DNA of 63,976 bases, the filler included, from Perkinsus olseni (lineage: Eukaryota): the NCBI GenBank assembly GCA_013115125.1. It is 10 parts of 10 records of this genome, joined end to end, with 100 filler letters (N's around TTAATTAATTAA, not from the genome) between each part and the next. Parts side by side here need not be neighbours in the genome. Positions count along the whole stretch, not along the records: positions 39,439 to 45,874 come from JABANN010001099.1; positions 45,975 to 52,391 come from JABANN010001100.1; positions 52,492 to 58,866 come from JABANN010001101.1; 7 more parts are not named here. One strand, 5' to 3'. The position numbers and the translations under genes are program-made. Every line of letters starts with the position of its first letter. Position 1 is the stretch's first letter. Positions 1-63,976 of this stretch are shown here, piece after piece. Under the pieces are notes generated by a model, which had not been told where the DNA came from, made no database searches, and saw nothing but the letters and a program-made list of their open reading frames with translations.

Positions 1-98
1 AGGCCGCTGGTGGTATCCACACCAAGCAGGAGATGGATGATCTCGTTGCTGCTGGTGCCACTCGTATTGGTGCATCCAAGGGACTTGCACTGATGTAA
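1..98 (+). CDS. deoC: Deoxyribose-phosphate aldolase, 3' end (5'-truncated by window/contig start)
   Basis: Frame from nt 3 reads AAGGIHTKQEMDDLVAAGATRIGASKGLALM*, matching the DeoC C-terminal KAAGG...GATRIG motif also seen in the copy at 5013-5914. Confidence 0.85.
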   Translation, partial: AAGGIHTKQEMDDLVAAGATRIGASKGLALM

Positions 99-1209
99 AC
101 TATCCGAGTAGCTGCTTTTGGCTATCGAATAAGTCATAATATGTCTAGTTTATAAGATCCTTGTGGGGGAATCATCCGCGAGGTCTGTAATAGGATACAT
201 TATCTAGTTGTGTTAGTTATTCAGGAGTGGAGCTGGTTGACGGTTTTCTCTCCGGGTTGCTGCCCAGGGTCGTTCCGTGTCTATTTGCTATTGGTCTGGA
301 CTGCCACCCGATGGGGTGAGACCGTCTTGCTCACGGCTTCGATCCTTGTTCGGGCTTGATAATAGAGGTTGAACAGTCTTTCGTAGGAGGCAACTCGGTT
401 CTCCTTGGCGATGGCACAGTTTCTTCCAGTAGCTGAAGATCATCCGTTGGAGCCGAGATAGCCCATCCTTCCAGCAGGGGCTCAGAGACAGAAGAGACTG
501 TCGCGGGCCTCGATAGTAGTGACGATAGAATATAACAATCTCAGAGCTGTGAGGGATGGCCTGCTGAAGCTCTCCAAGCGTCGGTGTGGTCGGTTCTCCA
601 TCGCCCCAGGACAATACCAATCGCGAAAGTTTTCACTCTTTGCACCGTCCCACTACTTCCTACCAGGGAGGAATTCTTCGGTTAAAATCACAGTTGCGAG
701 AGTTGCCATCCTCCGACCGCCTCAGGAAAGGCGTGTCACTGTTCCAGGGAACAGCCCCCACCTGCTCCACAAACGTCACCGCCAGATCTGATACTCCGAG
801 TATCATAATCGTGTCGAATTCCCAGGTCGATCCGCCTCGGGTGTGCATCTCTCATAGGGGTTTAACCTGAACTCTTCGGGATGCCTGCTTCTCGTCGATA
901 GCCGCCCCTCTTCACTCCGATATTACGAGAGCCCGTCGTCCTCTCCTCTTCCTGCACGTGTGCGCAGGATGCATGCGCACGCCCCAATGATCGATTGCCG
1001 GAGACGAAATCAATGACTAGGCCGCGTCTCGCCAGCGAAGTAACGTGGTAATTGTGTTATACGGTTATCTATAAGCCCTCAGTGAGCGTGAGTGTTCTTA
1101 AGGGAAGGTCATGTTGATCCAATCGCGAGCTCGTGATAGCTTATCGAGCGACGCCAAGGGATGAGCTTTATGCGTTATTGTGTTCACAGGGTCAGCTTAT
1201 CGGTGTTTT

Positions 1210-2502
1210 ATGATGAAAGCCGCAGCAGACTCTCCCTCCAGCAAGGTTCATACTGTGAGCAGCATCGGTCGCCCCGATGGCTCATCCAGTTTCAGAACCA
1301 TTGTCAACTTCGCTTTGGTGGCCATAGGTGTTGGTATTCTTGCCCTCCCTAGAGCCATCGCTCAAGGTGGTTGGATTGTTGGTAGCCTACTAATCTCTGT
1401 TGCTTGGGGTGTCTCACAGTATGCCATATTCTTGCTATGGAAATGTATGGTCATGGCTCCGGATGGTAAGGAGAAGTTCACTTCCTTCCCCGCCATCGGA
1501 CGTGAATGCTTTGGGAGGGTTGGTGAGGTTGTTGTAGCAGTGGTACTCTACGCAGATCTCCTCATGGTCTGTTCCCTGCTGGTCATACTCGTCGGTGATG
1601 GTATGCACCAGCTTGTTCCATCAGTCGAGCGCATATGGTGGTGTTTAATTTTCGTTGGCATCATGATGCCACTAGCGTGGATGCCTACGATGAAAGAGGT
1701 CGCCTTCGTTTCCGGTCTTGGGATTGCTGCAGCCTTCGTGACTGTTATTATGGTTATTGTTGCATCTTCAAGGGAAGTAGTGGACCCTGTGGAGGAGACC
1801 CACTACGAGCTTTTTCCGAGCACACCGATGCTTGCTACTTTGTCTTTTACCAACTTCATGAATGCGTTCACTGTAGCACCTGTCGTGCCCACTCTGATTA
1901 ATGACATGAGGAACCCCATGGCTTTCGCACGCGTGTCCGTGGTCGGATTCTTCCTTATCTTCGTCATTTTCGCGGCCATTGCTTTCGCGGGTTACGCTGG
2001 TTTCGGCCGCGGTCTCCTGGATTTCCCAAACGTTACCTTCGCTATTGCTGATGGACGTTCCAAGACAGATTGGGTGGTCCTAACAGTACAGATCGCCATC
2101 GAAGTGGTGTGCTTCTGTCATTTCCTTGTCATGTTCAACCCTGTATGCATCGGTGTTGAGAGCGCCATTCAGCATGTCAGGGGTAGATCAGTACCGTACT
2201 GGTTTAAGATGATATCGCGCTCGACGCTCATGATTATCTGTTTCGTCGTTGCCGTTAGCGTGCCTGGTTTCGGCTCTTTGGTGGACCTAGTAGGTGCCAC
2301 GTTAGTGATGCTGCTGCAAATAGTATTTCCTGTCGTTTTTTATCGAGTATTGAGACGCAAGTATTGTGAGATGGATGGAGTAGTTCGTCAGGGTGGAAGC
2401 AAGCTGCTCCGCTCCGCGGAATTCGGATTGGCCGTGTTGTCCCTCTGCCTCGCCCTTATTGGGATGGTATTTGGCACATGGTCTGCTGTAGTTTCCTGGT
2501 AG
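1210..2502 (+). CDS. Amino acid transporter (AAAP/Aa_trans, SLC36/38-like), intronless
   Basis: About 430 aa ORF with roughly 11 hydrophobic segments and the N-terminal motif AIGVGILALPRAIAQGGW. First ATG is at 1210. Confidence 0.88.
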   Translation: MMKAAADSPSSKVHTVSSIGRPDGSSSFRTIVNFALVAIGVGILALPRAIAQGGWIVGSLLISVAWGVSQYAIFLLWKCMVMAPDGKEKFTSFPAIGRECFGRVGEVVVAVVLYADLLMVCSLLVILVGDGMHQLVPSVERIWWCLIFVGIMMPLAWMPTMKEVAFVSGLGIAAAFVTVIMVIVASSREVVDPVEETHYELFPSTPMLATLSFTNFMNAFTVAPVVPTLINDMRNPMAFARVSVVGFFLIFVIFAAIAFAGYAGFGRGLLDFPNVTFAIADGRSKTDWVVLTVQIAIEVVCFCHFLVMFNPVCIGVESAIQHVRGRSVPYWFKMISRSTLMIICFVVAVSVPGFGSLVDLVGATLVMLLQIVFPVVFYRVLRRKYCEMDGVVRQGGSKLLRSAEFGLAVLSLCLALIGMVFGTWSAVVSW

Positions 2503-3239
2503 GGATAGTCGTTGGATATGACTAGAGTGTTTTCAATCTCAAGGTCTTCGACCGAATAATTCCACTGCACTTTCCGCACTGGAAGTGCAAGGTTAGTCTC
2601 CTCATGTAAAGGTTATGTACAATGTTCATCGTCAGTCTGGTCCCATGCGAATGGTGGTAATGCACCATGATTTTCGCATATAACTTTACATCAACGCTTA
2701 TCGTTTCCCACCTAAGATAGTTCTTTACAGGTATAAGTTTAATACCCCGATCGTCTCTTTTGTTCGAACTGAGTTGTGTTGTCACCCGCGATGGGAGATG
2801 GAGCGGAAGCAAGGAACTGTCGACTCTGTTGCTTCGTAAATTGTCGGGCCTGATGATGGTACGCTCGGGCTACCCACGAGTTATCATCATTCCACTGGGG
2901 AAAAGCTTTTTATGTGGACCACGATGTCATGATCCGCGGTTCTACAAGTGCTAACACTAGAGGCAAAGGGAAAGGCAAAAGTGGAGCTGCTGAACTTTGT
3001 AGTTATCCTATCATCTCCGCTCAGGCTCACCAGCCAGAGTGCCTCATACACGGCAGGAGAGAGAAAAGGCGCCGAATGGCCGGAAGCGGTAATACCATGA
3101 ATGACACTGTTGCAACGTGCGGCACATGATCTGAGTTCGTGGTCGACCTCAGCCCTGCTGCCAACGAGTCGCCCACCTCACCTAAGGAGAGCGGCGATCG
3201 GTAGGAGGTCGCTCACTCGCATCACCGTGTCGTGTCGCG

Positions 3240-4313
3240 ATGCTAAAGCGGTTCAGTTCCCTTGGCCGCAATCTTCTCGGTCAAGCCCAGGCCGAGTTCG
3301 ATCGTATTGTGGCTGAGTCCGGCAAATTGAGGAAGCTGCTTGCGGCAAACCAGCAGGCATCGGAATCCCAGAGAGCGACCATAGGGGACCTCGAGATCAA
3401 GGTGGACAGCCTGCGCGAACTACAGCTCACAATTCTACTCACTTTCTTCAGCTGGACGAAGCTCAAGCGGAAATTGAGAAGTTAAAAAAGGATGGTACTA
3501 GTCGGGAGGTTGAGCTACGTGGGTGAGTTACACTGGATCGGTTATGGAGTTTGTATGTTTGCTGACTGCAGATCACTCTCAACAGCCAAAAGTAAATTGA
3601 ATGAGCTCCAGGGGACCATTAAGCAGTTGAAGGAGGAACTTGATGCAGCCCGGGAAGGTGACTACTCGAGGGGTAAGCGAACTAGATCACCTCACCGTAT
3701 TCAGAGTCGGAGTCGCGGGGGCAGGCATGCGATCAGCTCGGTGAGCAGATTGCGAAGTTGCAGGCTGAAAACAAGTCTAGTGTGGCCGAGCTCGCTTCCC
3801 TTCGTGAGCATGTGAGTCGAGGTTTTGCCTGAGGAAGGTGGTGCACGCATCGCGCCATCGGCATAGGTCCATCGGCTACAAGGTGGTGGTCCTTCCCGAG
3901 GAGGATCTCGCAGCTCTAAAAATCACAGAAGGTTCGGTGTACAGTACATTCTGATCCGAACGTTGCGCTCCTAGGCATAGGGGGAGGCGCTATCGGCAGT
4001 CGTCGAAGCAGGGCCTGCCTCATTCGTATGGCAGCAGTCGTACCACGGGCAGCAGCTCGGCTGAGGTATTCCGGGCGGGTCAGTACCGTCGAATGTATTG
4101 AAGTGTAGGCAGCGGAAGAGAAGTCAGAACCGGCTGAGGACAGCGTAGTAGCTCTCCTCGAGAGGAAGAGTCGGGAGGTACACTCACTGAGAAGGGAACT
4201 GGGTGGGCTTCCCAACGCCTTTGGAGGCATCTGAGAATATCGTTGCGGTTTTAGAGATTGCCCGCAAGGACAACGCTGCAATGTACGCGGCTCTTAAAGC
4301 TAATAACCAGTGA
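3240..4313 (+). CDS. Multi-exon coiled-coil hypothetical protein (3' end uncertain)
   Basis: ATG at 3240. Heptad-like exons (DLEIK|LDEAQAEIEKLKKD; KSKLNELQGTIKQLKEELDAARE) are joined in frame by short GT-AG introns. Confidence 0.45.
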
Positions 4314-5012
4314 GTTGCCGATAATCCCGATGTTCTGTTTTTGGCACTTGGCGGCCGCCTGACCGCACCCCACGATGCGGACCCTACCCGTTCTCAGGAT
4401 TCATGCCCCACCTTCCGTCGCCCACCCTCCCCTTCCGCGTGCACCTGTACTTCCCCCTATTAGTGCGCTCGCCGGCGATGCCGGTGGAGTGGGCATCATG
4501 TCGCGTATATTGAACTTGGATCCGGTGTTGCCGAGGATGGCCATTCAGGTGACTCACAGTCTGTGTCACAGAGGTTGCTCGGTGTTGGTGTCAGCCCCAG
4601 GTTGCCGCTAGTTCCGATTGACTTGGTCGTTCCCTCTCAGAAAGAACTCAACGCCCGAAACTTGAGCCCTGTCCGCCATTACTAGTCTGCAAGTCATATC
4701 ACTGGCGAATCCTTGAGTGTGACCATTCTGAGGCCTACGCTGTCTACAATTCGTAACTCATGGGATGTCGAACGATGTTGCCGACTTTATCAGGATTCCA
4801 CGCCGGTTGAGTTTAACAGTTTGGAAGATTATAGGACAGGGCAACTTCGACTTGACTACCCCTACATACCGATTAGGGAGCAGAGCGGTCGTGCGAAAGT
4901 GTTGTGCATGCGTGCGGGCGAACACGCGTGTCATGCTCGAGCTGAGGCTATGAAAGAATGGCGGCAAGGCTGAGTTTATTAGAACATCTCCGAAGTTGGA
5001 CAAACCTCTCCG

Positions 5013-5914
5013 ATGCCCTCCTACGCTGTTCCCTTCTTCAAAGGGTCCGGCCCACAGCCCCCAACGTTCACCTGCCCCAACGCCTATGCCTCGGCGGCGG
5101 TGCCGCCCAAGAAGAATAAGTTGATCGATCACACTCTGTTGAAGCCGGAAGCGAGCGAGAGTCAGATCCGCAAGCTCTGTGAGGAAGCTAAGCAATACGA
5201 TTTCGCGAGCGTCTGCATCAATCCCTACTGGGTTCGCCTTGGCCACGAGCTACTGAAGGACACCGATGTTAGAGTTTGCACCGTCGTAGGGTTCCCGCTT
5301 GGAGCCTCGGCCGTAGCTTCGAAGGGACTAGAAGCTGTAGAGGCAGTGAAGGACGGCGCCAGGGAGGTGGATATGGTCATTAATGTGGGCGAGATCAAGA
5401 GCAAAAACTACCAGGCGGTTGAGGACGATGTTTACTGCGTTGTGAACTCTGTTAGAGCCCATCTCGCCAATACAGGAGCTGATCAAAAAACTGGTGGTGT
5501 AGTTGTGAAGGTAAGCCTCTTGGCCCTCGATCATCACGAAACTCCCTCCCTGTAGTCTGGGAGTTGCTCTGTGCTCGTTGGCTGATGTGTTAGCAGGCCG
5601 CGCATGGTCGTTCTTTTCAGGTCATTTTGGAGTGTTGTCTCCTCACGGATGAAGAGGTCGTCCAAGCTTGCAGGGCGTGCGTCGCTGCCGGTGCTGACTT
5701 CGTTAAGACAAGTACCGGTTTCAATAAGTTCGGTGCCACCGAGCATCACGTCAAGTTGATGCGCGACACAGTTGGAGACAAAGTTGGTGTAAAGGCTGCG
5801 GGCGGAGTGAGAACGGCCGAAGACATGGACAAGATGGTTCATGCCGGCGCCACTCGCATCGGGACCTCCAACGGTGTTGCCCTCATGACTGGCGGTACCG
5901 GCGCGGGATACTGA
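5013..5914 (+). CDS. deoC: Deoxyribose-phosphate aldolase, 2 exons (intron 5511-5620)
   Basis: Motifs [39 protein letters not shown] and GATRIGTS. A gtaag...ttttcag intron joins the two ORFs in frame. Confidence 0.95.
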
Positions 5915-6348
5915 ACGTTACAGGTCGATTGTGATTGGAGTATGGCCTATTGACTATTGTGCCTATCTCGATATTATGTCAAGGAAGTTCTTCCCTTCTC
6001 ATACGGATTTCATCTAGAGGGATTTGCTTTGAGTTTCCCGATTGATCAATCCTCCCAAAAGCGTTATATAAGGTAAGTATGTCATTTAGAGAGAAAGGAA
6101 GTTGGCATGGTATGTCCGTAGCATGATGAGTCCGAAGACTCAAAGAGGATGGCGTGAAGATGCGCGGACACACAATTTCTGTCTCTCTGGCTTTTGCGGC
6201 TTAGCTCGACGACGCTAGCAGAAGCGTCCATAGCGATCGTAGCATTTCATGGGCTTCTTCATCTCGTATCTAATCGGTTTAGTCGTACATGTGTATCCAC
6301 GATATCGTCTCTTCAGGTTTTATAGTTATTAATCAACTTCACTACAGA

Positions 6349-6484
6349 ATGTCCTTCCCCGTTCCATTCTTCAAGGGTATGACTCCCGTCCCTCAGGCTT
6401 TCACTTGCCCCAACGCTTATGCTAGTGACAAGGCCCCTGAGAAGAGGAATAAGTTTATCGATCATACTCAGCTCGCCGCTGATG
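6349..6484 (+). CDS. deoC: Deoxyribose-phosphate aldolase paralogue, 5' end (truncated by contig end)
   Basis: [42 protein letters not shown] aligns directly to the N-terminus of the 5013 copy. Confidence 0.85.
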
Positions 6485-6584
6485 NNNNNNNNNNNNNNNN
6501 NNNNNNNNNNNNNNNNNNNNNNNNNNNNTTAATTAATTAANNNNNNNNNNNNNNNNNNNNNNNNNNNNNNNNNNNNNNNNNNNN
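6485..6584. other. Artificial contig spacer (44 N + TTAATTAATTAA + 44 N); identical spacers at 13067-13166, 19648-19747, 26227-26326, 32788-32887, 39339-39438, 45875-45974, 52392-52491, 58867-58966
   Basis: Identical 100-nt block with stops in all six frames. The intervening contigs decrease in length from 6484 to 6375 nt. Confidence 0.99.
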
Positions 6585-6711
6585 AAAGTACTACTGTGAG
6601 GCTAACGATAAGGAGAGTATGGAGAAGGCTCAGGAGAAGTTGGAAGTCGTTGTTAACAATGTCATCGATCATTTCCTTCAACCCAAGAAATACAATTTGG
6701 GTACCCGATAA
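6585..6711 (+). CDS. PGM2: Phosphoglucomutase-2/phosphopentomutase-like, 3' end, copy 1
   Basis: Reads KYYCEANDKESMEKAQEKLEVVVNNVIDHFLQPKKYNLGTR*, resembling the PGM2 C-terminus (KYYAE...HFFQPQKYNL). This frame is not in the ORF track. Confidence 0.7.
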
Positions 6712-7889
6712 GTTGACCACCGCCGCCGTCGCTTCGATCCCGGAGAATTCTGTTGGCTTTCGACCATCGTCGGGCGGTGTCCTCTTCTAATACATTTACC
6801 CCATTCTCAGGCGGGTTTATATTTTATATACGAGACACTGTGTGTCGTCCATCGAGAGATACGTTTGTTGTTGTGTTTTAGCAGTACTAAATTATTACTG
6901 GGATTTGTGGACAAAGGCGATAGCAACTCACACCGAGTTGTAGTCGCCGCAAGACGCTTGGGTCCGACTATTCACAGACCACCTCGATGTGCCGGTGGTC
7001 GACGACCCCCCTGAACAGGAACTTTCGACGGCGAGAGACGATCAAGAGGCAACTGCGGAATCGCAGCAGGAGTTGTCTCACGATTGCTGGCCCGCCCACG
7101 CCTCGGGAATCACACTACTTGAGGGTCATCGTAGGATGACGGGACGATTCCAGTGACCGCTTCCGAGCTCGTGATGGCAAGATGCCGATGAGCCCATCTT
7201 TTCTCAAGCTAGCTAAACTCAAGAGACGGAAGTCGTAGTGTTGAGCTACGATAGGCCGAATGATCGATGACCGGTAGCGCTAGGCCTGAGGGGCCGTGTC
7301 TTCATCCTTAAAGTGCTTGAAGGTTGAAGAGGTGGTCTGCCATAGCTCAATACTGCGGGCTTGAACCTTCAGCTCCCACGGTCGAGGCGCTGCAGGCTGA
7401 ATGCGAATGAGGAACCACCGGTATATTGATTTTCTGATTCGGTGATACTTCGTAGGCACTCCAAGGCAAGTGTGAGAAAGCTTTTGCTTGGAAGCTCAGC
7501 AGGATAGTCACCAACTCGTCCGCCTCTACTGGTAGCTGATACGGGCGTTGGATTGTCGGGCAACAACAGTGTACGAGATGGGCGGCCAAAACCAAACAGA
7601 ACCATTGATGGCTGGGATGGGGTTCGCTCAGAATAGCTTGCGGGCTACGTGGTGGAGCGATTCCCCATCTTCAATTGGGTGTATATCCTACGTGTATCGC
7701 GGCTTTCTCCGTCTTCTGATATCGATGATAGCTGGCGGGTTGTGAAGGTCCACAGAGACAAGGACCCCCGAGCCTCGGGGCCCGAGGCCTTCTGGGCCGA
7801 TGACCGCGTCACGTTGCGCATGCGTGCGGGGGATGCTCGGGTTGGATACCCTCCGGTAGTAGCATTGCTGTGTGGGCGAGTACGAGCCC

Positions 7890-9533
7890 ATGCTGCTGTC
7901 GAGGATTGGCAGAGTTACTCTGGGGTTGATAGTAAGACCCAACGGAGGTCCCCGCTGAGACGTGCTGTTGTTGTTACCTCAGGTGTTGGCGTTGGTAATC
8001 GTCATATTCGTAGCCTCAGGAGTAGCCATCCAACTCATCTTCACCAACGGTGACTACCGTAAACCCTTGGCCTTGACAGTAGGGACCCTGAAGTGTCCAC
8101 CGGGGCTATATAACATGGCAGGTCTACTCCCTCACCCTAGCCGCTCTTTTGCTACCAATACAGCCCTTCCTCGGACGATGTCGCAGCAAGTCGGGCAGCG
8201 GAAACTCAGACGGTTCGGAATGTCGTGACCACAGCACAGCTCCACGATGGCCGCGAAAGCGCTACGTTTGCCTGCTTGGTATACTAATTTTACACGAGTC
8301 TTTGGACCTTCCTGCCCATCAGGTGTCTTGTGGTTCGCAGCCCAATTGACGTACAATACATCGCTTCTGTAAGGCAGAGGATCTCTCATCTCAGCTCATT
8401 CCCACCTGTTAGGTACACCTCAGTAGCGAGTAACAGTTCCTTGTCCAGCTCTTCAGCCATTTTCGCCTTCATTTTTTCTATAGTACGACCAATGGACGAA
8501 TCCATTCGAAAATGCATACCAACTGTCGCAGGTGATCCTTCGTTATCCCCTCTTGCGTGTGGTGCCGATCCTGGCAACCCTTCTCTGCGTCTCCGGTGTT
8601 GTAGTAACAGCCATCAATCAGCCCAAACCCGACGCCAGCTCAGCGGTAAGTCTCATCTTCCATCCACACCAGAATAATGATCATCCACGAACCCAACAGG
8701 TTCGGGAAACCCCACTAGGCTACCTCCTGGCTCTGGGCTCAGCTTGCTGCTATGGGATGTTCACTTGCTGCTTGAAGCGTTGGGTAACCAATGGTGAGTC
8801 TCAGTCGTCGGCCGAGGCGTTCCGCGACAGGTGCTAGACGAAGGAAGGATGGTCTACGTCTTCGGCATGTTCGGTGTCATCGCCTTTATTATTGGAGTAG
8901 TGTGTTTCAGCGAGTGCAAGCTTCTCACCAGTGTTGTGGTCAGGTCCCTTCGTTAATAGTATGCCACTTCACAGGCCTCGAGAAATTAGTAAGGCTATCC
9001 TCGAGCACTCTCACCACTTGCAGTCTTATCCAGGTGCTCCCAACGTGGGCTCAGTGGGGTGCTATCACAGCGAATGCTATCATCGGCAGCGTCGTCTCAG
9101 ATTACATGCTTTCAGTTGCGGTAAGCCAGACCGCATTGGCTGTGCCCCTAGTTCTCTTCAGGTCATCCTCCTCTCCCCACTGGTAGTCTCCCTCGGGCTC
9201 GCGTTGACAATCCCTCTGTCATTGCTCGCCGATGGTAGCCCAGCGAGTGAGGCTGTCCAGAGGACTTCCTGCCCGTCAGGTTTGATCCTACGCCTCCACA
9301 CTTTCAAGGCCATCTATCTCCTAGGGGCGGCATTGGTGTTCACAGCAGTAGGGCTCATCAGCTGGGACACGTACGGCCACACTTGCGAGATACTCACCAG
9401 TACACCAACTCTTAGGTATAGAGTTGAGCGAAAGCGAGAGAAAGCTACCGAGAGGGATGGTGGGAAGGAGGTGTCGACTCCAGAAGAGAGACGACAAGAA
9501 GGAGTCACCACACCTTCAATACAGAGCGGATGA
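7890..9533 (+). CDS. SLC35F/Thi74-like EamA (DMT) transporter, multi-exon
   Basis: Spliced exons give MLLSRIGRVTLGLI|VLALVIVIFVASGVAIQLIF, WFAAQLTYNTSL, YTSVASNSSLSSSSAIFAF, GYLLALGSACCYG and GSVVSDYM...SPLVVSLGLALTIPLSLLAD. Confidence 0.8.
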
Positions 9534-10075
9534 GGACCACCAGAGCCCGAAGGATGGAGATGAGAGTACATTGGTAAACATACGTTTTTGGGACGCTTGC
9601 AGACTTTCTTAAACAGTTTGTTGTTGTTCTTCTTCGGAATGTTAAGTTCTTCTGCTTGCCGCTACTCGCTAGAGTATGATTGAGTTGGATAGTGTTGTTG
9701 GGGAGTAAGTGTGCTCGAAGGTGCACCCCCGGTGAGCACGCAACTCCTGTCGTCCGCAGCTAACTCGGCTCATTGCTCGGTATCACTCTCTACGGCTCTT
9801 AGCCGCCATAACAGTTACATCTACCTTTTCCACTGCGAATGTGCAAAAACGCAACTGAAAGCAAATTAAACTCTGCACTACTCGATTGTTCATCAAAACT
9901 ACAACTCAACATTGTTCTCTCAACTACAACTCAACGAATGCGATGGATACTGATATCGGATATGAGAAATTCTTGGTAAGATTGGCACAACAAAATAAAG
10001 TAACTTCACATGATGATGCTTTCCGCATCTTAAAGTAAACTCGTAATAAACACATATCACACAAACGTCTGTTGC

Positions 10076-11753
10076 TTAAACGAAGAGCATCTTCGGCTCT
10101 GTCACAGCAACCGTGGTTGTTTCGGTAATGGGATCGAAAGGATTCTCCTGGGATGATTCATCCTGAGAAAGATGCCATTAACTACTAGGATGCTTCAACA
10201 TGGTGGACTTACGGAAGTTATCTCGCCAGCTAAGTTCTTCCCAAATTCGTTCTTAATCTGATCGATAGTGTAACCCTTACCGAGGAAATAGCTCAACTTA
10301 GCGACCGCGGCCTCCGGGGTCATATCGCCACCACTGATAACGCCGTAGCGGAGGAGCTGAGAGCCAGCCGCGTAGTCACCGAGGCTGACGATACCCTTGA
10401 CGACTTGGGATACCACCACAACGGGGATCTTCTCATCATCTAACCTGACAGGAGAGAATATGAACGAGACGACGAGAAATGAGAATAGTTACTTCTGCAA
10501 CCAGGAGAGGAAGTTTTCATTGGAAGGAGCATTGCCAGTGCCGTATAGCAGAAGGACCACACCGTTAATGTCTTTGACATCAAGAGACAGAAGGCTAGAC
10601 AAGCCAGGAATCTGAACGTATGAAACTCGATCGAAAACATTATTGATGAGAAGGACTCACCATGCGAACAGCGAGAATAGAGTCTGCCATTGTTGTCTGG
10701 ACGGAGAGATCAGCTGATGGTGCAGGGAGCATGAGGTCTTTGCTGAAATCGATGCCAACGCCTATGGTCGCGAGGGGACGAAGTTTGGGTGAGCCAAAAG
10801 CTTGGATAGCACTGGCATCAACCTGATCGGATACCGCGATACATGAAAGGCTGGCTCATGTCGACTGTTATCTCTTACCTTGGTGGCTCTGTTGCCTCTC
10901 AGGAGAACCGTGTCGAAGAAGATGCTGACCTCGGGTATGGTGTACTTACCTGAATGATATCAGTTAACTAGTCCGATCGAAGGCTGCTCCAACAACTTAC
11001 CAGCTAACATGACCGACACAACGATGTTCCTCTTGGCATCGCTGTGGGGCTCAACGAAAGGCAAAATTGATCCAGTGATGATGACAGTCTTCGACAAGTT
11101 GTCGAGCATCAGAGAGAGGGCACTAGAAGTGTAGGCCATCGAATCCGTTCCGTGAAGGATGACGAAACCGTCATAGTCATCGTAGTTCTCTTCAATGGTC
11201 TAAAGACAACACTGAAACTCGAAAGGCGAGTACACAGCAGCATACCTTAGCCATCGTGACCCAATTTTGCGGAGTAGCATCAGAGCTATCAATCAGATGC
11301 TCATACTCGAGGACGGTGAACTCTGGCATGCCAGGTTGTTGCAACTCCTCCATGTTGTTAATCTGGTCTGTCAAATACCCCGGTACTGGATGAAGCGTAC
11401 CGTTAGGGAACGCCTGCATGCCGATAGTACCACCAGTATAGATGATCAGTACCTGTGGAAGGGTCATCACCACGGCTGTCATCAAAGTAGTAAAGTTAAC
11501 TCACCTTCCCAGGAGCATGCTCGACCATAGGACAATAGACAGGGTCCATGCCAGCAGCATTGGCTGGTTGATATTTATAACCAAAGCCATCATGATACAT
11601 ACCAAAACATGATCCATCAGTCTTACAGTAGGACCCCTGCTTGGAGGAGTCACAGGAGTCGACGCTCTGGCACAACTGTGAACAGTAGTCCGCGCCGTGA
11701 CCAAATGCTACACCGGCTGTGAGAGCGATATACAACAGACTTGAAAAACGCAT
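10076..11753 (-). CDS. Type I-like L-asparaginase with N-terminal signal peptide and Cys-rich module, multi-exon
   Basis: Exon 1 (11753-11505) encodes MRFSSLLYIALTAGVAFG plus a Cys module. A phase-0 intron (11504-11453) leads to VLIIYTGGTIGM. Later exons give HGTDSMAY, TGS.LP, RGNRATK, YGTGNA and DMTPEAAVAKL. Confidence 0.9.
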
Positions 11754-12939
11754 GGATGAAAAGAAGAATAACAACTGAAACTTGCGCTCTCCATACCACA
11801 GAAGTCACAGTAAAATCGTCGCAATGGATCATCTCTAGTGGCTAGACGTCCGCAGCTTAGTCGTCGCTAGAATCTAGCCGCTAGCCTAAGCGTGTCACGG
11901 ACTATCATGTCACTCATGGTATTGGCTTCACATCACAGTGGATCCAGATTTGTAAAACACTGATCGATCGATACCTGCGGAGGGCGACCCCATGGTAGTT
12001 ATTAAGTATTCGAAGCCGGGGAATTCCGTGAAAACCTGTTGTGGAGACAGCTGCACAAAAACGTCTCAACTTCCCAGAATCAATCTTTTTATAGCGCAGG
12101 TTTCAGTTGTTGTTATTGCATACGCAATCGAGGAAGCTGAGGTCACGTGTGGCCTGTCCCAACTTCTCCCGCCACTGGCAAGTACTGAGTCCAGGATAGA
12201 TGACCTAAATCCGAGGCCCAAAACCTAAGGCGCAGTACAAAACCGAAGAGAGGCCAGGCACACGGCTAGACCCCAAGGCAGAGAACGAACCCCAAAGCAG
12301 TGTCGCCAGGAAAAGCGCGATGCTAGCGCAAATGCTTTCCCTTGTCACGAACCCCAGGGAAGTGTCACCGGAGCGGTGCAGGATGAGCAGCTGTAATGCC
12401 TCCTCGTCTATGGGTTGCAGCTGAGGATGATCGAGGATGTATGTACCGATTACGAGGATGTACAGTACCTGTAGAACACAAGATACGGTCGAATGCAGCC
12501 GATGAGAACAGGACACCAACTCATTCATCAAAGTTCTTAGACCGGAGAGCTCGGCATCCCATGGAGAACGATCGCGTGGCTTGGTATGCATCCATCTCAC
12601 TTGGATTTTGGTCGGCTGACCAAAAACATTCTCACGGCCTCGGCCGACAGCCCGTCTCACTGTAGTTGCAAATTTTAACTGCCAGTAGCGCCAGTCCTTC
12701 TAACGCCTGATAATCGACTAACAGGTACACCTTCCATCACACCTGTAGTACCGCTAGAACGGTGAACACAACAAGAGTATCTCGTATTATTATCAATAGA
12801 CGACACACAATGTCTCGCATATAAAATATAAACTCGCCTGAGAATGGGGTAAATGTATTAGAAGAGGACACCGCCCGTCGATGGTCGAAAGCCAACAGAA
12901 TTCTCCGGGATCGAAGCGACGGCGGCGGCGGTGGTCAAC

Positions 12940-13066
12940 TTATCGAGTACCCAAATTGTATTTCTTGGGTTGAAGGAAATAATCGATGACATTGTTAACG
13001 ACGACTTCCAACTTCTCCTGAGCCTTCTCCATACTCTCCTTATCGTTAGCCTCACAGTAGTACTTA
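12940..13066 (-). CDS. PGM2: Phosphoglucomutase-2/phosphopentomutase-like, 3' end, copy 2 (inverted)
   Basis: Reverse complement of 6585-6711 with a few substitutions (synonymous changes plus one H>Y). Homology continues about 170 nt into the 3' UTR. Confidence 0.7.
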
Positions 13067-13449
13067 NNNNNNNNNNNNNNNNNNNNNNNNNNNNNNNNNN
13101 NNNNNNNNNNTTAATTAATTAANNNNNNNNNNNNNNNNNNNNNNNNNNNNNNNNNNNNNNNNNNNNTGCGAGGTTATCTATCATCTCGATGCAGTGACTG
13201 CAAGCAAGGAAGATCGATACTGCAATGCAGTGTATAGTGCAGTGTAAACCGACCGTGATATGCCAACGGGGTATGTGGCACTGTTGTTAACAGTCTGTTG
13301 ATATGTATAACGGAATCTGTGGTACTGTTAATATGTGCGACGGAGTATGTGGCACCGCTAGCCCTTCTACGCTACATCTGAGCTAGAAAGGGTCGAGGCA
13401 GAGAGAATATGGGTGAGAGTCTTCCTACGTCACAAAAATTTCATACAAT

Positions 13450-13492
13450 ACTCGTCAAGCGCAGGCGTCATTGGGCCCTGCGCTTGACGAGT
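13450..13492. repeat. Perfect inverted repeat, 16-bp stem and 11-nt loop
   Basis: ACTCGTCAAGCGCAGG (13450-13465) pairs with CCTGCGCTTGACGAGT (13477-13492), at the probable 3' end of the MLO-like gene. Confidence 0.9.
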
Positions 13493-16400
13493 TTGGCGCC
13501 GCGCCAAAGAGAAGCGCGCATTTGCTGTTGGCAACTGACTCGTTGATGACTTGAGACCGGAATCCTCGATCTCACATCATAATAAAGAGACTATCAGCGC
13601 ACGCAGTATACTCTGGCAGCGCGACCAAACCCCGGTGTAGTCTCACCACGAGATTCTTGAACTCTCGGAGATTCAGGCATCCGTCACCGTCGACGTCAAA
13701 AATATCCACCCAATCATTCAAAACTACCTAACATGTCACAGAATTAAAGCGGAGCGAAACAGCATACAAGAGATAGCCGAGCAACGCAGTGCTCGGCACT
13801 ATTCTCAGTGAGACGTGCATGGGCGAATACCTCAGCATCTCCTCTGTTTATTCCTTGTGCCACTATAGCTCGCCGAAGCTCATCTCGCTGGAGTCGACCG
13901 TTGTGATCGATATCGTACAATTTGAAGACTAGCTCCGTCACCCCTGGGACATGCTGAAATGTGACAGGCCCCTCCAAAGCCTCCTTTATCACGGTTCCGT
14001 GCGGCACGACTGTGCTTAAGTACATCATGATACGACTCGTGCCAAACCCAACCATAGCGAAACGTCGGCTTAGCCGACGCGACTCTTCAGCATGCATGCG
14101 CAGCGACACTCACCAAGCGACGCGACATTCTAGTCGACCGTCTCATCCTATTGGCCATTCTGTCCACGGCTGACCAACGTTCAGCAACCGCGTCGAATCT
14201 GGTAGCATAAAGTGGTGTACACCCATGCTTCCCACCACTACTCATCGTCAACAGTCGATGCGGCTGCCGGTGCTAACTCGAAAAGACTCTCTTGCAGGTT
14301 GTACGTCGGGTTCGGTCTCTCTTCTGTCTGGCTCGCCAAGATTGCATCTCTCGCTTCATCAAGGACCACTTTATTTCGCAGTGCGCGAAAGATACGCAGG
14401 AACCGCAGCCTGAATAGATGCTGGAATTCTCTTATTGCGAGCGGTTAAGTTAAGATAGCAATTATGAAGAATGGTTCGTCGGAGATGCATCCTCGGTTTG
14501 GTAAACGCTATTGCAAACCGCGTAGTGCGTTGTTTATTTCACCATGCCTATCACGATGGCTACCGCATGACGCAGTTTATGTCGAATTCGTCATGTATTC
14601 GCCTCAAACACTCTCAGGCGTGAACCCGAATTACTGGGCAGAGGCAGATATCACTTCTTACAGTTGCCAGTGGTACAGGGAGTAATTCGTACAGAGTCCA
14701 TCTGGTACGTGTTTGATCAGTACATCCTATTCTCGTCTCGTGTCAACTGACGCAGTAGCTGTATTACAGCTGCCGGGCAACTGTTGCCCCTCGTACAAAA
14801 TCTTCTGGTACAATCGCCGCTCGTGAGGTGGCTTTCAGTACAGTTGCTCCTCGTGCAGTGTCTTCTGGTACAGTTGCCACTCGTGCAGTGTCTTCTGGTA
14901 CAGTTGCCGCTCGTGCAGTGTCTTCTGGTACAGTTGCCACTCGTGCAGTGTCCTCTGGTACAGTTTCTCCTCGTGCAGTGTCTTCTGGTATAGTTTCCAC
15001 TCGTGCGGTGGCTTTCAGTACAGTTGCTCCTCGTGCAGTGTCCTCTGGTACAGTTTAAGCTCGCCAGTTGCAAGTGGAAACTGTTGCAACTTTCTTATAG
15101 TATAAGACTTATACTAAGAAGATGTTCCAACGATTCTATGAACAAGCCGATTCGCTCGAAGTCCGCGCGTGATTAGTACTCTGCCTAACAGTTACTGTTC
15201 CTCACCTTTTAACTCTCACTTCCTTCTCTACCGTCTGCTCAATGATATTAGCCCTCTTCATCAGCTCGGTCGCCGTTGCCGGAGTAAAGTAGTACAAAAA
15301 CCCCGGGACCTGATTTGATCGACACCCCATCGACAGATAACAGCCGTCTTCAAGCGTGCTGCTATAGCAATACCGACCATGCGCCAAATCTGGTGGAAGA
15401 TGAGGATAACAACTATACCAGCAAAAACATCTACAAGCGCCAACTCCGCACTGTGATCGGTTTCGGCATCGTCACTGAGAAAAGGCAGAGCAAGCGATTA
15501 CCATGCATTAAGATTACACATGCCGGCCGTCGTGGAGTTGCATATTGTGAATGAGGAATTACTCACTCGCAAGAGGCGGCTCTCTTACGCCACTCAGACG
15601 AGAAGTCGAGAGGTTCAAAGCGTCTCACTCAAGCGCTTTTCTCAAAGCGTGGGCAAACTCGAGAAAAACAACTCCGGTGGCATCATTGGTGTCAAACGAT
15701 CCATAGTTTTCCATTCAACGAGAAATCTCCAACTTAGGCGAACACGGCGACTCTTTTCTGCTTACTCGGGGAAGAGTTCACCATTGAGGCCGAGCACTAG
15801 AATGCGTATAACCAGCGATAGGAGAACCGCATCAAGGAGCAGTATGAGCTGTAGTACGCCGAAAATGAACGTCTGAAAAGAACAATCACTGGTCGACCAC
15901 CATCAACTTTGTGCACAGCGGGCTTTCAGGCCGTTGCACAGTACGGAATACAAAGAGCTTTCGCGATAATGGTAGGCGAGTGAATCCACCCACGTGACCA
16001 CAGTCGCTATGAGGGAAAATGCTTGACTCCCAACGCTGCTGCATCGCACTAGCCATTTCGATTCTTTCCGACAACGTTCATGACCGAAGGGACGGCCGCT
16101 GACTCACAGGTCCATTCGCCCAGAACCAAAACATAGATTCCTGCTGGTTAGGTGCATCCGTCCCCGTGATGATGAGATACAATCTGCTCGTGAGCAGAGG
16201 TATCCATCCAGTACCGGTTGCAGCGCCAGTAATCATACCAAAGTGCCCTCGCAGGAGGAATGGAGGGGGCAGAAGCTCCGACTGTTGACTAAAAGAACGA
16301 AAAAACTGAGTAAGCGTCGCCCAAGTGAGCCTCGCTTGCCCATGATGGAGGGCCCATCGGACGGGTTCCGTCCGACGGAAGCAGCTTCCAAGAGATTTCA

Positions 16401-18057
16401 CTAACCAAGCATTACTGGAAAGCTCTTAATCATTGAAATTTCAATCGGCGCATACCAGTGCCACTGGTCCAGTGGTATATACCACGAGGCCGACCAGGTT
16501 TAAGGTTTTCGGCGCAATTTCTCGATCACAACCCGTGGCGGGACTCTCTAGCACTCACGTTGAGCACACAGATATTCCACCTGATCAGTGTGAGTACTCT
16601 GTGATCTATCATAGATTTCAGCAACACGGGAGGCATGCAGGGATGACCATCTCTACCCACCTCTCCTCGCCGCTGCTGACAAGGCTTTTTGTGCTCTCCT
16701 CCCCAGCTGCCTCGGGTACTTCCATCCGACCCGATCTGGACTTACCGATGCCTTTCGTTCCTATGTCTGCAAGTGAACCGCTACAATTCTCCATAGCGTT
16801 CGGGTCTCCTTTACCATTGGTCTCGATCGCCCCGGGCAAATCGACCGCTACGGATTCCCTAGCACTTTTATCATCTGAGCCGCTACAACCTCCTTCGCCC
16901 CCTTCCAGCCGAAAGTTACCAACCGCCAAATTTGGCACGGTCGGTCGGATGTCGCTTTCCTGATCCTCTGCGACAGCCTCTACCTGGCTTTCCACGGGAG
17001 CTAAAGAAATTCTAGAGGCATTTTTTTTGAATCTTTTCACAGCTCTATTCACAGTCCATACCGCTCCTATCTTATCATGCAGTTTCCTCAGGCGGTCCTC
17101 TGCCTTGTCTTCTAGCTGCATTGTATATGTCCTAGCAAGCGCGCCGGACCTCGCTGAATCCACTTCTCTCTTCGATATACCCCCGTTGGTGTCTTCAAAT
17201 TGTTCCACAAACGACAAGGGAAGCTTCGCCGGCAAAAGCGCCACGAAAATGCTTCTCACGTGACGAGTGAGGAGAAGCAATCCCAAATCCAGCAGCAGTA
17301 CCATCCCAACTACTGCTATCATCAAGTAAGTCCCTCCAAGGGTGTACAGCGGCCTCGCAGCCATCGCAAGGCCCAGGAGGCCAATAGTGACGGCCTTGGA
17401 AGGATTGACAATCCGAATGGTGTCCTCCACCAAGCAATTACGAAGGTACTTGTGAAATGGAAAGGTTCGCGGATCCGCCCCGCGTTTCTTCGGATCGATC
17501 CCGCCAGCGTACGGGAAAAGGAAAGAGAATCTCAGAAGCTTGTAGTGGTATAGCCCGATGAGGGTCTTCTTAGCCTTGTTGTGCATTTCGTTGGCTCGAT
17601 CAACCGCAATGCAGACTCGAGCGGTATTGGCGTACTCTGCCGCATTCCACTCGACGACGACTGCCGATAGCCTCCATGTTAGTAAAGACACAATGAGGAC
17701 ATACGTGACCATTACCAGGAAGACTATTAAGTGTACCAGATGAAAGTGGTGAAGAAGTTCATAATGGCCCAGCTCTAAAGATTTGGCCAACGACTCTAAG
17801 ATGTTCGAGCGTTCGATGATATGCAAGACCACTCCGACAAAGCCGAGTATGGTGAGCTCCCGGAAGAAGCCTTCGGCCAGTTTGATGAAGAGCTCAGGGT
17901 CATGTTTTCTGCTCATTATTTTCATTATCATATGCTGAGCCCACTCGAACAACAAAGATAGTACTGCAACAAACGCCACCAGGCCCATCAAGACGTTGGC
18001 CGCTGTGGCGCTCAGACCTTCATCAGATGACGATGGTGTAGAAGGGGACCCGGCCAT
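13467..18057 (-). CDS. MLO-like multi-TM protein with two C-terminal EF-hands, multi-exon (3' end approximate)
   Basis: MLO-type motifs SLLFEW, RELTILGFV, HLVHLIVFL, FPFHKYLRNCL and MFWFW. The splice VRVKR|LRFLRIF is in phase across intron 15205-14410. EF loops are DIDHNGRLQRDE and DVDGDGCLNLRE. Confidence 0.8.
14780..15058. repeat. 30-bp minisatellite, about 9 copies, inside the long MLO intron
   Basis: Unit CTCGTGCAGTGTCTTCTGGTACAGTTGCCA repeated in tandem with variants. Confidence 0.92.
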
Positions 18058-18121
18058 GGAATCAGAGAAAACGATTCAAACCATGGATCTGGCATGTACT
18101 ATGATCCAATGGCAACTCCAG

Positions 18122-18817
18122 GAGCCCGTTCAAGTGCTCCAATTTCCGAGTCTTAGTTCTCGGAAAGAGCACCCTTCCGAGCTCAGAGAAAAATTGTCCG
18201 TTCAAGTGCAAACTTTTCCCGAGTTCACTTCCCGAGGGCTAAGGAATTCTCTGCGGCCTGGAGATCCGAGCTCTCGGATAACTCGAACCGAGTTCTTAGT
18301 TCAAGTGCCGCCCACTCGGCTCGCTAAAGGTGAATCCGATTCCGAGTGGAGAGGGCTAGTGTTTCCGAGTCCTTTCGAAACCCGAACTTCCTGCGAACGC
18401 AACGCTTCCGTTCCCTTGGATCATACTATGCTATGGAATGATTACTACCAGTAATGTAGCTACTCGGAATAGCCTATTCCTCACTGTGAGGGCCTCATAC
18501 TGCGAACTCATATTGTATTGACGAGAACGAAGTAAAGAAGTTGCGTTGTGTTTCTGTCCCGCAGCGCGTTTCGTCGCAGGAATTAGTTCACCGAGTAAGG
18601 CTACTTTTCCGAGTCGGAGACATTTCTCACAGCAATGACTTGAACACGAGAAAAATTGACTCGGGATTCGTACTTTGCAAAACAGCTCAGAAATGCGACC
18701 AAACCGAGCGGCCGGACTTGAACAGACGATTACTCGGAACTCGTTCACTAGGAGTACTGACTCGGAGGGAAGTACTCAGACTCGGAACTCGGAAGTGTTT
18801 TGCACTTGAACGGGCTC
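18122..18817. mobile_element. Non-autonomous TIR element (MITE), PIF/Harbinger-like
   Basis: Perfect 16-bp TIR GAGCCCGTTCAAGTGC / GCACTTGAACGGGCTC and 3-bp TSD CAG (18119-18121, 18818-18820). Internal GTTCAAGT and CCGAG/CTCGG motifs are repeated. Confidence 0.8.
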
Positions 18818-19477
18818 CAGGTCGCCAACTTCCCAGTTAATACACGTCGCTGTGTATCGATATGACGGAACCCCTAACCCAGCGCGTGGCAACAGTCTTT
18901 CGAGGCAAAAGTTTTGACGAACTCCCAGCTGGTTTAACTCTCGCGTTGCAGTAGGTGTAGTTGCAGAACACAACATGAGTAGATTGGGCTCATAGTGGAC
19001 GAGAAAGAGCACGTGTGAAGAGTACTAGTCGAGAGAATCGAGTTGATGATGCGAAGCTGGTATGACCACAGCTAGAAAGTGTTATGTAGAAAGTGCAGCA
19101 CTGGAAATATCTTAACCCAAGTTATTGATCTCCTCTCGCCTGACTGGCGACTCGCCAGTGCGGAGTAGCCGTCCGGTTCATATCCTTGACTTCAGTGAAA
19201 TAGTTTCCCTGAGTTCATCCAGCGAGTGACGCGACACACCGAATAGAATGGCGTTGAAAATATGGCGTTATAATGTGCGGACGGCTATAATGTGCGTTAT
19301 ATGTGGTTACCCGCTAGTCGATTAGCAACTGTTCAAGTATAGAAAATAACCCAGAGCAGTTCGAGAATGATCGAGTATATTGAGGACACAACTCCTTTGT
19401 GTGTGCGACCAAGCCAGCAAGTGCCTACAAGGTGTAGGCTACAACTGGATATCGGGGTAGGTTGGCTCTGCATCCCG

Positions 19478-19647
19478 GGGCCTATTCAAGTGCTTTTCGT
19501 TTCCGGGTTCTGAGTCCGAGGGAAATTTACCAGGCCCCGAGTCCGAGGATTAGTTTTCCGAGACTTGAGTGCTTGAGCTAATTTTACGGGTATTATCTCC
19601 GATTTCCGAGTACGGGTCACAATTCCAACTGTTTAAGTGCACCTCTA
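19478..19647. mobile_element. Left end of a related MITE, truncated by contig end
   Basis: GGGCCTATTCAAGTGC matches the 18122 TIR at 13/16 positions and is followed by the same CCGAG-rich motifs. Confidence 0.55.
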
Positions 19648-19747
19648 NNNNNNNNNNNNNNNNNNNNNNNNNNNNNNNNNNNNNNNNNNNNTTAATTAAT
19701 TAANNNNNNNNNNNNNNNNNNNNNNNNNNNNNNNNNNNNNNNNNNNN

Positions 19748-22248
19748 CCACTAGTACTACTACGTCGACCACGACGACCACTAGTACTACTACGTCGACC
19801 ACGACGACCACTAGTACTACCACGTCGACCACGACGACCACTAGTACTACCACGTCGACCACGACGATCACTAGTACTACCACGTCGACCACGTCGACAA
19901 CGACGACGACCAGCACTACCACTAGTACTACTACGTCGACCAGCACTACCACTGGTACTACTACGTCGACCACGACGACCACTAGTACTACGACGTCGAC
20001 CAGCACTACCACTAGTACTACTACGTCGACCACGACGACGACCAGCGCTACCACTAGTACTACTACGTCGACCACGACGACGACCAGCGCTACCACTAGT
20101 ATTACTACGTCGACCACGGCGACGACCAGCACTACCACTAGTATTACTACGTCGACCACGGCGACGACCAGCACTACCACTAGTACTACTACGTCGACCA
20201 CGACGACCACCAGTACTACTACGTCGACCAGCACTACCACTAGTACTCCTATGTCGACCGCAACTACTACAACGGCTGCGGTTGTGACTACCACAACTAC
20301 AACTAGTGGAGGTGGAGACTGCGTCGATGCTGATGCGTTCTGTGACTCTATCAAGCTTCACTCTTATTGCATGTACTGGAAGCTACCTAGTACGTGCCAT
20401 GGAACAGACGTCCCGTGTTCGTGCGATAGTCGCACCACCACGACTGAGGTTGTGACTACACCCAGTACCACCACGGCTGCGGTTGTGACTACCACCAGTA
20501 CCACGACGGCTGCGGTTGTGACTACCACCAGTACCACGACGGCTGCGGTTGTGACTACCACCAATACCACGACGGCTGCGGTTGTGACTACCACCAATAC
20601 CACGACGGCTGCGGTTGTGACTACCACCAGTACCACCACGGCTGCGGTTGTGACTACCACCAGTACCACCACGGCTGCGGTTGTTTCTACCACAACTACA
20701 AGTAGTGGAGGTGGAGACTGCGTCGATGCTGATGCGTTCTGCAATTCTATCAAGCCTCACTCTTATTGCATGTACTGGAAACTACCCAGTACGTGCCATG
20801 GAACAGACGTCCCGTGCTCGTGTGATAGTCGCACCACCACGGCTGCGGTTGTGGCTACCACCAGTACCACTACGGCTGAGGTTGTGACTACCAGCGGTAC
20901 CACTACGGCTGCGGTTGTGACTACCAGCGGTACCACTACGGCTGCGGTTGTGACTACCAGCGGTACCACGACGGTTGCGGTTGTGACTACCAGCGGTACC
21001 ACGACGGCTGCGGTTGTGACTACCAGCGGTACCACGACGGCTGCGGTTGTGACTACCACCAGTACCACCACGGCTGAGGTTGTGACTACCACCAGTACCA
21101 CCACGGCTGAGGTTGTGACTACCACCAGTACCACCACAGCTGAGGTCGTGACTACCACCAGTACCACCACGGCTGGGGTTGTGACTACCACCAGTACCAC
21201 CACGACGGCGAAGGTTGTGACTACCACCAATACCACGACGGCGGAGGTTGTGACTACCACCAGTACCACGACGGCGGAGGTTGTGACCACCACAACTACA
21301 ACTGGTGGAGGTGGAAACTGCGTCGATGCTGATGCGTTCTGTGACTCTATCAAGCCTCACTCTTATTGCATGTACTGGAAGCTACCTAGTACGTGCCATG
21401 GAACAGACGTCCCGTGCTCGTGTGATAGTCGCACCACCACGACTGAGGTTGTGACTACCGCCAGTACCACCACGACTGCGGTTGTGACTACCACCAGCAC
21501 CACCACGGCTGCGGTTGTGACTACCACCAGCACCACCACGGCTGCGGTTGTGACTACCACCAGTACCACTACGACTGCGGTTGTGACTACCACCAGCACC
21601 ACCACGGGTGCGGTTGTGACTACCACCAGCACCACCACGGCTGCGGTTATGACTACCACCAGCACCACCGCGGCTGCGGTTATGACCACCACTACCACCA
21701 CTACGCCTGCGGTTGTGACAACCGCTACTTCCACAACGGCTGAGAGTATAACAACCAGCATGAGTACTACCAGTAGCTCGACTCCCGCTGTGGTTGTGAC
21801 TACCACAACTACAACTAGTGGAGGCGGGGATTGCGTCGATGCTGACGCGTTCTGTGACTCTATCAAGCCTCACTCTTATTGCATGTACTGGCAGTACCCG
21901 AGTAAATGTCACGGAACAGACGTCCAGTGCTCATGTGCTGGCCAAACCAGTTCTACGACTTCTGCCGAGTCCTCGACTGTTACTACCACCCAACCGAAGA
22001 CCACCTCCTTTAAATCAACAACGACTACTACGTCCAGAAGTGATACTATCGCAACGAGTACGTCGACGAGCACATTGACTTCTACTATAAGCGGCCCACC
22101 ATGTGCGTCCGGTGATGCCTATTGTGATTCCATCATGCCCGGTTCGTACTGCATGTATTGGAACTCGCCTCCTGCCTGTTACGGCTCAGGGCATAGGAGA
22201 CTGAACGGCCGTCAACTGCATCCGTTGACGCTTTGCGAGTGTGATTGA
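19748..22248 (+). CDS. Thr-rich mucin-like protein with five Cys-rich modules (5'-truncated)
   Basis: Open frame from the contig start. TTTSTT/TTTAAVV repeats alternate with four copies of CVDADAFCDSIKPHSYCMYW..CHGTDVPCSC plus one diverged copy. Confidence 0.85.
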
Positions 22249-23149
22249 AGCCTGCTATGTGACTCAAGCGATATCAATGTCATATCGTTTACTTCAACAA
22301 AGTTTGAACTCATTTTTCTAACATCTACGCTATTTCTAATCTCTATTCACAAGATCTCTATCAACAACGTTGGAAGCTATTACCGGTGTATGAATTCAAA
22401 AGGTGTATGTTGCACTCCTACTACGTCTTTGAATGCTGATTTTACTAGTGCCTCGGGCTCTTTCTTAATTCGATTGGGAGTCGAGTTGAGTCAAAGCTAG
22501 TGCTTACCGAGGTTTGTGTCTTTGGTTCCTTGCAACGGAAGGCTACGACTCCTGAAGCGTTGAAGCTCTCTCAGGGGGTCCCAGTGAATTCATGTGAAAG
22601 CAAAGTCTTTGGCGGTTCCGTGTGGTAGACATATGTGTTTGTCGTTCACGGTTCCTGCTCGACCTGTACTCGTGAATCGCGCTTCAACCTGCGTCTAGTT
22701 TCTTTTGATTAGGTACTCTTGCGGCGATTGGCCTCATCGGCGGCGAGGAGCTCTTGTCCTTTGGTGCTCCGGGGTCTCGCCGACTCCGCGAAGCTCTCGT
22801 GTGTAAGCTCATTCATCACAATCACCCCCAAATCAGGATCCGCATACCTACCCTGAACACCATTTCAATCCCACCGGACCACCGTGAATGCAAGTCGCTC
22901 ACAAAATGGGCCCTCAGCAAGACTAAAGCGCAGTTCCTCGGCTCTTCTCGACAGAGGCGAGTCATGTGCTCAGACAGCAGCTTAGACAACTTCTCGATGT
23001 CCAGCAGTTGGATTAGACCGAAGATACCTATCAGAGCGCGTGTATGGATGAGGCCACTCGTCGGCTGATGGCTGCAGACCTATCCTATCCAGTGCGGTTA
23101 ACCCATCACCCTTTGATGATCATCCTACCACAATAGCTACGAGATGTCA

Positions 23150-24128
23150 ATAGCGCAAGTAAATGTCCATAATCAGATACGTTAATCAGGTTCTGATTTC
23201 AGACATGATTTTCCCGCCTTTCCGAATCGAGCTCACTCTCGCTGCATCACACTCAGATCCTATGACTCTGTCTCGCTCCTCCGCAATCAAATCACGCTTT
23301 TGGGTCCGATTCTGTCGAGATTAGATTAGATTAGCAAATCAGCCCGAAAATCAACATTCCTGTCACACTATCCGACGGAGCGGCTTCAAACCTGAAAAAA
23401 TGACGAAACAAAGATGGCGGAGCGATTCGCTGCCAGAATCCATCGACTTACGAATTTTTATGTTGAACAAGGCTACAGACGTGGTCGAAGGATCAGGTCG
23501 CCGATGAATCCCTCCAGGAAAGCGCGTTAGTATTGGTGGAGCGTTTAGGTTGCAGGTTACTCCTGCGAGAGACGCAGGTTCGATCCTTGTAGCTACGAAT
23601 TCGACGGCTTTCTTTAACAATAACTTTTTCTATTTTTAAGAGAGCTTGTACTCGCGAACCACAATCAGCAGTGGATGATCAGGATCAGATTCATGTACCG
23701 GTACGAAATACCCCCGGTACGCTCTAACACGTGGAAAAAGCGTGATTGATTGACTGATTGCGATTGTGTATCAAACTATCATTGTGATTGATGATTCGAA
23801 TCAGAGGCGTGACTCCCAATCAGGTAATAGATCTCGAATCAGCCATTTTTATCAGAGGCAGTTGATTTTTCTCAAGAACTCGTGATTGTGATCAGGCCCT
23901 TGATTAATTTCTCAGACACCTTGATTGATAATCACGATCGTGATTTGATTGATAATTGCAATCACAAATCACCAATCATAATCAACAATCATTGATCTGG
24001 CTCATGGGTCAGTAATAAGAATCCCTAATCGTGCATCTCAATCAGATTTATGTAATCTGGATCGGGCTTCGGGGATCAGGCACTGATTCTGAGCAATGGC
24101 TGTGATTCCTCAATCAGGATCCGCCTAC
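23150..24128. repeat. AATC/GATT-rich non-coding repeat, probable decayed MITE
   Basis: Dense AATCA/TGATT motifs. The end motif AATCAGGATCCGC also occurs near 22831. No left TIR was found. Confidence 0.4.
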
Positions 24129-25752
24129 CGACGCAGTACTCGTCGTGTGAAGCATGTGAAGTGTGCGACGAGGCCGAAATTGACTGTTAGCCTACAAGAT
24201 GTTCTCGCGTTTGCGCGATACTACTCTGAGCAAGACTTGAACCAGCAACCTTGAGTTTTGAAGTTCAACACGCTGTCGGATTGAGCCGTCAGAGCGGCAA
24301 CACTGGTGGGCAGCAGCTACCTGAGCTGTACGGGCCCCGTGATACCGAATGTATCAAATAATGTGCAACACCGCTCAATGCTACTGGGTATCTGTAGATT
24401 GACTAACGTAAATGTCCCCGATTCTCGACTACCCCTGTTCCCTTGCATGTCAGCAGGCTGACTCTTCTCGAGTCAATCGTTCAGGACCGCGAAGGGCTGG
24501 TCCATAGCAAGCCTGGGTTGAAAGATTCCTGAAAACTCTTCTCATGTTCATCCTCTCGACATGATCGTCATAGTTTCGCGTCTCCTCTCCCCTCGCGCAC
24601 GGCCGAAGACTTGTCGTCTCTGAGCGTGAGTGGGAAGAGAAGATCGTCTATAGACACAACAATGTACGCCTCGACGGCGGACTTCGAGGCCATGAGAGAC
24701 GAGTTTCGCAGCATCAGATCTTGTGGCGTGTTAGATGAAACGACTGCAGCGTCCACTTTCGTACCTGTCCGCTATTCACCGCGATGATGAGCGAAGCACT
24801 CAGAAGCGACCAACGGCAGATCACCGATAGTACATCCTCAGGCCTAACGGTATCGTTATTATGGGGCTGAGCTATGACGCGAACTATGATATCACGTTTG
24901 GAGGACCTGGTTAGCATTCCCAGTACTCAGCGTGAAGTGCTCTTAAAACCGTTATAGCAGTGGTTTTCGGCATCAGATTGCAAGAAATAAACTATGTCCG
25001 GGGAATAGGGGTCCGTCAAAGCCGAAGTAGAACTTGCGAAGCGCCAACAACAGAGCGGTGCAAAGTTCAACGTAATTTGTTGCAGCCTCCGAGGTAGGAA
25101 TCTCTCGTTCGGAGGCCGCTCACAACCCGCACGAAAAAGTGGTGCAAGAGCACTTCGAGTTTCCCGTCGAACTGCTTGAAGCTCTTCGGAGATCGTTATG
25201 CAACCCTTACGGCTCAAAGTGGATAGCTGAGCATGGCCGAAAGAGTTGGCGGGAGTCACACAGGGGACACTCGCCCAACCACAACGACAGAATTTCACGT
25301 TTTAATGGACTTTCTCAAGTTGCCGGCAAATTATACTTTTCGGGGAAGTCTCCATCGCAAGCTGACTAGAGTTGATCTCGTCACCGTTCGGAGGTGTATA
25401 GCTTCACTGTTGTATTCATTCGACTGTTTCTTGCGAATGCATAAGAAGCAGCCACATGGTATCAACGACTTGTGTGCAACCTCACGCTAGTGTCCCGTCT
25501 CGAGTGTTTCAACTGCTAGCACTGGCTCGTAGTTCGGCGGATGCTAGACTATCACGACTAAATCACGAATATTGAAATTGAGGTTGATCCAGGTCAAGTT
25601 GGTGTTGGGAGATCTTCGGAAATGTTCTTTTATTAGTTACATATTCTGTTTTCTATCCTTTAAACGATGGTAATAGCTTTCAACTCGTCATTTCATTCGT
25701 ATTTTACTTATTTGTCACGGACAGGACCAACGTAACAGCAAGAGCTGTTCAG

Positions 25753-26226
25753 TTGGACGAGCCTCAGCTCGTATATAACAACTGCGGCTCTGATGCTACT
25801 CTCACGACCACAACCTCTGGCTATGATGATTATGATTATGGGGGGGATGGGGCGTATTCGTACGATGTTTTTTCTAGTAGATATAGTAGTTTAGCGGAAA
25901 CCGGTGATATGAACTATAGCGATGGTCAGCGGTTGTTGGTGGACGAAAGGATAACTACCGGTCATATCACGACGACGACGACCAGCACTACCACTAGTAC
26001 TACTACGTCGAGCACGACGACGGCCAGCACTACCACTAGTACTACTACGTCGACCACGACGACGACCAGCACTACCACTAGTACTACTACGTCGACCACG
26101 ACGACGACCAGCACTACCACTAGTACTACTACGTCGACCACGACGACACCAGCACTACCACTAGTACTACTACGTCGACCACGACGACGACCAGCACTAC
26201 CACTAGTACTACTACGTCGACCACGA
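25753..26226 (+). CDS. 5' part of a Thr-rich mucin-like gene, truncated by contig end (start uncertain)
   Basis: The ORF runs into the same ACCACTAGTACTACTACGTCGACC repeat that opens this contig. Confidence 0.55.
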
Positions 26227-26760
26227 NNNNNNNNNNNNNNNNNNNNNNNNNNNNNNNNNNNNNNNNNNNNTTAATTAATTAANNNNNNNNNNNNNNNNNN
26301 NNNNNNNNNNNNNNNNNNNNNNNNNNTCAGTGACCTCGGCAATGCAGTACTCTAGCGTTGAGTCACCCTCCTCCTCCTCATCCTTTTCGTGCCCTGTGCT
26401 GGTAGGCAGCAAGCCACGCGCCGTACAAAAGGCACACGGCAAGTTCCGAGCTACCATTCTACAGCATCGCGGACATCGTTTTCGCACGAATTTCTTTCTT
26501 GGGGGCATGCTTATAGAAGCAAGATGAATATTGACTGAACCAACAGCAATAGAGGATACCACGTGAGTTCGCCTCTCTGCCAGCGCCGATCAGCCAGCAG
26601 CTAATGTCAGATGAGTCGATCGCTCCGATTAACCGAACTAGGTGGGTCCGGCGAGGATAAAGCAGGAAACTTGCACCACCACCACCACCATACCGCCAAC
26701 CGCGCTACTCCCATTGTTCACATACCGGCGTCTCCGCGACTAACACAATGCAAAACCACC

Positions 26761-28105
26761 TCAGGAAAGAAGAGAATCATCACGCACAATCGAAAGAGTC
26801 AACTCTCGAAGCTCTCGTTCACAGTCGGTCACATCCACCGACCACAGAGCATCCTTCACTATCAGTTCATCATAGGAGGGAGCCATCGCCTCTATCAGCC
26901 GGCCGGATGTACTCAGCCCGTGGTAGACCCGGTCCCGGCACAAGGCCGCCATAGCCGTATACCAATACATGGAGAGTGAGGACTCGAACATGCTCGATAG
27001 GCAGCAGCGGTCGGCGTAACGGACGACGTATTGGCAGGCACGCCTGAAGCCCAGGACCCCGGGCTTCAGGACGAAGTGAACATCCTTCACCTCGGAAGCG
27101 GGGAACTTCGCAACGTTCACGAGGCTTTCATCCATGGCAATAGGGATACCGACCTCGGCGGACTTGTCTTCCCAAGTCACAGTGGGCTCCTCAATATATT
27201 CTATCTTGGCCTTGGCCTCGTTCGTCAGGGATCCGGCGAAGAGTTGGTATTCAGCTCGTGTCCAAGACTGATTTGCGTCCAGCCTGAGGAGGCCGTCGTT
27301 GATCGAACCGGCGGCAGCGTTGACCCTCTCGGCGTCCCTGATCGGATCTTCGCCAACTTTGAGCTTGACGCATCCAGAAACGACCCCATCCTTCCTTTCT
27401 TCGCGAGTATACATCTGGTTGATCTTGATAGATCTTGCAATCTTGCATTGTTCCTCAACGCCTCCTCCGTACCACCATAGTATTTCAGAGGGCCTCCTTC
27501 CAGTAGCGTCACATATACAGGCAAGCAGCGCCATCTCTAGTGCCCCCTGTAGACTGACGTTCTCCGGAGCAGCGTTCTTGCACGCCTCGAAGAGACCATC
27601 TATGGTGAGTTCAACGAAATGTGGTAACGCGGGCGTCTCCACGACGGAGTTAAAGCAAGGCTGAGGGTGGAAGAGCGGCAGCGGGCAGGACTCTCCGACT
27701 CCGCAACAGGGGGTTGAAGACGATGACGTCTCAAGCGGATGGAATCTGGAAAACAAGAGAGAACATAAAAATGTCGGCTCTGGCAATCATTCATCGGCTG
27801 AATTCACAGCGACCCCGGGCGAGGTTGGACCTACTGGCAGTGTAGGACGACGTATACCCCCTGTCGGGTGGTGATGTCCACACGCTCACTGCCTCTGCAC
27901 AACGGCAGTGGGCTCTTGAGGTCGAGGACGAACTTCTTCAGTACAATTGACTGCACCTCCAGCCGACCTAGGGATGGGCCTGCTCGGAGGGGCATGGGGT
28001 TATCAGAAAGAAGGGCAAGTCCTCCGGAGACAAGAGAAGGATAGGCCACAACCAATCCGATGCAGCTTCGCTATTGCCACTGCTGAGCCCCAACAAGCGG
28101 CGTCC
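26761..28105 (-). CDS. menC: o-succinylbenzoate synthase-like enzyme (enolase superfamily), spliced, N-terminus uncertain
   Basis: Motifs FVLDLKSPL, RQGVYV, GVGESCPLP, VKLKVG (KxK), LRLDANQSW, YIEEP, IAMDES, VLKP and SSMFES. Confidence 0.82.
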
Positions 28106-29498
28106 AGCAGACCCCGAGCCCTGAAGGATGGTATGGGGGGGTCTCCGATGGTGACAACCAACCACCGCGAGAATGCTGATCAGTAACGCAATCGACTACT
28201 CGTGACCAGAAACATGCGGAGCGGTAGCAGAGAAAGAACGGCTCTCAAGACCCCCGCTTCATCAGTTTGGAGCGAGCCCTGAAAGAGACACACCTTCACG
28301 GAATGCCCAACTCTGAAATCATATCTCGCCAGTGCAAGACACTCCCGAAGACCGTTATATAGCGGGACAGTAAGATTAAAGGAGATCAGCTAACCCCATG
28401 GCATCACTAGCGACTCGGGGCGTTGGCTCATGACAGCGGGTACCCCTCCCTCCGTGAGCAGCCGTTAATAGTACCTTGTCTCCTTCTTCAGCCTGTCCAG
28501 ATCGGAGATAGGCAGGTCATCCCGGTGCTGGTGTTGTACCGGTAGTTTATACAGAACTTGTATACCCATGGCACGAGCAGTCCCTGAGGCATCCCATTCT
28601 CACCTCCCCGGCAGGAGTCCGCTGTGAGTGAACAGACTCACCAATGACGCTGATGACTATCGACCGCAGAGGCTTGCCGACGTTGGTTGGGTCCATGCTC
28701 TTAGCCTGAGTTCACTCGTCTCGATCAGGCCGCATCACAACTACCCCTCACTCTCGCTATGTGATAGACCTCCTTCAACGTTATGGTGCCCACTATATTC
28801 CTATGGCCCTTCCCGCCACAAAGCGGTAGTCTGGCTACCCTCCTGAAGAGGCGGTAGTCTATCATCTTCAAGGCCATGAGAGAGCCCACCTTATGAACCA
28901 GTTGGCTGGAGGCGTCCGTAGCCAGAAAGCGTACCTGCTTCAGACCGTCGAAATCTGACGAGCGTTTGAACTGACGTCTTGTCTGTCTTGGGCACGAGTG
29001 TGACTTGCACTGGCACCTTTGCCCGCACAGTAGCTATCCGTGCATTCAGCTCCTTATTGAATTGCTGAGAGGATTGCAGCGGAATTGACAGGAGCCTCAT
29101 TGGCACTCCCTTTAGAGTACCATCATGTTGATGCCGAGGGGGCCTAGCGTTTGCCCTACCGATGGTGACGGCTTGCTCTGCCCGGCCAATACCCACATCC
29201 TGAACCGTCCAATGACAGACATCCGGTGGTCAACAAAAACTAGAGAGATGGATCCAGAAGATAACGGTACAAGGCCGTCGAGACGCTGTTCAACACCCTC
29301 CAACGGCCAAGTTAGACCTGCATTACGTATTCTCTTTAAAGAGGAAGTCCTGTATGATGTGGTATCTCCATGGTACTTCACAAGCAGCAGAGGGGCGGCA
29401 GGCGTGCATATGCCAGTAAGCAGTAGTGCTAGTTAAAGAACGTTCTACTCTACTCAGACACCACTCTGGGCCTCAGTCGATCGTATGAATTCGCTGAC

Positions 29499-30995
29499 TC
29501 AGCAACCCAACAAACGGTAGATAGTGGAAGCTGGTAACGATACGTAGTGGCAGTGGAAGGTCGAAGGAGTTACTTTTTGTGGCGCGGTGACGTTGCAGTG
29601 GTCGTCGAAGACGGACCCCAACCAGGGATGTCCAAGTGCCTGCTCAAGACTGCCCCATCTCACTGTCCACCCATGGGCCCACCTCTTCTCGAAGAAGCCA
29701 TCATAGTTCCCACCGGCAGCAGCTGCAGACACTTCAGCCAAACTCGACCTAGACACCGAGTCCAGGCCCTTGAGTAGGGCCGCGGCCTTGGAGCCAGCCA
29801 GAGAATCCTAACCGTAGTGTTACTCGAGGTTGATGCTCAGCCGCCGTACCTTCTCCAAACTCCTGATTCGCACTTCCATGACTCTGAATGCCTCCACCAG
29901 GGCCTTTCGACCCTCCTCGGAGCCCTCCAAGCACATGTCGAGGAACTTGGCATCGAGCAGGCATCGAGTGAAGAGGACCTGCATCCTCGACGAATGAAGC
30001 CCGATTTCAGTGTGAGCTGTAGGTTCGCCCCAGTTGATCACCCTGCGCTTGGACAGAGGAGAACGGACACGAGAATTTCCGTTTGTTGCGGTAGAATGTG
30101 GAACCCCGGATATATTTCTACGCTTTGCTCGTGAGAACGACGCTGAGAGCTAAAGTAGTTGTTAGAGTGGACCGAAAACGCGTGTGGTTCCGAACCCCCA
30201 CCCGCCTTTACTACCACATTGCCGAGGCTCGGACCATCCGGAGCGACTTTCCGTATATCCGCCTGAGAAGGAAGCCACTGTCATACAACGGGGACCGATA
30301 GGGACAGCGCGGCAGCCTCGTGAATCGGAATGCTACCTCAGGCAGGACAGCATAGGCATCGAACAGCTGTCCGAGTGTGGTTATGCATTCCCGCAAAGTA
30401 GTCACGGACAGCTCGCTCCGCATAGCCGACACCAGCATGGGGGGAGTAAACCTGCAAGGGCACATCGTAGAGTGGCGAAGCTCAACACGCGTTGAAGCCA
30501 CCTTGAACACTGTTGGAGGCTAATCCGCTAGAATTTGGGACGAGAAGGGTGCGTAGGGTAAAAGAAATGAAGTAAAGAACAGAAACGAGGTTCTGTTTCG
30601 CTATGTGGACGCATACACGGCTGCACGAAAATACTGTCCGCGTCAAAAACCTCCGAGCAAGCTGCACGCATCATTATCCTCCAGAACGATTCAGTTCAAC
30701 GCATGAAGATTTAGTTGGTCAATAGAATAAAATGGAGTTCATCCCTTAGAATGAAGCATGCCCCCCTTCCCAGTTACTACCGATCGACAATGTTCAGAGC
30801 TGCCAAAACCATAGTCTTTGGCGATGCATTGACAATCTGCATGATATGTGCCTCCGATATACAGGGGTCGGATAAGATATCCAAACCAAGGTTGAGCTCC
30901 TTCGTCTTCATCCATGCTGAAAGATTCTCCTCCAACGTCGTTGGCTCCTCAGAGGCGGCGCTCCCTATCCTGGAAGCTAGCGACGCAGCGGCCAT
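29499..30995 (-). CDS. Multi-exon hypothetical protein
   Basis: ATG at 30995. Several minus-strand exons are bounded by GT-AG, for example RSLEK|DSLAGSK joined in frame across a short intron near 29810-29850. Confidence 0.45.
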
Positions 30996-31729
30996 TTTGT
31001 ACTGATCAAAGCAACCACTGCTACTGGTGGTGATGTTTTCGGCTCCTGAATCCACGACCAACGACTTGAAGCGGCGCCCCTCGACCCCTCGAGTGAGTTT
31101 TGCTTTCCAGCGATTATGTTCCGAACGCGGGGTCACTGTGGCCCCGCCGGTGTACGACTCAAGACGTGCATGTTCCTTCTCATGCAGCGAGGGGCGAAAA
31201 CGTTGATGGGCAGGGATACTATTCGGGATGTTACTGAGGATTTCATAATCGTAGGACAGGGAGTTGAGAAAGAGGCAAGATTTTACAAGAGAGCAAGATA
31301 GCCTCGCCGCGTGCTTGGGATATCTCTGGAAGCAACGATGGGCGATAAAGTTTGAATTGAACTAACGATGAGTATTATTAGAACCTCGTTCTCTGAGCGC
31401 ATTCTCAAGTCCGTAGAAGCCGTTCCGAAAGCAAGTTGTAGAGCCGACCCTGGCTGTTGAAGAACCGGAATGAGTGGCCACTCGCATTGCCAGTATCATT
31501 CCTCGGGGAATAGTGCCCGGTCATCCACTCTGCGGTTCTCTTCACGCAATAGTCACCGCTGAGCAAAGCCTGTGGCTTCCGCGATAGGCGGCTCCCGCGA
31601 AGGATATCAAAACGTATCTTTCGTGGCTTGTACTAGCGCTAGCTTAACCGTCATCCATCTTTGCTGATATCAACCGTTCAACTTTACCGTACCACCGTTT
31701 TCATAGTATATTATCTGCGTTTTTGAATA

Positions 31730-32787
31730 ATGGTCGAGCAAACCCTGAGGCGCGCGGATGCCAGACCGCAGTTCAGGGTATCCAAGCGCGGCAAGAAGGC
31801 CGCTGCCACCGAGTTCACCGTCTATGCTCCCGCTTTCGCCGAGGCCCAGAAGGATCTGTATGATAAGGGTAGGTTTTCGCTTGTCGCGCCATCAGCAGGC
31901 TCACGGGTGTGACTGCTAGATACGAACCCCAAGGGATTCATTCCCATGTGTATGGCGGAGAATAGGACCGTAGGAGCGGAGATCGAGGCAGAATTTAGGA
32001 AGGTAAGGCCACGCGGGGACGCCGAAGAACTTTTGATGTCTTTGTCAACTGTGAGGTGTCATTGGGGTTGATGGTGCTGAGTGGTAGTCTCTCACTGTAC
32101 ACTGTTGCAGGACATCATTTATAGTGCGTCGTGGAATCGAGATGTATCTACTTGCCTCCCGCTCGATTGTCATCCGCTTGCTCACCGAGATCTTATGGCG
32201 GGAAAGGAGTTTCGTGGGTTGGTATCTTGAGTGGTGTCAGGTTCTCGGAGAGCTTGCTGCCGACCCTAACTTCCCGAGACATGAACTCTGCGACTATGGT
32301 GATTTCTCTGGCATGCATGGCTTCAAGTCAGCCGTAGCGCAGGCTGTCTCCACTCACCTTGCCCCTCCGGAAGTTGCCGTGAAGGCCTTGGAGGCGAGTG
32401 CAGAGACCGCAGACCAGTACATCCTCAAGGAGGAGAAAATGTCTCCCCAGGACGTCCTGTGCGTTACCAACGGGTAAGCTCGGTCTGGACGCTTCCGCTG
32501 CCACTGGTGTCAGGTTGCTGTTCATTCAGATGCGGTTCGGCTATGAATATGATATCATTCTGCCTGGGTGAAGGTGATGGTAAAGATTGCTTCATCACCA
32601 CCTCCCCCGCCTATCCCGTATTCGCCACTGACTGCGCCCTAGAAGGCAACGTTGTGGTAAAGTATGCCGTTAAGACTAGTGCTGATGACGAGTTCAAGAT
32701 CAAACTGTAAGTGCAGGGAGTCTCTCATAATCAGTAACGCATCGGTTCATCATCTTTTCATCATCTTCAGATCAGCCCTCGACATCG
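31730..32787 (+). CDS. Class I/II PLP aminotransferase, ACC-synthase-like, multi-exon, 3'-truncated
   Basis: Spliced sequence LYDK|DTNPKGFIPMCMAEN, YGDFSGMHGFKSAVA, VLCVTNG|CGSAMN and SPAYPVF parallels ACS-family motifs. Confidence 0.78.
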
Positions 32788-32887
32788 NNNNNNNNNNNNN
32801 NNNNNNNNNNNNNNNNNNNNNNNNNNNNNNNTTAATTAATTAANNNNNNNNNNNNNNNNNNNNNNNNNNNNNNNNNNNNNNNNNNNN

Positions 32888-32960
<73 letters not shown>

Positions 32961-32991
32961 CGATGATGATGATGATGATGACGATGATGAT
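32888..32991. repeat. (ATG)n microsatellite at contig start
   Basis: About 34 ATG/ACG units. Confidence 0.95.
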
Positions 32992-33239
32992 GCCACCGCG
33001 ACTTTCTGGTCTATTGTCGAGGACAGAGAAGAGCGCAAGATACACACAAAGGCGGCACTAGCCTTGCAGAGCGAGCATATTAGAGACAACTTCCTTATTC
33101 CCGATTGAAGAACAGTTGTTGAGTTCAATGGTTTTTTCTCTCGAAGAAATAATCCTGCGCAGCGCCATCAAGTCGGTACACGGAGGAATGCAACATGGAA
33201 AAGTGAGGCCACTATGCCACGGGGCCTAGTACTTTATCA

Positions 33240-35861
33240 CTGCTTCAGTTTCTCGACCGCCGTTCTTGCCTGGCCACCACGCGGCATAGTGACCTCATTT
33301 TTGCACGCTGCATCTCCCCGTTACAAAGGGTTATACAGCATCACTTCGTAAAGCGATAGTATTTCATACAAATACTCATTCCCAAAATCGCCTGAACCAC
33401 CGCGGTGTTGAACTTACGTGTTATTCAACTCACTGACCAGCCTCTCCCTCTCCATGCCCGGTTGCTGGGCCATGAAGAACGTCCGAGACCACAGCAGCAG
33501 CGACACGGGGATGTCCTTGTTCGACGACACCTCCAGCCACGAAGACAGCTGCGCCCTCAGCCTGCAAGCAGAAGCAGCGTGGCTTCCCTTTTGTGAGGAG
33601 CCGAGGGCCTCACCTGTCGTCGTCGACATTCACGTACGGCATGCCGCGCATCCGATTCGCCTCCGACAGCTCCGCATGGGTGAGGTTCTTCACTCCTTCC
33701 CAAAGGATGTCACGATCCTCCGACCTGAACCATTCACATGGACCGCAACCTGACCTATTTTGAATCTTGCGCGCTTGGTCGCAAGATACCTCTTACCTCA
33801 GTCTCGTAACATAATGCCGCAACTGTAACACTATGTGCGACTTAAACGCATACCTATCCAAAAAATGCCATTCTCTCGGCGGAGCGAAGCTCCTAGACCT
33901 ACGGCCTCAGACCCAGCATCGTGCATATCGCCCTCAACTGCTCCACACTCATCTGCTCGAGCTGGAACTCCGAACGGAACAACTTGGAAAATCTGAAAAA
34001 AACATCTCCACGGACACGTCGTGAAGTACTCGAGCAATCGGAAGAATCGAACGTGCATCAGAAGGTGAGTTTGTTTTTGCTGGCAAATATTTTACTCCGG
34101 GAGAAACACTCCCTCGCAAGCGAGTAAAGGCAGCGAGACCTTCCAATGTTTACTCCAACAGTCGTGAGGGGCCGTGGAAAAGACAGACGGTGGAGAAGTC
34201 AACAATGCGGATATCATTTACTATCCCTCCCTCCCGAGCCGCGCAGCTTCCCACCGTTTTAGTTCGAGGACGGACGGAAAGTACGGCCCCGACCCCTCGC
34301 CCTCTTCGAGGCGCTCCAGCATCTCTTCCTGAAATTCCTGCAGCTCAATCGCCCGGTCCCTGAAGATGTTTATTGTGAAGGCGGAGCGAAGCACAGTGAT
34401 GGGTTTACCGGAATTTGCTCGATTCTTCCTCTAGTATCTGCTTGTTCTTCTCGGCGATGACTTCATTGAAAAACGCTGCCATTTCTCCCTTGGCCCTGAA
34501 GTGTCATAACCGGGGATCGAACCCAATACCTCTGGAATGAAATACGCGCAATCATCCAGCCCACCAACTCCTCCTCTGTGAAAGTGAATCGTACTTCATT
34601 CTGCGCATCAACAGCGCGTGATCCGACTTCTTGTCGTTGAAAGTCGAAGGTAGCATGTTTGGGAAGAGCCTCAACGCGACTGGTAGGGCCAACTCTGAAG
34701 AGACGAGGGAAATAGCAACCGGAAGAGGAAACCCCCAGTCGGTCGGGCTGCAGACAGCACGGATAACTCGCGAGAGTCTCAAGAGCGCCTTTGACGCTCC
34801 GACTCACCAGCAAATGGTATAATGATGAAGAGAGAGAATGGTACTAGTTTGAATAAGTCAGTTACCGTCCGAACCTGCATGGAGCGTCGGAGGCGGCTGT
34901 CGCACAGTGACAACACTTACAAGAAGCTTATGCTCTCTAAGCGTCAACTGGTAGCCACGAGCTTGCCTGAAAAGATACAGCCATGCGCACTGCGAAGATT
35001 GTTGTGACACCCTCGATGATGGTTAGGACAGCTTACTTCATCACCAGCTGCGTTGAGAGTTGAACATTCTTGCCGAACAGCTTGGATCCGTTTTTGACCC
35101 ACGCCGACATGTGGTGGAGCGCCTCCTTTAGGTCCGCCCACCATTGGAAAACGATTCGTGGCTGAGCGGATACGGCATGAGCCTCTTATGCGAAAGGTCC
35201 CCGGTTCAAATCCACTTGTTACATTTCTTATAAACGACCACGTCACTCTGAATGTCCCAAGTAGGAACCGCCCAGTCATATTGACGGTCCACACCGCCGC
35301 TTTCCGGCCCTTCACGGCTGCCTTGCGACCGTACTTCTTCACCTAACACAAACCACTTCATCAACATCATCTTCACGGCTATCACGAGATGTACGAAGGG
35401 ACAAGAGAACTTCTCTTAAAGAAGTTGAGCCCATCGGTCCTCTCTATGCCCTGGGAGCGAAACTCTATGGGGCAGCGCTGCGACAGAGGGAAGCTACTTA
35501 TGGGAATCTTCCATTACTTTGTATTACCTCGCTGTGAATCCGTGGATTTTTGGTAATATTGAAATCTGAGATACTTTTCTGCAGGAAAGACATCTTCTTC
35601 ATCTCGGCATCAACGGTCGCCCGCACTTCTTGGCTCCGACCACCCTCCTTCGACGGGAGCCTGCCTGAGGCGAGCAGCATCATCTTCTCCCCACAGCCCC
35701 CCCTCCTCACCCTTACCACTGATCATACTTTGCTCCTCCTCAGGACTGGCCCGTGGGGCTACACCGTACCGCCCCTCCAACTCCTCCTCTACGCTGGTGG
35801 AAGCTCCATCAGCTCCACCCTCAGTCGACGGGCGTGCTGAGGGGACACACGAGTAGGTCAT
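33240..35861 (-). CDS. LETM1: LETM1-like mitochondrial inner-membrane protein, multi-exon (ends approximate)
   Basis: Exons encode GYQLTLREHKLL|VRTVTDLFKLVPFSLFIIIPF, LPVALRLFPNMLPSTF, FSKLFRSEFQLEQM..QLRAIC and SEDRDILWEGV..ELSEANRMRGM..RLRAQLSSWL..IPVSLLLWSR. Confidence 0.88.
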
Positions 35862-36859
35862 GGAGCGGTAGTCCGACTCTCTACTACTTGGGGCCTCCTG
35901 TGGCGTCTTAACACTACCGTTGATCCAGTGAGAAGTGCCTAGAATTCTGACTGAAAACTCGAAGCCACGCAGGAGATGGTACCTTTGAAGGCCGTAGGCC
36001 CGCCCTCCTTGTCAGCTCCACTACCGCTTCCGACCGTACTGGAGAATCCTGCGCAACAATAAGAGCATCGGAGTCGTTTCTACCCAACGAGGGAGCGTAT
36101 CAGCACCATTGCACGATAGCAGCACGAAGCCGGGAAGACCCCCAGGTGCCCCTTAGCTGAGTTGAACACTACCTCTAGCGGCAAATACCCGTATTGGAGC
36201 CCCTCGAGTGGCAGTGATTGCTACCCTACCGTAGGACGGTATTGCTGCTGCCCGAGAAAGCATAGCAGGCAGGACCTTGATGGGAGTGGCGGCTGCCAGG
36301 GGCATGATGGATGATGAATTATACTACACTCATCATGAAGGGGCTACTCACACCCTGCCACGAGCTAGCAGTCCAAAGACGGAGGACCCAGGCTATCGTA
36401 TTGGTGGAGTTCCTTCTCACACACACGTCGACCTCCATCAACCCGATTTATTACTACGGGACCAGACACACTCTCAGTACAAGGAAACGGAAAGCAAGTA
36501 TTTGACAACAATCACCCCTCCTTCTTCTAGTCACCGCCGAGCTGTCGGCCTTGACCCCCAAAGGGGACGAACCCTCGACTGTTGCCAGTCCCAGGCGCCG
36601 CTACCCTTCCTCCTGACGGTTGGTTGACCGGGCCGCCAGTGGGAGCACCTGTAGCGGAGGCAGAGGCAGGCACCCCTGGCAAAAATGAAACCAATAAGAG
36701 CTTCGCAATTTTTGACCGTTAAAACGCTTTTACGAGCCTGGCTGTACGAGACGAAGAAGCTGCGCAATTTGAGGCCGGGCCAAGCGGCGACCGAAAAAGA
36801 GCACGCGAGTCGTACCACTCCAATCGCTACACCCGGCAACTCCTCCCCCCAATAGTTAT

Positions 36860-37800
36860 ACTCACCGAACGTCGTCTGATAAGACACAGGTCCGGCTGGA
36901 GGTTGTCCGATGGCATAGGGGTCGCCTAAGGGCAGTAATGCTGCTGACGACTACGAGTTGCCTGCACCCCCTCCTACCACCAAGGAAAGGCTGAGATGTC
37001 CCTCCTGAACTACTGGCACTGATCTGTTTGAAGGCCTTGTATGCTACCCAGGATATCACGCCCTGAGAAGAATACAGAAGGTGAGAGACGACCTCAAAAG
37101 AGTTGAATTTTGTCTCCGAAACTCTCCGCGCTGCTCAGAGTGTTCGAATAATTTTTGTGGTATATTCAACGTAGTCTCCGCCAATTTGAGATGGCCCGAT
37201 GACAACTAGCTTCACCTCAGACCTTACCCGAATCGGCGGTACGGACGCCAATGGACGCAGAAGAACCACTGCTGAGCACGAACACGTACCCCCCCTGTTC
37301 GGCAGACTAATTTCAGAATTGATTTTTGCACGGAAAATGCGGTTCCACCTGCGATTGTGAATCTCAGACGAGGTTTGTTGAACACCTCCGCAGAGAGTGT
37401 TGCCCTTCCCGTGACTGTCTAGTCCACCGTTGGTCTACTACCTGTAAGACAAACGAGAAGAACAAGGAGATCTCCAGCAGCATGGGCACGACGAAGCCTA
37501 GCTTGGCCAGGTGTATGGTGGTAGAGATCATGCCGAAGAAGCGGATACCGTCAAAAAGGCAATTTATCACACCTAAGGCCATAGGGTTAACAACGGACGT
37601 CGGAGAGAGACCTTACAAATAAAAATCGCTGGCAAAAGACACTGTAGTCCGCCCGGCCCACACGCCCCCAAGGGGGAGTTGAACAAGCAAGAGTAGCAGG
37701 AGGCCATACCAGGGTCATTCATCAACATGTAAGTACAGCAAAGTGCTGAGAACCTGAACAGCTAGAGGTGTCAGAAACCACGCCGCCGACCTACCCACGT
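36860..37800 (-). CDS. Probable small multi-exon membrane protein
   Basis: Hydrophobic exon fragments (GPGGLQCLLPAIFI; MALGVINCLFDGIRFF; VISWVAYKAFK) are bounded by GT-AG. The model is incomplete. Confidence 0.35.
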
Positions 37801-38357
37801 TCAATAAAGTACTTCTTAATCGATTCTGGAATTGATTTTTACACGTAAAAAGCGGCTCCAGAGTCGTTGCAGGATTGGTTTATTAGACGACCCCCTACCC
37901 CCTGTAGTATTACAGTATCGCCAGACAGTTGAAGGGTCCATCCAGTATCAATCTGATTGGTACCAATATCCACAGCCCTATGGTGCAGTACCTAGCAGGC
38001 TTCAGCGTCCGTAGCAGCTGGTCGGAGGCCTCTCCTTGTGCTATAGTGGGTGGTAATGGAGCAACCATATAAAAAACTGAGACGACGGGCTGCTTCTAGT
38101 GGCCCTCAGTAGCGTATCCAAGGTCGATGCGCGGAGAACGCAGATTCCCCGGCTTCTCCCCGTGCTGGCTGATTGAATGGTGAAAAAGCATTGCGTCCCC
38201 GTGCGACACTACTCATAAGATACTTTTACAGTTGCCTCATCCGAAACGAGCAAGAATGTTGGATAATTTTGCTCATGAGAAGGCCAGCTTCAGTGTAGGA
38301 CGCTTCTCGGCCCGTAAGAAACGTGGCGAGAAAATTCGAAAGCATGGGAGCCGTATC

Positions 38358-39338
38358 ATGAAGCCTTTTTCGATGTCCTCAGCCTCCTCGTCCTCATCGA
38401 CGATCCAGGATCCGTCGGTCGCCGACGCCCTCGCCATAAGGATGAGATTGAACAATGAGAGTGAACTTGGGGGCATCTCCCGAGAGGTGACTTTCCTGTT
38501 GAACACTTGCCCGTTGGTTCAAAAAAATATGGCGCGCACGCGCAAGGATTTGGCTGATTTGCAAGGCTGCTAGAGCGTTGTGCAAGTTGTGCAGAAGTGG
38601 TTCAGTCACGATGTGACCCGCTATACTGCTTACCTTAGAGTTGGCCGGGGAGAGCGCAAGTCTGCCATTGAAAACAAATCGAAGATATCGACGAGCTTAG
38701 CTCCGATGATCAACTCGATGATCATGCTCACAGTGCCGACCCCGCAGGCGTGATCATCCGCGAGCTCACAGGAGACGGTCGGCCGAAGAGTTGTTTCGCT
38801 GTGGTTGCGTTTCTAAGAGGCTTCGAGCAGCAGAGGTTATTCCAGAACGTAGCCGACGCCCTGTTGGTTTTGATCGCCAGTCGACGCCTTGATCGAGCCG
38901 AGTTACTGGCGAGAGCGGCGAATATGACGCTAGAAGCAGCGGACGCCGCGAAATTGGTGAGCCTTTACGATGTTACCTTTCGATTAGCTCACGCGGGAAT
39001 AGAACCTCGAACACCCGGAGGACAGAATGAGGGCGTATCTGGCTCTAAGAGAGGAGGGAACTTCCCTCAGGGAAGCGAAGAAGAGATTGCTGGTGCAACG
39101 TTGGCATCTATGTGTTGAGTACCTCGGCCACCAGGCGACCCCATGCTGGTCGTTGGTATATTCTGTAATGCGGTCTTTTATCATAAGAGACTCCGTCAAG
39201 TTGTTGATAGTCACAAGGGGAAATCCTATGTTGGTTTCGGGACTATTACCCCACTATGTTACAAGTCGGAGCGCGAAATCGTATGTAGTGTAAATCGTCG
39301 TTCTATTGGGAACACTTCCGTCCGTCACTACCTCGAGG
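38358..39338 (+). CDS. Multi-exon hypothetical protein, probably 3'-truncated
   Basis: Consecutive plus-strand helical exon-like segments (38358-38486, 38750-38956, about 39000-39110) are separated by GT-AG introns. No family was recognised. Confidence 0.35.
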
Positions 39339-39511
39339 NNNNNNNNNNNNNNNNNNNNNNNNNNNNNNNNNNNNNNNNNNNNTTAATTAATTAANNNNNN
39401 NNNNNNNNNNNNNNNNNNNNNNNNNNNNNNNNNNNNNNGGCGACAGCAGTAGGAAAGCGCGCAGATATCGATCAATTGGGCGCGCGCTAAATTTAGTGAT
39501 TAGGACACAGA

Positions 39512-40147
39512 CGGGGTGTTCAGTAAACCTATTCCGAAATTCAGAATACATTCCAGCATTAGTTTTGGCGAAATCGCGTTCAGTAAACTGCATCCAGAAC
39601 AGATTCTGGAATGGGTTCCAGAATCGGTTCCCAACATGTTCAGTGAACTTCGGAATCGGTTCTGAAACGCATTCCAGAATGAGTTATTTCGGAATAGGTA
39701 AAACCTATGCTGGGAGTTTCGTGGCGCGTGACATCACAGCTGAGGACGGCCAATTTCGTGATGCCCAGAGCGAAGTACAGAGGGAGTCGCTGGCGAGGAA
39801 CGAACCTGGGCGGTACGAGTGGCGACACAGCCGTCAAACGCACTAGACTACTTGAATGGAGTTTGCCCGAGTTGTGTTATAACCTAGCGAAATCTTTTCT
39901 CGAGCGGCGTGCGCATCGGATAAAACGGATCGCTGCTCTGGATATCGCTCAGTTGGCTGCCAGAAACTATTCTGAGAATCGATTCTCAGAATTGAGTTCA
40001 TTGAACACATCTCGGAACTGATTCCGGAACTCGTTCTGAAATATTTGAGAATAGAGTTCACTGAACAGGATTCGGGAATGCATTCTGAGAATTGATTCTG
40101 AGAACAAGTTCTGGAATAGGTTTTGCCAAAGTTTACTGAACAGCCCG
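39512..40147. mobile_element. Non-autonomous TIR element (MITE)
   Basis: 17-bp TIR CGGGGTGTTCAGTAAAC / GTTTACTGAACAGCCCG (one mismatch) and 3-bp TSD AGA. Subterminal TTCAGT(A/G)AAC and TTC(C/T)GAAT-type repeats are mirrored at both ends. Confidence 0.75.
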
Positions 40148-40505
40148 AGAATTTAGTGACAGCCGATGTTTGTGCCGTCATCGTCATGAGGGCTCGGACT
40201 TGAGATCTTGCTCAACTTGAATTTCCTCAACGGCCGCAGGTATCGAAAGATCTTCGTTAGAAGATGCACTCACCCGTGATTCGCGCCGTTTATCGACATT
40301 CCGGTATCCCGCGTACCGCTGTTGGCCAACGGTGCTCGTTAGGCATGTCGATGAGCGTGGCGAGCTAGGCATCGTCGCTGGCTACACTCAGCGTCAATAC
40401 CCGTTCGTTCTTTCAAATCTGCAGCAACCATTTTAGTACTTGTTTTACACTTTAAGTGAGGTAGACAAGGATCGTGAACGCTACGATCGATCATCGTCAA
40501 ACACG

Positions 40506-40586
40506 CTTATGCTCGGCTGCTCTTAGACGGTCTAAGAGCAGCCGAGCATAAGGAGGTTTATCACGTCTAAGTTAGACGTGATAAAC
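40506..40586. repeat. Twin perfect palindromes with single-G spacers (23-bp and 15-bp arms)
   Basis: CTTATGCTCGGCTGCTCTTAGAC-G-GTCTAAGAGCAGCCGAGCATAAG, then GTTTATCACGTCTAA-G-TTAGACGTGATAAAC. Confidence 0.95.
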
Positions 40587-41061
40587 GTCTCATTGCTACT
40601 CTAGGAGTACATTACGTTCGACCGGTCCTGAGCGCGCCGGGCAATTGTTAGTTTTATGAGTAGCTTGTCCCAGTCGGTACGAGTCGTACTACCTGCCAGC
40701 CACTGGCCGGTACTACCTGAGGAATTATTACTATCAGGAGCTACTTTGCCAGCCGTGCCACGCGGCTCGGGTATACGTCCCTTGCCACGCCGAAACCCCT
40801 CGTCACTTTTGGCAGCATTGCTAGAGTCAGCTTTTACAGAGCAGCTCGGATCGAGAACTGCCTTGTGGGCGAAATAATTTCTGATTTTGCAGAAATCGCA
40901 GTCCGCGACAAGGACTCTCTCTGCTGTGTTCCTTGTCCCCAGAATTCTGTGGAGACATCCAAGGGCGAACGTCTCTGAAGCGACCGACGAGTCGAACGCG
41001 TAAGGTGCCAATACACAGAAGCTACAATCGATCGCAGCTTCGCTTTCGCAAAGCAGTCACT

Positions 41062-41840
41062 ATGGGTGTCTTCCCTCACGTCGTTCTACTATTACTCGCG
41101 AGCCTGATCTCGGCGGTGACGGCCTTGCAATCTGGCTGGGCCGAGGTACTCGCCATAATGAGTTCATCGCGGATGATCCATTGCGACGGCTCCCTTCAGA
41201 TGACGCGTCCAACAGGCGACATTCACCCTGGAGGACTCGAGATGGCTACTAAAAAGCTGATGCCTTTCCTCGCCGCGAAGCTGCGATCTCAGAATGGGCG
41301 TCGCGTGCTTATGATGATTACTAATGCAGACACTTGCTTCATGACTTCATCCGATTCCAGCACGCTCAAGATGCGTCATCGAAATTATGGTGGTGGTTAT
41401 TCAGTTCAATACACAGCTCCTGGAGCAAAGCCCACTTCCGTCACATACTGGTGATGTCCGCAAACTGCGCCGTGTACGTCTGGTTCCGTCTATTGCGTCT
41501 CTTCCTTAGGATGAAACCGAATAAGATGGTTGAGCTTGAGTACTTGCGTGGCAAGAAGGGAGCGAAAGTCTCAGGACCCTCTCAGGAAATCAGAAGCGAA
41601 TTCTCAGAGTTTATTCCTTTCGCTCAAGTTGCCGACAGAATCATACAGGGCTTCGAATCTGGTATGAATGATACCCAATGCTCACGGTTGAACGACCACA
41701 TTGAGACGAATCCCCCAGCGGGATACGAGAAATTCGGGAGAGACTGGCTTCGGATGTTTGTGAAGGAGAAGTTCGTGAAGAAAGCAGTGAAGAAGTTGCG
41801 CAAACCTGGCGAAGCTGTGCTACGTGATGAGCAAGGCTGA
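41062..41840 (+). CDS. Secreted hypothetical protein, paralogue A (3 exons)
   Basis: Signal peptide MGVFPHVVLLLLASLISAVTA. The last exon (FSEFIPF...GMNDTQC..L..HIE..PPAGYE..GR.WL) is homologous to paralogue B. Confidence 0.7.
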
Positions 41841-43099
41841 TCCCGGGTCTACGACGCTTGTACGTAGCCTACGAGAATGCGGCTTTTCTCCATCTTCATG
41901 TGGTTCGTGCACCAGCCCGATGTGATGTGGTGTTTGTTAAAGATGCAGTAGTGTCGTGTTTGAGTTTGGCAGTTTAATTCGTAAGCTCAGTGAGCAATAT
42001 ATGTTACAGTCGTGGCCTGCTGTTTAAGATGCTTTAGAGCCGTAAAACGCTTGCTGCGCTCGGCGGGCCAGCGAACCTACTACCAGCGAAATTGATCTCC
42101 GCATTTCGTCGAAACTGAACATACTTCGGGCGTGGCGGCGAAATTGATTTTACTAAAGCATATCTTGGGATGGCATAACTCTAGTGCCATGAAGGCCCAC
42201 GACGAAATCGCCTTTGAAAGGTGTAGATTTGCCTTTGAAACGTGAAATGCGGATCCAGGTCCAGGATTCCAGCATCGATTCTGAGTTTCGGGATTGGTTT
42301 ATTGAACGACCCCATCATCCCAACGATCTACTCTCCATCCCGCCCTCAAATACCGAGAGCAAAGTGCAAAGTGCTACCTAGATAACACAACACTCAGATA
42401 TAGGAGAAGTGAATTTCATCTATTCTTCACAATCACACATCAACAGTTCAATAATGGGTCACTCATGCCTAGCAGTAGACAACATCACACTTTTGCGTGG
42501 CGAGCGACAGCCGACACGACAACTAAAACACACCCCTAGCGTACCGATTCGGACCGTAAAGAACAATGGGAAGCGCTGACTCCCTTCGCCCTGCAGCCCG
42601 AACCCGAGGCCCGGCCTGTCAGACGGTCTGACTCAGACCTCAATAGTCGCGAGGTTAACCCTACAAAGTTCAAACCTGCAAGAGTTGAAGTGTGGAAATC
42701 GTCTTCGAGCTCTTGTTAGCTACAGATGAAGTCTTGCACGTGGACTCTTGCGCCCTTGCCTCAACTGAGCGGGCGGCCCACTGTGGGCCTCGCCTGCATT
42801 TCCTAATTTCGGGAATTTCCGTCGTGGGTGTGTTCGACAGAGCAAAAACTCAGAAACTCGAGGAACGATTCTGGACCAGCATTTCACGTGTGATAAACGA
42901 TTCTGGTGTTGGTCGTGAGTTTCAGAATTAGTTTACTGAACGGAGGGCAAATCTCGTGAGCTATAACAGTACTGCTAGTACTTGTTGCTTTAGCACGTCA
43001 GATAAGATCAGCTTAGCAGTGGTGTGCAATTTGTCGGACCGCCACTGCACATCAGGGAAGCTGTTATCGGTCGCAGACTCGTTTTTCGGAACCGTTGCT

Positions 43100-43861
43100 A
43101 TGAGCCCCCTCGCTTACGTCTTTTTATTCACATCGAGCCTCATCTCGGTGACGGCCATTCATTCTAGTAGGGCTATGGTACTTTCAATAACGTGTTGATT
43201 GTGGACTGTCCACATCGAATTTTCTGCAGACCGACACTCCAAACTCTGAAGGGTCTGTCGAGATGTCGGACCCCGGGGTAGAGTCCACTACGGAGGTGCC
43301 AACGCGGCGACATCGCCGATGGAAGTCTCATCTCTCAGGTTCATGCTGAATCGAACACCTGCATGAGCAGTGACGCTGAAGGCTCGCTACAGATTTCCAC
43401 TTTATGGAGGGGTGGCTATTCAGCCCAGTACATACTCTTTCAAATCGGCATGGAATCGTCCGTGATATATCAGTGGTAACTCGACGCCCGCAGGGGAGAT
43501 GAGAACTCTCATTGAATCTCAACTTAGGATGAAGCCCGGAGGGAGGGCTGGGCTAGAGTATTGGCGTGAAGACCAGGTTGCTCTGTCGGGGTACGAGGTC
43601 GAGGGGCCGACTGAAGACATCAAAAGAAAATACTCCAAGTTCATCCCGTTCGATCATGTGGAAGATATAGTCGTACAGAAATTCGAAGCCGGTATGAATA
43701 AAACTCAATGCTTGGAGTTGGTCAATCACATTGAGGCTAAGCCCGCCGCCGGTTACGAGGAATGGGGGAGAGGTTGGCTGAAGCAGTTCGTGGAGGATAA
43801 TAGGGAGGAAGCTATGGAAAAACTGCGCAAAGAGGGAACGAGAATGTACTATGATGACTGA
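43100..43861 (+). CDS. Secreted hypothetical protein, paralogue B (4 exons if 43278-43338 is an intron)
   Basis: Signal peptide MSPLAYVFLFTSSLISVTA, then GGYSAQY and YSKFIPF...GMNKTQC..HIE. Two intron positions are shared with paralogue A. Confidence 0.65.
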
Positions 43862-44163
43862 GGTTGATCATGGATTAAGTGTTATCTTTATCATGTTCAT
43901 GTGGTGCTGATGATGATGTGTTGTGATGTTTATTGATGATGGTGTGGTGTTGGAGTTGAACAATGAGATGAGATAACAGAAGCAGCAGCGAAAGGGATGA
44001 TGCCAGTTGTTTCTCCCCCTTTCATAGTCAACGCGATGCGGGAACTTCCCGTCGGGGAAGAGTGCAATATTTACCTTCTAGTTCTATGGCAATCTTACTG
44101 CGCATTCTTCGTCCCCTCTCTCGATGGTCACAGTCAAACTTCTCAGTGAGATGACTACCGACG

Positions 44164-44232
44164 CGTATGGAAGTACTTATGAGTCATAAGTTATGAGTCA
44201 CAAGTACTCCCATACGGTCATAAGTTATGACC
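44164..44232. repeat. Nested/twin palindromes built on TTATGA-G-TCATAA
   Basis: A 26-bp-arm imperfect palindrome (44164-44216) is followed by GGTCATAA-G-TTATGACC. Confidence 0.9.
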
Positions 44233-46026
44233 CCCTCTCCGCTATATATACAGCGGCTGTATTACAGCCTAGTATGAGTCTCTAGCTACTGTAGCTGTGT
44301 AGCCCTCTGGCGGTGTATACAGCCTGTATAAGCCTCTGGCTCGGTCCCCGTCTTTCTATGAGGCCGTCACGCCCTACGTGTCTCAGTACAACGCGCTTAG
44401 GATTCGGCGTGTGCTTGAAGCGAGAGAGTCGAGAAGGATGGTTCATGACTTGCCCGAATGCAGTCATGTCTTCCATGTCAGTCTTTTCCATCGTGGAAAA
44501 GACTCGCGTATCCCGCTTCCCCATCCGGGGAGCCAGATCAGGACGCTGAAGACCGCAGATTTCACCCAGAGGGGCAGTTTCCTATGTCCTGCTGCACGAT
44601 GGTGGCCACCAACTGCTTGCTACCAGCAAGCACAGGCTGCCGCCTGGTAACTGCGTCACGCAGTCTGCGTGAAAAGACGTGCTGTTCACACTCCCAAACT
44701 CTGCATCATGGGAGCCTCGAGGTCGAGTCTCTCAGGGACTGTCCCTGCTTCATTGGCGTCCTCCACGGAATGAGACTGAGTGAGACTGTGTCACAACGTG
44801 GGCCCCAGTCGTGGGATGTGTTGTGGTGTTTTTCTGGGTTCCAGAATCTTCGATCCTGTTGTCGATTTTTTTGGTTACAGCCATTGTTAAACAGTGACCT
44901 GAAAGAATAATGGAGCGAGTGGAGAACAGCTCAAAGAAGGCTACCCAGGACCCGTGGTATTGCGGTACTCCGGTCTGGAGATACTGTAATGCTGTGCAAG
45001 TCCATCTGAGACCTCCCAAGATCGCTGCCTTCGTCGAGGGGCCAACCGACCAGAAGCGCGGTAGCGACCTGAACAGCTGGCATTCGAATGGTGAACCTGG
45101 GCTCAGTTAGACACCAAGTGATAAGGTAATGGCACGTGAGCGCCATAGTTGGTCTTTGCTGGACAGCCTCCACTTTGTCTTCGGGAGGAAAGTGAATATG
45201 GAATCTCAACCGCCAAAGGCTGGAAGAGGTCGATGACGAGGACGGGCGGATGATGCGCGCTCGAACAGACTTTCCCCGCCCGATTCCGCTTGATCCTGTA
45301 CAATCTTTCCTGCTTTATGGCTCCATTCGCTTACTCTGTTGATTGTCCCTGGGCTAGCTTCTACAATGTAGATGCAGTCTAGAAGGCAGCCAGAGGTAGC
45401 TTGATGTGCAATCATGGCATTGCAGTGGAATGATCGCATACGCCTTATGGTCATCATCATGTCTTCCCGGATGTACTACGATAATAAGAGCTGCTACAAA
45501 CGTTATACAGGCGGCACGCTCTCCTTGGATAGAGTTTATAACGGAAGTTATTCGGTTTCACTCACGGCTGACAGCGGTACCCTTGCTAGCAATGCTATGT
45601 GTCCTGTATCTTGCGAGTCCTCCTGCACGTGGATTCTTGCGCCCTTGCCAACTAAGCGATCCTCACTTGCTCGACTCGAATTTCCGGGAGCGTATTTCCT
45701 CATTACAGAAATTCTGCCTTGTCGTTGAAACACTAACAGTCAAACCCGAGACCCGGACGGTGGAACGCCTTGTGAATATCTGATCGTTTCGTGACTGTCG
45801 GAGTCGCCGATTTCGACTCGCGAGTCTTGCGACGCAAGACGTAGCTGTCACTTGGGTATCCAGATTACCCGAGCNNNNNNNNNNNNNNNNNNNNNNNNNN
45901 NNNNNNNNNNNNNNNNNNTTAATTAATTAANNNNNNNNNNNNNNNNNNNNNNNNNNNNNNNNNNNNNNNNNNNNAAGGGTTAAGTTAAGCCTTTAACAAC
46001 TCTGTGTGAGTTGAGTTGTAGTGGTA

Positions 46027-47655
46027 TCAACAACATTCACTACACAAAGGCCTTAATTCTTGGGGCTGCTCCGCGGGGATGGACGACGAAGAAGAAGATT
46101 GGCCAGAGACCTGCATCTCATCTCCCGTAGATCTCAAAAACCCTGAAGGCAAAAGCAAATGGTTAGCATTACAGATATCATAGATAGTGGACTGATCTAC
46201 TAGGGGTACCGGCGTTGGCTCAGCAGCAAACCATGGCTCCCAAAGCTCTCGGGAAGAACCATATTTTTCCTTCAAGACATCATGCAAGGCCTTAGTCCTC
46301 GGCGACCACTCGCCCGTAGTTAAAGAAGACGACAGAACAAGGCCTTCAATGTCAAGCCTCCCAGTGGGAAGCCCACTGGGAGCAGACTCGACAACCTCAC
46401 CTACAGGACTCTCAGTGGATCTAGCCGAAAACCACGTCGTAGAGGGCGAAGATGATCGTCGTACAGGAGGGACCCTTGAGCCACCCACACTCCCTTTCAT
46501 ACCGCCACGACGAGACCTCATAGCCTTTGTCATCAAAGGCCTTACAGGTGGCATCTTAGCCGTAGCCGCCTTAGCAGGAGGAGGTGGAAACCGCCTTGGC
46601 GGCGGCACATAGACGAAATCTATCAAGGCCTGAATCGACTCCTGAACATGAGCGTCGAAAGGACAAGTGCCTTTGCGTAACTCGGAAGCAGAAGACATAG
46701 AAAGGCCTGACCGATACTCGCGGTCCGTGCATAGCCGCCATACGATAAGCCTTCCCATCCTCGAGTGCACGTAGATACCGAGGTCATCGCCATTCCTCAC
46801 ATGATACCACAAGGCCTGACCGAGGGCGTGAACAGGAGGAGGGAGTCGATGCCAATTGAGATGATCCAACAAGGCCTGAGCCGTTATACCACTCTTAAAA
46901 TAGGGATGATCCACAAAGCAAAAAGGAAAATCCTCAAGGCCTGTATAACTATACTCGCCGCAAGCATTGCGTTGAGTATAAGAACGAACTCCTTGAGTGT
47001 GATAAGGGCTCTCTTGGACATGCTTCTTAAAGGCCTCAAGTAGATCGGCCAAGTCAAAAGCAGTGGGACCTTCAAACTTATATCCAGGGGGAGTAGCAGC
47101 TGATACCAATAAATTCCCCAAGTTAGGCGGACCACCACGAGTAGGGACAGCCATACCACAAGCCGCACAAAAATACAAATTCTTAGACGGAATCCATATC
47201 CCATGAGAAAAGGCCTCAAGAAGGGGTCCTCCCTCATCCGAGCGAAGAGCGGAATAGTCCAAAGGCGGCAGAATAACAGTATCCAACCCACAACAGACTT
47301 GCATAAGGCCTATAGTCTCTTGAACCCACGGAAATAGCAAACCAGCCACTTCCGCAGCTACATCAGGTTCCTCGAAAGGACAACCAAAAACCAAGCGAGA
47401 CTTCATAAGCTGAAAGTCCGATGAAGACGAACGCCATCTAGACGGAGTATAAGGCCCAACGAGAATAGGATCCCACGGAGGCGGGGCACGACCTGCCGGA
47501 GCCTCCGGCCGAACCCAACGGTTCCAACCCATAGGACCATTCAGGCTTTTAAGCAGGCTGTCGAGAGCGGCAATGGAGGGGTGTTCCTTCCTCATCTCCG
47601 AGTCCAAGGCCTTAATAAGGGGCAAGGCCGCAGGGGTGAGACGAATGACAGACAT
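46027..47655 (-). CDS. Extra 3' ORF of the Gypsy element, 542 aa, unknown function, possible Zn finger
   Basis: Intronless ATG ORF about 660 nt downstream of pol, with FCAACG...KHVQESPYH. It shares the element's AGGCCTT enrichment. Confidence 0.75.
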   Translation of the reverse strand: MSVIRLTPAALPLIKALDSEMRKEHPSIAALDSLLKSLNGPMGWNRWVRPEAPAGRAPPPWDPILVGPYTPSRWRSSSSDFQLMKSRLVFGCPFEEPDVAAEVAGLLFPWVQETIGLMQVCCGLDTVILPPLDYSALRSDEGGPLLEAFSHGIWIPSKNLYFCAACGMAVPTRGGPPNLGNLLVSAATPPGYKFEGPTAFDLADLLEAFKKHVQESPYHTQGVRSYTQRNACGEYSYTGLEDFPFCFVDHPYFKSGITAQALLDHLNWHRLPPPVHALGQALWYHVRNGDDLGIYVHSRMGRLIVWRLCTDREYRSGLSMSSASELRKGTCPFDAHVQESIQALIDFVYVPPPRRFPPPPAKAATAKMPPVRPLMTKAMRSRRGGMKGSVGGSRVPPVRRSSSPSTTWFSARSTESPVGEVVESAPSGLPTGRLDIEGLVLSSSLTTGEWSPRTKALHDVLKEKYGSSRELWEPWFAAEPTPVPLVDQSTIYDICNANHLLLPSGFLRSTGDEMQVSGQSSSSSSIPAEQPQELRPLCSECC

Positions 47656-48318
47656 CCCAGGAAGTGTTCAAATACGGTTTGAACAAAGCGCTACAAGGCC
47701 TCAATCTTGGTCTTCATAACGCTATAACCAGTAACGATGAAAGCGGGCACCATAACTAACGCGTTCGAATGAGAATTCCCGGATAATCACCAATCGCAAG
47801 GGTCGGATCATTCCCGTCTCGGAATTAACAGGGCCGATGCGCGCATCTTGAGATCTTGCAGAACTTGCAATTCCTCAATACTACGGGTTCCAGAATAATG
47901 CGAATTCTGGTACTCGTAAATAACCATCACTGATCAATTGAGTCAGCGAAACAGCGATTCACGTCAAAGGACGAACACCACATGAGTCACAACACATCAT
48001 GGGTAGAAGGCCTCAACATCGCAAACACCGAGAACTTGTCGAAAATCTTCACTAAGAAATGGACTCGTTCAAGGCGGTTCCTTCCAGTTCTTGTCGTCTT
48101 GAGGTAGTCGAAACAACCCAAAAGAGCCATGGTAGTTGAGAGTCCAACAACACTCAAGCAGGAACATACAAAAGGCCATCTTAACCAATAACAAGTGGTC
48201 CATCAACACTAACGTAGTCGACCCAGGTATACCACTTAACGAAATAATACACTCAGTACCTCAAAAGGCCTGAAGAACTATGGCGACGAGCTCACTGTCG
48301 TCGTCAACATACCATATC

Positions 48319-51300
48319 TTACAAATTCAAACGCTTAGGAGGTCGTACCTCTCGTCGAGGCCGATCCCTAGCAAGAGACCAATCATGGGGAGGCACCTCG
48401 GCGACTTCCTCCGAAGAACTACACTCCTCATTGCTCTCAACACCTTCAGCATTGCTTCGAACACCATCATTGCTTCGAACACCATCACTCTCCTCCCCTC
48501 CAAGATCACCATCTTCACCAACCACCGGGGAAGAGGCCGAACTCGAGGAACTTGTCGAGTGAGGCTGTGCAGATTCATTAGCAGAAAGGCCTGATTCTTC
48601 AGAAGCAAGTGAGGAAACTAAGTCTGACTGGTTAACGGAAACAAAATCTTGCACATCATCTCCTAACGCTGATCTCAAAGCCTGAGAGCCCTGGCTACCA
48701 GAGCCAGAGTGACCGTCGTCATCGTAGTCGGCAACAATACCCTCAACTTCCTCTGCACCATCAGGACGTGCACCATCAACCGAAGCGGGCGCAGATGACC
48801 GCTGCTGCTCGCTTGAAGAACCAGTGCTCTGGACCTCGGGGTCTTGAGGTCCAGTACCTTGTGCCAGAAGGGGCGTAGCACGAGAATCCACGTACTCAGC
48901 AACTATAGGAACTTCAGGTCCATGCTGATAAGGTAGGTCTCGAGCAACCGAACTCTCCGAAGATGACGAAGTCGTTTCTTGCCGTAATAGGTCCAATACC
49001 GCAGTCGGAACTTCTTCTGGTTGAATAGGATCTATAAATAAGTGATCAACACTAATAACCTTAACACGATTAGTAGCAGGGTGGATCACTTCCACCGTCT
49101 TGTTCTCAAGGTTCGGCAAAGCCTTAAGAACATACCAATCACCTTCCCACCTAGGGGATAACTTATTAGCTCGTGCAAGGCCTAAGGTTTCCAAACGAAC
49201 CCTCATACCTGGCCGAAACTGACGTTCTCGACTCTTAGCATTATAGGAGGCCTTGTACGACATGGCCGCCTGAGTAACACACTCATTCACCTTGTCCTGG
49301 ATCATCGCTCTCGTATGACTGATGTATCTCGCAAAGGCCTCAGGGTCAAACAACATGTTTTGAACTTGGCCTAAGGAAGGGAACCATAGATCAGGAGGAT
49401 CTCGTCCATACATCAGATAGAATGGAGAGGCTTTAGTGGAAGAGTGAATACTGGTGTTGTAAAACCAGACCAAAGAACCAAGATGTTGATACCAATCGTG
49501 GGTAGTTTCCACGTGTACTCGAAGCATCTTGAGGAAGGTTTGGTTGAACCTTTCCACCAATCCGTTACCAATAGGATGGTAAACGGATGAACGACTCTTC
49601 TTCACACCAAGAAGGCCTAAGACAAACTTAAACATCCAGGACTCAAAAGGAGGGCCTTGGTCAGAATGAAGTCGCAACGGTGGCCCAAATAACAAAAATA
49701 AATGATATAAAGGCCTGGCAACATCTGCCCAAGTATGTTCCTTAAGCGGAACAACATGCGCCCATTTCGTAAAATAATCTTGTAATACCAAAAGAGCCGA
49801 GATCCCATCAGCATTCTTGGGTACTGTAAGTAAATCTATAGCGACCGTTTCCCAAGGCCTACCAATAGGTACCGGCATCAAAGGGGCTGGCGGCGGTCTA
49901 GACTTCTTGCTGTTGAGGCAACCATCACAGGAAGACACATACTTCTCAATATCTTCTGCCATGCACGGCCAATACGCCAAGGTCTGAACTTTTTCCAACA
50001 ACCGGGGAGCGCCAACATGCCCAACATCATCATGAAATCTCTGAATCATAGTATACCGCAAGCTTGTTGGCACCACCGGAACCCAAATAGGACCAGAATA
50101 CGCAGAAGGCCTTACTTCACGCACAAGTAAATCATCACACACATCAAGAGTTTTCTATACCCTCTTGTAAGAAATGAAGTCAGGTCCCTTAAGCTCAGTA
50201 CGGCTCAGCGGAGTAGCATCTTGAGCTCGGGAAGCAACTTGAGATAAGATACCATCATTCTTCTGAGCTTCCAGAAGATCGGCAAAGGAAAATGCCGGAG
50301 TCAGGACCACTGCATGCGCTCCAGGAACGTGAAGATGACTTCGTTCTACAAGGCCTGAAGCACTAACTTGTGCTTGGGTCACCGACGTCTCACCAGTCAT
50401 ACTTGGATCCAACCGAACTCGAGATAAGGCGTCCGCGGCAGCGTTCTTAGAAGCAGGTACATAAACCACAGTAAACTTGTACTGTTGAAGAGCTAATAGC
50501 CATCTTTGTAGCTTCTGGGAAGTTGCCTTCTCAAGCCACTGTAAAGGCCTATGGTCAGTATAGCACGTAACTTGCAGATCATAACCATAATGAAGATGTC
50601 TGAAGCGCTCAAGGCATTTCATCAACGCATAGGCCTCTTTCTCATAAACAGCCCAATTCAGTTGTGAGCCCGAAAAGGTCTGGCTATAGAAAGCTAAAGG
50701 CCTACCATCTTGCTGTAGAACGCCTCCCATGGCATAATCAGAAGCATCTGACGCTATCTGAAAAGGCCTAGAGAAGTCAGGGTAATCCAGCGAGGGTAAA
50801 CCAACCAAGGCTTGCTTAAGATCAACAAAGGCCTGATCATGAATATCATACCAGCTGTCGTTGGTCAAAACCTCGTCCTTAGCAGAAGCCTTAAGCAACT
50901 CTTGAAGACATCGGGCACGGTCGGAATAGTGTGGAATGAAATGTCGATAATAACCAGCAAGGCCTAAGAAACTTCTAAGCTCAGTCGAAGTCCTTGGGAC
51001 AGGCCAACGAACAATACTATCGACCTTAGCTGGGTCCGGAGACATTCCATCAGCACCATAAACATGGCCTAAATACACCACTTTCCTAAGCCCTAGCGAA
51101 CATTTTTCGCCAGACAAAGTCAAGCCAGCGTCTAATAAGGCCTTAAACACCAACCGAAGATGTTCCACATGCTCCTCAGGAGTACGAGAGAACACGAGAA
51201 TATCATCCAAATAAACACGTACAAAGTCAAACTCGCCGACTACATAGTCCATCAACCGCTGGAAACTTGCAGGGGCTGATGACAAACCAAAAGGCATTCG

Positions 51301-52347
51301 GTTCCACTCATAAAGAGGAAAACCGGGGCCAGGACAAAAGGCAGTCTTATGTCGATCAGAATGCCTAACCTTAAGTTGCCAATAACCACTCCGTAAATCC
51401 AGGGTAGAGAAAATAGTAGCACCAGCCAGATGTTCTTGTACGTCGTCAGGACGTGGGACAGGATAAGCGTCAACCTTGGAGACCTTATTCAAGGCCCGAT
51501 AGTCGATACATATCCTGACCTTACCATTCTTCTTAGCCGCAAACACACAAGGGAACTTATAAGCCGACGTAGAACGCTTGATGACACCCAACTCTTCCAT
51601 CTCCTTCAGCTGCTCTTGCACCTCAACTCGCCACTTGTGTGGTAAAGGCCTAACTCGTTGTACTATAGGCGCAGAGTCCGTGAGAGGGATAGAGTGTTCC
51701 ATCGACTCGCAAAGGCCTGGACGGTTCTTGAAGAGGTCGCCGAATTCCACACATAGCTTAATTAAATCCTTGTAAGCTGGAGAATCCTTGGGAACTTCGG
51801 GGAGCGTCTTGCCAATATCCGTAAAATCGGGGATGGCGAACTGCAAGGCCTGAGCAAGATCATCATCAAGCAAACTGTCAGGTTCCACACCAGGACCGGG
51901 CCATTCTTCCGGCGTAGAAGCAACCTGCTTGACGTCGGAGGACTCGGACCGAAAGCATAGAGGGGTAGCCTCCAAGGGACTAACCTTAGAGGTATCCTTG
52001 ACAGCCGCAAAGACAAGTTTCCCATGCGTAGCGTCAAAGTCAGTAGTCTGGATGATAGGGACCGAACATTCCCAATCTTCATCATGTCGATGTTGAACAT
52101 AGGTATCTTGAGGACTACCTTGGGCTTCTTGATGGTTCACAGAGGAGGTCGACAACAACGTATCCTTTCCTTGAGAAGGCCTAACATCATCATCATCAGG
52201 ACCAACCATAGTCAACCTCGCCGAATCATGAAGCGTAGCACCCAACATAGTAGTCTTCTTCAATAAAGGGTGTATACGAGGAGCTTCACGGGTAGAAGGA
52301 AAACCAAATAATCGAAGAGCCTTCACTATACCCAGGCTCCATACCAA
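48319..52347 (-). CDS. pol: Gypsy pol (RT, RNase H, integrase) with one in-frame TAG at 50155-50157
   Basis: Motifs RICIDYRALN, LDLRSGYWQ, MPFGL, YLDD, SDASDY, YTDHRPL, ADALSR, H..GH...C..C, AIDL, HSDQG and GLVERFN. Both ORFs are in the same frame. Confidence 0.93.
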
Positions 52348-52798
52348 AATGGGTCAGAAAATCATGGCCCAAAATAATCTCATGAGCTAGANNNNNNNNN
52401 NNNNNNNNNNNNNNNNNNNNNNNNNNNNNNNNNNNTTAATTAATTAANNNNNNNNNNNNNNNNNNNNNNNNNNNNNNNNNNNNNNNNNNNNTTCCGAGGG
52501 TTGGTCCTCCCCTTCTGTCGTGTAAGATTTTGCACCGGCCATTAAGAGAGTCAAAACTTCCTCCATGGAGGCATCCGCATTCCACGTGGGGACAATGATC
52601 ATACGACATCCCAATAAAATACGCCACAACAGCTCATTCATACCTGCATCGGGTACCATGTCAGCTGTGTTACTGGTTGAGCTTGGCATAACACAAGGGA
52701 AACACTTGGGAATAGAAGCATAATTATTAGTAGGAATACGCAGGGCAGACTACTAGCCATAGCTTAGCCAAGGGATACGGAGGCACACAAATGGGGAC

Positions 52799-52854
52799 AC
52801 GAGTATCCGACACTAGTAGTGTCGGATACTCGTACTGTAGTGTCACACTACAGT
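52799..52854. repeat. Twin perfect palindromes with 1-nt spacers (17-bp and 10-bp arms)
   Basis: ACGAGTATCCGACACTA-G-TAGTGTCGGATACTCGT is immediately followed by ACTGTAGTGT-C-ACACTACAGT. Confidence 0.95.
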
Positions 52855-53021
52855 CATACTACTGAAGACTACTGACTTGAATCGCTGGTGCGGGTAGGGT
52901 GCGTGAGGCCGAGGTCTGACGCGGCTAAGCTTCTCGACCCCTCCCCCTTTTGCCCCCCTCCCGCGTATCCTCGCGATGACTTATCTCCCTAGTCTTCATT
53001 TGATACTCTTACTCAGTAGCT

Positions 53022-53999
53022 ATGCCTAAAGCTCGTGCATCCAGGCGGAAAGCTACTTCACCGGCCTCTAAGCCACTAAACAAGAAGAAACGCCTCACCC
53101 CGGTAGCCTCTAAGCCGAGTACTACAGGTGAACCTACTAAGTTGGTTGCTCAGCAACAATTTCCTGTCTCCCCTCTCCTGAGCCCAGCAGCTGCTCTCTC
53201 ACAACCTAATACTATCAGGGAGGACCCGGTACATCCACCGGACGCGGTATCCTTAACTGATCTTGACTCACAAGTGCGAGATTTCATCAACAATCAATAT
53301 CACCATTCTCCTCATGCTCATCCTGTCCCCCCCTTACCGGACACGTCCTCACCCATGGTTCAGAAACCTCTATCAATGCCGGGGCATCTTATGGCTCCGC
53401 TTTACAGCAAGTGGTCTTCCTTGGAAATGTTCCTCGATCAACCATGGTTCGCCTATATACCAACTTCGTGGTCTCGAGTAAAGGGGGTCAACATCGACAA
53501 ACATACTGAGACTTACTCCGTCGCGGCAGTTACCATGTCAGCCATTGGCTTTGGGACTCGCCTAGCCCACGCCGGTGTTATCAACAGCACGACTGCTCTG
53601 ACTATCATTGGAAAAGTGGTAGATTGCTCGTTCGGCCTGAATGGTACTCTCAAATCACGTCATGAACTCGACAAAATGATTACTATGTCGTTGGGCTTAG
53701 TTCAAGCACGCGAAGTGGCCAACGCCGATCTGTCAACTACTAACCCGGTCGATTCTGTGCTCAACTCTGCCTTGAACCATTTTGAAGGGTTCAGCCTACC
53801 TCCACCAAAACTAGATCGCACTGCAACCTCTTGGAAGAAGCAGGGTTGGAAAGATCAGGATCGCTGGACTTCTAAGCAGAAGTCTGGGAGCAACTGGCAA
53901 GGCAATTGGCAAGGCAATGGTTGGTGGTGCGATGAAGGATCTAAATCTAAAGCACGACAAGCGGAAACTTCTGACAAGCACAGCAAACCCTCGTCCTAA
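53022..53999 (+). CDS. ORF1, putative Gag-like protein of the YR retroelement
   Basis: 325 aa, with a basic/Pro-rich N-terminus and a W/G/K-rich C-terminus. Assigned by position upstream of RT. Confidence 0.7.
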   Translation: MPKARASRRKATSPASKPLNKKKRLTPVASKPSTTGEPTKLVAQQQFPVSPLLSPAAALSQPNTIREDPVHPPDAVSLTDLDSQVRDFINNQYHHSPHAHPVPPLPDTSSPMVQKPLSMPGHLMAPLYSKWSSLEMFLDQPWFAYIPTSWSRVKGVNIDKHTETYSVAAVTMSAIGFGTRLAHAGVINSTTALTIIGKVVDCSFGLNGTLKSRHELDKMITMSLGLVQAREVANADLSTTNPVDSVLNSALNHFEGFSLPPPKLDRTATSWKKQGWKDQDRWTSKQKSGSNWQGNWQGNGWWCDEGSKSKARQAETSDKHSKPSS

Positions 54000-54185
54000 G
54001 CCTTGTAATATTGCTGTTGTCCTACCCTTTCTGCCCGGAATGGGACACTCATTTACCTAACTCCTTCTCATCAGATTGCTAAACCATATCAGTAGTACAA
54101 CGAATTTTACACCATCAACTCATCCTTGATCACCTCTTCTACAGTCTCAGCTACCAAGGGTCGAGTTCTTAGTCTCGTTCTTACT

Positions 54186-56366
54186 ATGCCTGTAGCTATT
54201 TCTGCAATGTCTGCAAATGTCGATTCACCCCGCCCGACGAAACTTTCACGGCGAGGCTCTAGAAGCAAGACCAGCGAATTTATTCGAAGGTCTCGTCAAG
54301 CCTTACAACATGTTGGTTTACACGAGCTCATAGAGATTATACTTTACAAGAAAATCATTGTCCTTAGGCCTAAGGACAATTCTAAGATTATCTATGGGTA
54401 CCCACCTTGTTCCAAGAAGCTTCATACTCTCATACATGCCGAGGAGCTCTCCTGCCATATCACATCACCCGAAGAACATCTGCTTTGGGCGTTGGGTCAG
54501 GATTTTCTTCCACAAGAAGATGTCCTACTACCCACAATGTTACAGGCCACTATAGCTTTACAGAACGAACTCACTCAAAACCAGCTAACCTGGTTGCGGG
54601 CTCACAACAAGCTGCACATCACTTCTTGGCTCGGAACCTCTCCTTCTGGCGAAGAACTCTACTGGAGGAATCAACTTATCAAGCCGGTACCATCCAATTG
54701 GCGACTGGACCGTATCATGAAGTTGCTACTCATCACTAACCATCGAGATCAAGATTTACCTTTCTTTTCGGCTTCGGGGTTTCCCTTAACGGGGATCATT
54801 CCCGATGGAAACTTGTATCCTCGTCTCTCACGACCCAGGGTAGAATTGTACCCTCCCGAAGCTCTCACTGTGAGCAAAAAGTCTTTGTCCTCCATCACAG
54901 CCTACTTACAACGATCTTTCAACGACGAACACTTGAACGAGGCCATCATCAAAGACGTCCACTCGGAGGTCGCCCTGGGCCGGGCATGGGGCCCTTATTC
55001 ACTGGTGGATCTACCGTCTCAAGCAAGCTTCGTTTCACCGCTTTTTGCCATCTCCCAACCGGACAAGATCCGCTTGATCTCAAATTATTCCTATCGGTCA
55101 GCGGGGAAGAAATTGAATGGAGCGATGTCCATACACCACAAGGTTCAATTTCCTCGCCTTCTTCATGTGGCTAAGATTGTTAAGCTGTTGCACGTCCGAG
55201 GTCAAAAAACTATCTACCGCATTGACCACAAAGCTGCCTACCGCCAACTCCCGGTGAGGGAAGAAGATTGCTGGCGTGCATGTGGCCTTTTTCTAGATTC
55301 ATTCTCATCACCGAGTATTGTGGTCCCTCGCAGATGCCCCTTCGGGGCAGTGGCCTCAGTAACAAACTATCTGAGGACATCAGAAATGATGAGCCATCTA
55401 GCTCGATGTTTGGGTATCATCAATCGAATGGCCTACATGGACGACTACTTCGCTGTGGAGTGCGTCCATTCCGCTTTGGACGCACAACAGTTCTTTTCAT
55501 TTCTAAATGAACTCATCGGCGCAGAGATCAAACATGAAAAAGATGTTCCTCCGTCAGAGTCATTGGTTCTTCTAGGTTTACAAATTGATCTCAGTACTAA
55601 TGATTTCACCGTGACGGTTACTCCAGATCGTCGTTTGAAGTTGAGAGAGCACCTTCTACGAATACAAGGCGATCATGCTCGTATCGATTCTAAATTGACC
55701 GGGAAATTATCATTCTGTTGTGAAGCTTTATATGGTCGGTCGGGTAGAGGTCCTGTCAGGCTCTTGATACGCAAGGCAGCTGGGTTACCAGTGGATGATG
55801 ATCTGGTTTCACAGGCGATCTCTCTATTAGTCGACATCTTCGCTTCACCACCCCCTTGTGCATATCCACTTGCCGACTTAAATACCCGACTTCAACCGTA
55901 CATATGTTACGCAGATGCGGCTACATCTACTGGCAACATTGCAGTTTATGGGCCTCCCCAGCTTGGTCTCTCTGCTCTGTACTCAATAGTTCCTACAGGG
56001 CTCCATGATAACATCAACATCCTCGAATTTCTGGCATTGGCAGTGGCAATTACAACATTCCACAACAAGGTTCCCCAACAGCCCCTGAGAGTCTTCTCGG
56101 ATAGCAAGGTCGCGGAGCTAGCTCTCCTCAGAGGAAGTAGCTCCTCTGGGCTTCTTTGCCTAGCGATACATCATTTCTGGCTGGAGTTAGCTCACTTACC
56201 ATCTTTTGTCTTCTTTGTTGCTCACGTTAAGTCGGGGTGCAATCCTGCTGATGCCCTGTCTAGAAATAATTTCGATGTCATATGGTTGAATGACGCAGTA
56301 CTCTTACCCGCATCTCTCCCACAATGGTGTTCTGATCCCGCTTTTGGCGTCTCGGGGTCACTATAG
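54186..56366 (+). CDS. Reverse transcriptase-RNase H of the YR retroelement
   Basis: RT motifs KIRLI, IDHKAAYRQLP, PFG, YMDDY and LLGL. RNase H motifs YADAA, INILEFLA, FSDS and NPADALSR. Confidence 0.93.
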   Translation: MPVAISAMSANVDSPRPTKLSRRGSRSKTSEFIRRSRQALQHVGLHELIEIILYKKIIVLRPKDNSKIIYGYPPCSKKLHTLIHAEELSCHITSPEEHLLWALGQDFLPQEDVLLPTMLQATIALQNELTQNQLTWLRAHNKLHITSWLGTSPSGEELYWRNQLIKPVPSNWRLDRIMKLLLITNHRDQDLPFFSASGFPLTGIIPDGNLYPRLSRPRVELYPPEALTVSKKSLSSITAYLQRSFNDEHLNEAIIKDVHSEVALGRAWGPYSLVDLPSQASFVSPLFAISQPDKIRLISNYSYRSAGKKLNGAMSIHHKVQFPRLLHVAKIVKLLHVRGQKTIYRIDHKAAYRQLPVREEDCWRACGLFLDSFSSPSIVVPRRCPFGAVASVTNYLRTSEMMSHLARCLGIINRMAYMDDYFAVECVHSALDAQQFFSFLNELIGAEIKHEKDVPPSESLVLLGLQIDLSTNDFTVTVTPDRRLKLREHLLRIQGDHARIDSKLTGKLSFCCEALYGRSGRGPVRLLIRKAAGLPVDDDLVSQAISLLVDIFASPPPCAYPLADLNTRLQPYICYADAATSTGNIAVYGPPQLGLSALYSIVPTGLHDNINILEFLALAVAITTFHNKVPQQPLRVFSDSKVAELALLRGSSSSGLLCLAIHHFWLELAHLPSFVFFVAHVKSGCNPADALSRNNFDVIWLNDAVLLPASLPQWCSDPAFGVSGSL

Positions 56367-56465
56367 CATTTTTTTCCGAACTATCTTACTCGCTTTTGTT
56401 CTCCACTGGTTCGAAATGGTCTTCACTGAAGACTCTTCAGGAACAACAGGGTTCTCCCATATAAC

Positions 56466-57527
56466 ATGCCACCGTACATTCAGCCCCTGCCAGCAGAGCC
56501 TCTTCTACTCACGGTTCTTCACAACCCTACAAGACTCCACGAGAGTATGGTAGCAGCTTCTGTTCTCACTATCACAGATCTCTATTACTGGAAGCCGCCT
56601 AACTTACCATCAGCCACAGCAATCAAACTTCACATGGTTAAATCTCACCCTGACTTTACAGCTGCCCTCCTAGCCGATGGGTTGCCTATTCTACCACATG
56701 ATGAGCAAGTATATCTCGACCAACATCTTGCGCCCACCACATGGAAGTCTTACCGATCTGCACTGAAGTCTTTCATCGTCTGGCACTGGCGGAACTGGCC
56801 ACGTCGACCTATCTTTCCTACGCAAGCAGTCGTCATACGTAGATTCATAGCAGCTGACCCTGTCCATGCCCGGTATGTCACGGCCTTGAAGAAAATACAT
56901 ACCTTATTGTCGTTACCCATACTCTTCGAGGATGGATTGACCAAATCTATAGTTAAAGGAGCTTTCAAAGTCCTTAATGCTCGTAAATTCCCCCGCGTTT
57001 TCATTTCATTTGACGACTTACAACACATAGTTCGGATTGCACACGCGCACAACTGGATACTTTTCTCTAGTTTGTGCGTTTTAGCCTACTACTTTGGTGT
57101 TCGGGTGCCTTCGGAACTCTTGGATCTGCATAATCGGGACCTCATCGTCTCAGGCTCCTCTGTGTATTTGCGCTTACATCGCCGCAAGAGATCGAATCGC
57201 CCTTGCCATTTGTATCGCAAATGTACATGTGCTACTTTCGGAAAGGATCTGTGCCCAGTAGAAGCTGCCAAAATCATTAATCTACATCAGTCACATAGTA
57301 TGTCCTTGTCTAGCTTTAACAGATTACTCAAACAGTGTGCTGCAGTGTGCCCCAAACTTGATTCCCACCATATCAGCTCTCATGGTTTTCGCAGGGGTTT
57401 TACTTCAGACATAGCATTGTCCCAGGCACCACAACATCTCATCGATAAACTAGGGGGCTGGTCATCTCCGAAGTCCAAACACCACTATCTCTCACATCAG
57501 GCCGCACTATATCTGGCTAAAACGTAA
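56466..57527 (+). CDS. Tyrosine recombinase
   Basis: LAPTTWKSY N-terminal helix, then GVRVPSEL (R), LCPV, HGFRRG (HxxR), LGGWSS and the HY catalytic Tyr. Confidence 0.93.
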   Translation: MPPYIQPLPAEPLLLTVLHNPTRLHESMVAASVLTITDLYYWKPPNLPSATAIKLHMVKSHPDFTAALLADGLPILPHDEQVYLDQHLAPTTWKSYRSALKSFIVWHWRNWPRRPIFPTQAVVIRRFIAADPVHARYVTALKKIHTLLSLPILFEDGLTKSIVKGAFKVLNARKFPRVFISFDDLQHIVRIAHAHNWILFSSLCVLAYYFGVRVPSELLDLHNRDLIVSGSSVYLRLHRRKRSNRPCHLYRKCTCATFGKDLCPVEAAKIINLHQSHSMSLSSFNRLLKQCAAVCPKLDSHHISSHGFRRGFTSDIALSQAPQHLIDKLGGWSSPKSKHHYLSHQAALYLAKT

Positions 57528-57845
57528 CCTTATATGATATAAGTTATATCATTCGGCTTCATTTCATCGGTTTGCTCCACCTCATCATTTCACTTATCTA
57601 CGAGTTGTAATTGGGTTACTCAGTTCGAGCTCTCCATCGACGGGAGGAAGAGAGCTCGCACGAGAGGGAGTGAGCTACAGTAGCTACATATGAGCTACGC
57701 TACAGCTCCAACCTCAAGCCTCAGCGCGCTAAGCGACGAAGGGAAGGACGCACGCTGACGAAGGTTGGAGCTCTCATCGCTTCTCACTCCCCAACGCATC
57801 TTAGAAGCGTGACGGAGGTTCAACCATCGAGGCGTGTATGAGAAA

Positions 57846-58793
57846 CAGTGTGGCTGACGGACAGAATAAATCGTGGAAAATTTTCTCTTGAAAATTTTCG
57901 ACAGAAAGAAAAGAAAAATAAGAAAAAATAGAAAATTTACGGAAAAATAGGGACGAAAATGCAGAAATCTCCCGGAACCAGGGTACTTAAGTTGCAGATT
58001 TAGGATAAATCAATATCGGCCATCACGATATCAGCGACGTTTCGACATTCCATAGGAGCAGTACTGAGTGAACGAGATTTATAGGCTTTGCCAACCCTTC
58101 TCCGTCCGCCTAGCGCTCTAAATTTGAACCGTTGGTGATCGGAGGTAGCCTACCGCCGGTAGGTGACCGTCCATCTGCACAAGTCGTACAGTATCATGCT
58201 CGTCGCGCAACAAGCTAGCTACGCATGAACATCGGATATTACAGCAACGTATGGCCTTGTCACCGAGATAATTATCAGGTTTATCAACAGGAAATTCATG
58301 CCGTGAAATGCAAGACGTGATTATCCCATATCTCACGATCTAGATCGAGGCAGCTGTTGTTTTTCAAGAATTTTCTTCATAGTGCAGAAGCTGGACGGAA
58401 GGTGCGGGCCTTGTTGTTCGGGTCCCTTTGAACTCCGAGACTCCCGGATCGGGGGTTTAGCTCCCCCGAAATCAAGTCGTGTCACATACAACTCTGTTTG
58501 ACTTGAGCGCAAGCACTGACACCCGGAATCTACACAGTGCACGGTGACACTGTATAGCTGGGAGCTCCGCCGTACATTAGTGACTAATGATTTGTCGGTT
58601 AGACCGTAATACGGTGGCAGAAAAAATTCATGAAAATACCCCAAATTCGCTCCAGAACAGCCATTTTTTCAATTTTTTCCTTCGGGCGCGCGCTTTCTGC
58701 ATTTGAACAGAAAAATAGATTCTGTTATATGTTCGGAAATTTTTGAAAATTTCGAACAGAAAGATGAAAATTTTCATTGTGTCAGCCACACTG
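57846..58793. mobile_element. Non-autonomous hAT-type DNA transposon (948 bp)
   Basis: Perfect 13-bp TIR CAGTGTGGCTGAC / GTCAGCCACACTG and perfect 8-bp TSD ATGAGAAA (57838-57845, 58794-58801). Subtermini are GAAAATTTT-rich and there is no transposase. Confidence 0.9.
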
Positions 58794-58966
58794 ATGAGAA
58801 ACACAACGGAAGCTTGTGTTATCATACGCGCTGTTGATGGGCGCGCGCTTTCAAACGGCCAGCACGNNNNNNNNNNNNNNNNNNNNNNNNNNNNNNNNNN
58901 NNNNNNNNNNTTAATTAATTAANNNNNNNNNNNNNNNNNNNNNNNNNNNNNNNNNNNNNNNNNNNN

Positions 58967-59037
<71 letters not shown>
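58967..59037. repeat. (AAC)n microsatellite at contig start
   Basis: About 23 AAC units. Confidence 0.95.
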
Positions 59038-59082
59038 GAACAAGAACCGCATCATTATAACCGTTGGTAGATATCGAACTCC

Positions 59083-59148
59083 ATGGGTTTACTGTTCATA
59101 ATTTCACCTACAATATCCATATCTCACCTTATCAAACCTCTCATCATC

Positions 59149-59182
<34 letters not shown>

Positions 59183-60707
59183 TCGGCGATGGTGATGATG
59201 ATGCTACATCATTGGCTGCTGCTGGTGGAGGGCGTCGTCGTCTTCAATGGCGATATGTTCTATCATCCATACGATACGCATTATCATCGTCATATCATCA
59301 CTGGGTTGATGATGGTATAATGAGCAGCACTCCAGGAGCAGCAGCAGCAGGAGGAGGAGGAGGAGGAAGGGAACTGAAGGATATACTCATGCGTTCACTG
59401 GTAGTAGTAGGTATCTGATGGTATGTAGTATCCTCATTATTACAGGTTATCACGGATCATCCTGATATCCAACAGATTACTCTCAATATAATAACCACTA
59501 TATTACTACAAGTACCATCATCAACCTCATCTCCATTCACCTCTTTGCTCATGGAGCTTAGTAAAGATGATATAACGATGGTAAGACTACTACTACTACT
59601 AGTCTCGTTATAGTTGTATTATTATTACTCACACTCACACTCATCATCATCATCATCATTATTATACTATCGTTGTTAGATATTATCTCATGCCATCAAG
59701 CAGTGTGATATAAACCCATCATTGATTAGGGAGGTGGATCTAGGCCCGTTCAAGCACAAACAAGACGATGGTCTGCCTCTTCGTAAGGTAGTAACAACAA
59801 CAACAACAACAGAGATCATCATCATCTACACCATCATCAACTTGTTCATATTGCCGTTGTCAGGCATCATATACCTGTCTAACAGCATTCTTAACATCAT
59901 CATCATATCCCGTTATAGCTCATACCGCACTACATTATCTATGCCATAACAGATGTCAAACCGAAGAGCAGGGAGAACAGGAAATAACACTTGCTGATCT
60001 ATTAATAAAAGGTTCCCAGGACCATGTAGTATCCTTCTTCATACTCGTACTACCAGTAGTAGTAGATGATTGATATTATCGTCATTAGGAGGATATACAA
60101 GGCCTGTGCTGCGAGCTTCTATGCCGTTCTTGGTTTGCTGCTACTACTTCTACAACTACCAATCATGGTGCATCATCATCATCAAGAAGCAGTGGTGGTG
60201 GTAGTAATAATAGGATACTATTAGAAAGGGAGATAACTAGGAAGGCAGGATCTGTTATTGAGGCTATGCATAAACCGATCAGTATGGTAATAGTACTTCG
60301 TGCCAAAATTATTAATAGTGCTACAAATATCGTCTCGATAGTTACTAAGACGATTACAACGGCAGGAAGGTGGTGGTGGTGGTGGTGGTGGCGGACTGAA
60401 GTCTAGTGCAGGTGGACGGGTGGAATATGCCAGAGCAACTAATACATTGAAGTCCTTCGTCAAAGCAGTCTATACTTTAACTAATATAGTATCTTCATCA
60501 TCATCATCAACGCCACTCATCACCAATAAGCACGAAGAACAGCAACATGGTACGCATACTCATAATGATGATGATGAGTTGAGGATATTCCGTGATATGG
60601 TAGTAGTAGTAGTCATCATCATGATCGATAATTATGTCTTACATGATCAGATTAAGCGTCTTGACCAGGAACCAGCCTGGAGAACAGTTGTATCGGCTAT
60701 GTCGTAG
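59083..60707 (+). CDS. CAND1: Cullin-associated NEDD8-dissociated protein 1, 3' exons (5'-truncated)
   Basis: [28 protein letters not shown] matches the CAND1/TIP120 signature [28 protein letters not shown]. Confidence 0.82.
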
Positions 60708-61030
60708 TCTACCTGATGTACTCAACTCATCGTCATCATCATCATCATCGTTACCATCACATTAATGCGCGCTCGCCCATATAATCGATTTGCGTGTTGA
60801 GACGTGTGGGGTCCTTGTGTTCACTCATGAAGTTTTTATCGTTTTTCTAGTTGGTTGTGTTGTTGACTTGATCAATAATAACAATGGTATTACTATTGGT
60901 GGCATTATGTCGCTCATTCGTCGCACGTCATTTCTTATCATTCACCATCTGTCAACTGTTTCAGTACCATCATCACAATCATCATCATTTGTTGTTATAA
61001 TAATAACGACAGCGTCGTCATCACCAGCTA

Positions 61031-63220
61031 ATGCCCCTACCATCGCCTCCACATACCCGACCCGAACCACCGATGACGCTAAGTAATGATGACACCACCA
61101 CCACCACCCAGTCCGACAGGCTTCCCGGTACTACTAGCAGCGATGAGCAACTGATGGTGATAACTGCTGCTGGCCGCCGCCGCCGCGGCAGTACTCATGA
61201 TGTTGATACCACTACTATCAGTAGGGATGATGGTATCAGATGGAACTCTCCGCGGGTCGAGGATGTTGGGAGGAGGGGCTCGTCAGCATCACCAACCTCT
61301 GCTGCTGTTAGGGTGCGGAATCGTAATACATTCTTGCATTTTACCACAACTACCGCACCAGCAGAGTCTGCTGCTGTTGGTCATCATCATGACGATGATG
61401 ATTATCATCCGATGTTTAATCCGACCTGTAGAGGGGAAGAAGGAGATACCTCGCAACATCATCAACATCGTTCATCAAGTGCATCTGATGATAGTAATCA
61501 CAATACTGCGAACGATGGTGATGCTACTATGGTCACAGTTCATGCTGGTATACGGGGTATTAGTAGTAGTAATAAGAATAATAATAATAATAATAGTATA
61601 GATGATGATGATGATGATGATGCTTGTCGTGATGATACACCATATCCAACAACTCATCCTTATCGATATTATTATTATGATGGTAGTAGTAGTGGTAGTT
61701 TTACTAATAACGATCGTAGTCTTAATCCTGATCATCATTGTGATTACGGGTGTGCTTCTGGTGGTGGTGGTGGTGGTGGTGGATCGTCATCTTCAAGATC
61801 AGAATCTTCACTATTATCATTAGATTTTGCCCCTACCCCAGGTGCTGGAAGGTCTCCACCGGGCGAACTAAGTGATAATATTATGATGATGATGATCAGC
61901 CCGCGGGTTAGGTCACAAAGCGACTGTTTAGATTTGACTAATCATATGAGATTACGATTGGGTAGTAACGCTGGTGACGAAGAGGAAGAAGAGGAGGATA
62001 GTCTCCAACGCCATCATCAGGGTTATGAGCAGGGCACTAGTATATTCATGAGTATTCATGAATCCTACAATGCTGATAACAACAGCACAGAGGATGGCGG
62101 ATATTTTGGGCGAAAAGCTAATACTGAGGGAAGGGGGTCCACTACTACTCAGTCTGCTGCTGCTAGTTTGATGCAGAGTTGTAGTATAGGACAGGGGGGT
62201 GCCAATGATGATGGATTTGATGATCTGGTATTGGTTGTTGAGGAGGATCCAGCTCCTCCTCCGCCTACTGTGACTGCGGAGGATGCCAGCGGAGTCTACC
62301 AGAGGCGAAGGGTATATGACCAGCAGTACCACAAACAACAACAACAACATGGACATGGTCCGAGACATCATGATGGACTAACAACGGGATCAGCAACGAC
62401 GACGACAACGACTACGAATTTGGATGTATCACTCCCTGGTGGTGGCGAAGGTCGCATAACTTCTTCTTCTGTTGGTGGTGGTGGTGGTGGTGGTGAGGAG
62501 AGATCTATCGACGACATCAGAACTAGAGATCACGCTCAGACATATCATTTGCCTAATTCTATGAAGACGACTGTTATGTTACGTAACATACCCAATAAGT
62601 ATACCCAAAGGATGTTGTTGGAAGTACTGGCAGAGGAAGGCTTCACGGATAAGGTTGACTTCTTCTATTTACCTATTGATTTCCGCAATAAATGTAATGT
62701 TGGTTATGCATTTATCAATTTATGTTCACATGAATATGCATTACAGTTTATGAATGTATTCCATCATTATAAGCTTACTGCCTTCAACTCCCTCAAGGTA
62801 TGTGAGACTGGCTTTGCCAGGATACAAGGTCTACAGGCTAATATAAACCATTATCGGAACTCACCCGTCAATGAGGTTTCAATACCAGAATACCGCCCAT
62901 TACTCTTCAATAATGGTAAAGAAGTGCCATTCCCACAACCAATAGTAGACGAAGGTGCTGCTGCTACTACTACTGCAAGGGAAGGATTGGGAGGTCGAGG
63001 AGGACCTCGTAATAATAATACTGTTATCCCCACACCACCACCACCACCACCAAGGATGATGACCGCAGCAGGAGTATCTTCAGGCTTATTATCGTGGTCT
63101 GATAATAATAATACTATGAATGAGCAGTATCCCGTATCGCGTGTGTATCAAGGGTATTATCGTAAGGATCCTACTCCTCATCGACCAGATCCACGGTATC
63201 ATCAATCCCAGTACAAGTAA
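61031..63220 (+). CDS. MEI2-like RNA-binding protein (C-terminal RRM3/RRM_2), intronless
   Basis: KTTVMLRNIPNKYTQ, DFFYLPIDFRNKCNVGYAFIN and ARIQG...HYRNS. The rest is low complexity. Confidence 0.88.
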   Translation: MPLPSPPHTRPEPPMTLSNDDTTTTTQSDRLPGTTSSDEQLMVITAAGRRRRGSTHDVDTTTISRDDGIRWNSPRVEDVGRRGSSASPTSAAVRVRNRNTFLHFTTTTAPAESAAVGHHHDDDDYHPMFNPTCRGEEGDTSQHHQHRSSSASDDSNHNTANDGDATMVTVHAGIRGISSSNKNNNNNNSIDDDDDDDACRDDTPYPTTHPYRYYYYDGSSSGSFTNNDRSLNPDHHCDYGCASGGGGGGGGSSSSRSESSLLSLDFAPTPGAGRSPPGELSDNIMMMMISPRVRSQSDCLDLTNHMRLRLGSNAGDEEEEEEDSLQRHHQGYEQGTSIFMSIHESYNADNNSTEDGGYFGRKANTEGRGSTTTQSAAASLMQSCSIGQGGANDDGFDDLVLVVEEDPAPPPPTVTAEDASGVYQRRRVYDQQYHKQQQQHGHGPRHHDGLTTGSATTTTTTTNLDVSLPGGGEGRITSSSVGGGGGGGEERSIDDIRTRDHAQTYHLPNSMKTTVMLRNIPNKYTQRMLLEVLAEEGFTDKVDFFYLPIDFRNKCNVGYAFINLCSHEYALQFMNVFHHYKLTAFNSLKVCETGFARIQGLQANINHYRNSPVNEVSIPEYRPLLFNNGKEVPFPQPIVDEGAAATTTAREGLGGRGGPRNNNTVIPTPPPPPPRMMTAAGVSSGLLSWSDNNNTMNEQYPVSRVYQGYYRKDPTPHRPDPRYHQSQYK

Positions 63221-63976
63221 GAATAATGATACTATCATCAAGGATCCAGCAGCAAGAACAATAACAACAATGGCCATCACAATTGTGCTCATCGTTGTTG
63301 TTTTTATTTCGTATACCATTCCAAACCTACTTCATAACACTGGTAATATTCTGTATAATTTGGTATCAATGATTTGGACGACGAATCCTCTTTTCCTCCT
63401 CAACCTCATCATCACACTTCCTTCATAACTATAAGGAGTAGCAATCAGGATTACACTGTTACTATTTACTCATCTACTGCTTGTGTTAATAGTCAAGGGC
63501 GTTGCGCAGCACAATCGATGTTACCGCCGCCGCTCACATCATGGTTGACACGAGACCAAGGAGAGCTAAACTCCATCCCTCGGTGGGTGGTGTTGGACTT
63601 GGGTTAGGTTGTACCACGGTTATCCTCACACCCCAACACCCATCCCTGCTGAGCAGCTCGAACGTACGAAGATTTCACCACATATTTGCACGCATGCGCA
63701 TAGCGAGCCAGGGCGTTGCACGTGCACGTTAATGCCAATGGGGCTGCTGCTGCTGCTGCTGCTGCTGCTGCCGCCATTGCTCATATGACAGGCTTTGAGT
63801 ATATTAACGCAAATCATGGTCAATAATGATGGAATGATGGCAATCATCCCTCACATGATGATCATTATCGTAACATCATCCATTATCATGTTACACCCCC
63901 TTCATGTTGCTGTACGCGGACTTAGTATGGTACCAACTTGTTACCTTATGATTCTTCAGCATTCTACATTAGCTGT

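Follow-up and report, generated by a model that had tools for sequence, protein, structure and literature searches.

The Gypsy contig and its open frames

The window (the whole stretch of DNA that was analysed, 63,976 nucleotides) consists of ten contigs joined by N44-TTAATTAATTAA-N44 spacers. One complete contig carries the internal region of a Ty3/Gypsy element from a Perkinsus species, with Pfam matches to reverse transcriptase (RT), RNase H, and integrase (Table 1). A previous sequence-only reading had described this interval as a Gypsy element, which stands for the internal part, even though the coordinates are merely the ends of one contig; neither an LTR nor gag was found on its 6417 bp. 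Members of Perkinsus are parasites of oysters and clams.

The three open frames, designated polA, polB, and ORFx, share one sense frame on the minus strand, and the best matches of the element proteins are found in Perkinsus olseni (77-95%) and P. marinus (60-63%). This copy of the element may be dead because of the in-frame TAG between polA and polB. The extra frame, ORFx, is an orphan confined to Perkinsus, with homologues in P. olseni and P. chesapeaki only; its function could not be identified from Pfam, Atlas, or fold searches, which returned no match, and its structure models are poor (pLDDT 33 and 47).

Public-run contigs of organism A from three studies match the element contig at 90-100%, and one piece of 1038 nt, which covers six motif sites, exhibits 0 differences. 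At 46044/46045, loose ends appear in three public runs, and the leftmost depth bin of the contig is 3.5 times higher in run X3. Since coding sequence continues across this junction in other copies, as seen in the loose ends of public-run contigs, the junction is probably an insertion or an assembly branch and not the element's own primer-LTR border. The terminal 70 nt are probably where a different repeat, or an LTR, begins, and would lie outside ORFx in other copies.

Table 1. Features and motif sites of the element contig, in window coordinates. Peptides are those encoded around each site.
Feature	Position	Strand	Phase	Peptide	Remarks
Single complete assembly contig, 6417 bp	45975..52391	-			N-spacer boundaries
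polA, 732 aa, reverse transcriptase + RNase H	50158..52353	-			RVT_1 5e-31, RT_RNaseH 2e-28; 12 AGGCCT sites
In-frame TAG	50155..50157	-			Between RT-RNase H part and integrase part
polB, 611 aa, integrase zinc-binding + core domains	48322..50154	-			Integrase_H2C2 2e-16, rve 2e-7; 8 AGGCCT sites; Ser/acidic-rich tail
Spacer, ~650 nt	47668..48318	-			Stop codons in every frame; 3 AGGCCTT sites (AGGCCT at 48266, 48008, 47696)
ORFx, 546 aa	46027..47667	-			First Met 47653-47655; 13 AGGCCTT sites
Terminal 70 nt	45975..46044	-			Sense TGTAGTG...; joined to varied other sequences in public-run contigs
AGGCCTT, polA	52176..52182	-	0	V-R-P-S-Q	
AGGCCTT, polA	51845..51851	-	1	A-Q-A-L-Q	
AGGCCTT, polA	51712..51718	-	2	R-P-G-L-C	
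AGGCCTT, polA	51645..51651	-	0	V-R-P-L-P	R-P-[LF] in 5/13 Perkinsus vs 0/95 other Gypsy pols
AGGCCTT, polA	51137..51143	-	1	F-K-A-L-L	
AGGCCTT, polA	50959..50965	-	2	F-L-G-L-A	Peptide conserved in all Gypsy pols
AGGCCTT, polA	50828..50834	-	1	D-Q-A-F-V	
AGGCCTT, polA	50763..50769	-	0	S-R-P-F-Q	R-P-F in 11/14 Perkinsus vs 0/103 other pols
AGGCCTT, polA	50697..50703	-	0	G-R-P-L-A	R-P-L in 9/12 Perkinsus vs 0/104 other pols
AGGCCT only, polA	50631..50636	-	1	K-E-A-Y-A	Sense AGGCCTA
AGGCCTT, polA	50544..50550	-	0	H-R-P-L-Q	R-P-L in 6/12 Perkinsus vs 1/101 other pols
AGGCCTT, polA	50350..50356	-	2	A-S-G-L-V	
AGGCCTT, polB	50106..50112	-	0	V-R-P-S-A	
AGGCCTT, polB	49854..49860	-	0	G-R-P-W-E	
AGGCCTT, polB	49710..49716	-	0	A-R-P-L-Y	Q-A-L or K-A-L in two Perkinsus relatives, fits in another phase
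AGGCCTT, polB	49612..49618	-	2	V-L-G-L-L	
AGGCCTT, polB	49334..49340	-	1	P-E-A-F-A	
AGGCCT only, polB	49248..49253	-	1	Y-K-A-S-Y	Sense AAGGCCTC; sole antisense-only site
AGGCCTT, polB	49177..49183	-	2	T-L-G-L-A	
AGGCCTT, polB tail	48586..48592	-	2	E-S-G-L-S	
AGGCCTT, non-coding spacer	48265..48271	-			
AGGCCTT, non-coding spacer	48007..48013	-			
AGGCCTT, non-coding spacer	47695..47701	-			~40 nt upstream of ORFx Met codon
AGGCCTT, ORFx	47606..47612	-	1	I-K-A-L-D	Retained in P. chesapeaki homologue
AGGCCTT, ORFx	47305..47311	-	2	T-I-G-L-M	
AGGCCTT, ORFx	47210..47216	-	1	L-E-A-F-S	E-G-L in P. chesapeaki homologue, compatible in phase 2
AGGCCTT, ORFx	47030..47036	-	1	L-E-A-F-K	
AGGCCTT, ORFx	46936..46942	-	2	Y-T-G-L-E	
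AGGCCTT, ORFx	46871..46877	-	1	A-Q-A-L-L	
AGGCCTT, ORFx	46811..46817	-	1	G-Q-A-L-W	
AGGCCTT, ORFx	46702..46708	-	2	R-S-G-L-S	
AGGCCTT, ORFx	46625..46631	-	1	I-Q-A-L-I	Q-G-L in P. chesapeaki homologue, compatible in phase 2
AGGCCTT, ORFx	46536..46542	-	0	V-R-P-L-M	
AGGCCTT, ORFx	46339..46345	-	2	I-E-G-L-V	Extra base in some paralogous copies removes seventh letter
AGGCCTT, ORFx	46286..46292	-	1	T-K-A-L-H	
AGGCCTT, ORFx	46047..46053	-	0	L-R-P-L-C	3 nt from 46044/46045 junction

An exact, oriented heptamer in three codon phases

The hexamer AGGCCT appears 46 times in the whole window, and 36 of these sites lie between 46048 and 52182 (1, 3, 0, 1, 1, 2, 0, 36, 1, and 1 per contig, in order), the nine remaining contigs holding 10 together. 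In 34 of the 36, the site reads AAGGCCT on the + strand, that is, AGGCCTT on the sense (minus) strand of the element; by orientation, 27 are sense-only, seven form the full palindrome AAGGCCTT, one is antisense-only, and one is neither. The recount agrees with the sequence-only reading (about 36 and about 34), whose comparison with the other 57 kb holds as regards the 10 hexamers found there, but since the window is made of contigs joined by N spacers, that sequence represents separate contigs. Its chance estimate was about 1.6 hexamers. In 300 simulations under a first-order Markov model fitted to this contig, 1.83±1.39 hexamers (maximum 7) and 0.57±0.77 heptamers (maximum 4) are obtained.

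Synonymous codon shuffling of the three ORFs, which preserves the protein and its codon usage and had been proposed as a check, fell short of the 31 heptamers observed (2.6±1.5, maximum 8, in 1000 shuffles), and AGGCCTT is the sole exceptional k-mer (z=19.5). As had been claimed, every reading frame is used: the 33 coding sites, 20 in polA and polB and 13 in ORFx, are distributed 10/13/10 over codon phases 0, 1, and 2, where they encode R-P-x, [KQE]-A-[LF], and x-G-L, respectively, and three further sites are located in the stop-rich, non-coding spacer of 650 nt. The flanks of the sites are varied and their spacing is irregular.

These data bear on the view that the sites are a by-product or artefact of a peptide repeat, codon usage, an internal repeat, or assembly or sequencing error. 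Tandem or peptide repeats do account for high 7-mer counts at panel loci L187, L147, and L127, and are also seen in viral contigs chosen for three spaced AGGCCTT words; beyond this, only prior caution speaks for such an origin. It is made extremely unlikely by the three phases, the varied flanks, the irregular spacing, and the outcome of the codon shuffles, together with the presence of the same sites in run contigs from three studies and the alignment of the element protein to other Gypsy pols, with no insertions at the sites.

The specificity of the word becomes evident when the places where synonymous codons could spell it are considered. In the three ORFs, 31 of 40 such places are used, compared with 2/12 of the places compatible with the hexamer only, 1/8 of those compatible with the reverse heptamer, and 0-2 of the 3-35 places available to each of ten control heptamers. 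When R-P is followed by a codon starting with T, it is written AGG CCT T in 10/10 cases, and when followed by any other codon, AGG CCT is used in 0/8. Around the heptamer there are weaker preferences for T two bases upstream and for T or G directly downstream. The selected unit is the exact, asymmetric heptamer AGGCCTT, which occupies about four fifths of the synonymously permitted places. It is without use in other genes and another transposon of the same assembly, with 0/24 compatible places used across the 4294 aa of eight further long ORFs in the window (second transposon included); an equal density in other genes, which the earlier reading had considered, was not found in the 57 kb outside the element contig. 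The three phases, the 31/40 places, and their disuse elsewhere bear out its proposal that a signal at the level of the nucleic acid is superimposed on the coding sequence, and speak against one peptide motif or codon usage.

Other parts of that proposal did not fare as well. The palindrome, the analogy with HIP1, and dimerisation through the self-complementary core are disfavoured, given that the unit is asymmetric, that hexamer-only places and R-P without a T codon are hardly used or unused, and that the sites are not predicted to lie in exposed loops. No RNA fold or hairpin shared among the sites was found, and neither was any Rfam match.

It is also improbable that the word has no function and that a mutational, repair, or conversion bias acting on the element family, either during reverse transcription or as modification-directed short-patch repair, pushed near-matches into it. 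The model would be bacterial very-short-patch repair, which is thought to inflate its target; a persistent drive would yield synonymous saturation plus amino-acid change, and no selection on ~34 separate sites would be needed. However, the palindromic hexamer, a natural modification target, is not enriched by itself, host ORFs and the second transposon are untouched, and one-letter variants of AGGCCTT, each found at most twice, are not depleted (21 together, 11.5 expected). Nor does such a drive explain why places less than 50 nt from a site remain unconverted. The minimum distance between sites is 53 nt, a value reached in 0/20000 uniform placements and with P=0.00026 for random draws of 31 places from the 40 compatible ones, and 6/9 unused compatible places lie within 16-49 nt of a used one.

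Heptamer-compatible peptides in relatives, and paralogous copies

Tripeptides able to carry the word (RP[FLSYCW] and [KQE]A[FL]) are enriched by a factor of 3.7-4.9 in the three element ORFs and of 1.5-6.5 in 17 homologues that come from three Perkinsus species (P. olseni, P. marinus, and P. chesapeaki), whereas 105 other Gypsy pols show a pooled ratio of 1.0 (maximum 2.4). This enrichment shows that the element protein itself has shifted towards AGGCCTT-capable peptides. Four conserved RT/RNase H positions have R-P-[LF] in 5-11 of 12-14 Perkinsus pols, versus 0-1 of 95-104 other Gypsy pols, and at three sites the tripeptide of the relatives fits AGGCCTT in a different phase. The tripeptide enrichment is absent in three ORFx paralogues, P0126, P0129, and P0130. 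Among 40 of the 466 differences between paralogous copies, 0 substitutions are found in the 28 motif bases covered versus ~2 expected, a deficit with no discriminating value, and one indel destroys a seventh letter.

This pattern is relevant to whether the sites might serve the host and not the element, as matches for a small-RNA seed or for a repressor protein. Seed matches of small RNAs span seven exact bases, and in animals host repressors recognise short words in retroelements, both of which would suit such a role. A target of defence should nevertheless be lost, yet most permitted places are filled, amino acids are altered, and the protein-level pattern extends over three Perkinsus species, so that a host function is very improbable.

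Possible readers of the heptamer

The explanation that we favour, tentatively, is that AGGCCTT serves as a strand-specific "self" tag under selection, which is read repeatedly on a single-stranded form of the element, the sense genomic RNA being the likeliest. Each copy of the word would act as a linear, sequence-only site for a protein or complex covering roughly 50 nt. Candidate readers are the protein encoded by the orphan ORFx, an RNA-binding protein of the host, or a Gag zinc-knuckle nucleocapsid of the kind seen in relatives, among which P0004 has a zinc knuckle. With ~34 sites per RNA, the tag would be multivalent and could serve particle selection, export, or protection. Competition for the reader among element copies may have driven the number of sites up to the steric limit, similarly to bacterial uptake sequences, whose count is driven by uptake bias. 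As precedents, the packaging of Ty3 RNA needs UTR or POL sequences, with the Gag sites undefined (PMC4974528), and alphavirus genomes are selected through multiple dispersed capsid-protein sites (PMC7499256).

The strand bias fits RNA and minus-strand cDNA alike, and cannot alone single out RNA or duplex DNA. The same selected heptamer might be read on DNA instead, a possibility that we consider unlikely. On cDNA, AAGGCCT could be read in reverse transcription, for instance as many internal plus-strand start or processing points; on the integrated duplex, it could form an oriented array for a directional DNA-binding protein with anti-silencing, boundary, or transcription-coupled action. Strand bias, exactness, spacing, and saturation suit a single-stranded cDNA reader equally, the RNA is predicted to be mostly base-paired at the sites, and one site is located next to the 46044/46045 junction. 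Ty1 and HIV-1 have additional, internal copies of their plus-strand primer sequence, and in Drosophila gypsy 12 Su(Hw) sites form an array. Against these points, the known plus-strand primers are purine-rich and AGGCCTT is not, the junction is probably not a primer-LTR border, and duplex-binding sites usually work both ways, in contrast to the predominance of sense-only sites.

A demanding aspect of the RNA tag is that selection alone would have to maintain ~34 sites whose effects add up only weakly. No published description of such a signal was found in the literature, and the data point to an undescribed signal written over pol, the spacer, and ORFx of this Perkinsus Ty3/Gypsy lineage which, at the peptide level only, appears old and lineage-wide in Perkinsus.

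The Ty3/Gypsy element and its neighbouring contigs

Contig 45975-52391 carries, on the minus strand, one reading frame divided into three open stretches. The first (732 aa) encodes the reverse transcriptase and RNase H, and the second (611 aa) the zinc-binding and core domains of an integrase. Both parts of pol are separated by a single in-frame TAG, which may mean either a dead copy or a stop that undergoes readthrough. A stop-filled spacer of about 650 nt separates the integrase ORF from the third stretch, an extra ORF of 546 aa (ORFx) without a Pfam match. The domains follow one another in one pol frame as RVT_1, RT_RNaseH, Integrase_H2C2, and rve, which is the order of Ty3/Gypsy (Metaviridae) elements, and a protein search returned thousands of Gypsy pol homologues, with top matches in Perkinsus olseni (77-95% identity) and P. 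marinus (60-63%). As judged from these domains and homologues, the contig is the internal part of a Ty3/Gypsy retrotransposon.

The ends of the contig fall inside the element, and neither a direct repeat nor an LTR was found on it. It also lacks gag, since pol begins 39 nt from the contig end; in P0004, a relative, a zinc knuckle (zf-CCHC) lies upstream of the reverse transcriptase. At the other end, contigs built from three public sequencing runs branch at 46044/46045, where other copies continue as open coding sequence. The 70 nt to the left of this point join varied sequences, and one run shows a 3.5 times higher depth in the leftmost bin. Due to this branching and to the coding continuation in other copies, the last 70 nt probably belong to another repeat or to an LTR, and the C-terminus of ORFx on this contig is probably not the native one. 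A polypurine-tract-like (PPT-like) reading of the site beside the branch point was dropped for the same reason, as other copies read on there as coding sequence. Scans with Rfam and for tRNAs gave no match. Paralogous copies in three of the runs (X1, X3, and X8) differ mostly by transitions, which are asymmetric on the plus strand, where G>A and A>G outnumber C>T and T>C by a factor of about two (e.g., 88 and 78 versus 41 and 37 in X3). The sense strand of the element is T-rich, T occupying 41% of third codon positions.

The close homologues of ORFx are confined to P. olseni (92%) and P. chesapeaki (51%), and a profile search of 1.84 billion representatives recovered six proteins, all of them from Perkinsus. 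A search of the Atlas yielded no usable match, the two AlphaFold models are poor (pLDDT 32.8 and 47.3), and comparison of the ORFx model with the PDB by Foldseek returned 0 matches with E≤0.001.

The window is made of ten contigs of 6484 to 5010 bp, sorted from long to short and joined by filler, and the element coincides exactly with one of them. Consequently, the other 57 kb represent nine contigs that are from the same assembly but unrelated, and whenever the element is compared with the remainder of the window, separate contigs are being compared. On these nine contigs lie genes for an amino-acid transporter and an RRM protein, an enolase-like gene, and a second transposon, which has a tyrosine recombinase. 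The latter lies on the contig next to the element, where the last of three consecutive long ORFs matches Phage_integrase (1e-7), making this contig probably a DIRS- or Crypton-like transposon. Two further contigs hold repeats of their own. On contig 3, a tandem array accounts for the top k-mers, and the word TCTGGTAC, considered as a second motif, was rejected because it is a 30-nt tandem repeat. On contig 19748-26226, short words are heavily repeated (e.g., TACCAC 65 times and GGTTGTGA 28 times), which points to a long tandem or peptide repeat within an 850-aa open frame, whose CFEM match is only weak.

Coordinates of features in the window
Feature	Positions	Strand	Remark
Filler joins	6485-6584, 13067-13166, 19648-19747, 26227-26326, 32788-32887, 39339-39438, 45875-45974, 52392-52491, 58867-58966		N44-TTAATTAATTAA-N44
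Tandem array, contig 3	14805-15075		30-nt unit, CTGGTACAGTT... core
Region of heavily repeated short words	19748-26226		ORF 19696-22248 region
In-frame TAG between RT-RNase H and integrase parts of pol	50155-50157	minus	
Contig of the second transposon	52492-58866		
First long ORF of second transposon	53004-53999	+	
Second long ORF of second transposon	54096-56366	+	
Third long ORF of second transposon	56430-57527	+	tyrosine recombinase

An exact, oriented, and spaced heptamer

The sequence-only reading held that AGGCCT is densely repeated in the element, mostly as AGGCCTT on its sense strand. Both points hold, with 36 AGGCCT sites on this contig against 10 on the other nine, and with 34 of the 36 reading AGGCCTT in the sense direction. 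In terms of orientation, 27 sites are sense-only, seven are the palindrome AAGGCCTT, one is antisense-only, and one is neither; the opposite strand thus contains eight heptamers, seven of which are the shared palindrome. The sites are spread over pol, the spacer, and ORFx, and the flanks show a T at position -2 in 25/36 cases and a T or G after the word in 29/36, being otherwise free. The sites had also been said to occur in every frame and to be inexplicable by one amino-acid motif. The 33 coding sites are distributed as 10, 13, and 10 over the three codon phases, the non-coding spacer contains a further three, and the flanks are irregular, as that argument requires. A repeat or peptide motif was ruled out as the cause of the word because both flanks and spacing are irregular and the pol aligns with other Gypsy pols without insertions. 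The same sites appear in contigs from runs of three studies, one difference-free piece of 1038 nt covering six of them, and, as judged by eye, the ends of the run contigs near sites are no commoner than expected. That the pattern is a by-product or artefact has a next to negligible probability. In run X10 (labelled organism B), four 151-nt pieces are identical to the contig and so uninformative on divergence.

Chance expectations fall far below these counts. Markov models trained on the contig predict 0.57 (order 1), 1.9 (order 2), or 6.0 (order 3) heptamers versus the 34 observed, and shuffling synonymous codons within the ORFs, one of the checks proposed with the sequence-only reading, gives 2.6±1.5 (maximum 8 in 1000 shuffles) versus 31. 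Under this codon-shuffle null, AGGCCTT is the only outlying k-mer (z=19.5), the other high scorers all overlap it, and the screen revealed no second over-represented motif in the element.

The unit under selection can be defined by considering compatible places, which are all the positions in the three ORFs at which AGGCCTT can be written by a choice of synonymous codons. The element uses 31/40 of them. Places able to hold AGGCCT without the seventh T are used in 2/12 cases, those for the reverse heptamer in 1/8, and those for each of ten control heptamers, which were either one-letter variants at the ends or had other palindrome cores, in 0-2 of 3-35. The pair Arg-Pro illustrates this rule, as it is written AGG CCT T in 10/10 cases when the next codon starts with T, and AGG CCT in 0/8 when any other codon follows. 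A reading centred on the palindrome does not fit these numbers, nor does it fit the ratio of 27 sense-only to one antisense-only site. The selected unit is the oriented heptamer, near saturation. Its one-letter variants occur at most twice each, with 21 in total versus 11.5 expected, indicating that near-matches are not depleted. The remaining long ORFs of the window, eight in number and 4294 aa in all, use 0/24 compatible places, which are four times rarer per residue there than in the element; the proposal that the density be compared with that of host genes was thereby followed within the other 57 kb, where the nine contigs contain the 10 AGGCCT already mentioned. The tyrosine-recombinase transposon uses 0/11 compatible places and presents no outlying word of its own in a first-order k-mer screen, and therefore represents a transposon control within the assembly. 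Altogether, strong positive pressure at the level of nucleotides is shown to act on AGGCCTT, a heptamer that is exact, strand-specific, and confined to the element.

Sites are also kept apart. The minimum distance between them is 53 nt and the mean 175, and 0/20,000 uniform placements reach this minimum. Of the nine compatible places left unused, six are at 16-49 nt from a place in use, and random draws of 31 of the 40 places gave a minimum of at least 53 in only 0.026% of 200,000 trials, so the spacing rule is more than a shortage of compatible places. Away from an occupied site, 31/34 compatible places are used, and two of the three remaining ones read AGGCTTT, one transition from the word. 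These data show an exclusion distance of about 50 nt. A sequence-specific drive without function is quite improbable as the origin of the word, since four observations speak against it, namely the result for the hexamer, the lack of use in host ORFs, the near-matches, which are not depleted, and the spacing rule. A role of the sites as targets for the host is less probable still and would be very surprising.

The self-complementary core had been suggested to mediate RNA dimerisation. The predicted consensus fold of 34 motif-centred windows is empty, the predicted local energies equal those of the controls, and predicted pairing of the hexamer exceeds that of GC-matched controls (median unpaired probability 0.004 versus 0.012, P=0.015). 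With an empty consensus fold and sites that are predicted to be more paired, a recurring stem-loop displaying the word was discarded, and predicted folding lends no support to dimerisation through an exposed or kissing loop.

Protein sequence in Perkinsus relatives and a survey of other Gypsy loci

The word also seems to have left a mark on the proteins. Tripeptides able to carry it in phases 0 and 1, RP[FLSYCW] and [KQE]A[FL], occur in the three ORFs at 3.7-4.9 times the shuffled expectation, and in 17 Perkinsus homologues at 1.5-6.5 times, the highest value being that of the P. chesapeaki ORFx homologue. For the same tripeptides, 105 non-Perkinsus Gypsy pols give a pooled ratio of 1.0 and a maximum of 2.4. 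At four conserved positions of the reverse transcriptase and RNase H, R-P-L or R-P-F is present in 5-11 of 12-14 Perkinsus pols, while non-Perkinsus pols exhibit RRI, KPF/TPF, HVI, or APL and 0-1 of 95-104 have a tripeptide that is compatible. In relatives, tripeptides suited to the word in a different phase occur at two sites of ORFx (E-A-F versus E-G-L, and Q-A-L versus Q-G-L) and at one of the integrase (R-P-L versus Q-A-L or K-A-L). At these three sites, it looks as if the nucleotide word had been kept while the reading slid by one base. From the peptides of its relatives, the protein of the element looks to have been shaped by the word, and the feature looks old. Three diverged ORFx paralogues of P. 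olseni (P0126, P0129, and P0130; about 21-22% identity) are not enriched in tripeptides compatible with AGGCCTT, which suggests that sister Perkinsus families may lack AGGCCTT or carry a different word.

Outside Perkinsus, the comparison comprised 80 metagenomic Gypsy loci with 29-42% identity to the element, none of them a Perkinsus relative. None of the 80 contains more than four copies of AGGCCTT in either orientation, and the enrichment is not a general Gypsy property. Three loci (L187, L127, and L147) were inspected for the densest top 7-mers. The first was rejected as an analogue because its 36 TGGCCA lie in tandem repeats of its two terminal repeats, and the other two because their dense 7-mers are peptide repeats in one frame. 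In L187, 18 and 17 TGGCCA are arranged in short tandem repeats at 25-509 and 7757-8167, apparently its two LTRs, so this locus carries many words with a GGCC core in a different, non-coding way. A protein scan for relatives of the element in viral_contigs gave 10 pattern matches, none of them a relative. Stretches with three AGGCCTT were also present there (at least 120), and the seven richest-looking were discarded as regularly spaced tandem, collagen-like, or CRISPR-like arrays.

Known recognition words and a possible reader

Several systems rely on short over-represented words. The uptake sequences of Pasteurellaceae and Neisseriaceae (USS/DUS) are exact words found far above chance, inside genes and in all frames, and their accumulation is thought to be due to a sequence-specific machine that favours the molecules carrying them. 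AGGCCTT shares the first of these features, being an exact word far above chance, inside genes, and in all frames. In contrast to USS/DUS, which are bacterial, genome-wide, read on DNA, present in both orientations, and spaced about one per kb, it is restricted to one eukaryotic retroelement lineage and one strand, at about one per 175 nt and with a minimum spacing. HIP1 of cyanobacteria (GCGATCGC) is a hyper-abundant short palindrome that overrides codon choice genome-wide. AGGCCTT is likewise hyper-abundant and overrides codon choice, but the analogy with HIP1 drawn in the sequence-only reading stops there, as the palindromic core alone is not selected and the other contigs, within their 57 kb, show no enrichment. 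Chi and KOPS of bacterial chromosomes are asymmetric words with a strong strand bias tied to a directional process, a pattern that AGGCCTT resembles in its asymmetry and bias. Nevertheless, Chi and KOPS are chromosome-wide, their bias follows the direction of replication, and their excess is much lower, whereas AGGCCTT is confined to one contig of ten; we know of no comparable directional process for an LTR element.

Dispersed packaging signals of positive-strand RNA viruses are short degenerate motifs on stem-loops, numerous within coding sequence, which jointly label the genome for encapsidation. The putative recognition sites of the element are similarly numerous and extend through coding sequence, but they are exact heptamers without a shared predicted fold. 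The Su(Hw) array of the Drosophila gypsy element consists of twelve sites within a few hundred bases of the non-coding leader, where a host zinc-finger protein recognises them in duplex DNA; both are Gypsy-type elements with many copies of one word, although AGGCCTT is spread through genes. Among packaging models, alphavirus genomes are described as selected through many dispersed capsid-protein sites (PMC7499256). Ty3 and Ty1 belong to the same superfamily as the element; packaging in Ty3 relies on UTR or POL sequences, with undefined binding sites for Gag, and in the parts of the source consulted here no packaging word is defined for either element (PMC4974528). We regard AGGCCTT as an over-represented recognition word overlaid on genes; it differs from each of these systems in a tested respect. 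We have not seen described its setting in a eukaryotic LTR retrotransposon, nor its exactness, saturation, and spacing rule. Literature searches, covering main texts, found no account of a word of this kind, either for a retroelement or for Perkinsus, and the bare heptamer retrieved only primers.

These features constrain what a reader of the word would be like. The strand bias suggests that it acts on a single-stranded form or in a directional process. As the sites share no predicted fold, the word would be read as a linear site, and the exclusion distance suggests that the reader would be bulky or that each reader unit would take one site. Copies competing for such a reader could drive the word up to the steric limit. 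We tentatively propose, at a little under an even chance, that AGGCCTT marks the sense genomic RNA as a multivalent "self" tag, bound by the Gag nucleocapsid, by ORFx, or by a host factor. The dependence of Ty3 packaging on UTR or POL sequences (PMC4974528) and the dispersed capsid sites of alphaviruses (PMC7499256) make such a tag plausible, and ORFx is a candidate reader only because it lies on the same element. The strand bias would also be expected if the word were read on minus-strand cDNA, and reading on this cDNA or on duplex DNA is considered unlikely. The self tag on genomic RNA can be extended to a family-specific RNA "barcode", which we regard as doubtful: across a Perkinsus Ty3/Gypsy lineage, the exact oriented heptamer would occupy all permissive positions that respect a distance of at least about 53 nt, also in the amino-acid sequence, would predate the split of P. 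olseni, P. marinus, and P. chesapeaki and have persisted since, sometimes through sliding of the frame around a fixed nucleotide word, and would be read by the Gag nucleocapsid or ORFx to select self RNA. If so, this would be the first molecular drive resembling that of uptake sequences in a eukaryotic retroelement, the 53-nt rule would be the footprint of the reader, and sister families might carry other barcodes.

How LTR retrotransposons choose their own RNA from that of the cell is poorly defined even for Ty1 and Ty3 (PMC4974528). An element carrying one exact word about 34 times would offer experimenters a ready-made, countable cis signal, used almost completely at permissive places, at a cost to the protein sequence of the element and with a fixed minimum spacing. 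Its sites can be removed synonymously, moved, or multiplied, and its binding partner could be fished with a 7-nt bait. The use of synonymous-compatible places, together with spacing, provides a simple computational signature for overlaid codes elsewhere, and the logic of molecular drive in bacterial uptake sequences would be shown to operate on a eukaryotic mobile element. In Perkinsus, a mollusc parasite with few genetic tools, the word marks a whole transposon lineage.

Follow-up and report, generated by a model that had tools for sequence, protein, structure and literature searches.

Gene content of the element and its surroundings

The window, i.e., the whole 63,976-nt stretch of Perkinsus olseni DNA analysed here (GCA_013115125.1), consists of ten unplaced contigs joined by N linkers, one of which (6,375 bp, positions 52492-58866) is filled by a tyrosine recombinase (YR) retroelement, present as a lone copy in this shellfish parasite. 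The contig carries the following features:

52492..52813, minus strand: flank outside the element, comprising the upstream end and 5' region of a multi-copy host gene family
52799..52854, no strand: twin odd palindromes with long P-nucleotide tracts, putative excision footprint, 8-bp target site duplication (TSD) GACACTAC
52849..53021, plus strand: 5' UTR of the element; the start is approximate, taken as the first base past the multi-copy flank match with the scar set aside
53022..53999, plus strand: ORF1, 325 aa, gag-like by position only, with a basic N-terminus and a W/G/Q-rich C-terminus
54186..56366, plus strand: ORF2, 726 aa, reverse transcriptase (RT) and RNase H, YMDD at residues 417-420
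56419..56440, no strand: putative 22-nt excision scar in the ORF2-ORF3 spacer, TSD GTCTTCAG
56466..57527, plus strand: ORF3, 353 aa, tyrosine recombinase (Phage_integrase)
57529..57550, no strand: putative 22-nt excision scar right after the YR stop, TSD CTTATATC
57551..57645, plus strand: single-copy 3' untranslated stretch inside the unique unitig; a second locus matches from 57646
57646..57840, no strand: repeated sequence, with 57646-57740 in 2-4 copies and 57741-57840 in about 18 copy-equivalents
57846..58793, no strand: resident hAT-like MITE of 948 bp, 13-nt terminal inverted repeats (TIRs) CAGTGTGGCTGAC, TSD ATGAGAAA at 57838-57845 and 58794-58801

The three ORFs are all open and separated by spacers of 186 and 99 nt, in agreement with the preliminary description of this locus. 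ORF2 matches Pfam RVT_1 weakly (E 0.005), and its residues D419, D420, D577, E614, D639 and D689 are invariant among 13 sequences; RNase H forms the C-terminal end of the protein, without any extension. ORF3 scores 32.2 bits against Phage_integrase (cut-off 27.1), covering profile positions 4-169 of 172. ORF1 belongs to no Pfam family and has no relative in the protein set searched; its best Atlas score, 0.86, falls below 0.9 and is a lead only. Solved structures searched by sequence gave no match to ORF3 or to the RT profile. The Pfam scan returned no family besides RVT_1 and Phage_integrase in the three ORFs, with neither a protease nor a DDE integrase, and bore out the earlier remark that a methyltransferase domain is missing (no such family in any of the three at E <= 0.01). 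The locus thus combines an RT/RNase H ORF and a tyrosine recombinase ORF without protease or DDE integrase, as do YR retrotransposons, and shows the order gag-like ORF, RT/RNase H, YR without methyltransferase that characterizes Ngaro. Readthrough between the ORFs was considered and rejected: all three share one frame, yet 3 and 2 stops intervene. In read set X9, which is only guessed to be RNA, the ratio of flank to element depth resembles that of the DNA runs.

To its left, the element adjoins a host gene with an ATG at 52689 that reads leftwards and whose 65-aa N-terminus is 95% identical to the P. olseni hypothetical protein P0161, itself without a Pfam family. Read depth over this flank is 995-1690, compared with 72.6 in the element (~14-23x), and it is entered by other read contigs that originate far to its left. 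At 52813 the high-copy unitig stops; past this point, the other copies in X7, a read set from a related isolate, diverge in sequence. The continuation that the multi-copy flank has past 52813 in X7 is absent everywhere downstream in the 6,375-bp contig, so that the locus is not a simple, delimitable insertion. At several places in 52492-52762, the reference letters are absent from all contigs of read sets X1 and X3, and the first 270 nt of the contig may represent a consensus built from repeat copies. Neither Rfam nor tRNA scanning gave a match in this contig. The PmaSL1 sequence (PMC3101222) has no match in the window at up to 3 mismatches, and a spliced-leader-like look of 52752-52775, noticed by eye, was dropped.

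Palindromes, putative excision footprints and the 3' region

The flanks of the element are rich in hairpins, which the preliminary description had offered in place of visible terminal repeats. Folding shows that the palindromes exceed chance (z = -5.65 for the 5' flank and -3.51 for the 3' flank). The twin 5' palindromes are indeed perfect, 17+1+17 at 52799-52833 and 10+1+10 at 52834-52854, but they have the geometry of a hAT-type footprint and are probably not the element's termini. Rebuilding the TSD from the left and from the right palindrome gives the same sequence at 8/8 positions (centres 52816/52844), and each centre is the complement of the base that would have adjoined the lost transposon. 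A twin of the same geometry, with 7/8 agreement, lies at 40506-40586 on an unrelated contig, whereas 50 shuffles gave a mean of 0.08 twins and no TSD-consistent one. A search for the 15-nt palindrome arm yielded no additional copy. The footprint model, which predicts both the centres and the TSD exactly, was preferred to a YR recombination site as the origin of the 5' palindrome and to head-to-head elements; both ideas were dropped.

The dominant scar outcome, 22 nt in length, has the structure TSD1-7 + revcomp(TSD) + TSD2-8, and it agrees at 8/8 positions both in the ORF2-ORF3 spacer (56426/56433) and right after the YR stop (57536/57543). In the X7 copy, 14 nt are missing at 57530, leaving exactly one CTTATATC, i.e., an unoccupied site; the unscarred 8-bp allele was seen for this scar only. 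The palindrome after the YR stop is therefore present as described, but as a 22-nt scar missing from the X7 copy it is not a terminus of the element. Altogether, the 64-kb window contains 13 TSD-consistent footprints (4 of them in the element contig) versus 0 in 100 shuffles.

A model in which transposon excision proceeds through hairpins and leaves footprints with P-nucleotide tracts has been put forward (the available part of PMC5873905), and flanking-DNA hairpins form during transposition of hAT, Transib, RAG and MULE elements (PMC5499845, in excerpt). The palindromes at our locus resemble the Ac/Ds (hAT) footprints from plants, Saccharomyces cerevisiae and Candida albicans, as far as these are set out in the same part of PMC5873905, in being P-nucleotide palindromes centred on the complement of the transposon-adjoining base, and in having an 8-bp target duplication and arms of up to ~20 nt. 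Unlike in the Ac/Ds material covered there, one 22-nt outcome dominates here, and scar density is very high (13 in 64 kb). This geometry accounts for the 5' twin palindromes and for the palindrome after the stop. Judging from sequence, 52799-52854, 56419-56440 and 57529-57550 thus appear to be excision footprints of hAT-type transposons that do not belong to the element, with hAT and MULE both eligible as the superfamily that made them. The left boundary of the element falls inside the TSD of the 5' scar, which calls for a hAT insertion exactly at the junction, a coincidence that is unexplained.

The spacer scar contains the second in-frame stop between ORF2 and ORF3. With its 14 extra bases removed, the ORF3 frame would extend, open, 54 codons further upstream to an ATG at 56290, giving a 77-nt overlap with ORF2. 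Hence, the ORFs described as non-overlapping are spaced now, but the gap between ORF2 and ORF3 is at least partly secondary, owing to a 14-nt scar insertion in the spacer.

The 3' end of the element lies somewhere within 57551-57840. Across 57646..57840, the summed depth rises from 160 to 245, 335 and 1332, with loose ends before 57741 and behind 57838-57840. The last ~100 nt (57741-57840) form a self-pairing module, predicted as a hairpin in the centroid fold, that occurs in several contexts and was found on contigs of 3,041, 12,708 and 759 bp with unlike flanks. Most of the further 3' stems named in the preliminary description lie in this multi-copy dispersed repeat; the stems exist, but most are not element termini. 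The scar model does not account for the stem CGAGCTCTC/GAGAGCTCG (57626-57658) or for the 3' UTR. The hAT-like insertion, by contrast, is borne out: the MITE at 57846-58793 is multi-copy, lies 300 nt from the palindromes, combines 13-nt TIRs with an 8-bp TSD and has its edges marked by loose ends at 57846 and 58793, and the reads of X1, X3 and X7 contain a MITE-free form with a joint 57837->58794 that skips 956 nt. The contig ends 65 nt past the right-hand copy of ATGAGAAA.

Terminal repeats, copy number and relatives

This copy has neither DIRS-type nor Ngaro-type terminal repeats. No direct or inverted repeats link the ends of the element, the longest direct repeat family measuring 22 nt. 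Smith-Waterman comparison of the 5' UTR with the 3' region, the MITE removed, gave scores of 18 (direct) and 16 (inverted), which were reached by 137/300 and 247/300 shuffles, respectively, and no match resembling an internal complementary region (ICR) between the ends and the interior rose above the shuffles. The inverted terminal repeats and ICR of DIRS1, as well as the split direct repeats of Ngaro (A1-ORFs-B1-A2-B2), were thus looked for and are missing, the latter as far as this copy is concerned; the absence of inverted LTRs, ICR and split direct repeats, previously noted by eye, holds under systematic search.

The element is single copy. Searches with blastn and tblastn found no other copy in the window. 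In each of X1 and X3, which come from two studies, a single 5,008-nt unitig spans 52763-57770 with 0 differences, at a depth of 72.6 and 44.1, respectively, which matches that of the unique MITE segments next to it (72-94 in X1 and 39-48 in X3). On 52882-53021 and 57391-57603, the depth does not exceed that of a single copy; with these UTR parts at single-copy depth, the read sets contain no second UTR copy at >=85% likeness. The search for further copies in the window and the read sets therefore came back empty. Viral and metagenome contigs contained no confirmed relative at the DNA level. The contig measures 6,375 bp and has artificial N linkers at both sides, which makes anything upstream of 52492 or beyond the hAT insertion, where canonical repeats might have been sought, non-neighbouring DNA. 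'Intact', the term applied previously, fits the gene set, which is full and open, but not the ends, given a contig of this length between such linkers.

The copy in X7 differs from the present one by ~3%, and in X7 the 5' part occurs in two or more diverged variants (depths 17 and 82). Relative to the X7 copy, all five indels are non-coding (at 52942, 52948, 56368, 57530 and 57680), i.e., 5 in ~561 non-coding nt and 0 in ~4,178 coding nt ((561/4739)^5 ~2e-5), and ORF1 too is free of indels in X7. The ORFs therefore look constrained, as expected of a lineage that was once, or still is, selected for coding capacity. No X7 indel falls in 56419-56440, indicating that the spacer scar is common to both copies. 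The young age that had been proposed is not supported: the copy is single, has no identical repeats, shares one scar with a ~3% diverged copy and has gained a further scar since.

The closest RT to ORF2 is that of the Perkinsus chesapeaki protein P0001 (52% identity over 717 aa), the C-terminal part of which is also 55% identical to ORF3 over 340 aa. At E <= 0.001 the RT family numbers 5,857 proteins, of which 148 remain at E <= 1e-30; among 30 hits looked up, comprising the 20 top hits and 10 further ones, 6 (all within the 20) carry an organism name, and all 6 are from Perkinsus. RVT_1 and RT_RNaseH were found in the relatives by Pfam. Of 38 long relatives, 5 bear an N-terminal C5 DNA methylase and none a Dam-type methyltransferase, and no Pfam domain occurs beyond the RT/RNase H part in the 38. 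An Atlas match to a Basidiomycota RT cluster, a lead only, likewise points towards Ngaro. In the tree (FastTree on an hmmalign alignment of 104 rows, built without labelled DIRS, PAT, Ngaro and VIPER references), ORF2 pairs with P0001 (support 100) and the pair joins P0002 and P. olseni P0009 (99), while the rows bearing a DNA methyltransferase (DNMT) form a separate clade (99). By its sequence, the RT appears to belong to a Perkinsus-centred clade, apart from a DNMT-bearing clade of dinoflagellate type. The literature found on Perkinsus YR elements amounts to one table entry, for P. marinus (PMC3266345). The earlier suggestion of a distinct YR lineage is consistent with the placement of the RT, but most of the flank hairpins on which it also drew appear to be scars or dispersed repeat.

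Among known systems, the element shares with Ngaro the order of a gag-like ORF, RT/RNase H and YR, and the absence of methyltransferase, protease and DDE integrase; unlike Ngaro (Goodwin & Poulter 2004; as outlined in the accessible portions of PMC3783388 and PMC6681497, with split direct repeats A1-ORFs-B1-A2-B2), this copy is devoid of split direct repeats. In the part of PMC5890265 on hand, SymbioDIRS and SymbioDIRS-Dnmt3 of Symbiodinium (de Mendoza et al. 2018) have A-coding-B-A-B repeats. Our element resembles SymbioDIRS of that account in its divergent RT, which barely matches RVT_1, and its separate YR ORF, and relatives of it with an N-terminal C5 DNA methylase recall SymbioDIRS-Dnmt3; unlike the latter as presented there, it lacks a DNMT domain, the DNMT rows fall in a separate clade and A-coding-B-A-B repeats were not seen. 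With DIRS1 and PAT-like elements it has in common that it is a YR retrotransposon with RT/RNase H, but the inverted terminal repeats, ICR and Dam-like methyltransferase of DIRS1 and the split direct repeats and methyltransferase of PAT were not found here. VIPER/TATE are kinetoplastid elements with split direct repeats (PMC6681497, in part). The available portion of PMC3783388 describes the majority of catalogued fungal YR elements as 'without or with incomplete repeats' and includes a Ngaro in which RT, RH and YR are present and terminal repeats are missing. The present copy is like the truncated Neosartorya fischeri Ngaro and the repeat-less fungal YR remnants of the same portion in being a lone RT+RH+YR unit among mobile elements; unlike them, its three ORFs are complete and apparently constrained.

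A probable Ngaro-like element among putative scars of other transposons

Collectively, these results make it probable that the locus holds an ordinary single-copy, Ngaro-like member of a poorly described Perkinsus YR clade, with hairpins that are the scars of other transposons or part of a dispersed repeat. Since the tree has no labelled references, 'Ngaro-like' refers to gene content and order. By analogy with the Ngaro-type class, the element would be transcribed and then copied into cDNA by ORF2, and ORF3 would insert the cDNA by site-specific recombination, without target duplication. The element borders a multi-copy host gene's upstream region on its left side; on its right, it is followed by the dispersed repeat, then by the hAT-like MITE and then by the end of the short contig. 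Transposons of the hAT type would have inserted and later excised, giving rise to the three footprints, and the distal repeats were most likely lost from this copy, e.g., by B1xB2 recombination or truncation. A novel scheme of priming or circularization is not supported, because the idea was based on the hairpin-rich flanks, where two hairpin groups are footprints and the rest is mostly dispersed repeat. Several points speak against the preferred reading. The split direct repeats that define Ngaro are missing from this copy, and with no second copy in the window to show their loss, the family could truly lack them. The left boundary inside the TSD of the 5' scar, the multi-copy flank that does not resume downstream and the unsupported reference letters in 52492-52762 also weigh against it, and a dead relic would not usually keep all 4.2 kb of its genes open in a single repeat-less copy.

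A possibility that follows the preliminary description, and that is unlikely in our estimate, is that the copy is complete and competent and represents a distinct YR lineage truly without terminal repeats, the cDNA of which would be completed or circularized otherwise, e.g., through terminal secondary structure. The contig has no repeats and the read sets no second UTR copy, the ORFs are open with indels excluded from coding sequence, the RT clade is separate from the DNMT-bearing one, and the stem at 57626-57658 and the 3' UTR have no explanation as scars. However, the most striking hairpins are hAT footprints, and one of these is missing from the X7 copy, so that the hairpin cannot be essential; the other 3' stems belong to an ~18-copy repeat that also occurs elsewhere, whereas the element is present only once and a competent one would be expected to have more copies. 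In addition, the part of PMC5890265 cited above reports A-coding-B-A-B repeats for the related dinoflagellate elements.

Single copy number, open ORFs and missing terminal repeats would also fit a domesticated locus, i.e., an immobile former element maintained as a single-copy cluster of RT/RNase H and YR genes selected for a host function. The restriction of all five indels to non-coding sequence against the ~3% diverged copy, and the spacer scar common to both copies, point in the same direction. We nevertheless regard domestication as quite unlikely, as the two or more diverged forms of the 5' part in X7 (depths 17 and 82) fit a small family better, and the gag-like ORF1, which has no known host role, has been kept as well.

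It is very unlikely, in our judgement, that the element is a complete one of Ngaro type, with A2 and B2 repeats located past 58866, where the contig ends, or on the far side of the MITE. The contig does stop only 65 nt past the MITE's right-hand target duplication, and one X7 contig joins 58866 back to 57740, a hint of a direct repeat in the 3' flank. In that layout, however, A2 would duplicate the 5' UTR and B1 would begin past the YR stop, but 52882-53021 and 57528-57645 are at single-copy depth (>=85% likeness); moreover, the unitig 52763-57770 is unbroken, and the repeated 3' module is present in ~18 copies rather than 2. A chimeric contig that joins the element interior to unrelated repeats is hardly credible: the contig is short, unplaced and bounded by repeats at both ends, and the letters of 52492-52762 are unsupported by X1 and X3 contigs, but the unitig 52763-57770, recovered with 0 differences in the runs of two studies, one run possibly being the assembly's own source, spans both 5' palindromes as well as the left junction.

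To our knowledge, YR retrotransposons are the least understood order of retroelements, and the models of their replication rest entirely on the layout of the terminal repeats. A real repeat-less member would therefore matter. Should Perkinsus possess a truly repeat-less YR lineage whose lone copy is under purifying selection, which we think improbable, it would imply either repeat-independent replication or an RT-plus-recombinase module adopted by the host. The present evidence removes the basis of such a claim, as the hairpins were apparently left by other transposons, and this single copy is poorly delimited. What the locus offers instead is a set of hAT scars usable as relative time marks inside another element, one shared with the diverged copy and one private. 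Small palindromes beside any feature in this genome should be checked first against the 22-nt scar pattern. Finally, Perkinsus has a deep, diversified and hitherto undescribed clade of YR elements.

Gene content of the element and its contig

The element under study lies in the ninth contig of the window (52492-58866; 6,375 bp). The ten contigs are unplaced, sorted by size from 6,484 down to 5,010 bp and separated by N44-TTAATTAATTAA-N44 linkers (6485-6584, 13067-13166 and so on to 58867-58966). Since the linkers are artificial, neither DNA to the left of 52492 nor DNA past 58866 adjoins the element in the genome, and the same holds for features flanking any other linker. Within the window, searches recovered no duplicate of this contig, whole or partial, and no further RT or YR relative of the element. 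The neighbouring contig carries a 697-aa ORF (50155-52248, minus strand) with RVT_1, RT_RNaseH and RT_RNaseH_2 domains, which represents part of the pol gene of a Gypsy-type LTR retrotransposon and is not related to the YR element, and the last contig opens with a long (AAC)n microsatellite (58967-59040).

Reading frames of the element
53022-53999, plus strand: ORF1, 325 aa, open; gag-like by position
54186-56366, plus strand: ORF2, 726 aa, open; RT/RNase H
56466-57527, plus strand: ORF3, 353 aa, open; tyrosine recombinase

ORF3 matches Pfam Phage_integrase with 32.2 bits (curated cut-off 27.1) over profile positions 4-169 of 172, and an R...HxxR...Y pattern, apparently shared with the closest relative, P0001 of P. 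chesapeaki, can be traced by eye in the alignment. ORF2 matches RVT_1 weakly (E 0.005), as do the Symbiodinium YR elements described by de Mendoza et al. (PMC5890265); across an alignment of 13 sequences, its YMDD motif and acidic RNase H residues (D577, E614, D639 and D689) do not vary. The Pfam scan assigned no family to ORF1 and no methyltransferase family to any of the three ORFs, bearing out, together with the ORF calls, the preliminary description of open frames without a methyltransferase domain.

Palindromes as probable hAT-type excision footprints

Small perfect palindromes are enriched in the window: counting arms of 9 nt or longer, it has 29 arm/loop combinations, compared to approximately 1.7 in shuffles. 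In the 5' flank of the element, the first of two palindromes runs from the flank through GACACTA and a central g into the reverse complement, and the second from a reverse complement through a central c into ACACTAC and the flank. Joining the 7 nt that precede the first centre to the complement of that centre, and the complement of the second centre to the 7 nt that follow it, yields the same 8-mer, GACACTAC, from both palindromes (8/8 agreement). This is the geometry described for Ac/Ds (hAT) excision footprints (PMC5873905), and hAT, Transib, RAG and MULE enzymes are reported to form hairpins on flanking DNA that give rise to such footprints (PMC5499845). A window-wide scan for pairs of odd palindromes obeying this rule found 13, including 10 with 8/8 agreement and 4 in the element's contig, and none in 100 shuffles. 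The majority share a single stereotyped 22-nt form, TSD1-7 + revcomp(TSD) + TSD2-8, which would arise by joining two long-opened hairpins through their shared 8-nt reverse complement.

Probable footprints and the resident hAT-like insertion
5' twin palindromes: scar, TSD GACACTAC, 8/8
56419-56440: scar in the ORF2-ORF3 spacer
57529-57550: scar directly 3' of the YR stop
57846-58793: MITE, a hAT-like insertion with TIR CAGTGTGGCTGAC and TSD ATGAGAAA
Centres 58149/58156: scar inside the MITE, 7/8
Centres 7773/7780, 15100/15107, 16461/16468, 39061/39068, 42625/42632, 44183/44190, 44255/44262 and 44657/44664: scars which, with 58149/58156, lie outside the features of this finding

These last nine are all 22-mers with centres 7 nt apart (seven 8/8, two 7/8; none in 100 shuffles). 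An unrelated contig without RT or YR contains a long twin palindrome (40506-40586; 23+1+23, then gag, then 15+1+15) of the same footprint geometry, with TSDs CTTAGACC and CTTAGACG agreeing at 7/8. Neither the perfect even 24-nt palindrome inside the ORF2 coding sequence (54357-54380; 12+12, no centre base), unchanged in length in the P. chesapeaki relative, nor a second palindrome of that kind (39969-39992; likewise 24 nt, 12+12) fits the odd-centred scar rule.

The decisive check for reading 57529-57550 as a scar comes from X7, a read set from a related isolate, whose copy of the element shows 92 differences over 2,981 nt (approximately 3% divergence). This copy is 14 nt shorter at 57530 and retains a single CTTATATC, exactly as predicted for the unscarred site. 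The twin 5' palindromes and the overlapping palindrome after the YR stop noted earlier do exist but are best read as hAT-type footprints, as the TSD rebuild indicates for both and X7 for the latter; our literature search found no paper linking Perkinsus to such footprints. The scar at 57529-57550 is private to the reference copy relative to X7, whereas that at 56419-56440 shows no indel in X7 and is common to both copies. With one shared and one private scar, the copy has been in place long enough for two visits.

The spacer scar also bears on the ORF layout. The three starts (53022, 54186 and 56466) are in phase, 3 stops separating ORF1 from ORF2 and 2 stops separating ORF2 from ORF3, and it is through the 14-nt scar insertion that ORF2 and ORF3 have come to share a frame. 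When the 14 bases are removed in silico, the ORF3 frame stays open for 54 codons further 5' (chance probability approximately 0.075), reaching an ATG at 56290 and overlapping ORF2 by 77 nt; overlap between YR and RT ORFs is reported as frequent in the YR retrotransposon order (PMC6681497). The present ORFs are non-overlapping, as originally described, but this hints that the ORF2/ORF3 layout is secondary.

Flanks, terminal repeats and copy number

The left flank, 52492-52813, belongs to a multi-copy gene, of which it is the upstream end: a minus-strand ORF from 52689 shares 95% identity with a hypothetical protein of P. olseni without a Pfam family, reads cover the flank 14-23 times as deeply as the element, and a high-copy unitig ends at 52813. 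In X7, other copies of the flank run on with different sequence after 52813, and this continuation was not found downstream in the element's contig. At several places within 52492-52762, no contig from X1 or X3, read sets from two studies, has the reference letter (other_depth = all_depth), and the left 270 nt of the contig may represent a consensus drawn from repeat copies. Discounting the scar, the 5' end of the element would lie near present position 52849.

At the other side, the reported hAT insertion is confirmed by its TIR and TSD and by a MITE-free form in the reads (joint 57837->58794, skipping 956), with loose ends exactly at 57846 and 58793. Upstream of it, summed depth increases from 160 (57676) through 245 and 335 to 1,332 (57805), the read sets show loose ends before 57741 and behind 57838-57840, and contigs of 3,041, 12,708 and 759 bp carry 57646-57840 between unlike flanks, with 14 differences. 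Accordingly, 57741-57840 is a dispersed self-pairing module of approximately 100 nt, present in several contexts at approximately 18 copy-equivalents; its ends are sharp in the read sets, with no TIR or TSD visible there. The further 3' stems noted earlier are real, but AGGTTGGAGCT and CTCACTCCC lie within this module; the CGAGCTCTC/GAGAGCTCG stem (57626-57658), the one exception, straddles unique and repeated parts. One X7 contig links the contig end (58814-58866) back to 57740, which may point to a direct or tandem repeat of the 3' flank in that isolate. The 3' end of the element falls between 57551 and 57840, and the locus does not lend itself to being read as a simple insertion with defined limits.

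A young Ngaro-type element would have A1 = A2 and B1 = B2. The longest direct repeat family detected in the contig is 22 nt, and inverted pairs spanning both ends (22-27 nt, 70-77% complementary) do not lie at the element ends. In a Smith-Waterman comparison of 52814-53021 with the 3' region, from which the MITE and one copy of the TSD had been taken out, the direct score was 18 and the inverted score 16, values reached by 137/300 and 247/300 shuffles, and neither end matched the element interior better than shuffles did. A 5,008-nt unitig covers 52763-57770 without differences, once each in X1 and X3 (one run may be the assembly's own source), at depths of 72.6 and 44.1, which match those found for unique stretches of the adjacent MITE (72-94 and 39-48). 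As the unitig is unbroken, no 31-mer of 52763-57770 recurs elsewhere; at 85% likeness, no more than single-copy depth is seen on 52882-53021 and in the bins from 52918 to 57603. No twin of the 5' or 3' untranslated part occurs anywhere in X1 or X3. The element is single copy, and the absence of inverted LTRs, ICR and split direct repeats holds for this copy by repeat search, alignment and read depth.

Relatives, constraint and classification

P0001, a single P. chesapeaki protein of 1,082 aa spanning both ORF2 and ORF3, is 52% identical to ORF2 over 717 aa and 55% to ORF3 over 340 aa. Searched against 1.84 billion representatives, a profile built from ORF2 and three relatives matched 5,857 proteins at E <= 0.001, of which 148 reached E <= 1e-30. 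Organism names, looked up for 30 of the best 150 matches, were available for six, all Perkinsus (five P. chesapeaki and one P. olseni cluster), the others coming from metagenome or run assemblies. In the 38 long relatives, Pfam detected an N-terminal C5 DNA methylase in five, the design of SymbioDIRS-Dnmt3, no Dam-type methyltransferase, and no domain beyond the RT/RNase H part. For the FastTree phylogeny (104 rows, 522 columns), rows were aligned to the profile, and 13 with fewer than 380 filled columns were removed from the 117 of at least 560 aa. ORF2 and P0001 pair with support 100 and join the further relatives P0002 and P0009 (P. olseni; support 99) within a nine-row clade (support 99); the DNMT-bearing rows group apart from these in a clade of their own (support 99). 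Unrooted, containing no labelled DIRS, PAT, Ngaro or VIPER and built by a method that readily joins long branches, the tree points to a Perkinsus-centred RT clade and nothing beyond. In an Atlas look-up, the nearest clusters include a Perkinsozoa cluster and, as a lead only, a Basidiomycota RT cluster; Ngaro elements are reported in Basidiomycota (PMC3783388). Perkinsus marinus appears as one table entry among species with DIRS1-like sequences in GenBank (PMC3266345), and our literature search found no paper describing these Perkinsus YR elements.

The reading frames have been under selection. All five indels separating the reference and X7 copies (52942, 52948, 56368, 57530 and 57680) fall in approximately 561 non-coding nt and none in approximately 4,178 coding nt, a distribution with a chance probability of (561/4739)^5, or approximately 2e-5; together these five events account for every gap counted in the listed records.

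The element lacks every DIRS1- or PAT-defining feature tested. It resembles Ngaro in gene content and order, but the defining repeats are absent from this copy, and we therefore stop short of classifying it as a proven Ngaro element. YR elements without repeats are reported as common among those catalogued, including a lone Ngaro with RT, RH and YR (PMC3783388). The suggestion of a new priming or circularisation mechanism has lost its basis, most of the hairpins being read as scars or as part of a dispersed repeat. We consider it improbable that this is a YR lineage truly without terminal repeats; such a lone Perkinsus copy under purifying selection would imply either repeat-independent replication or an RT-plus-recombinase taken over by the host.
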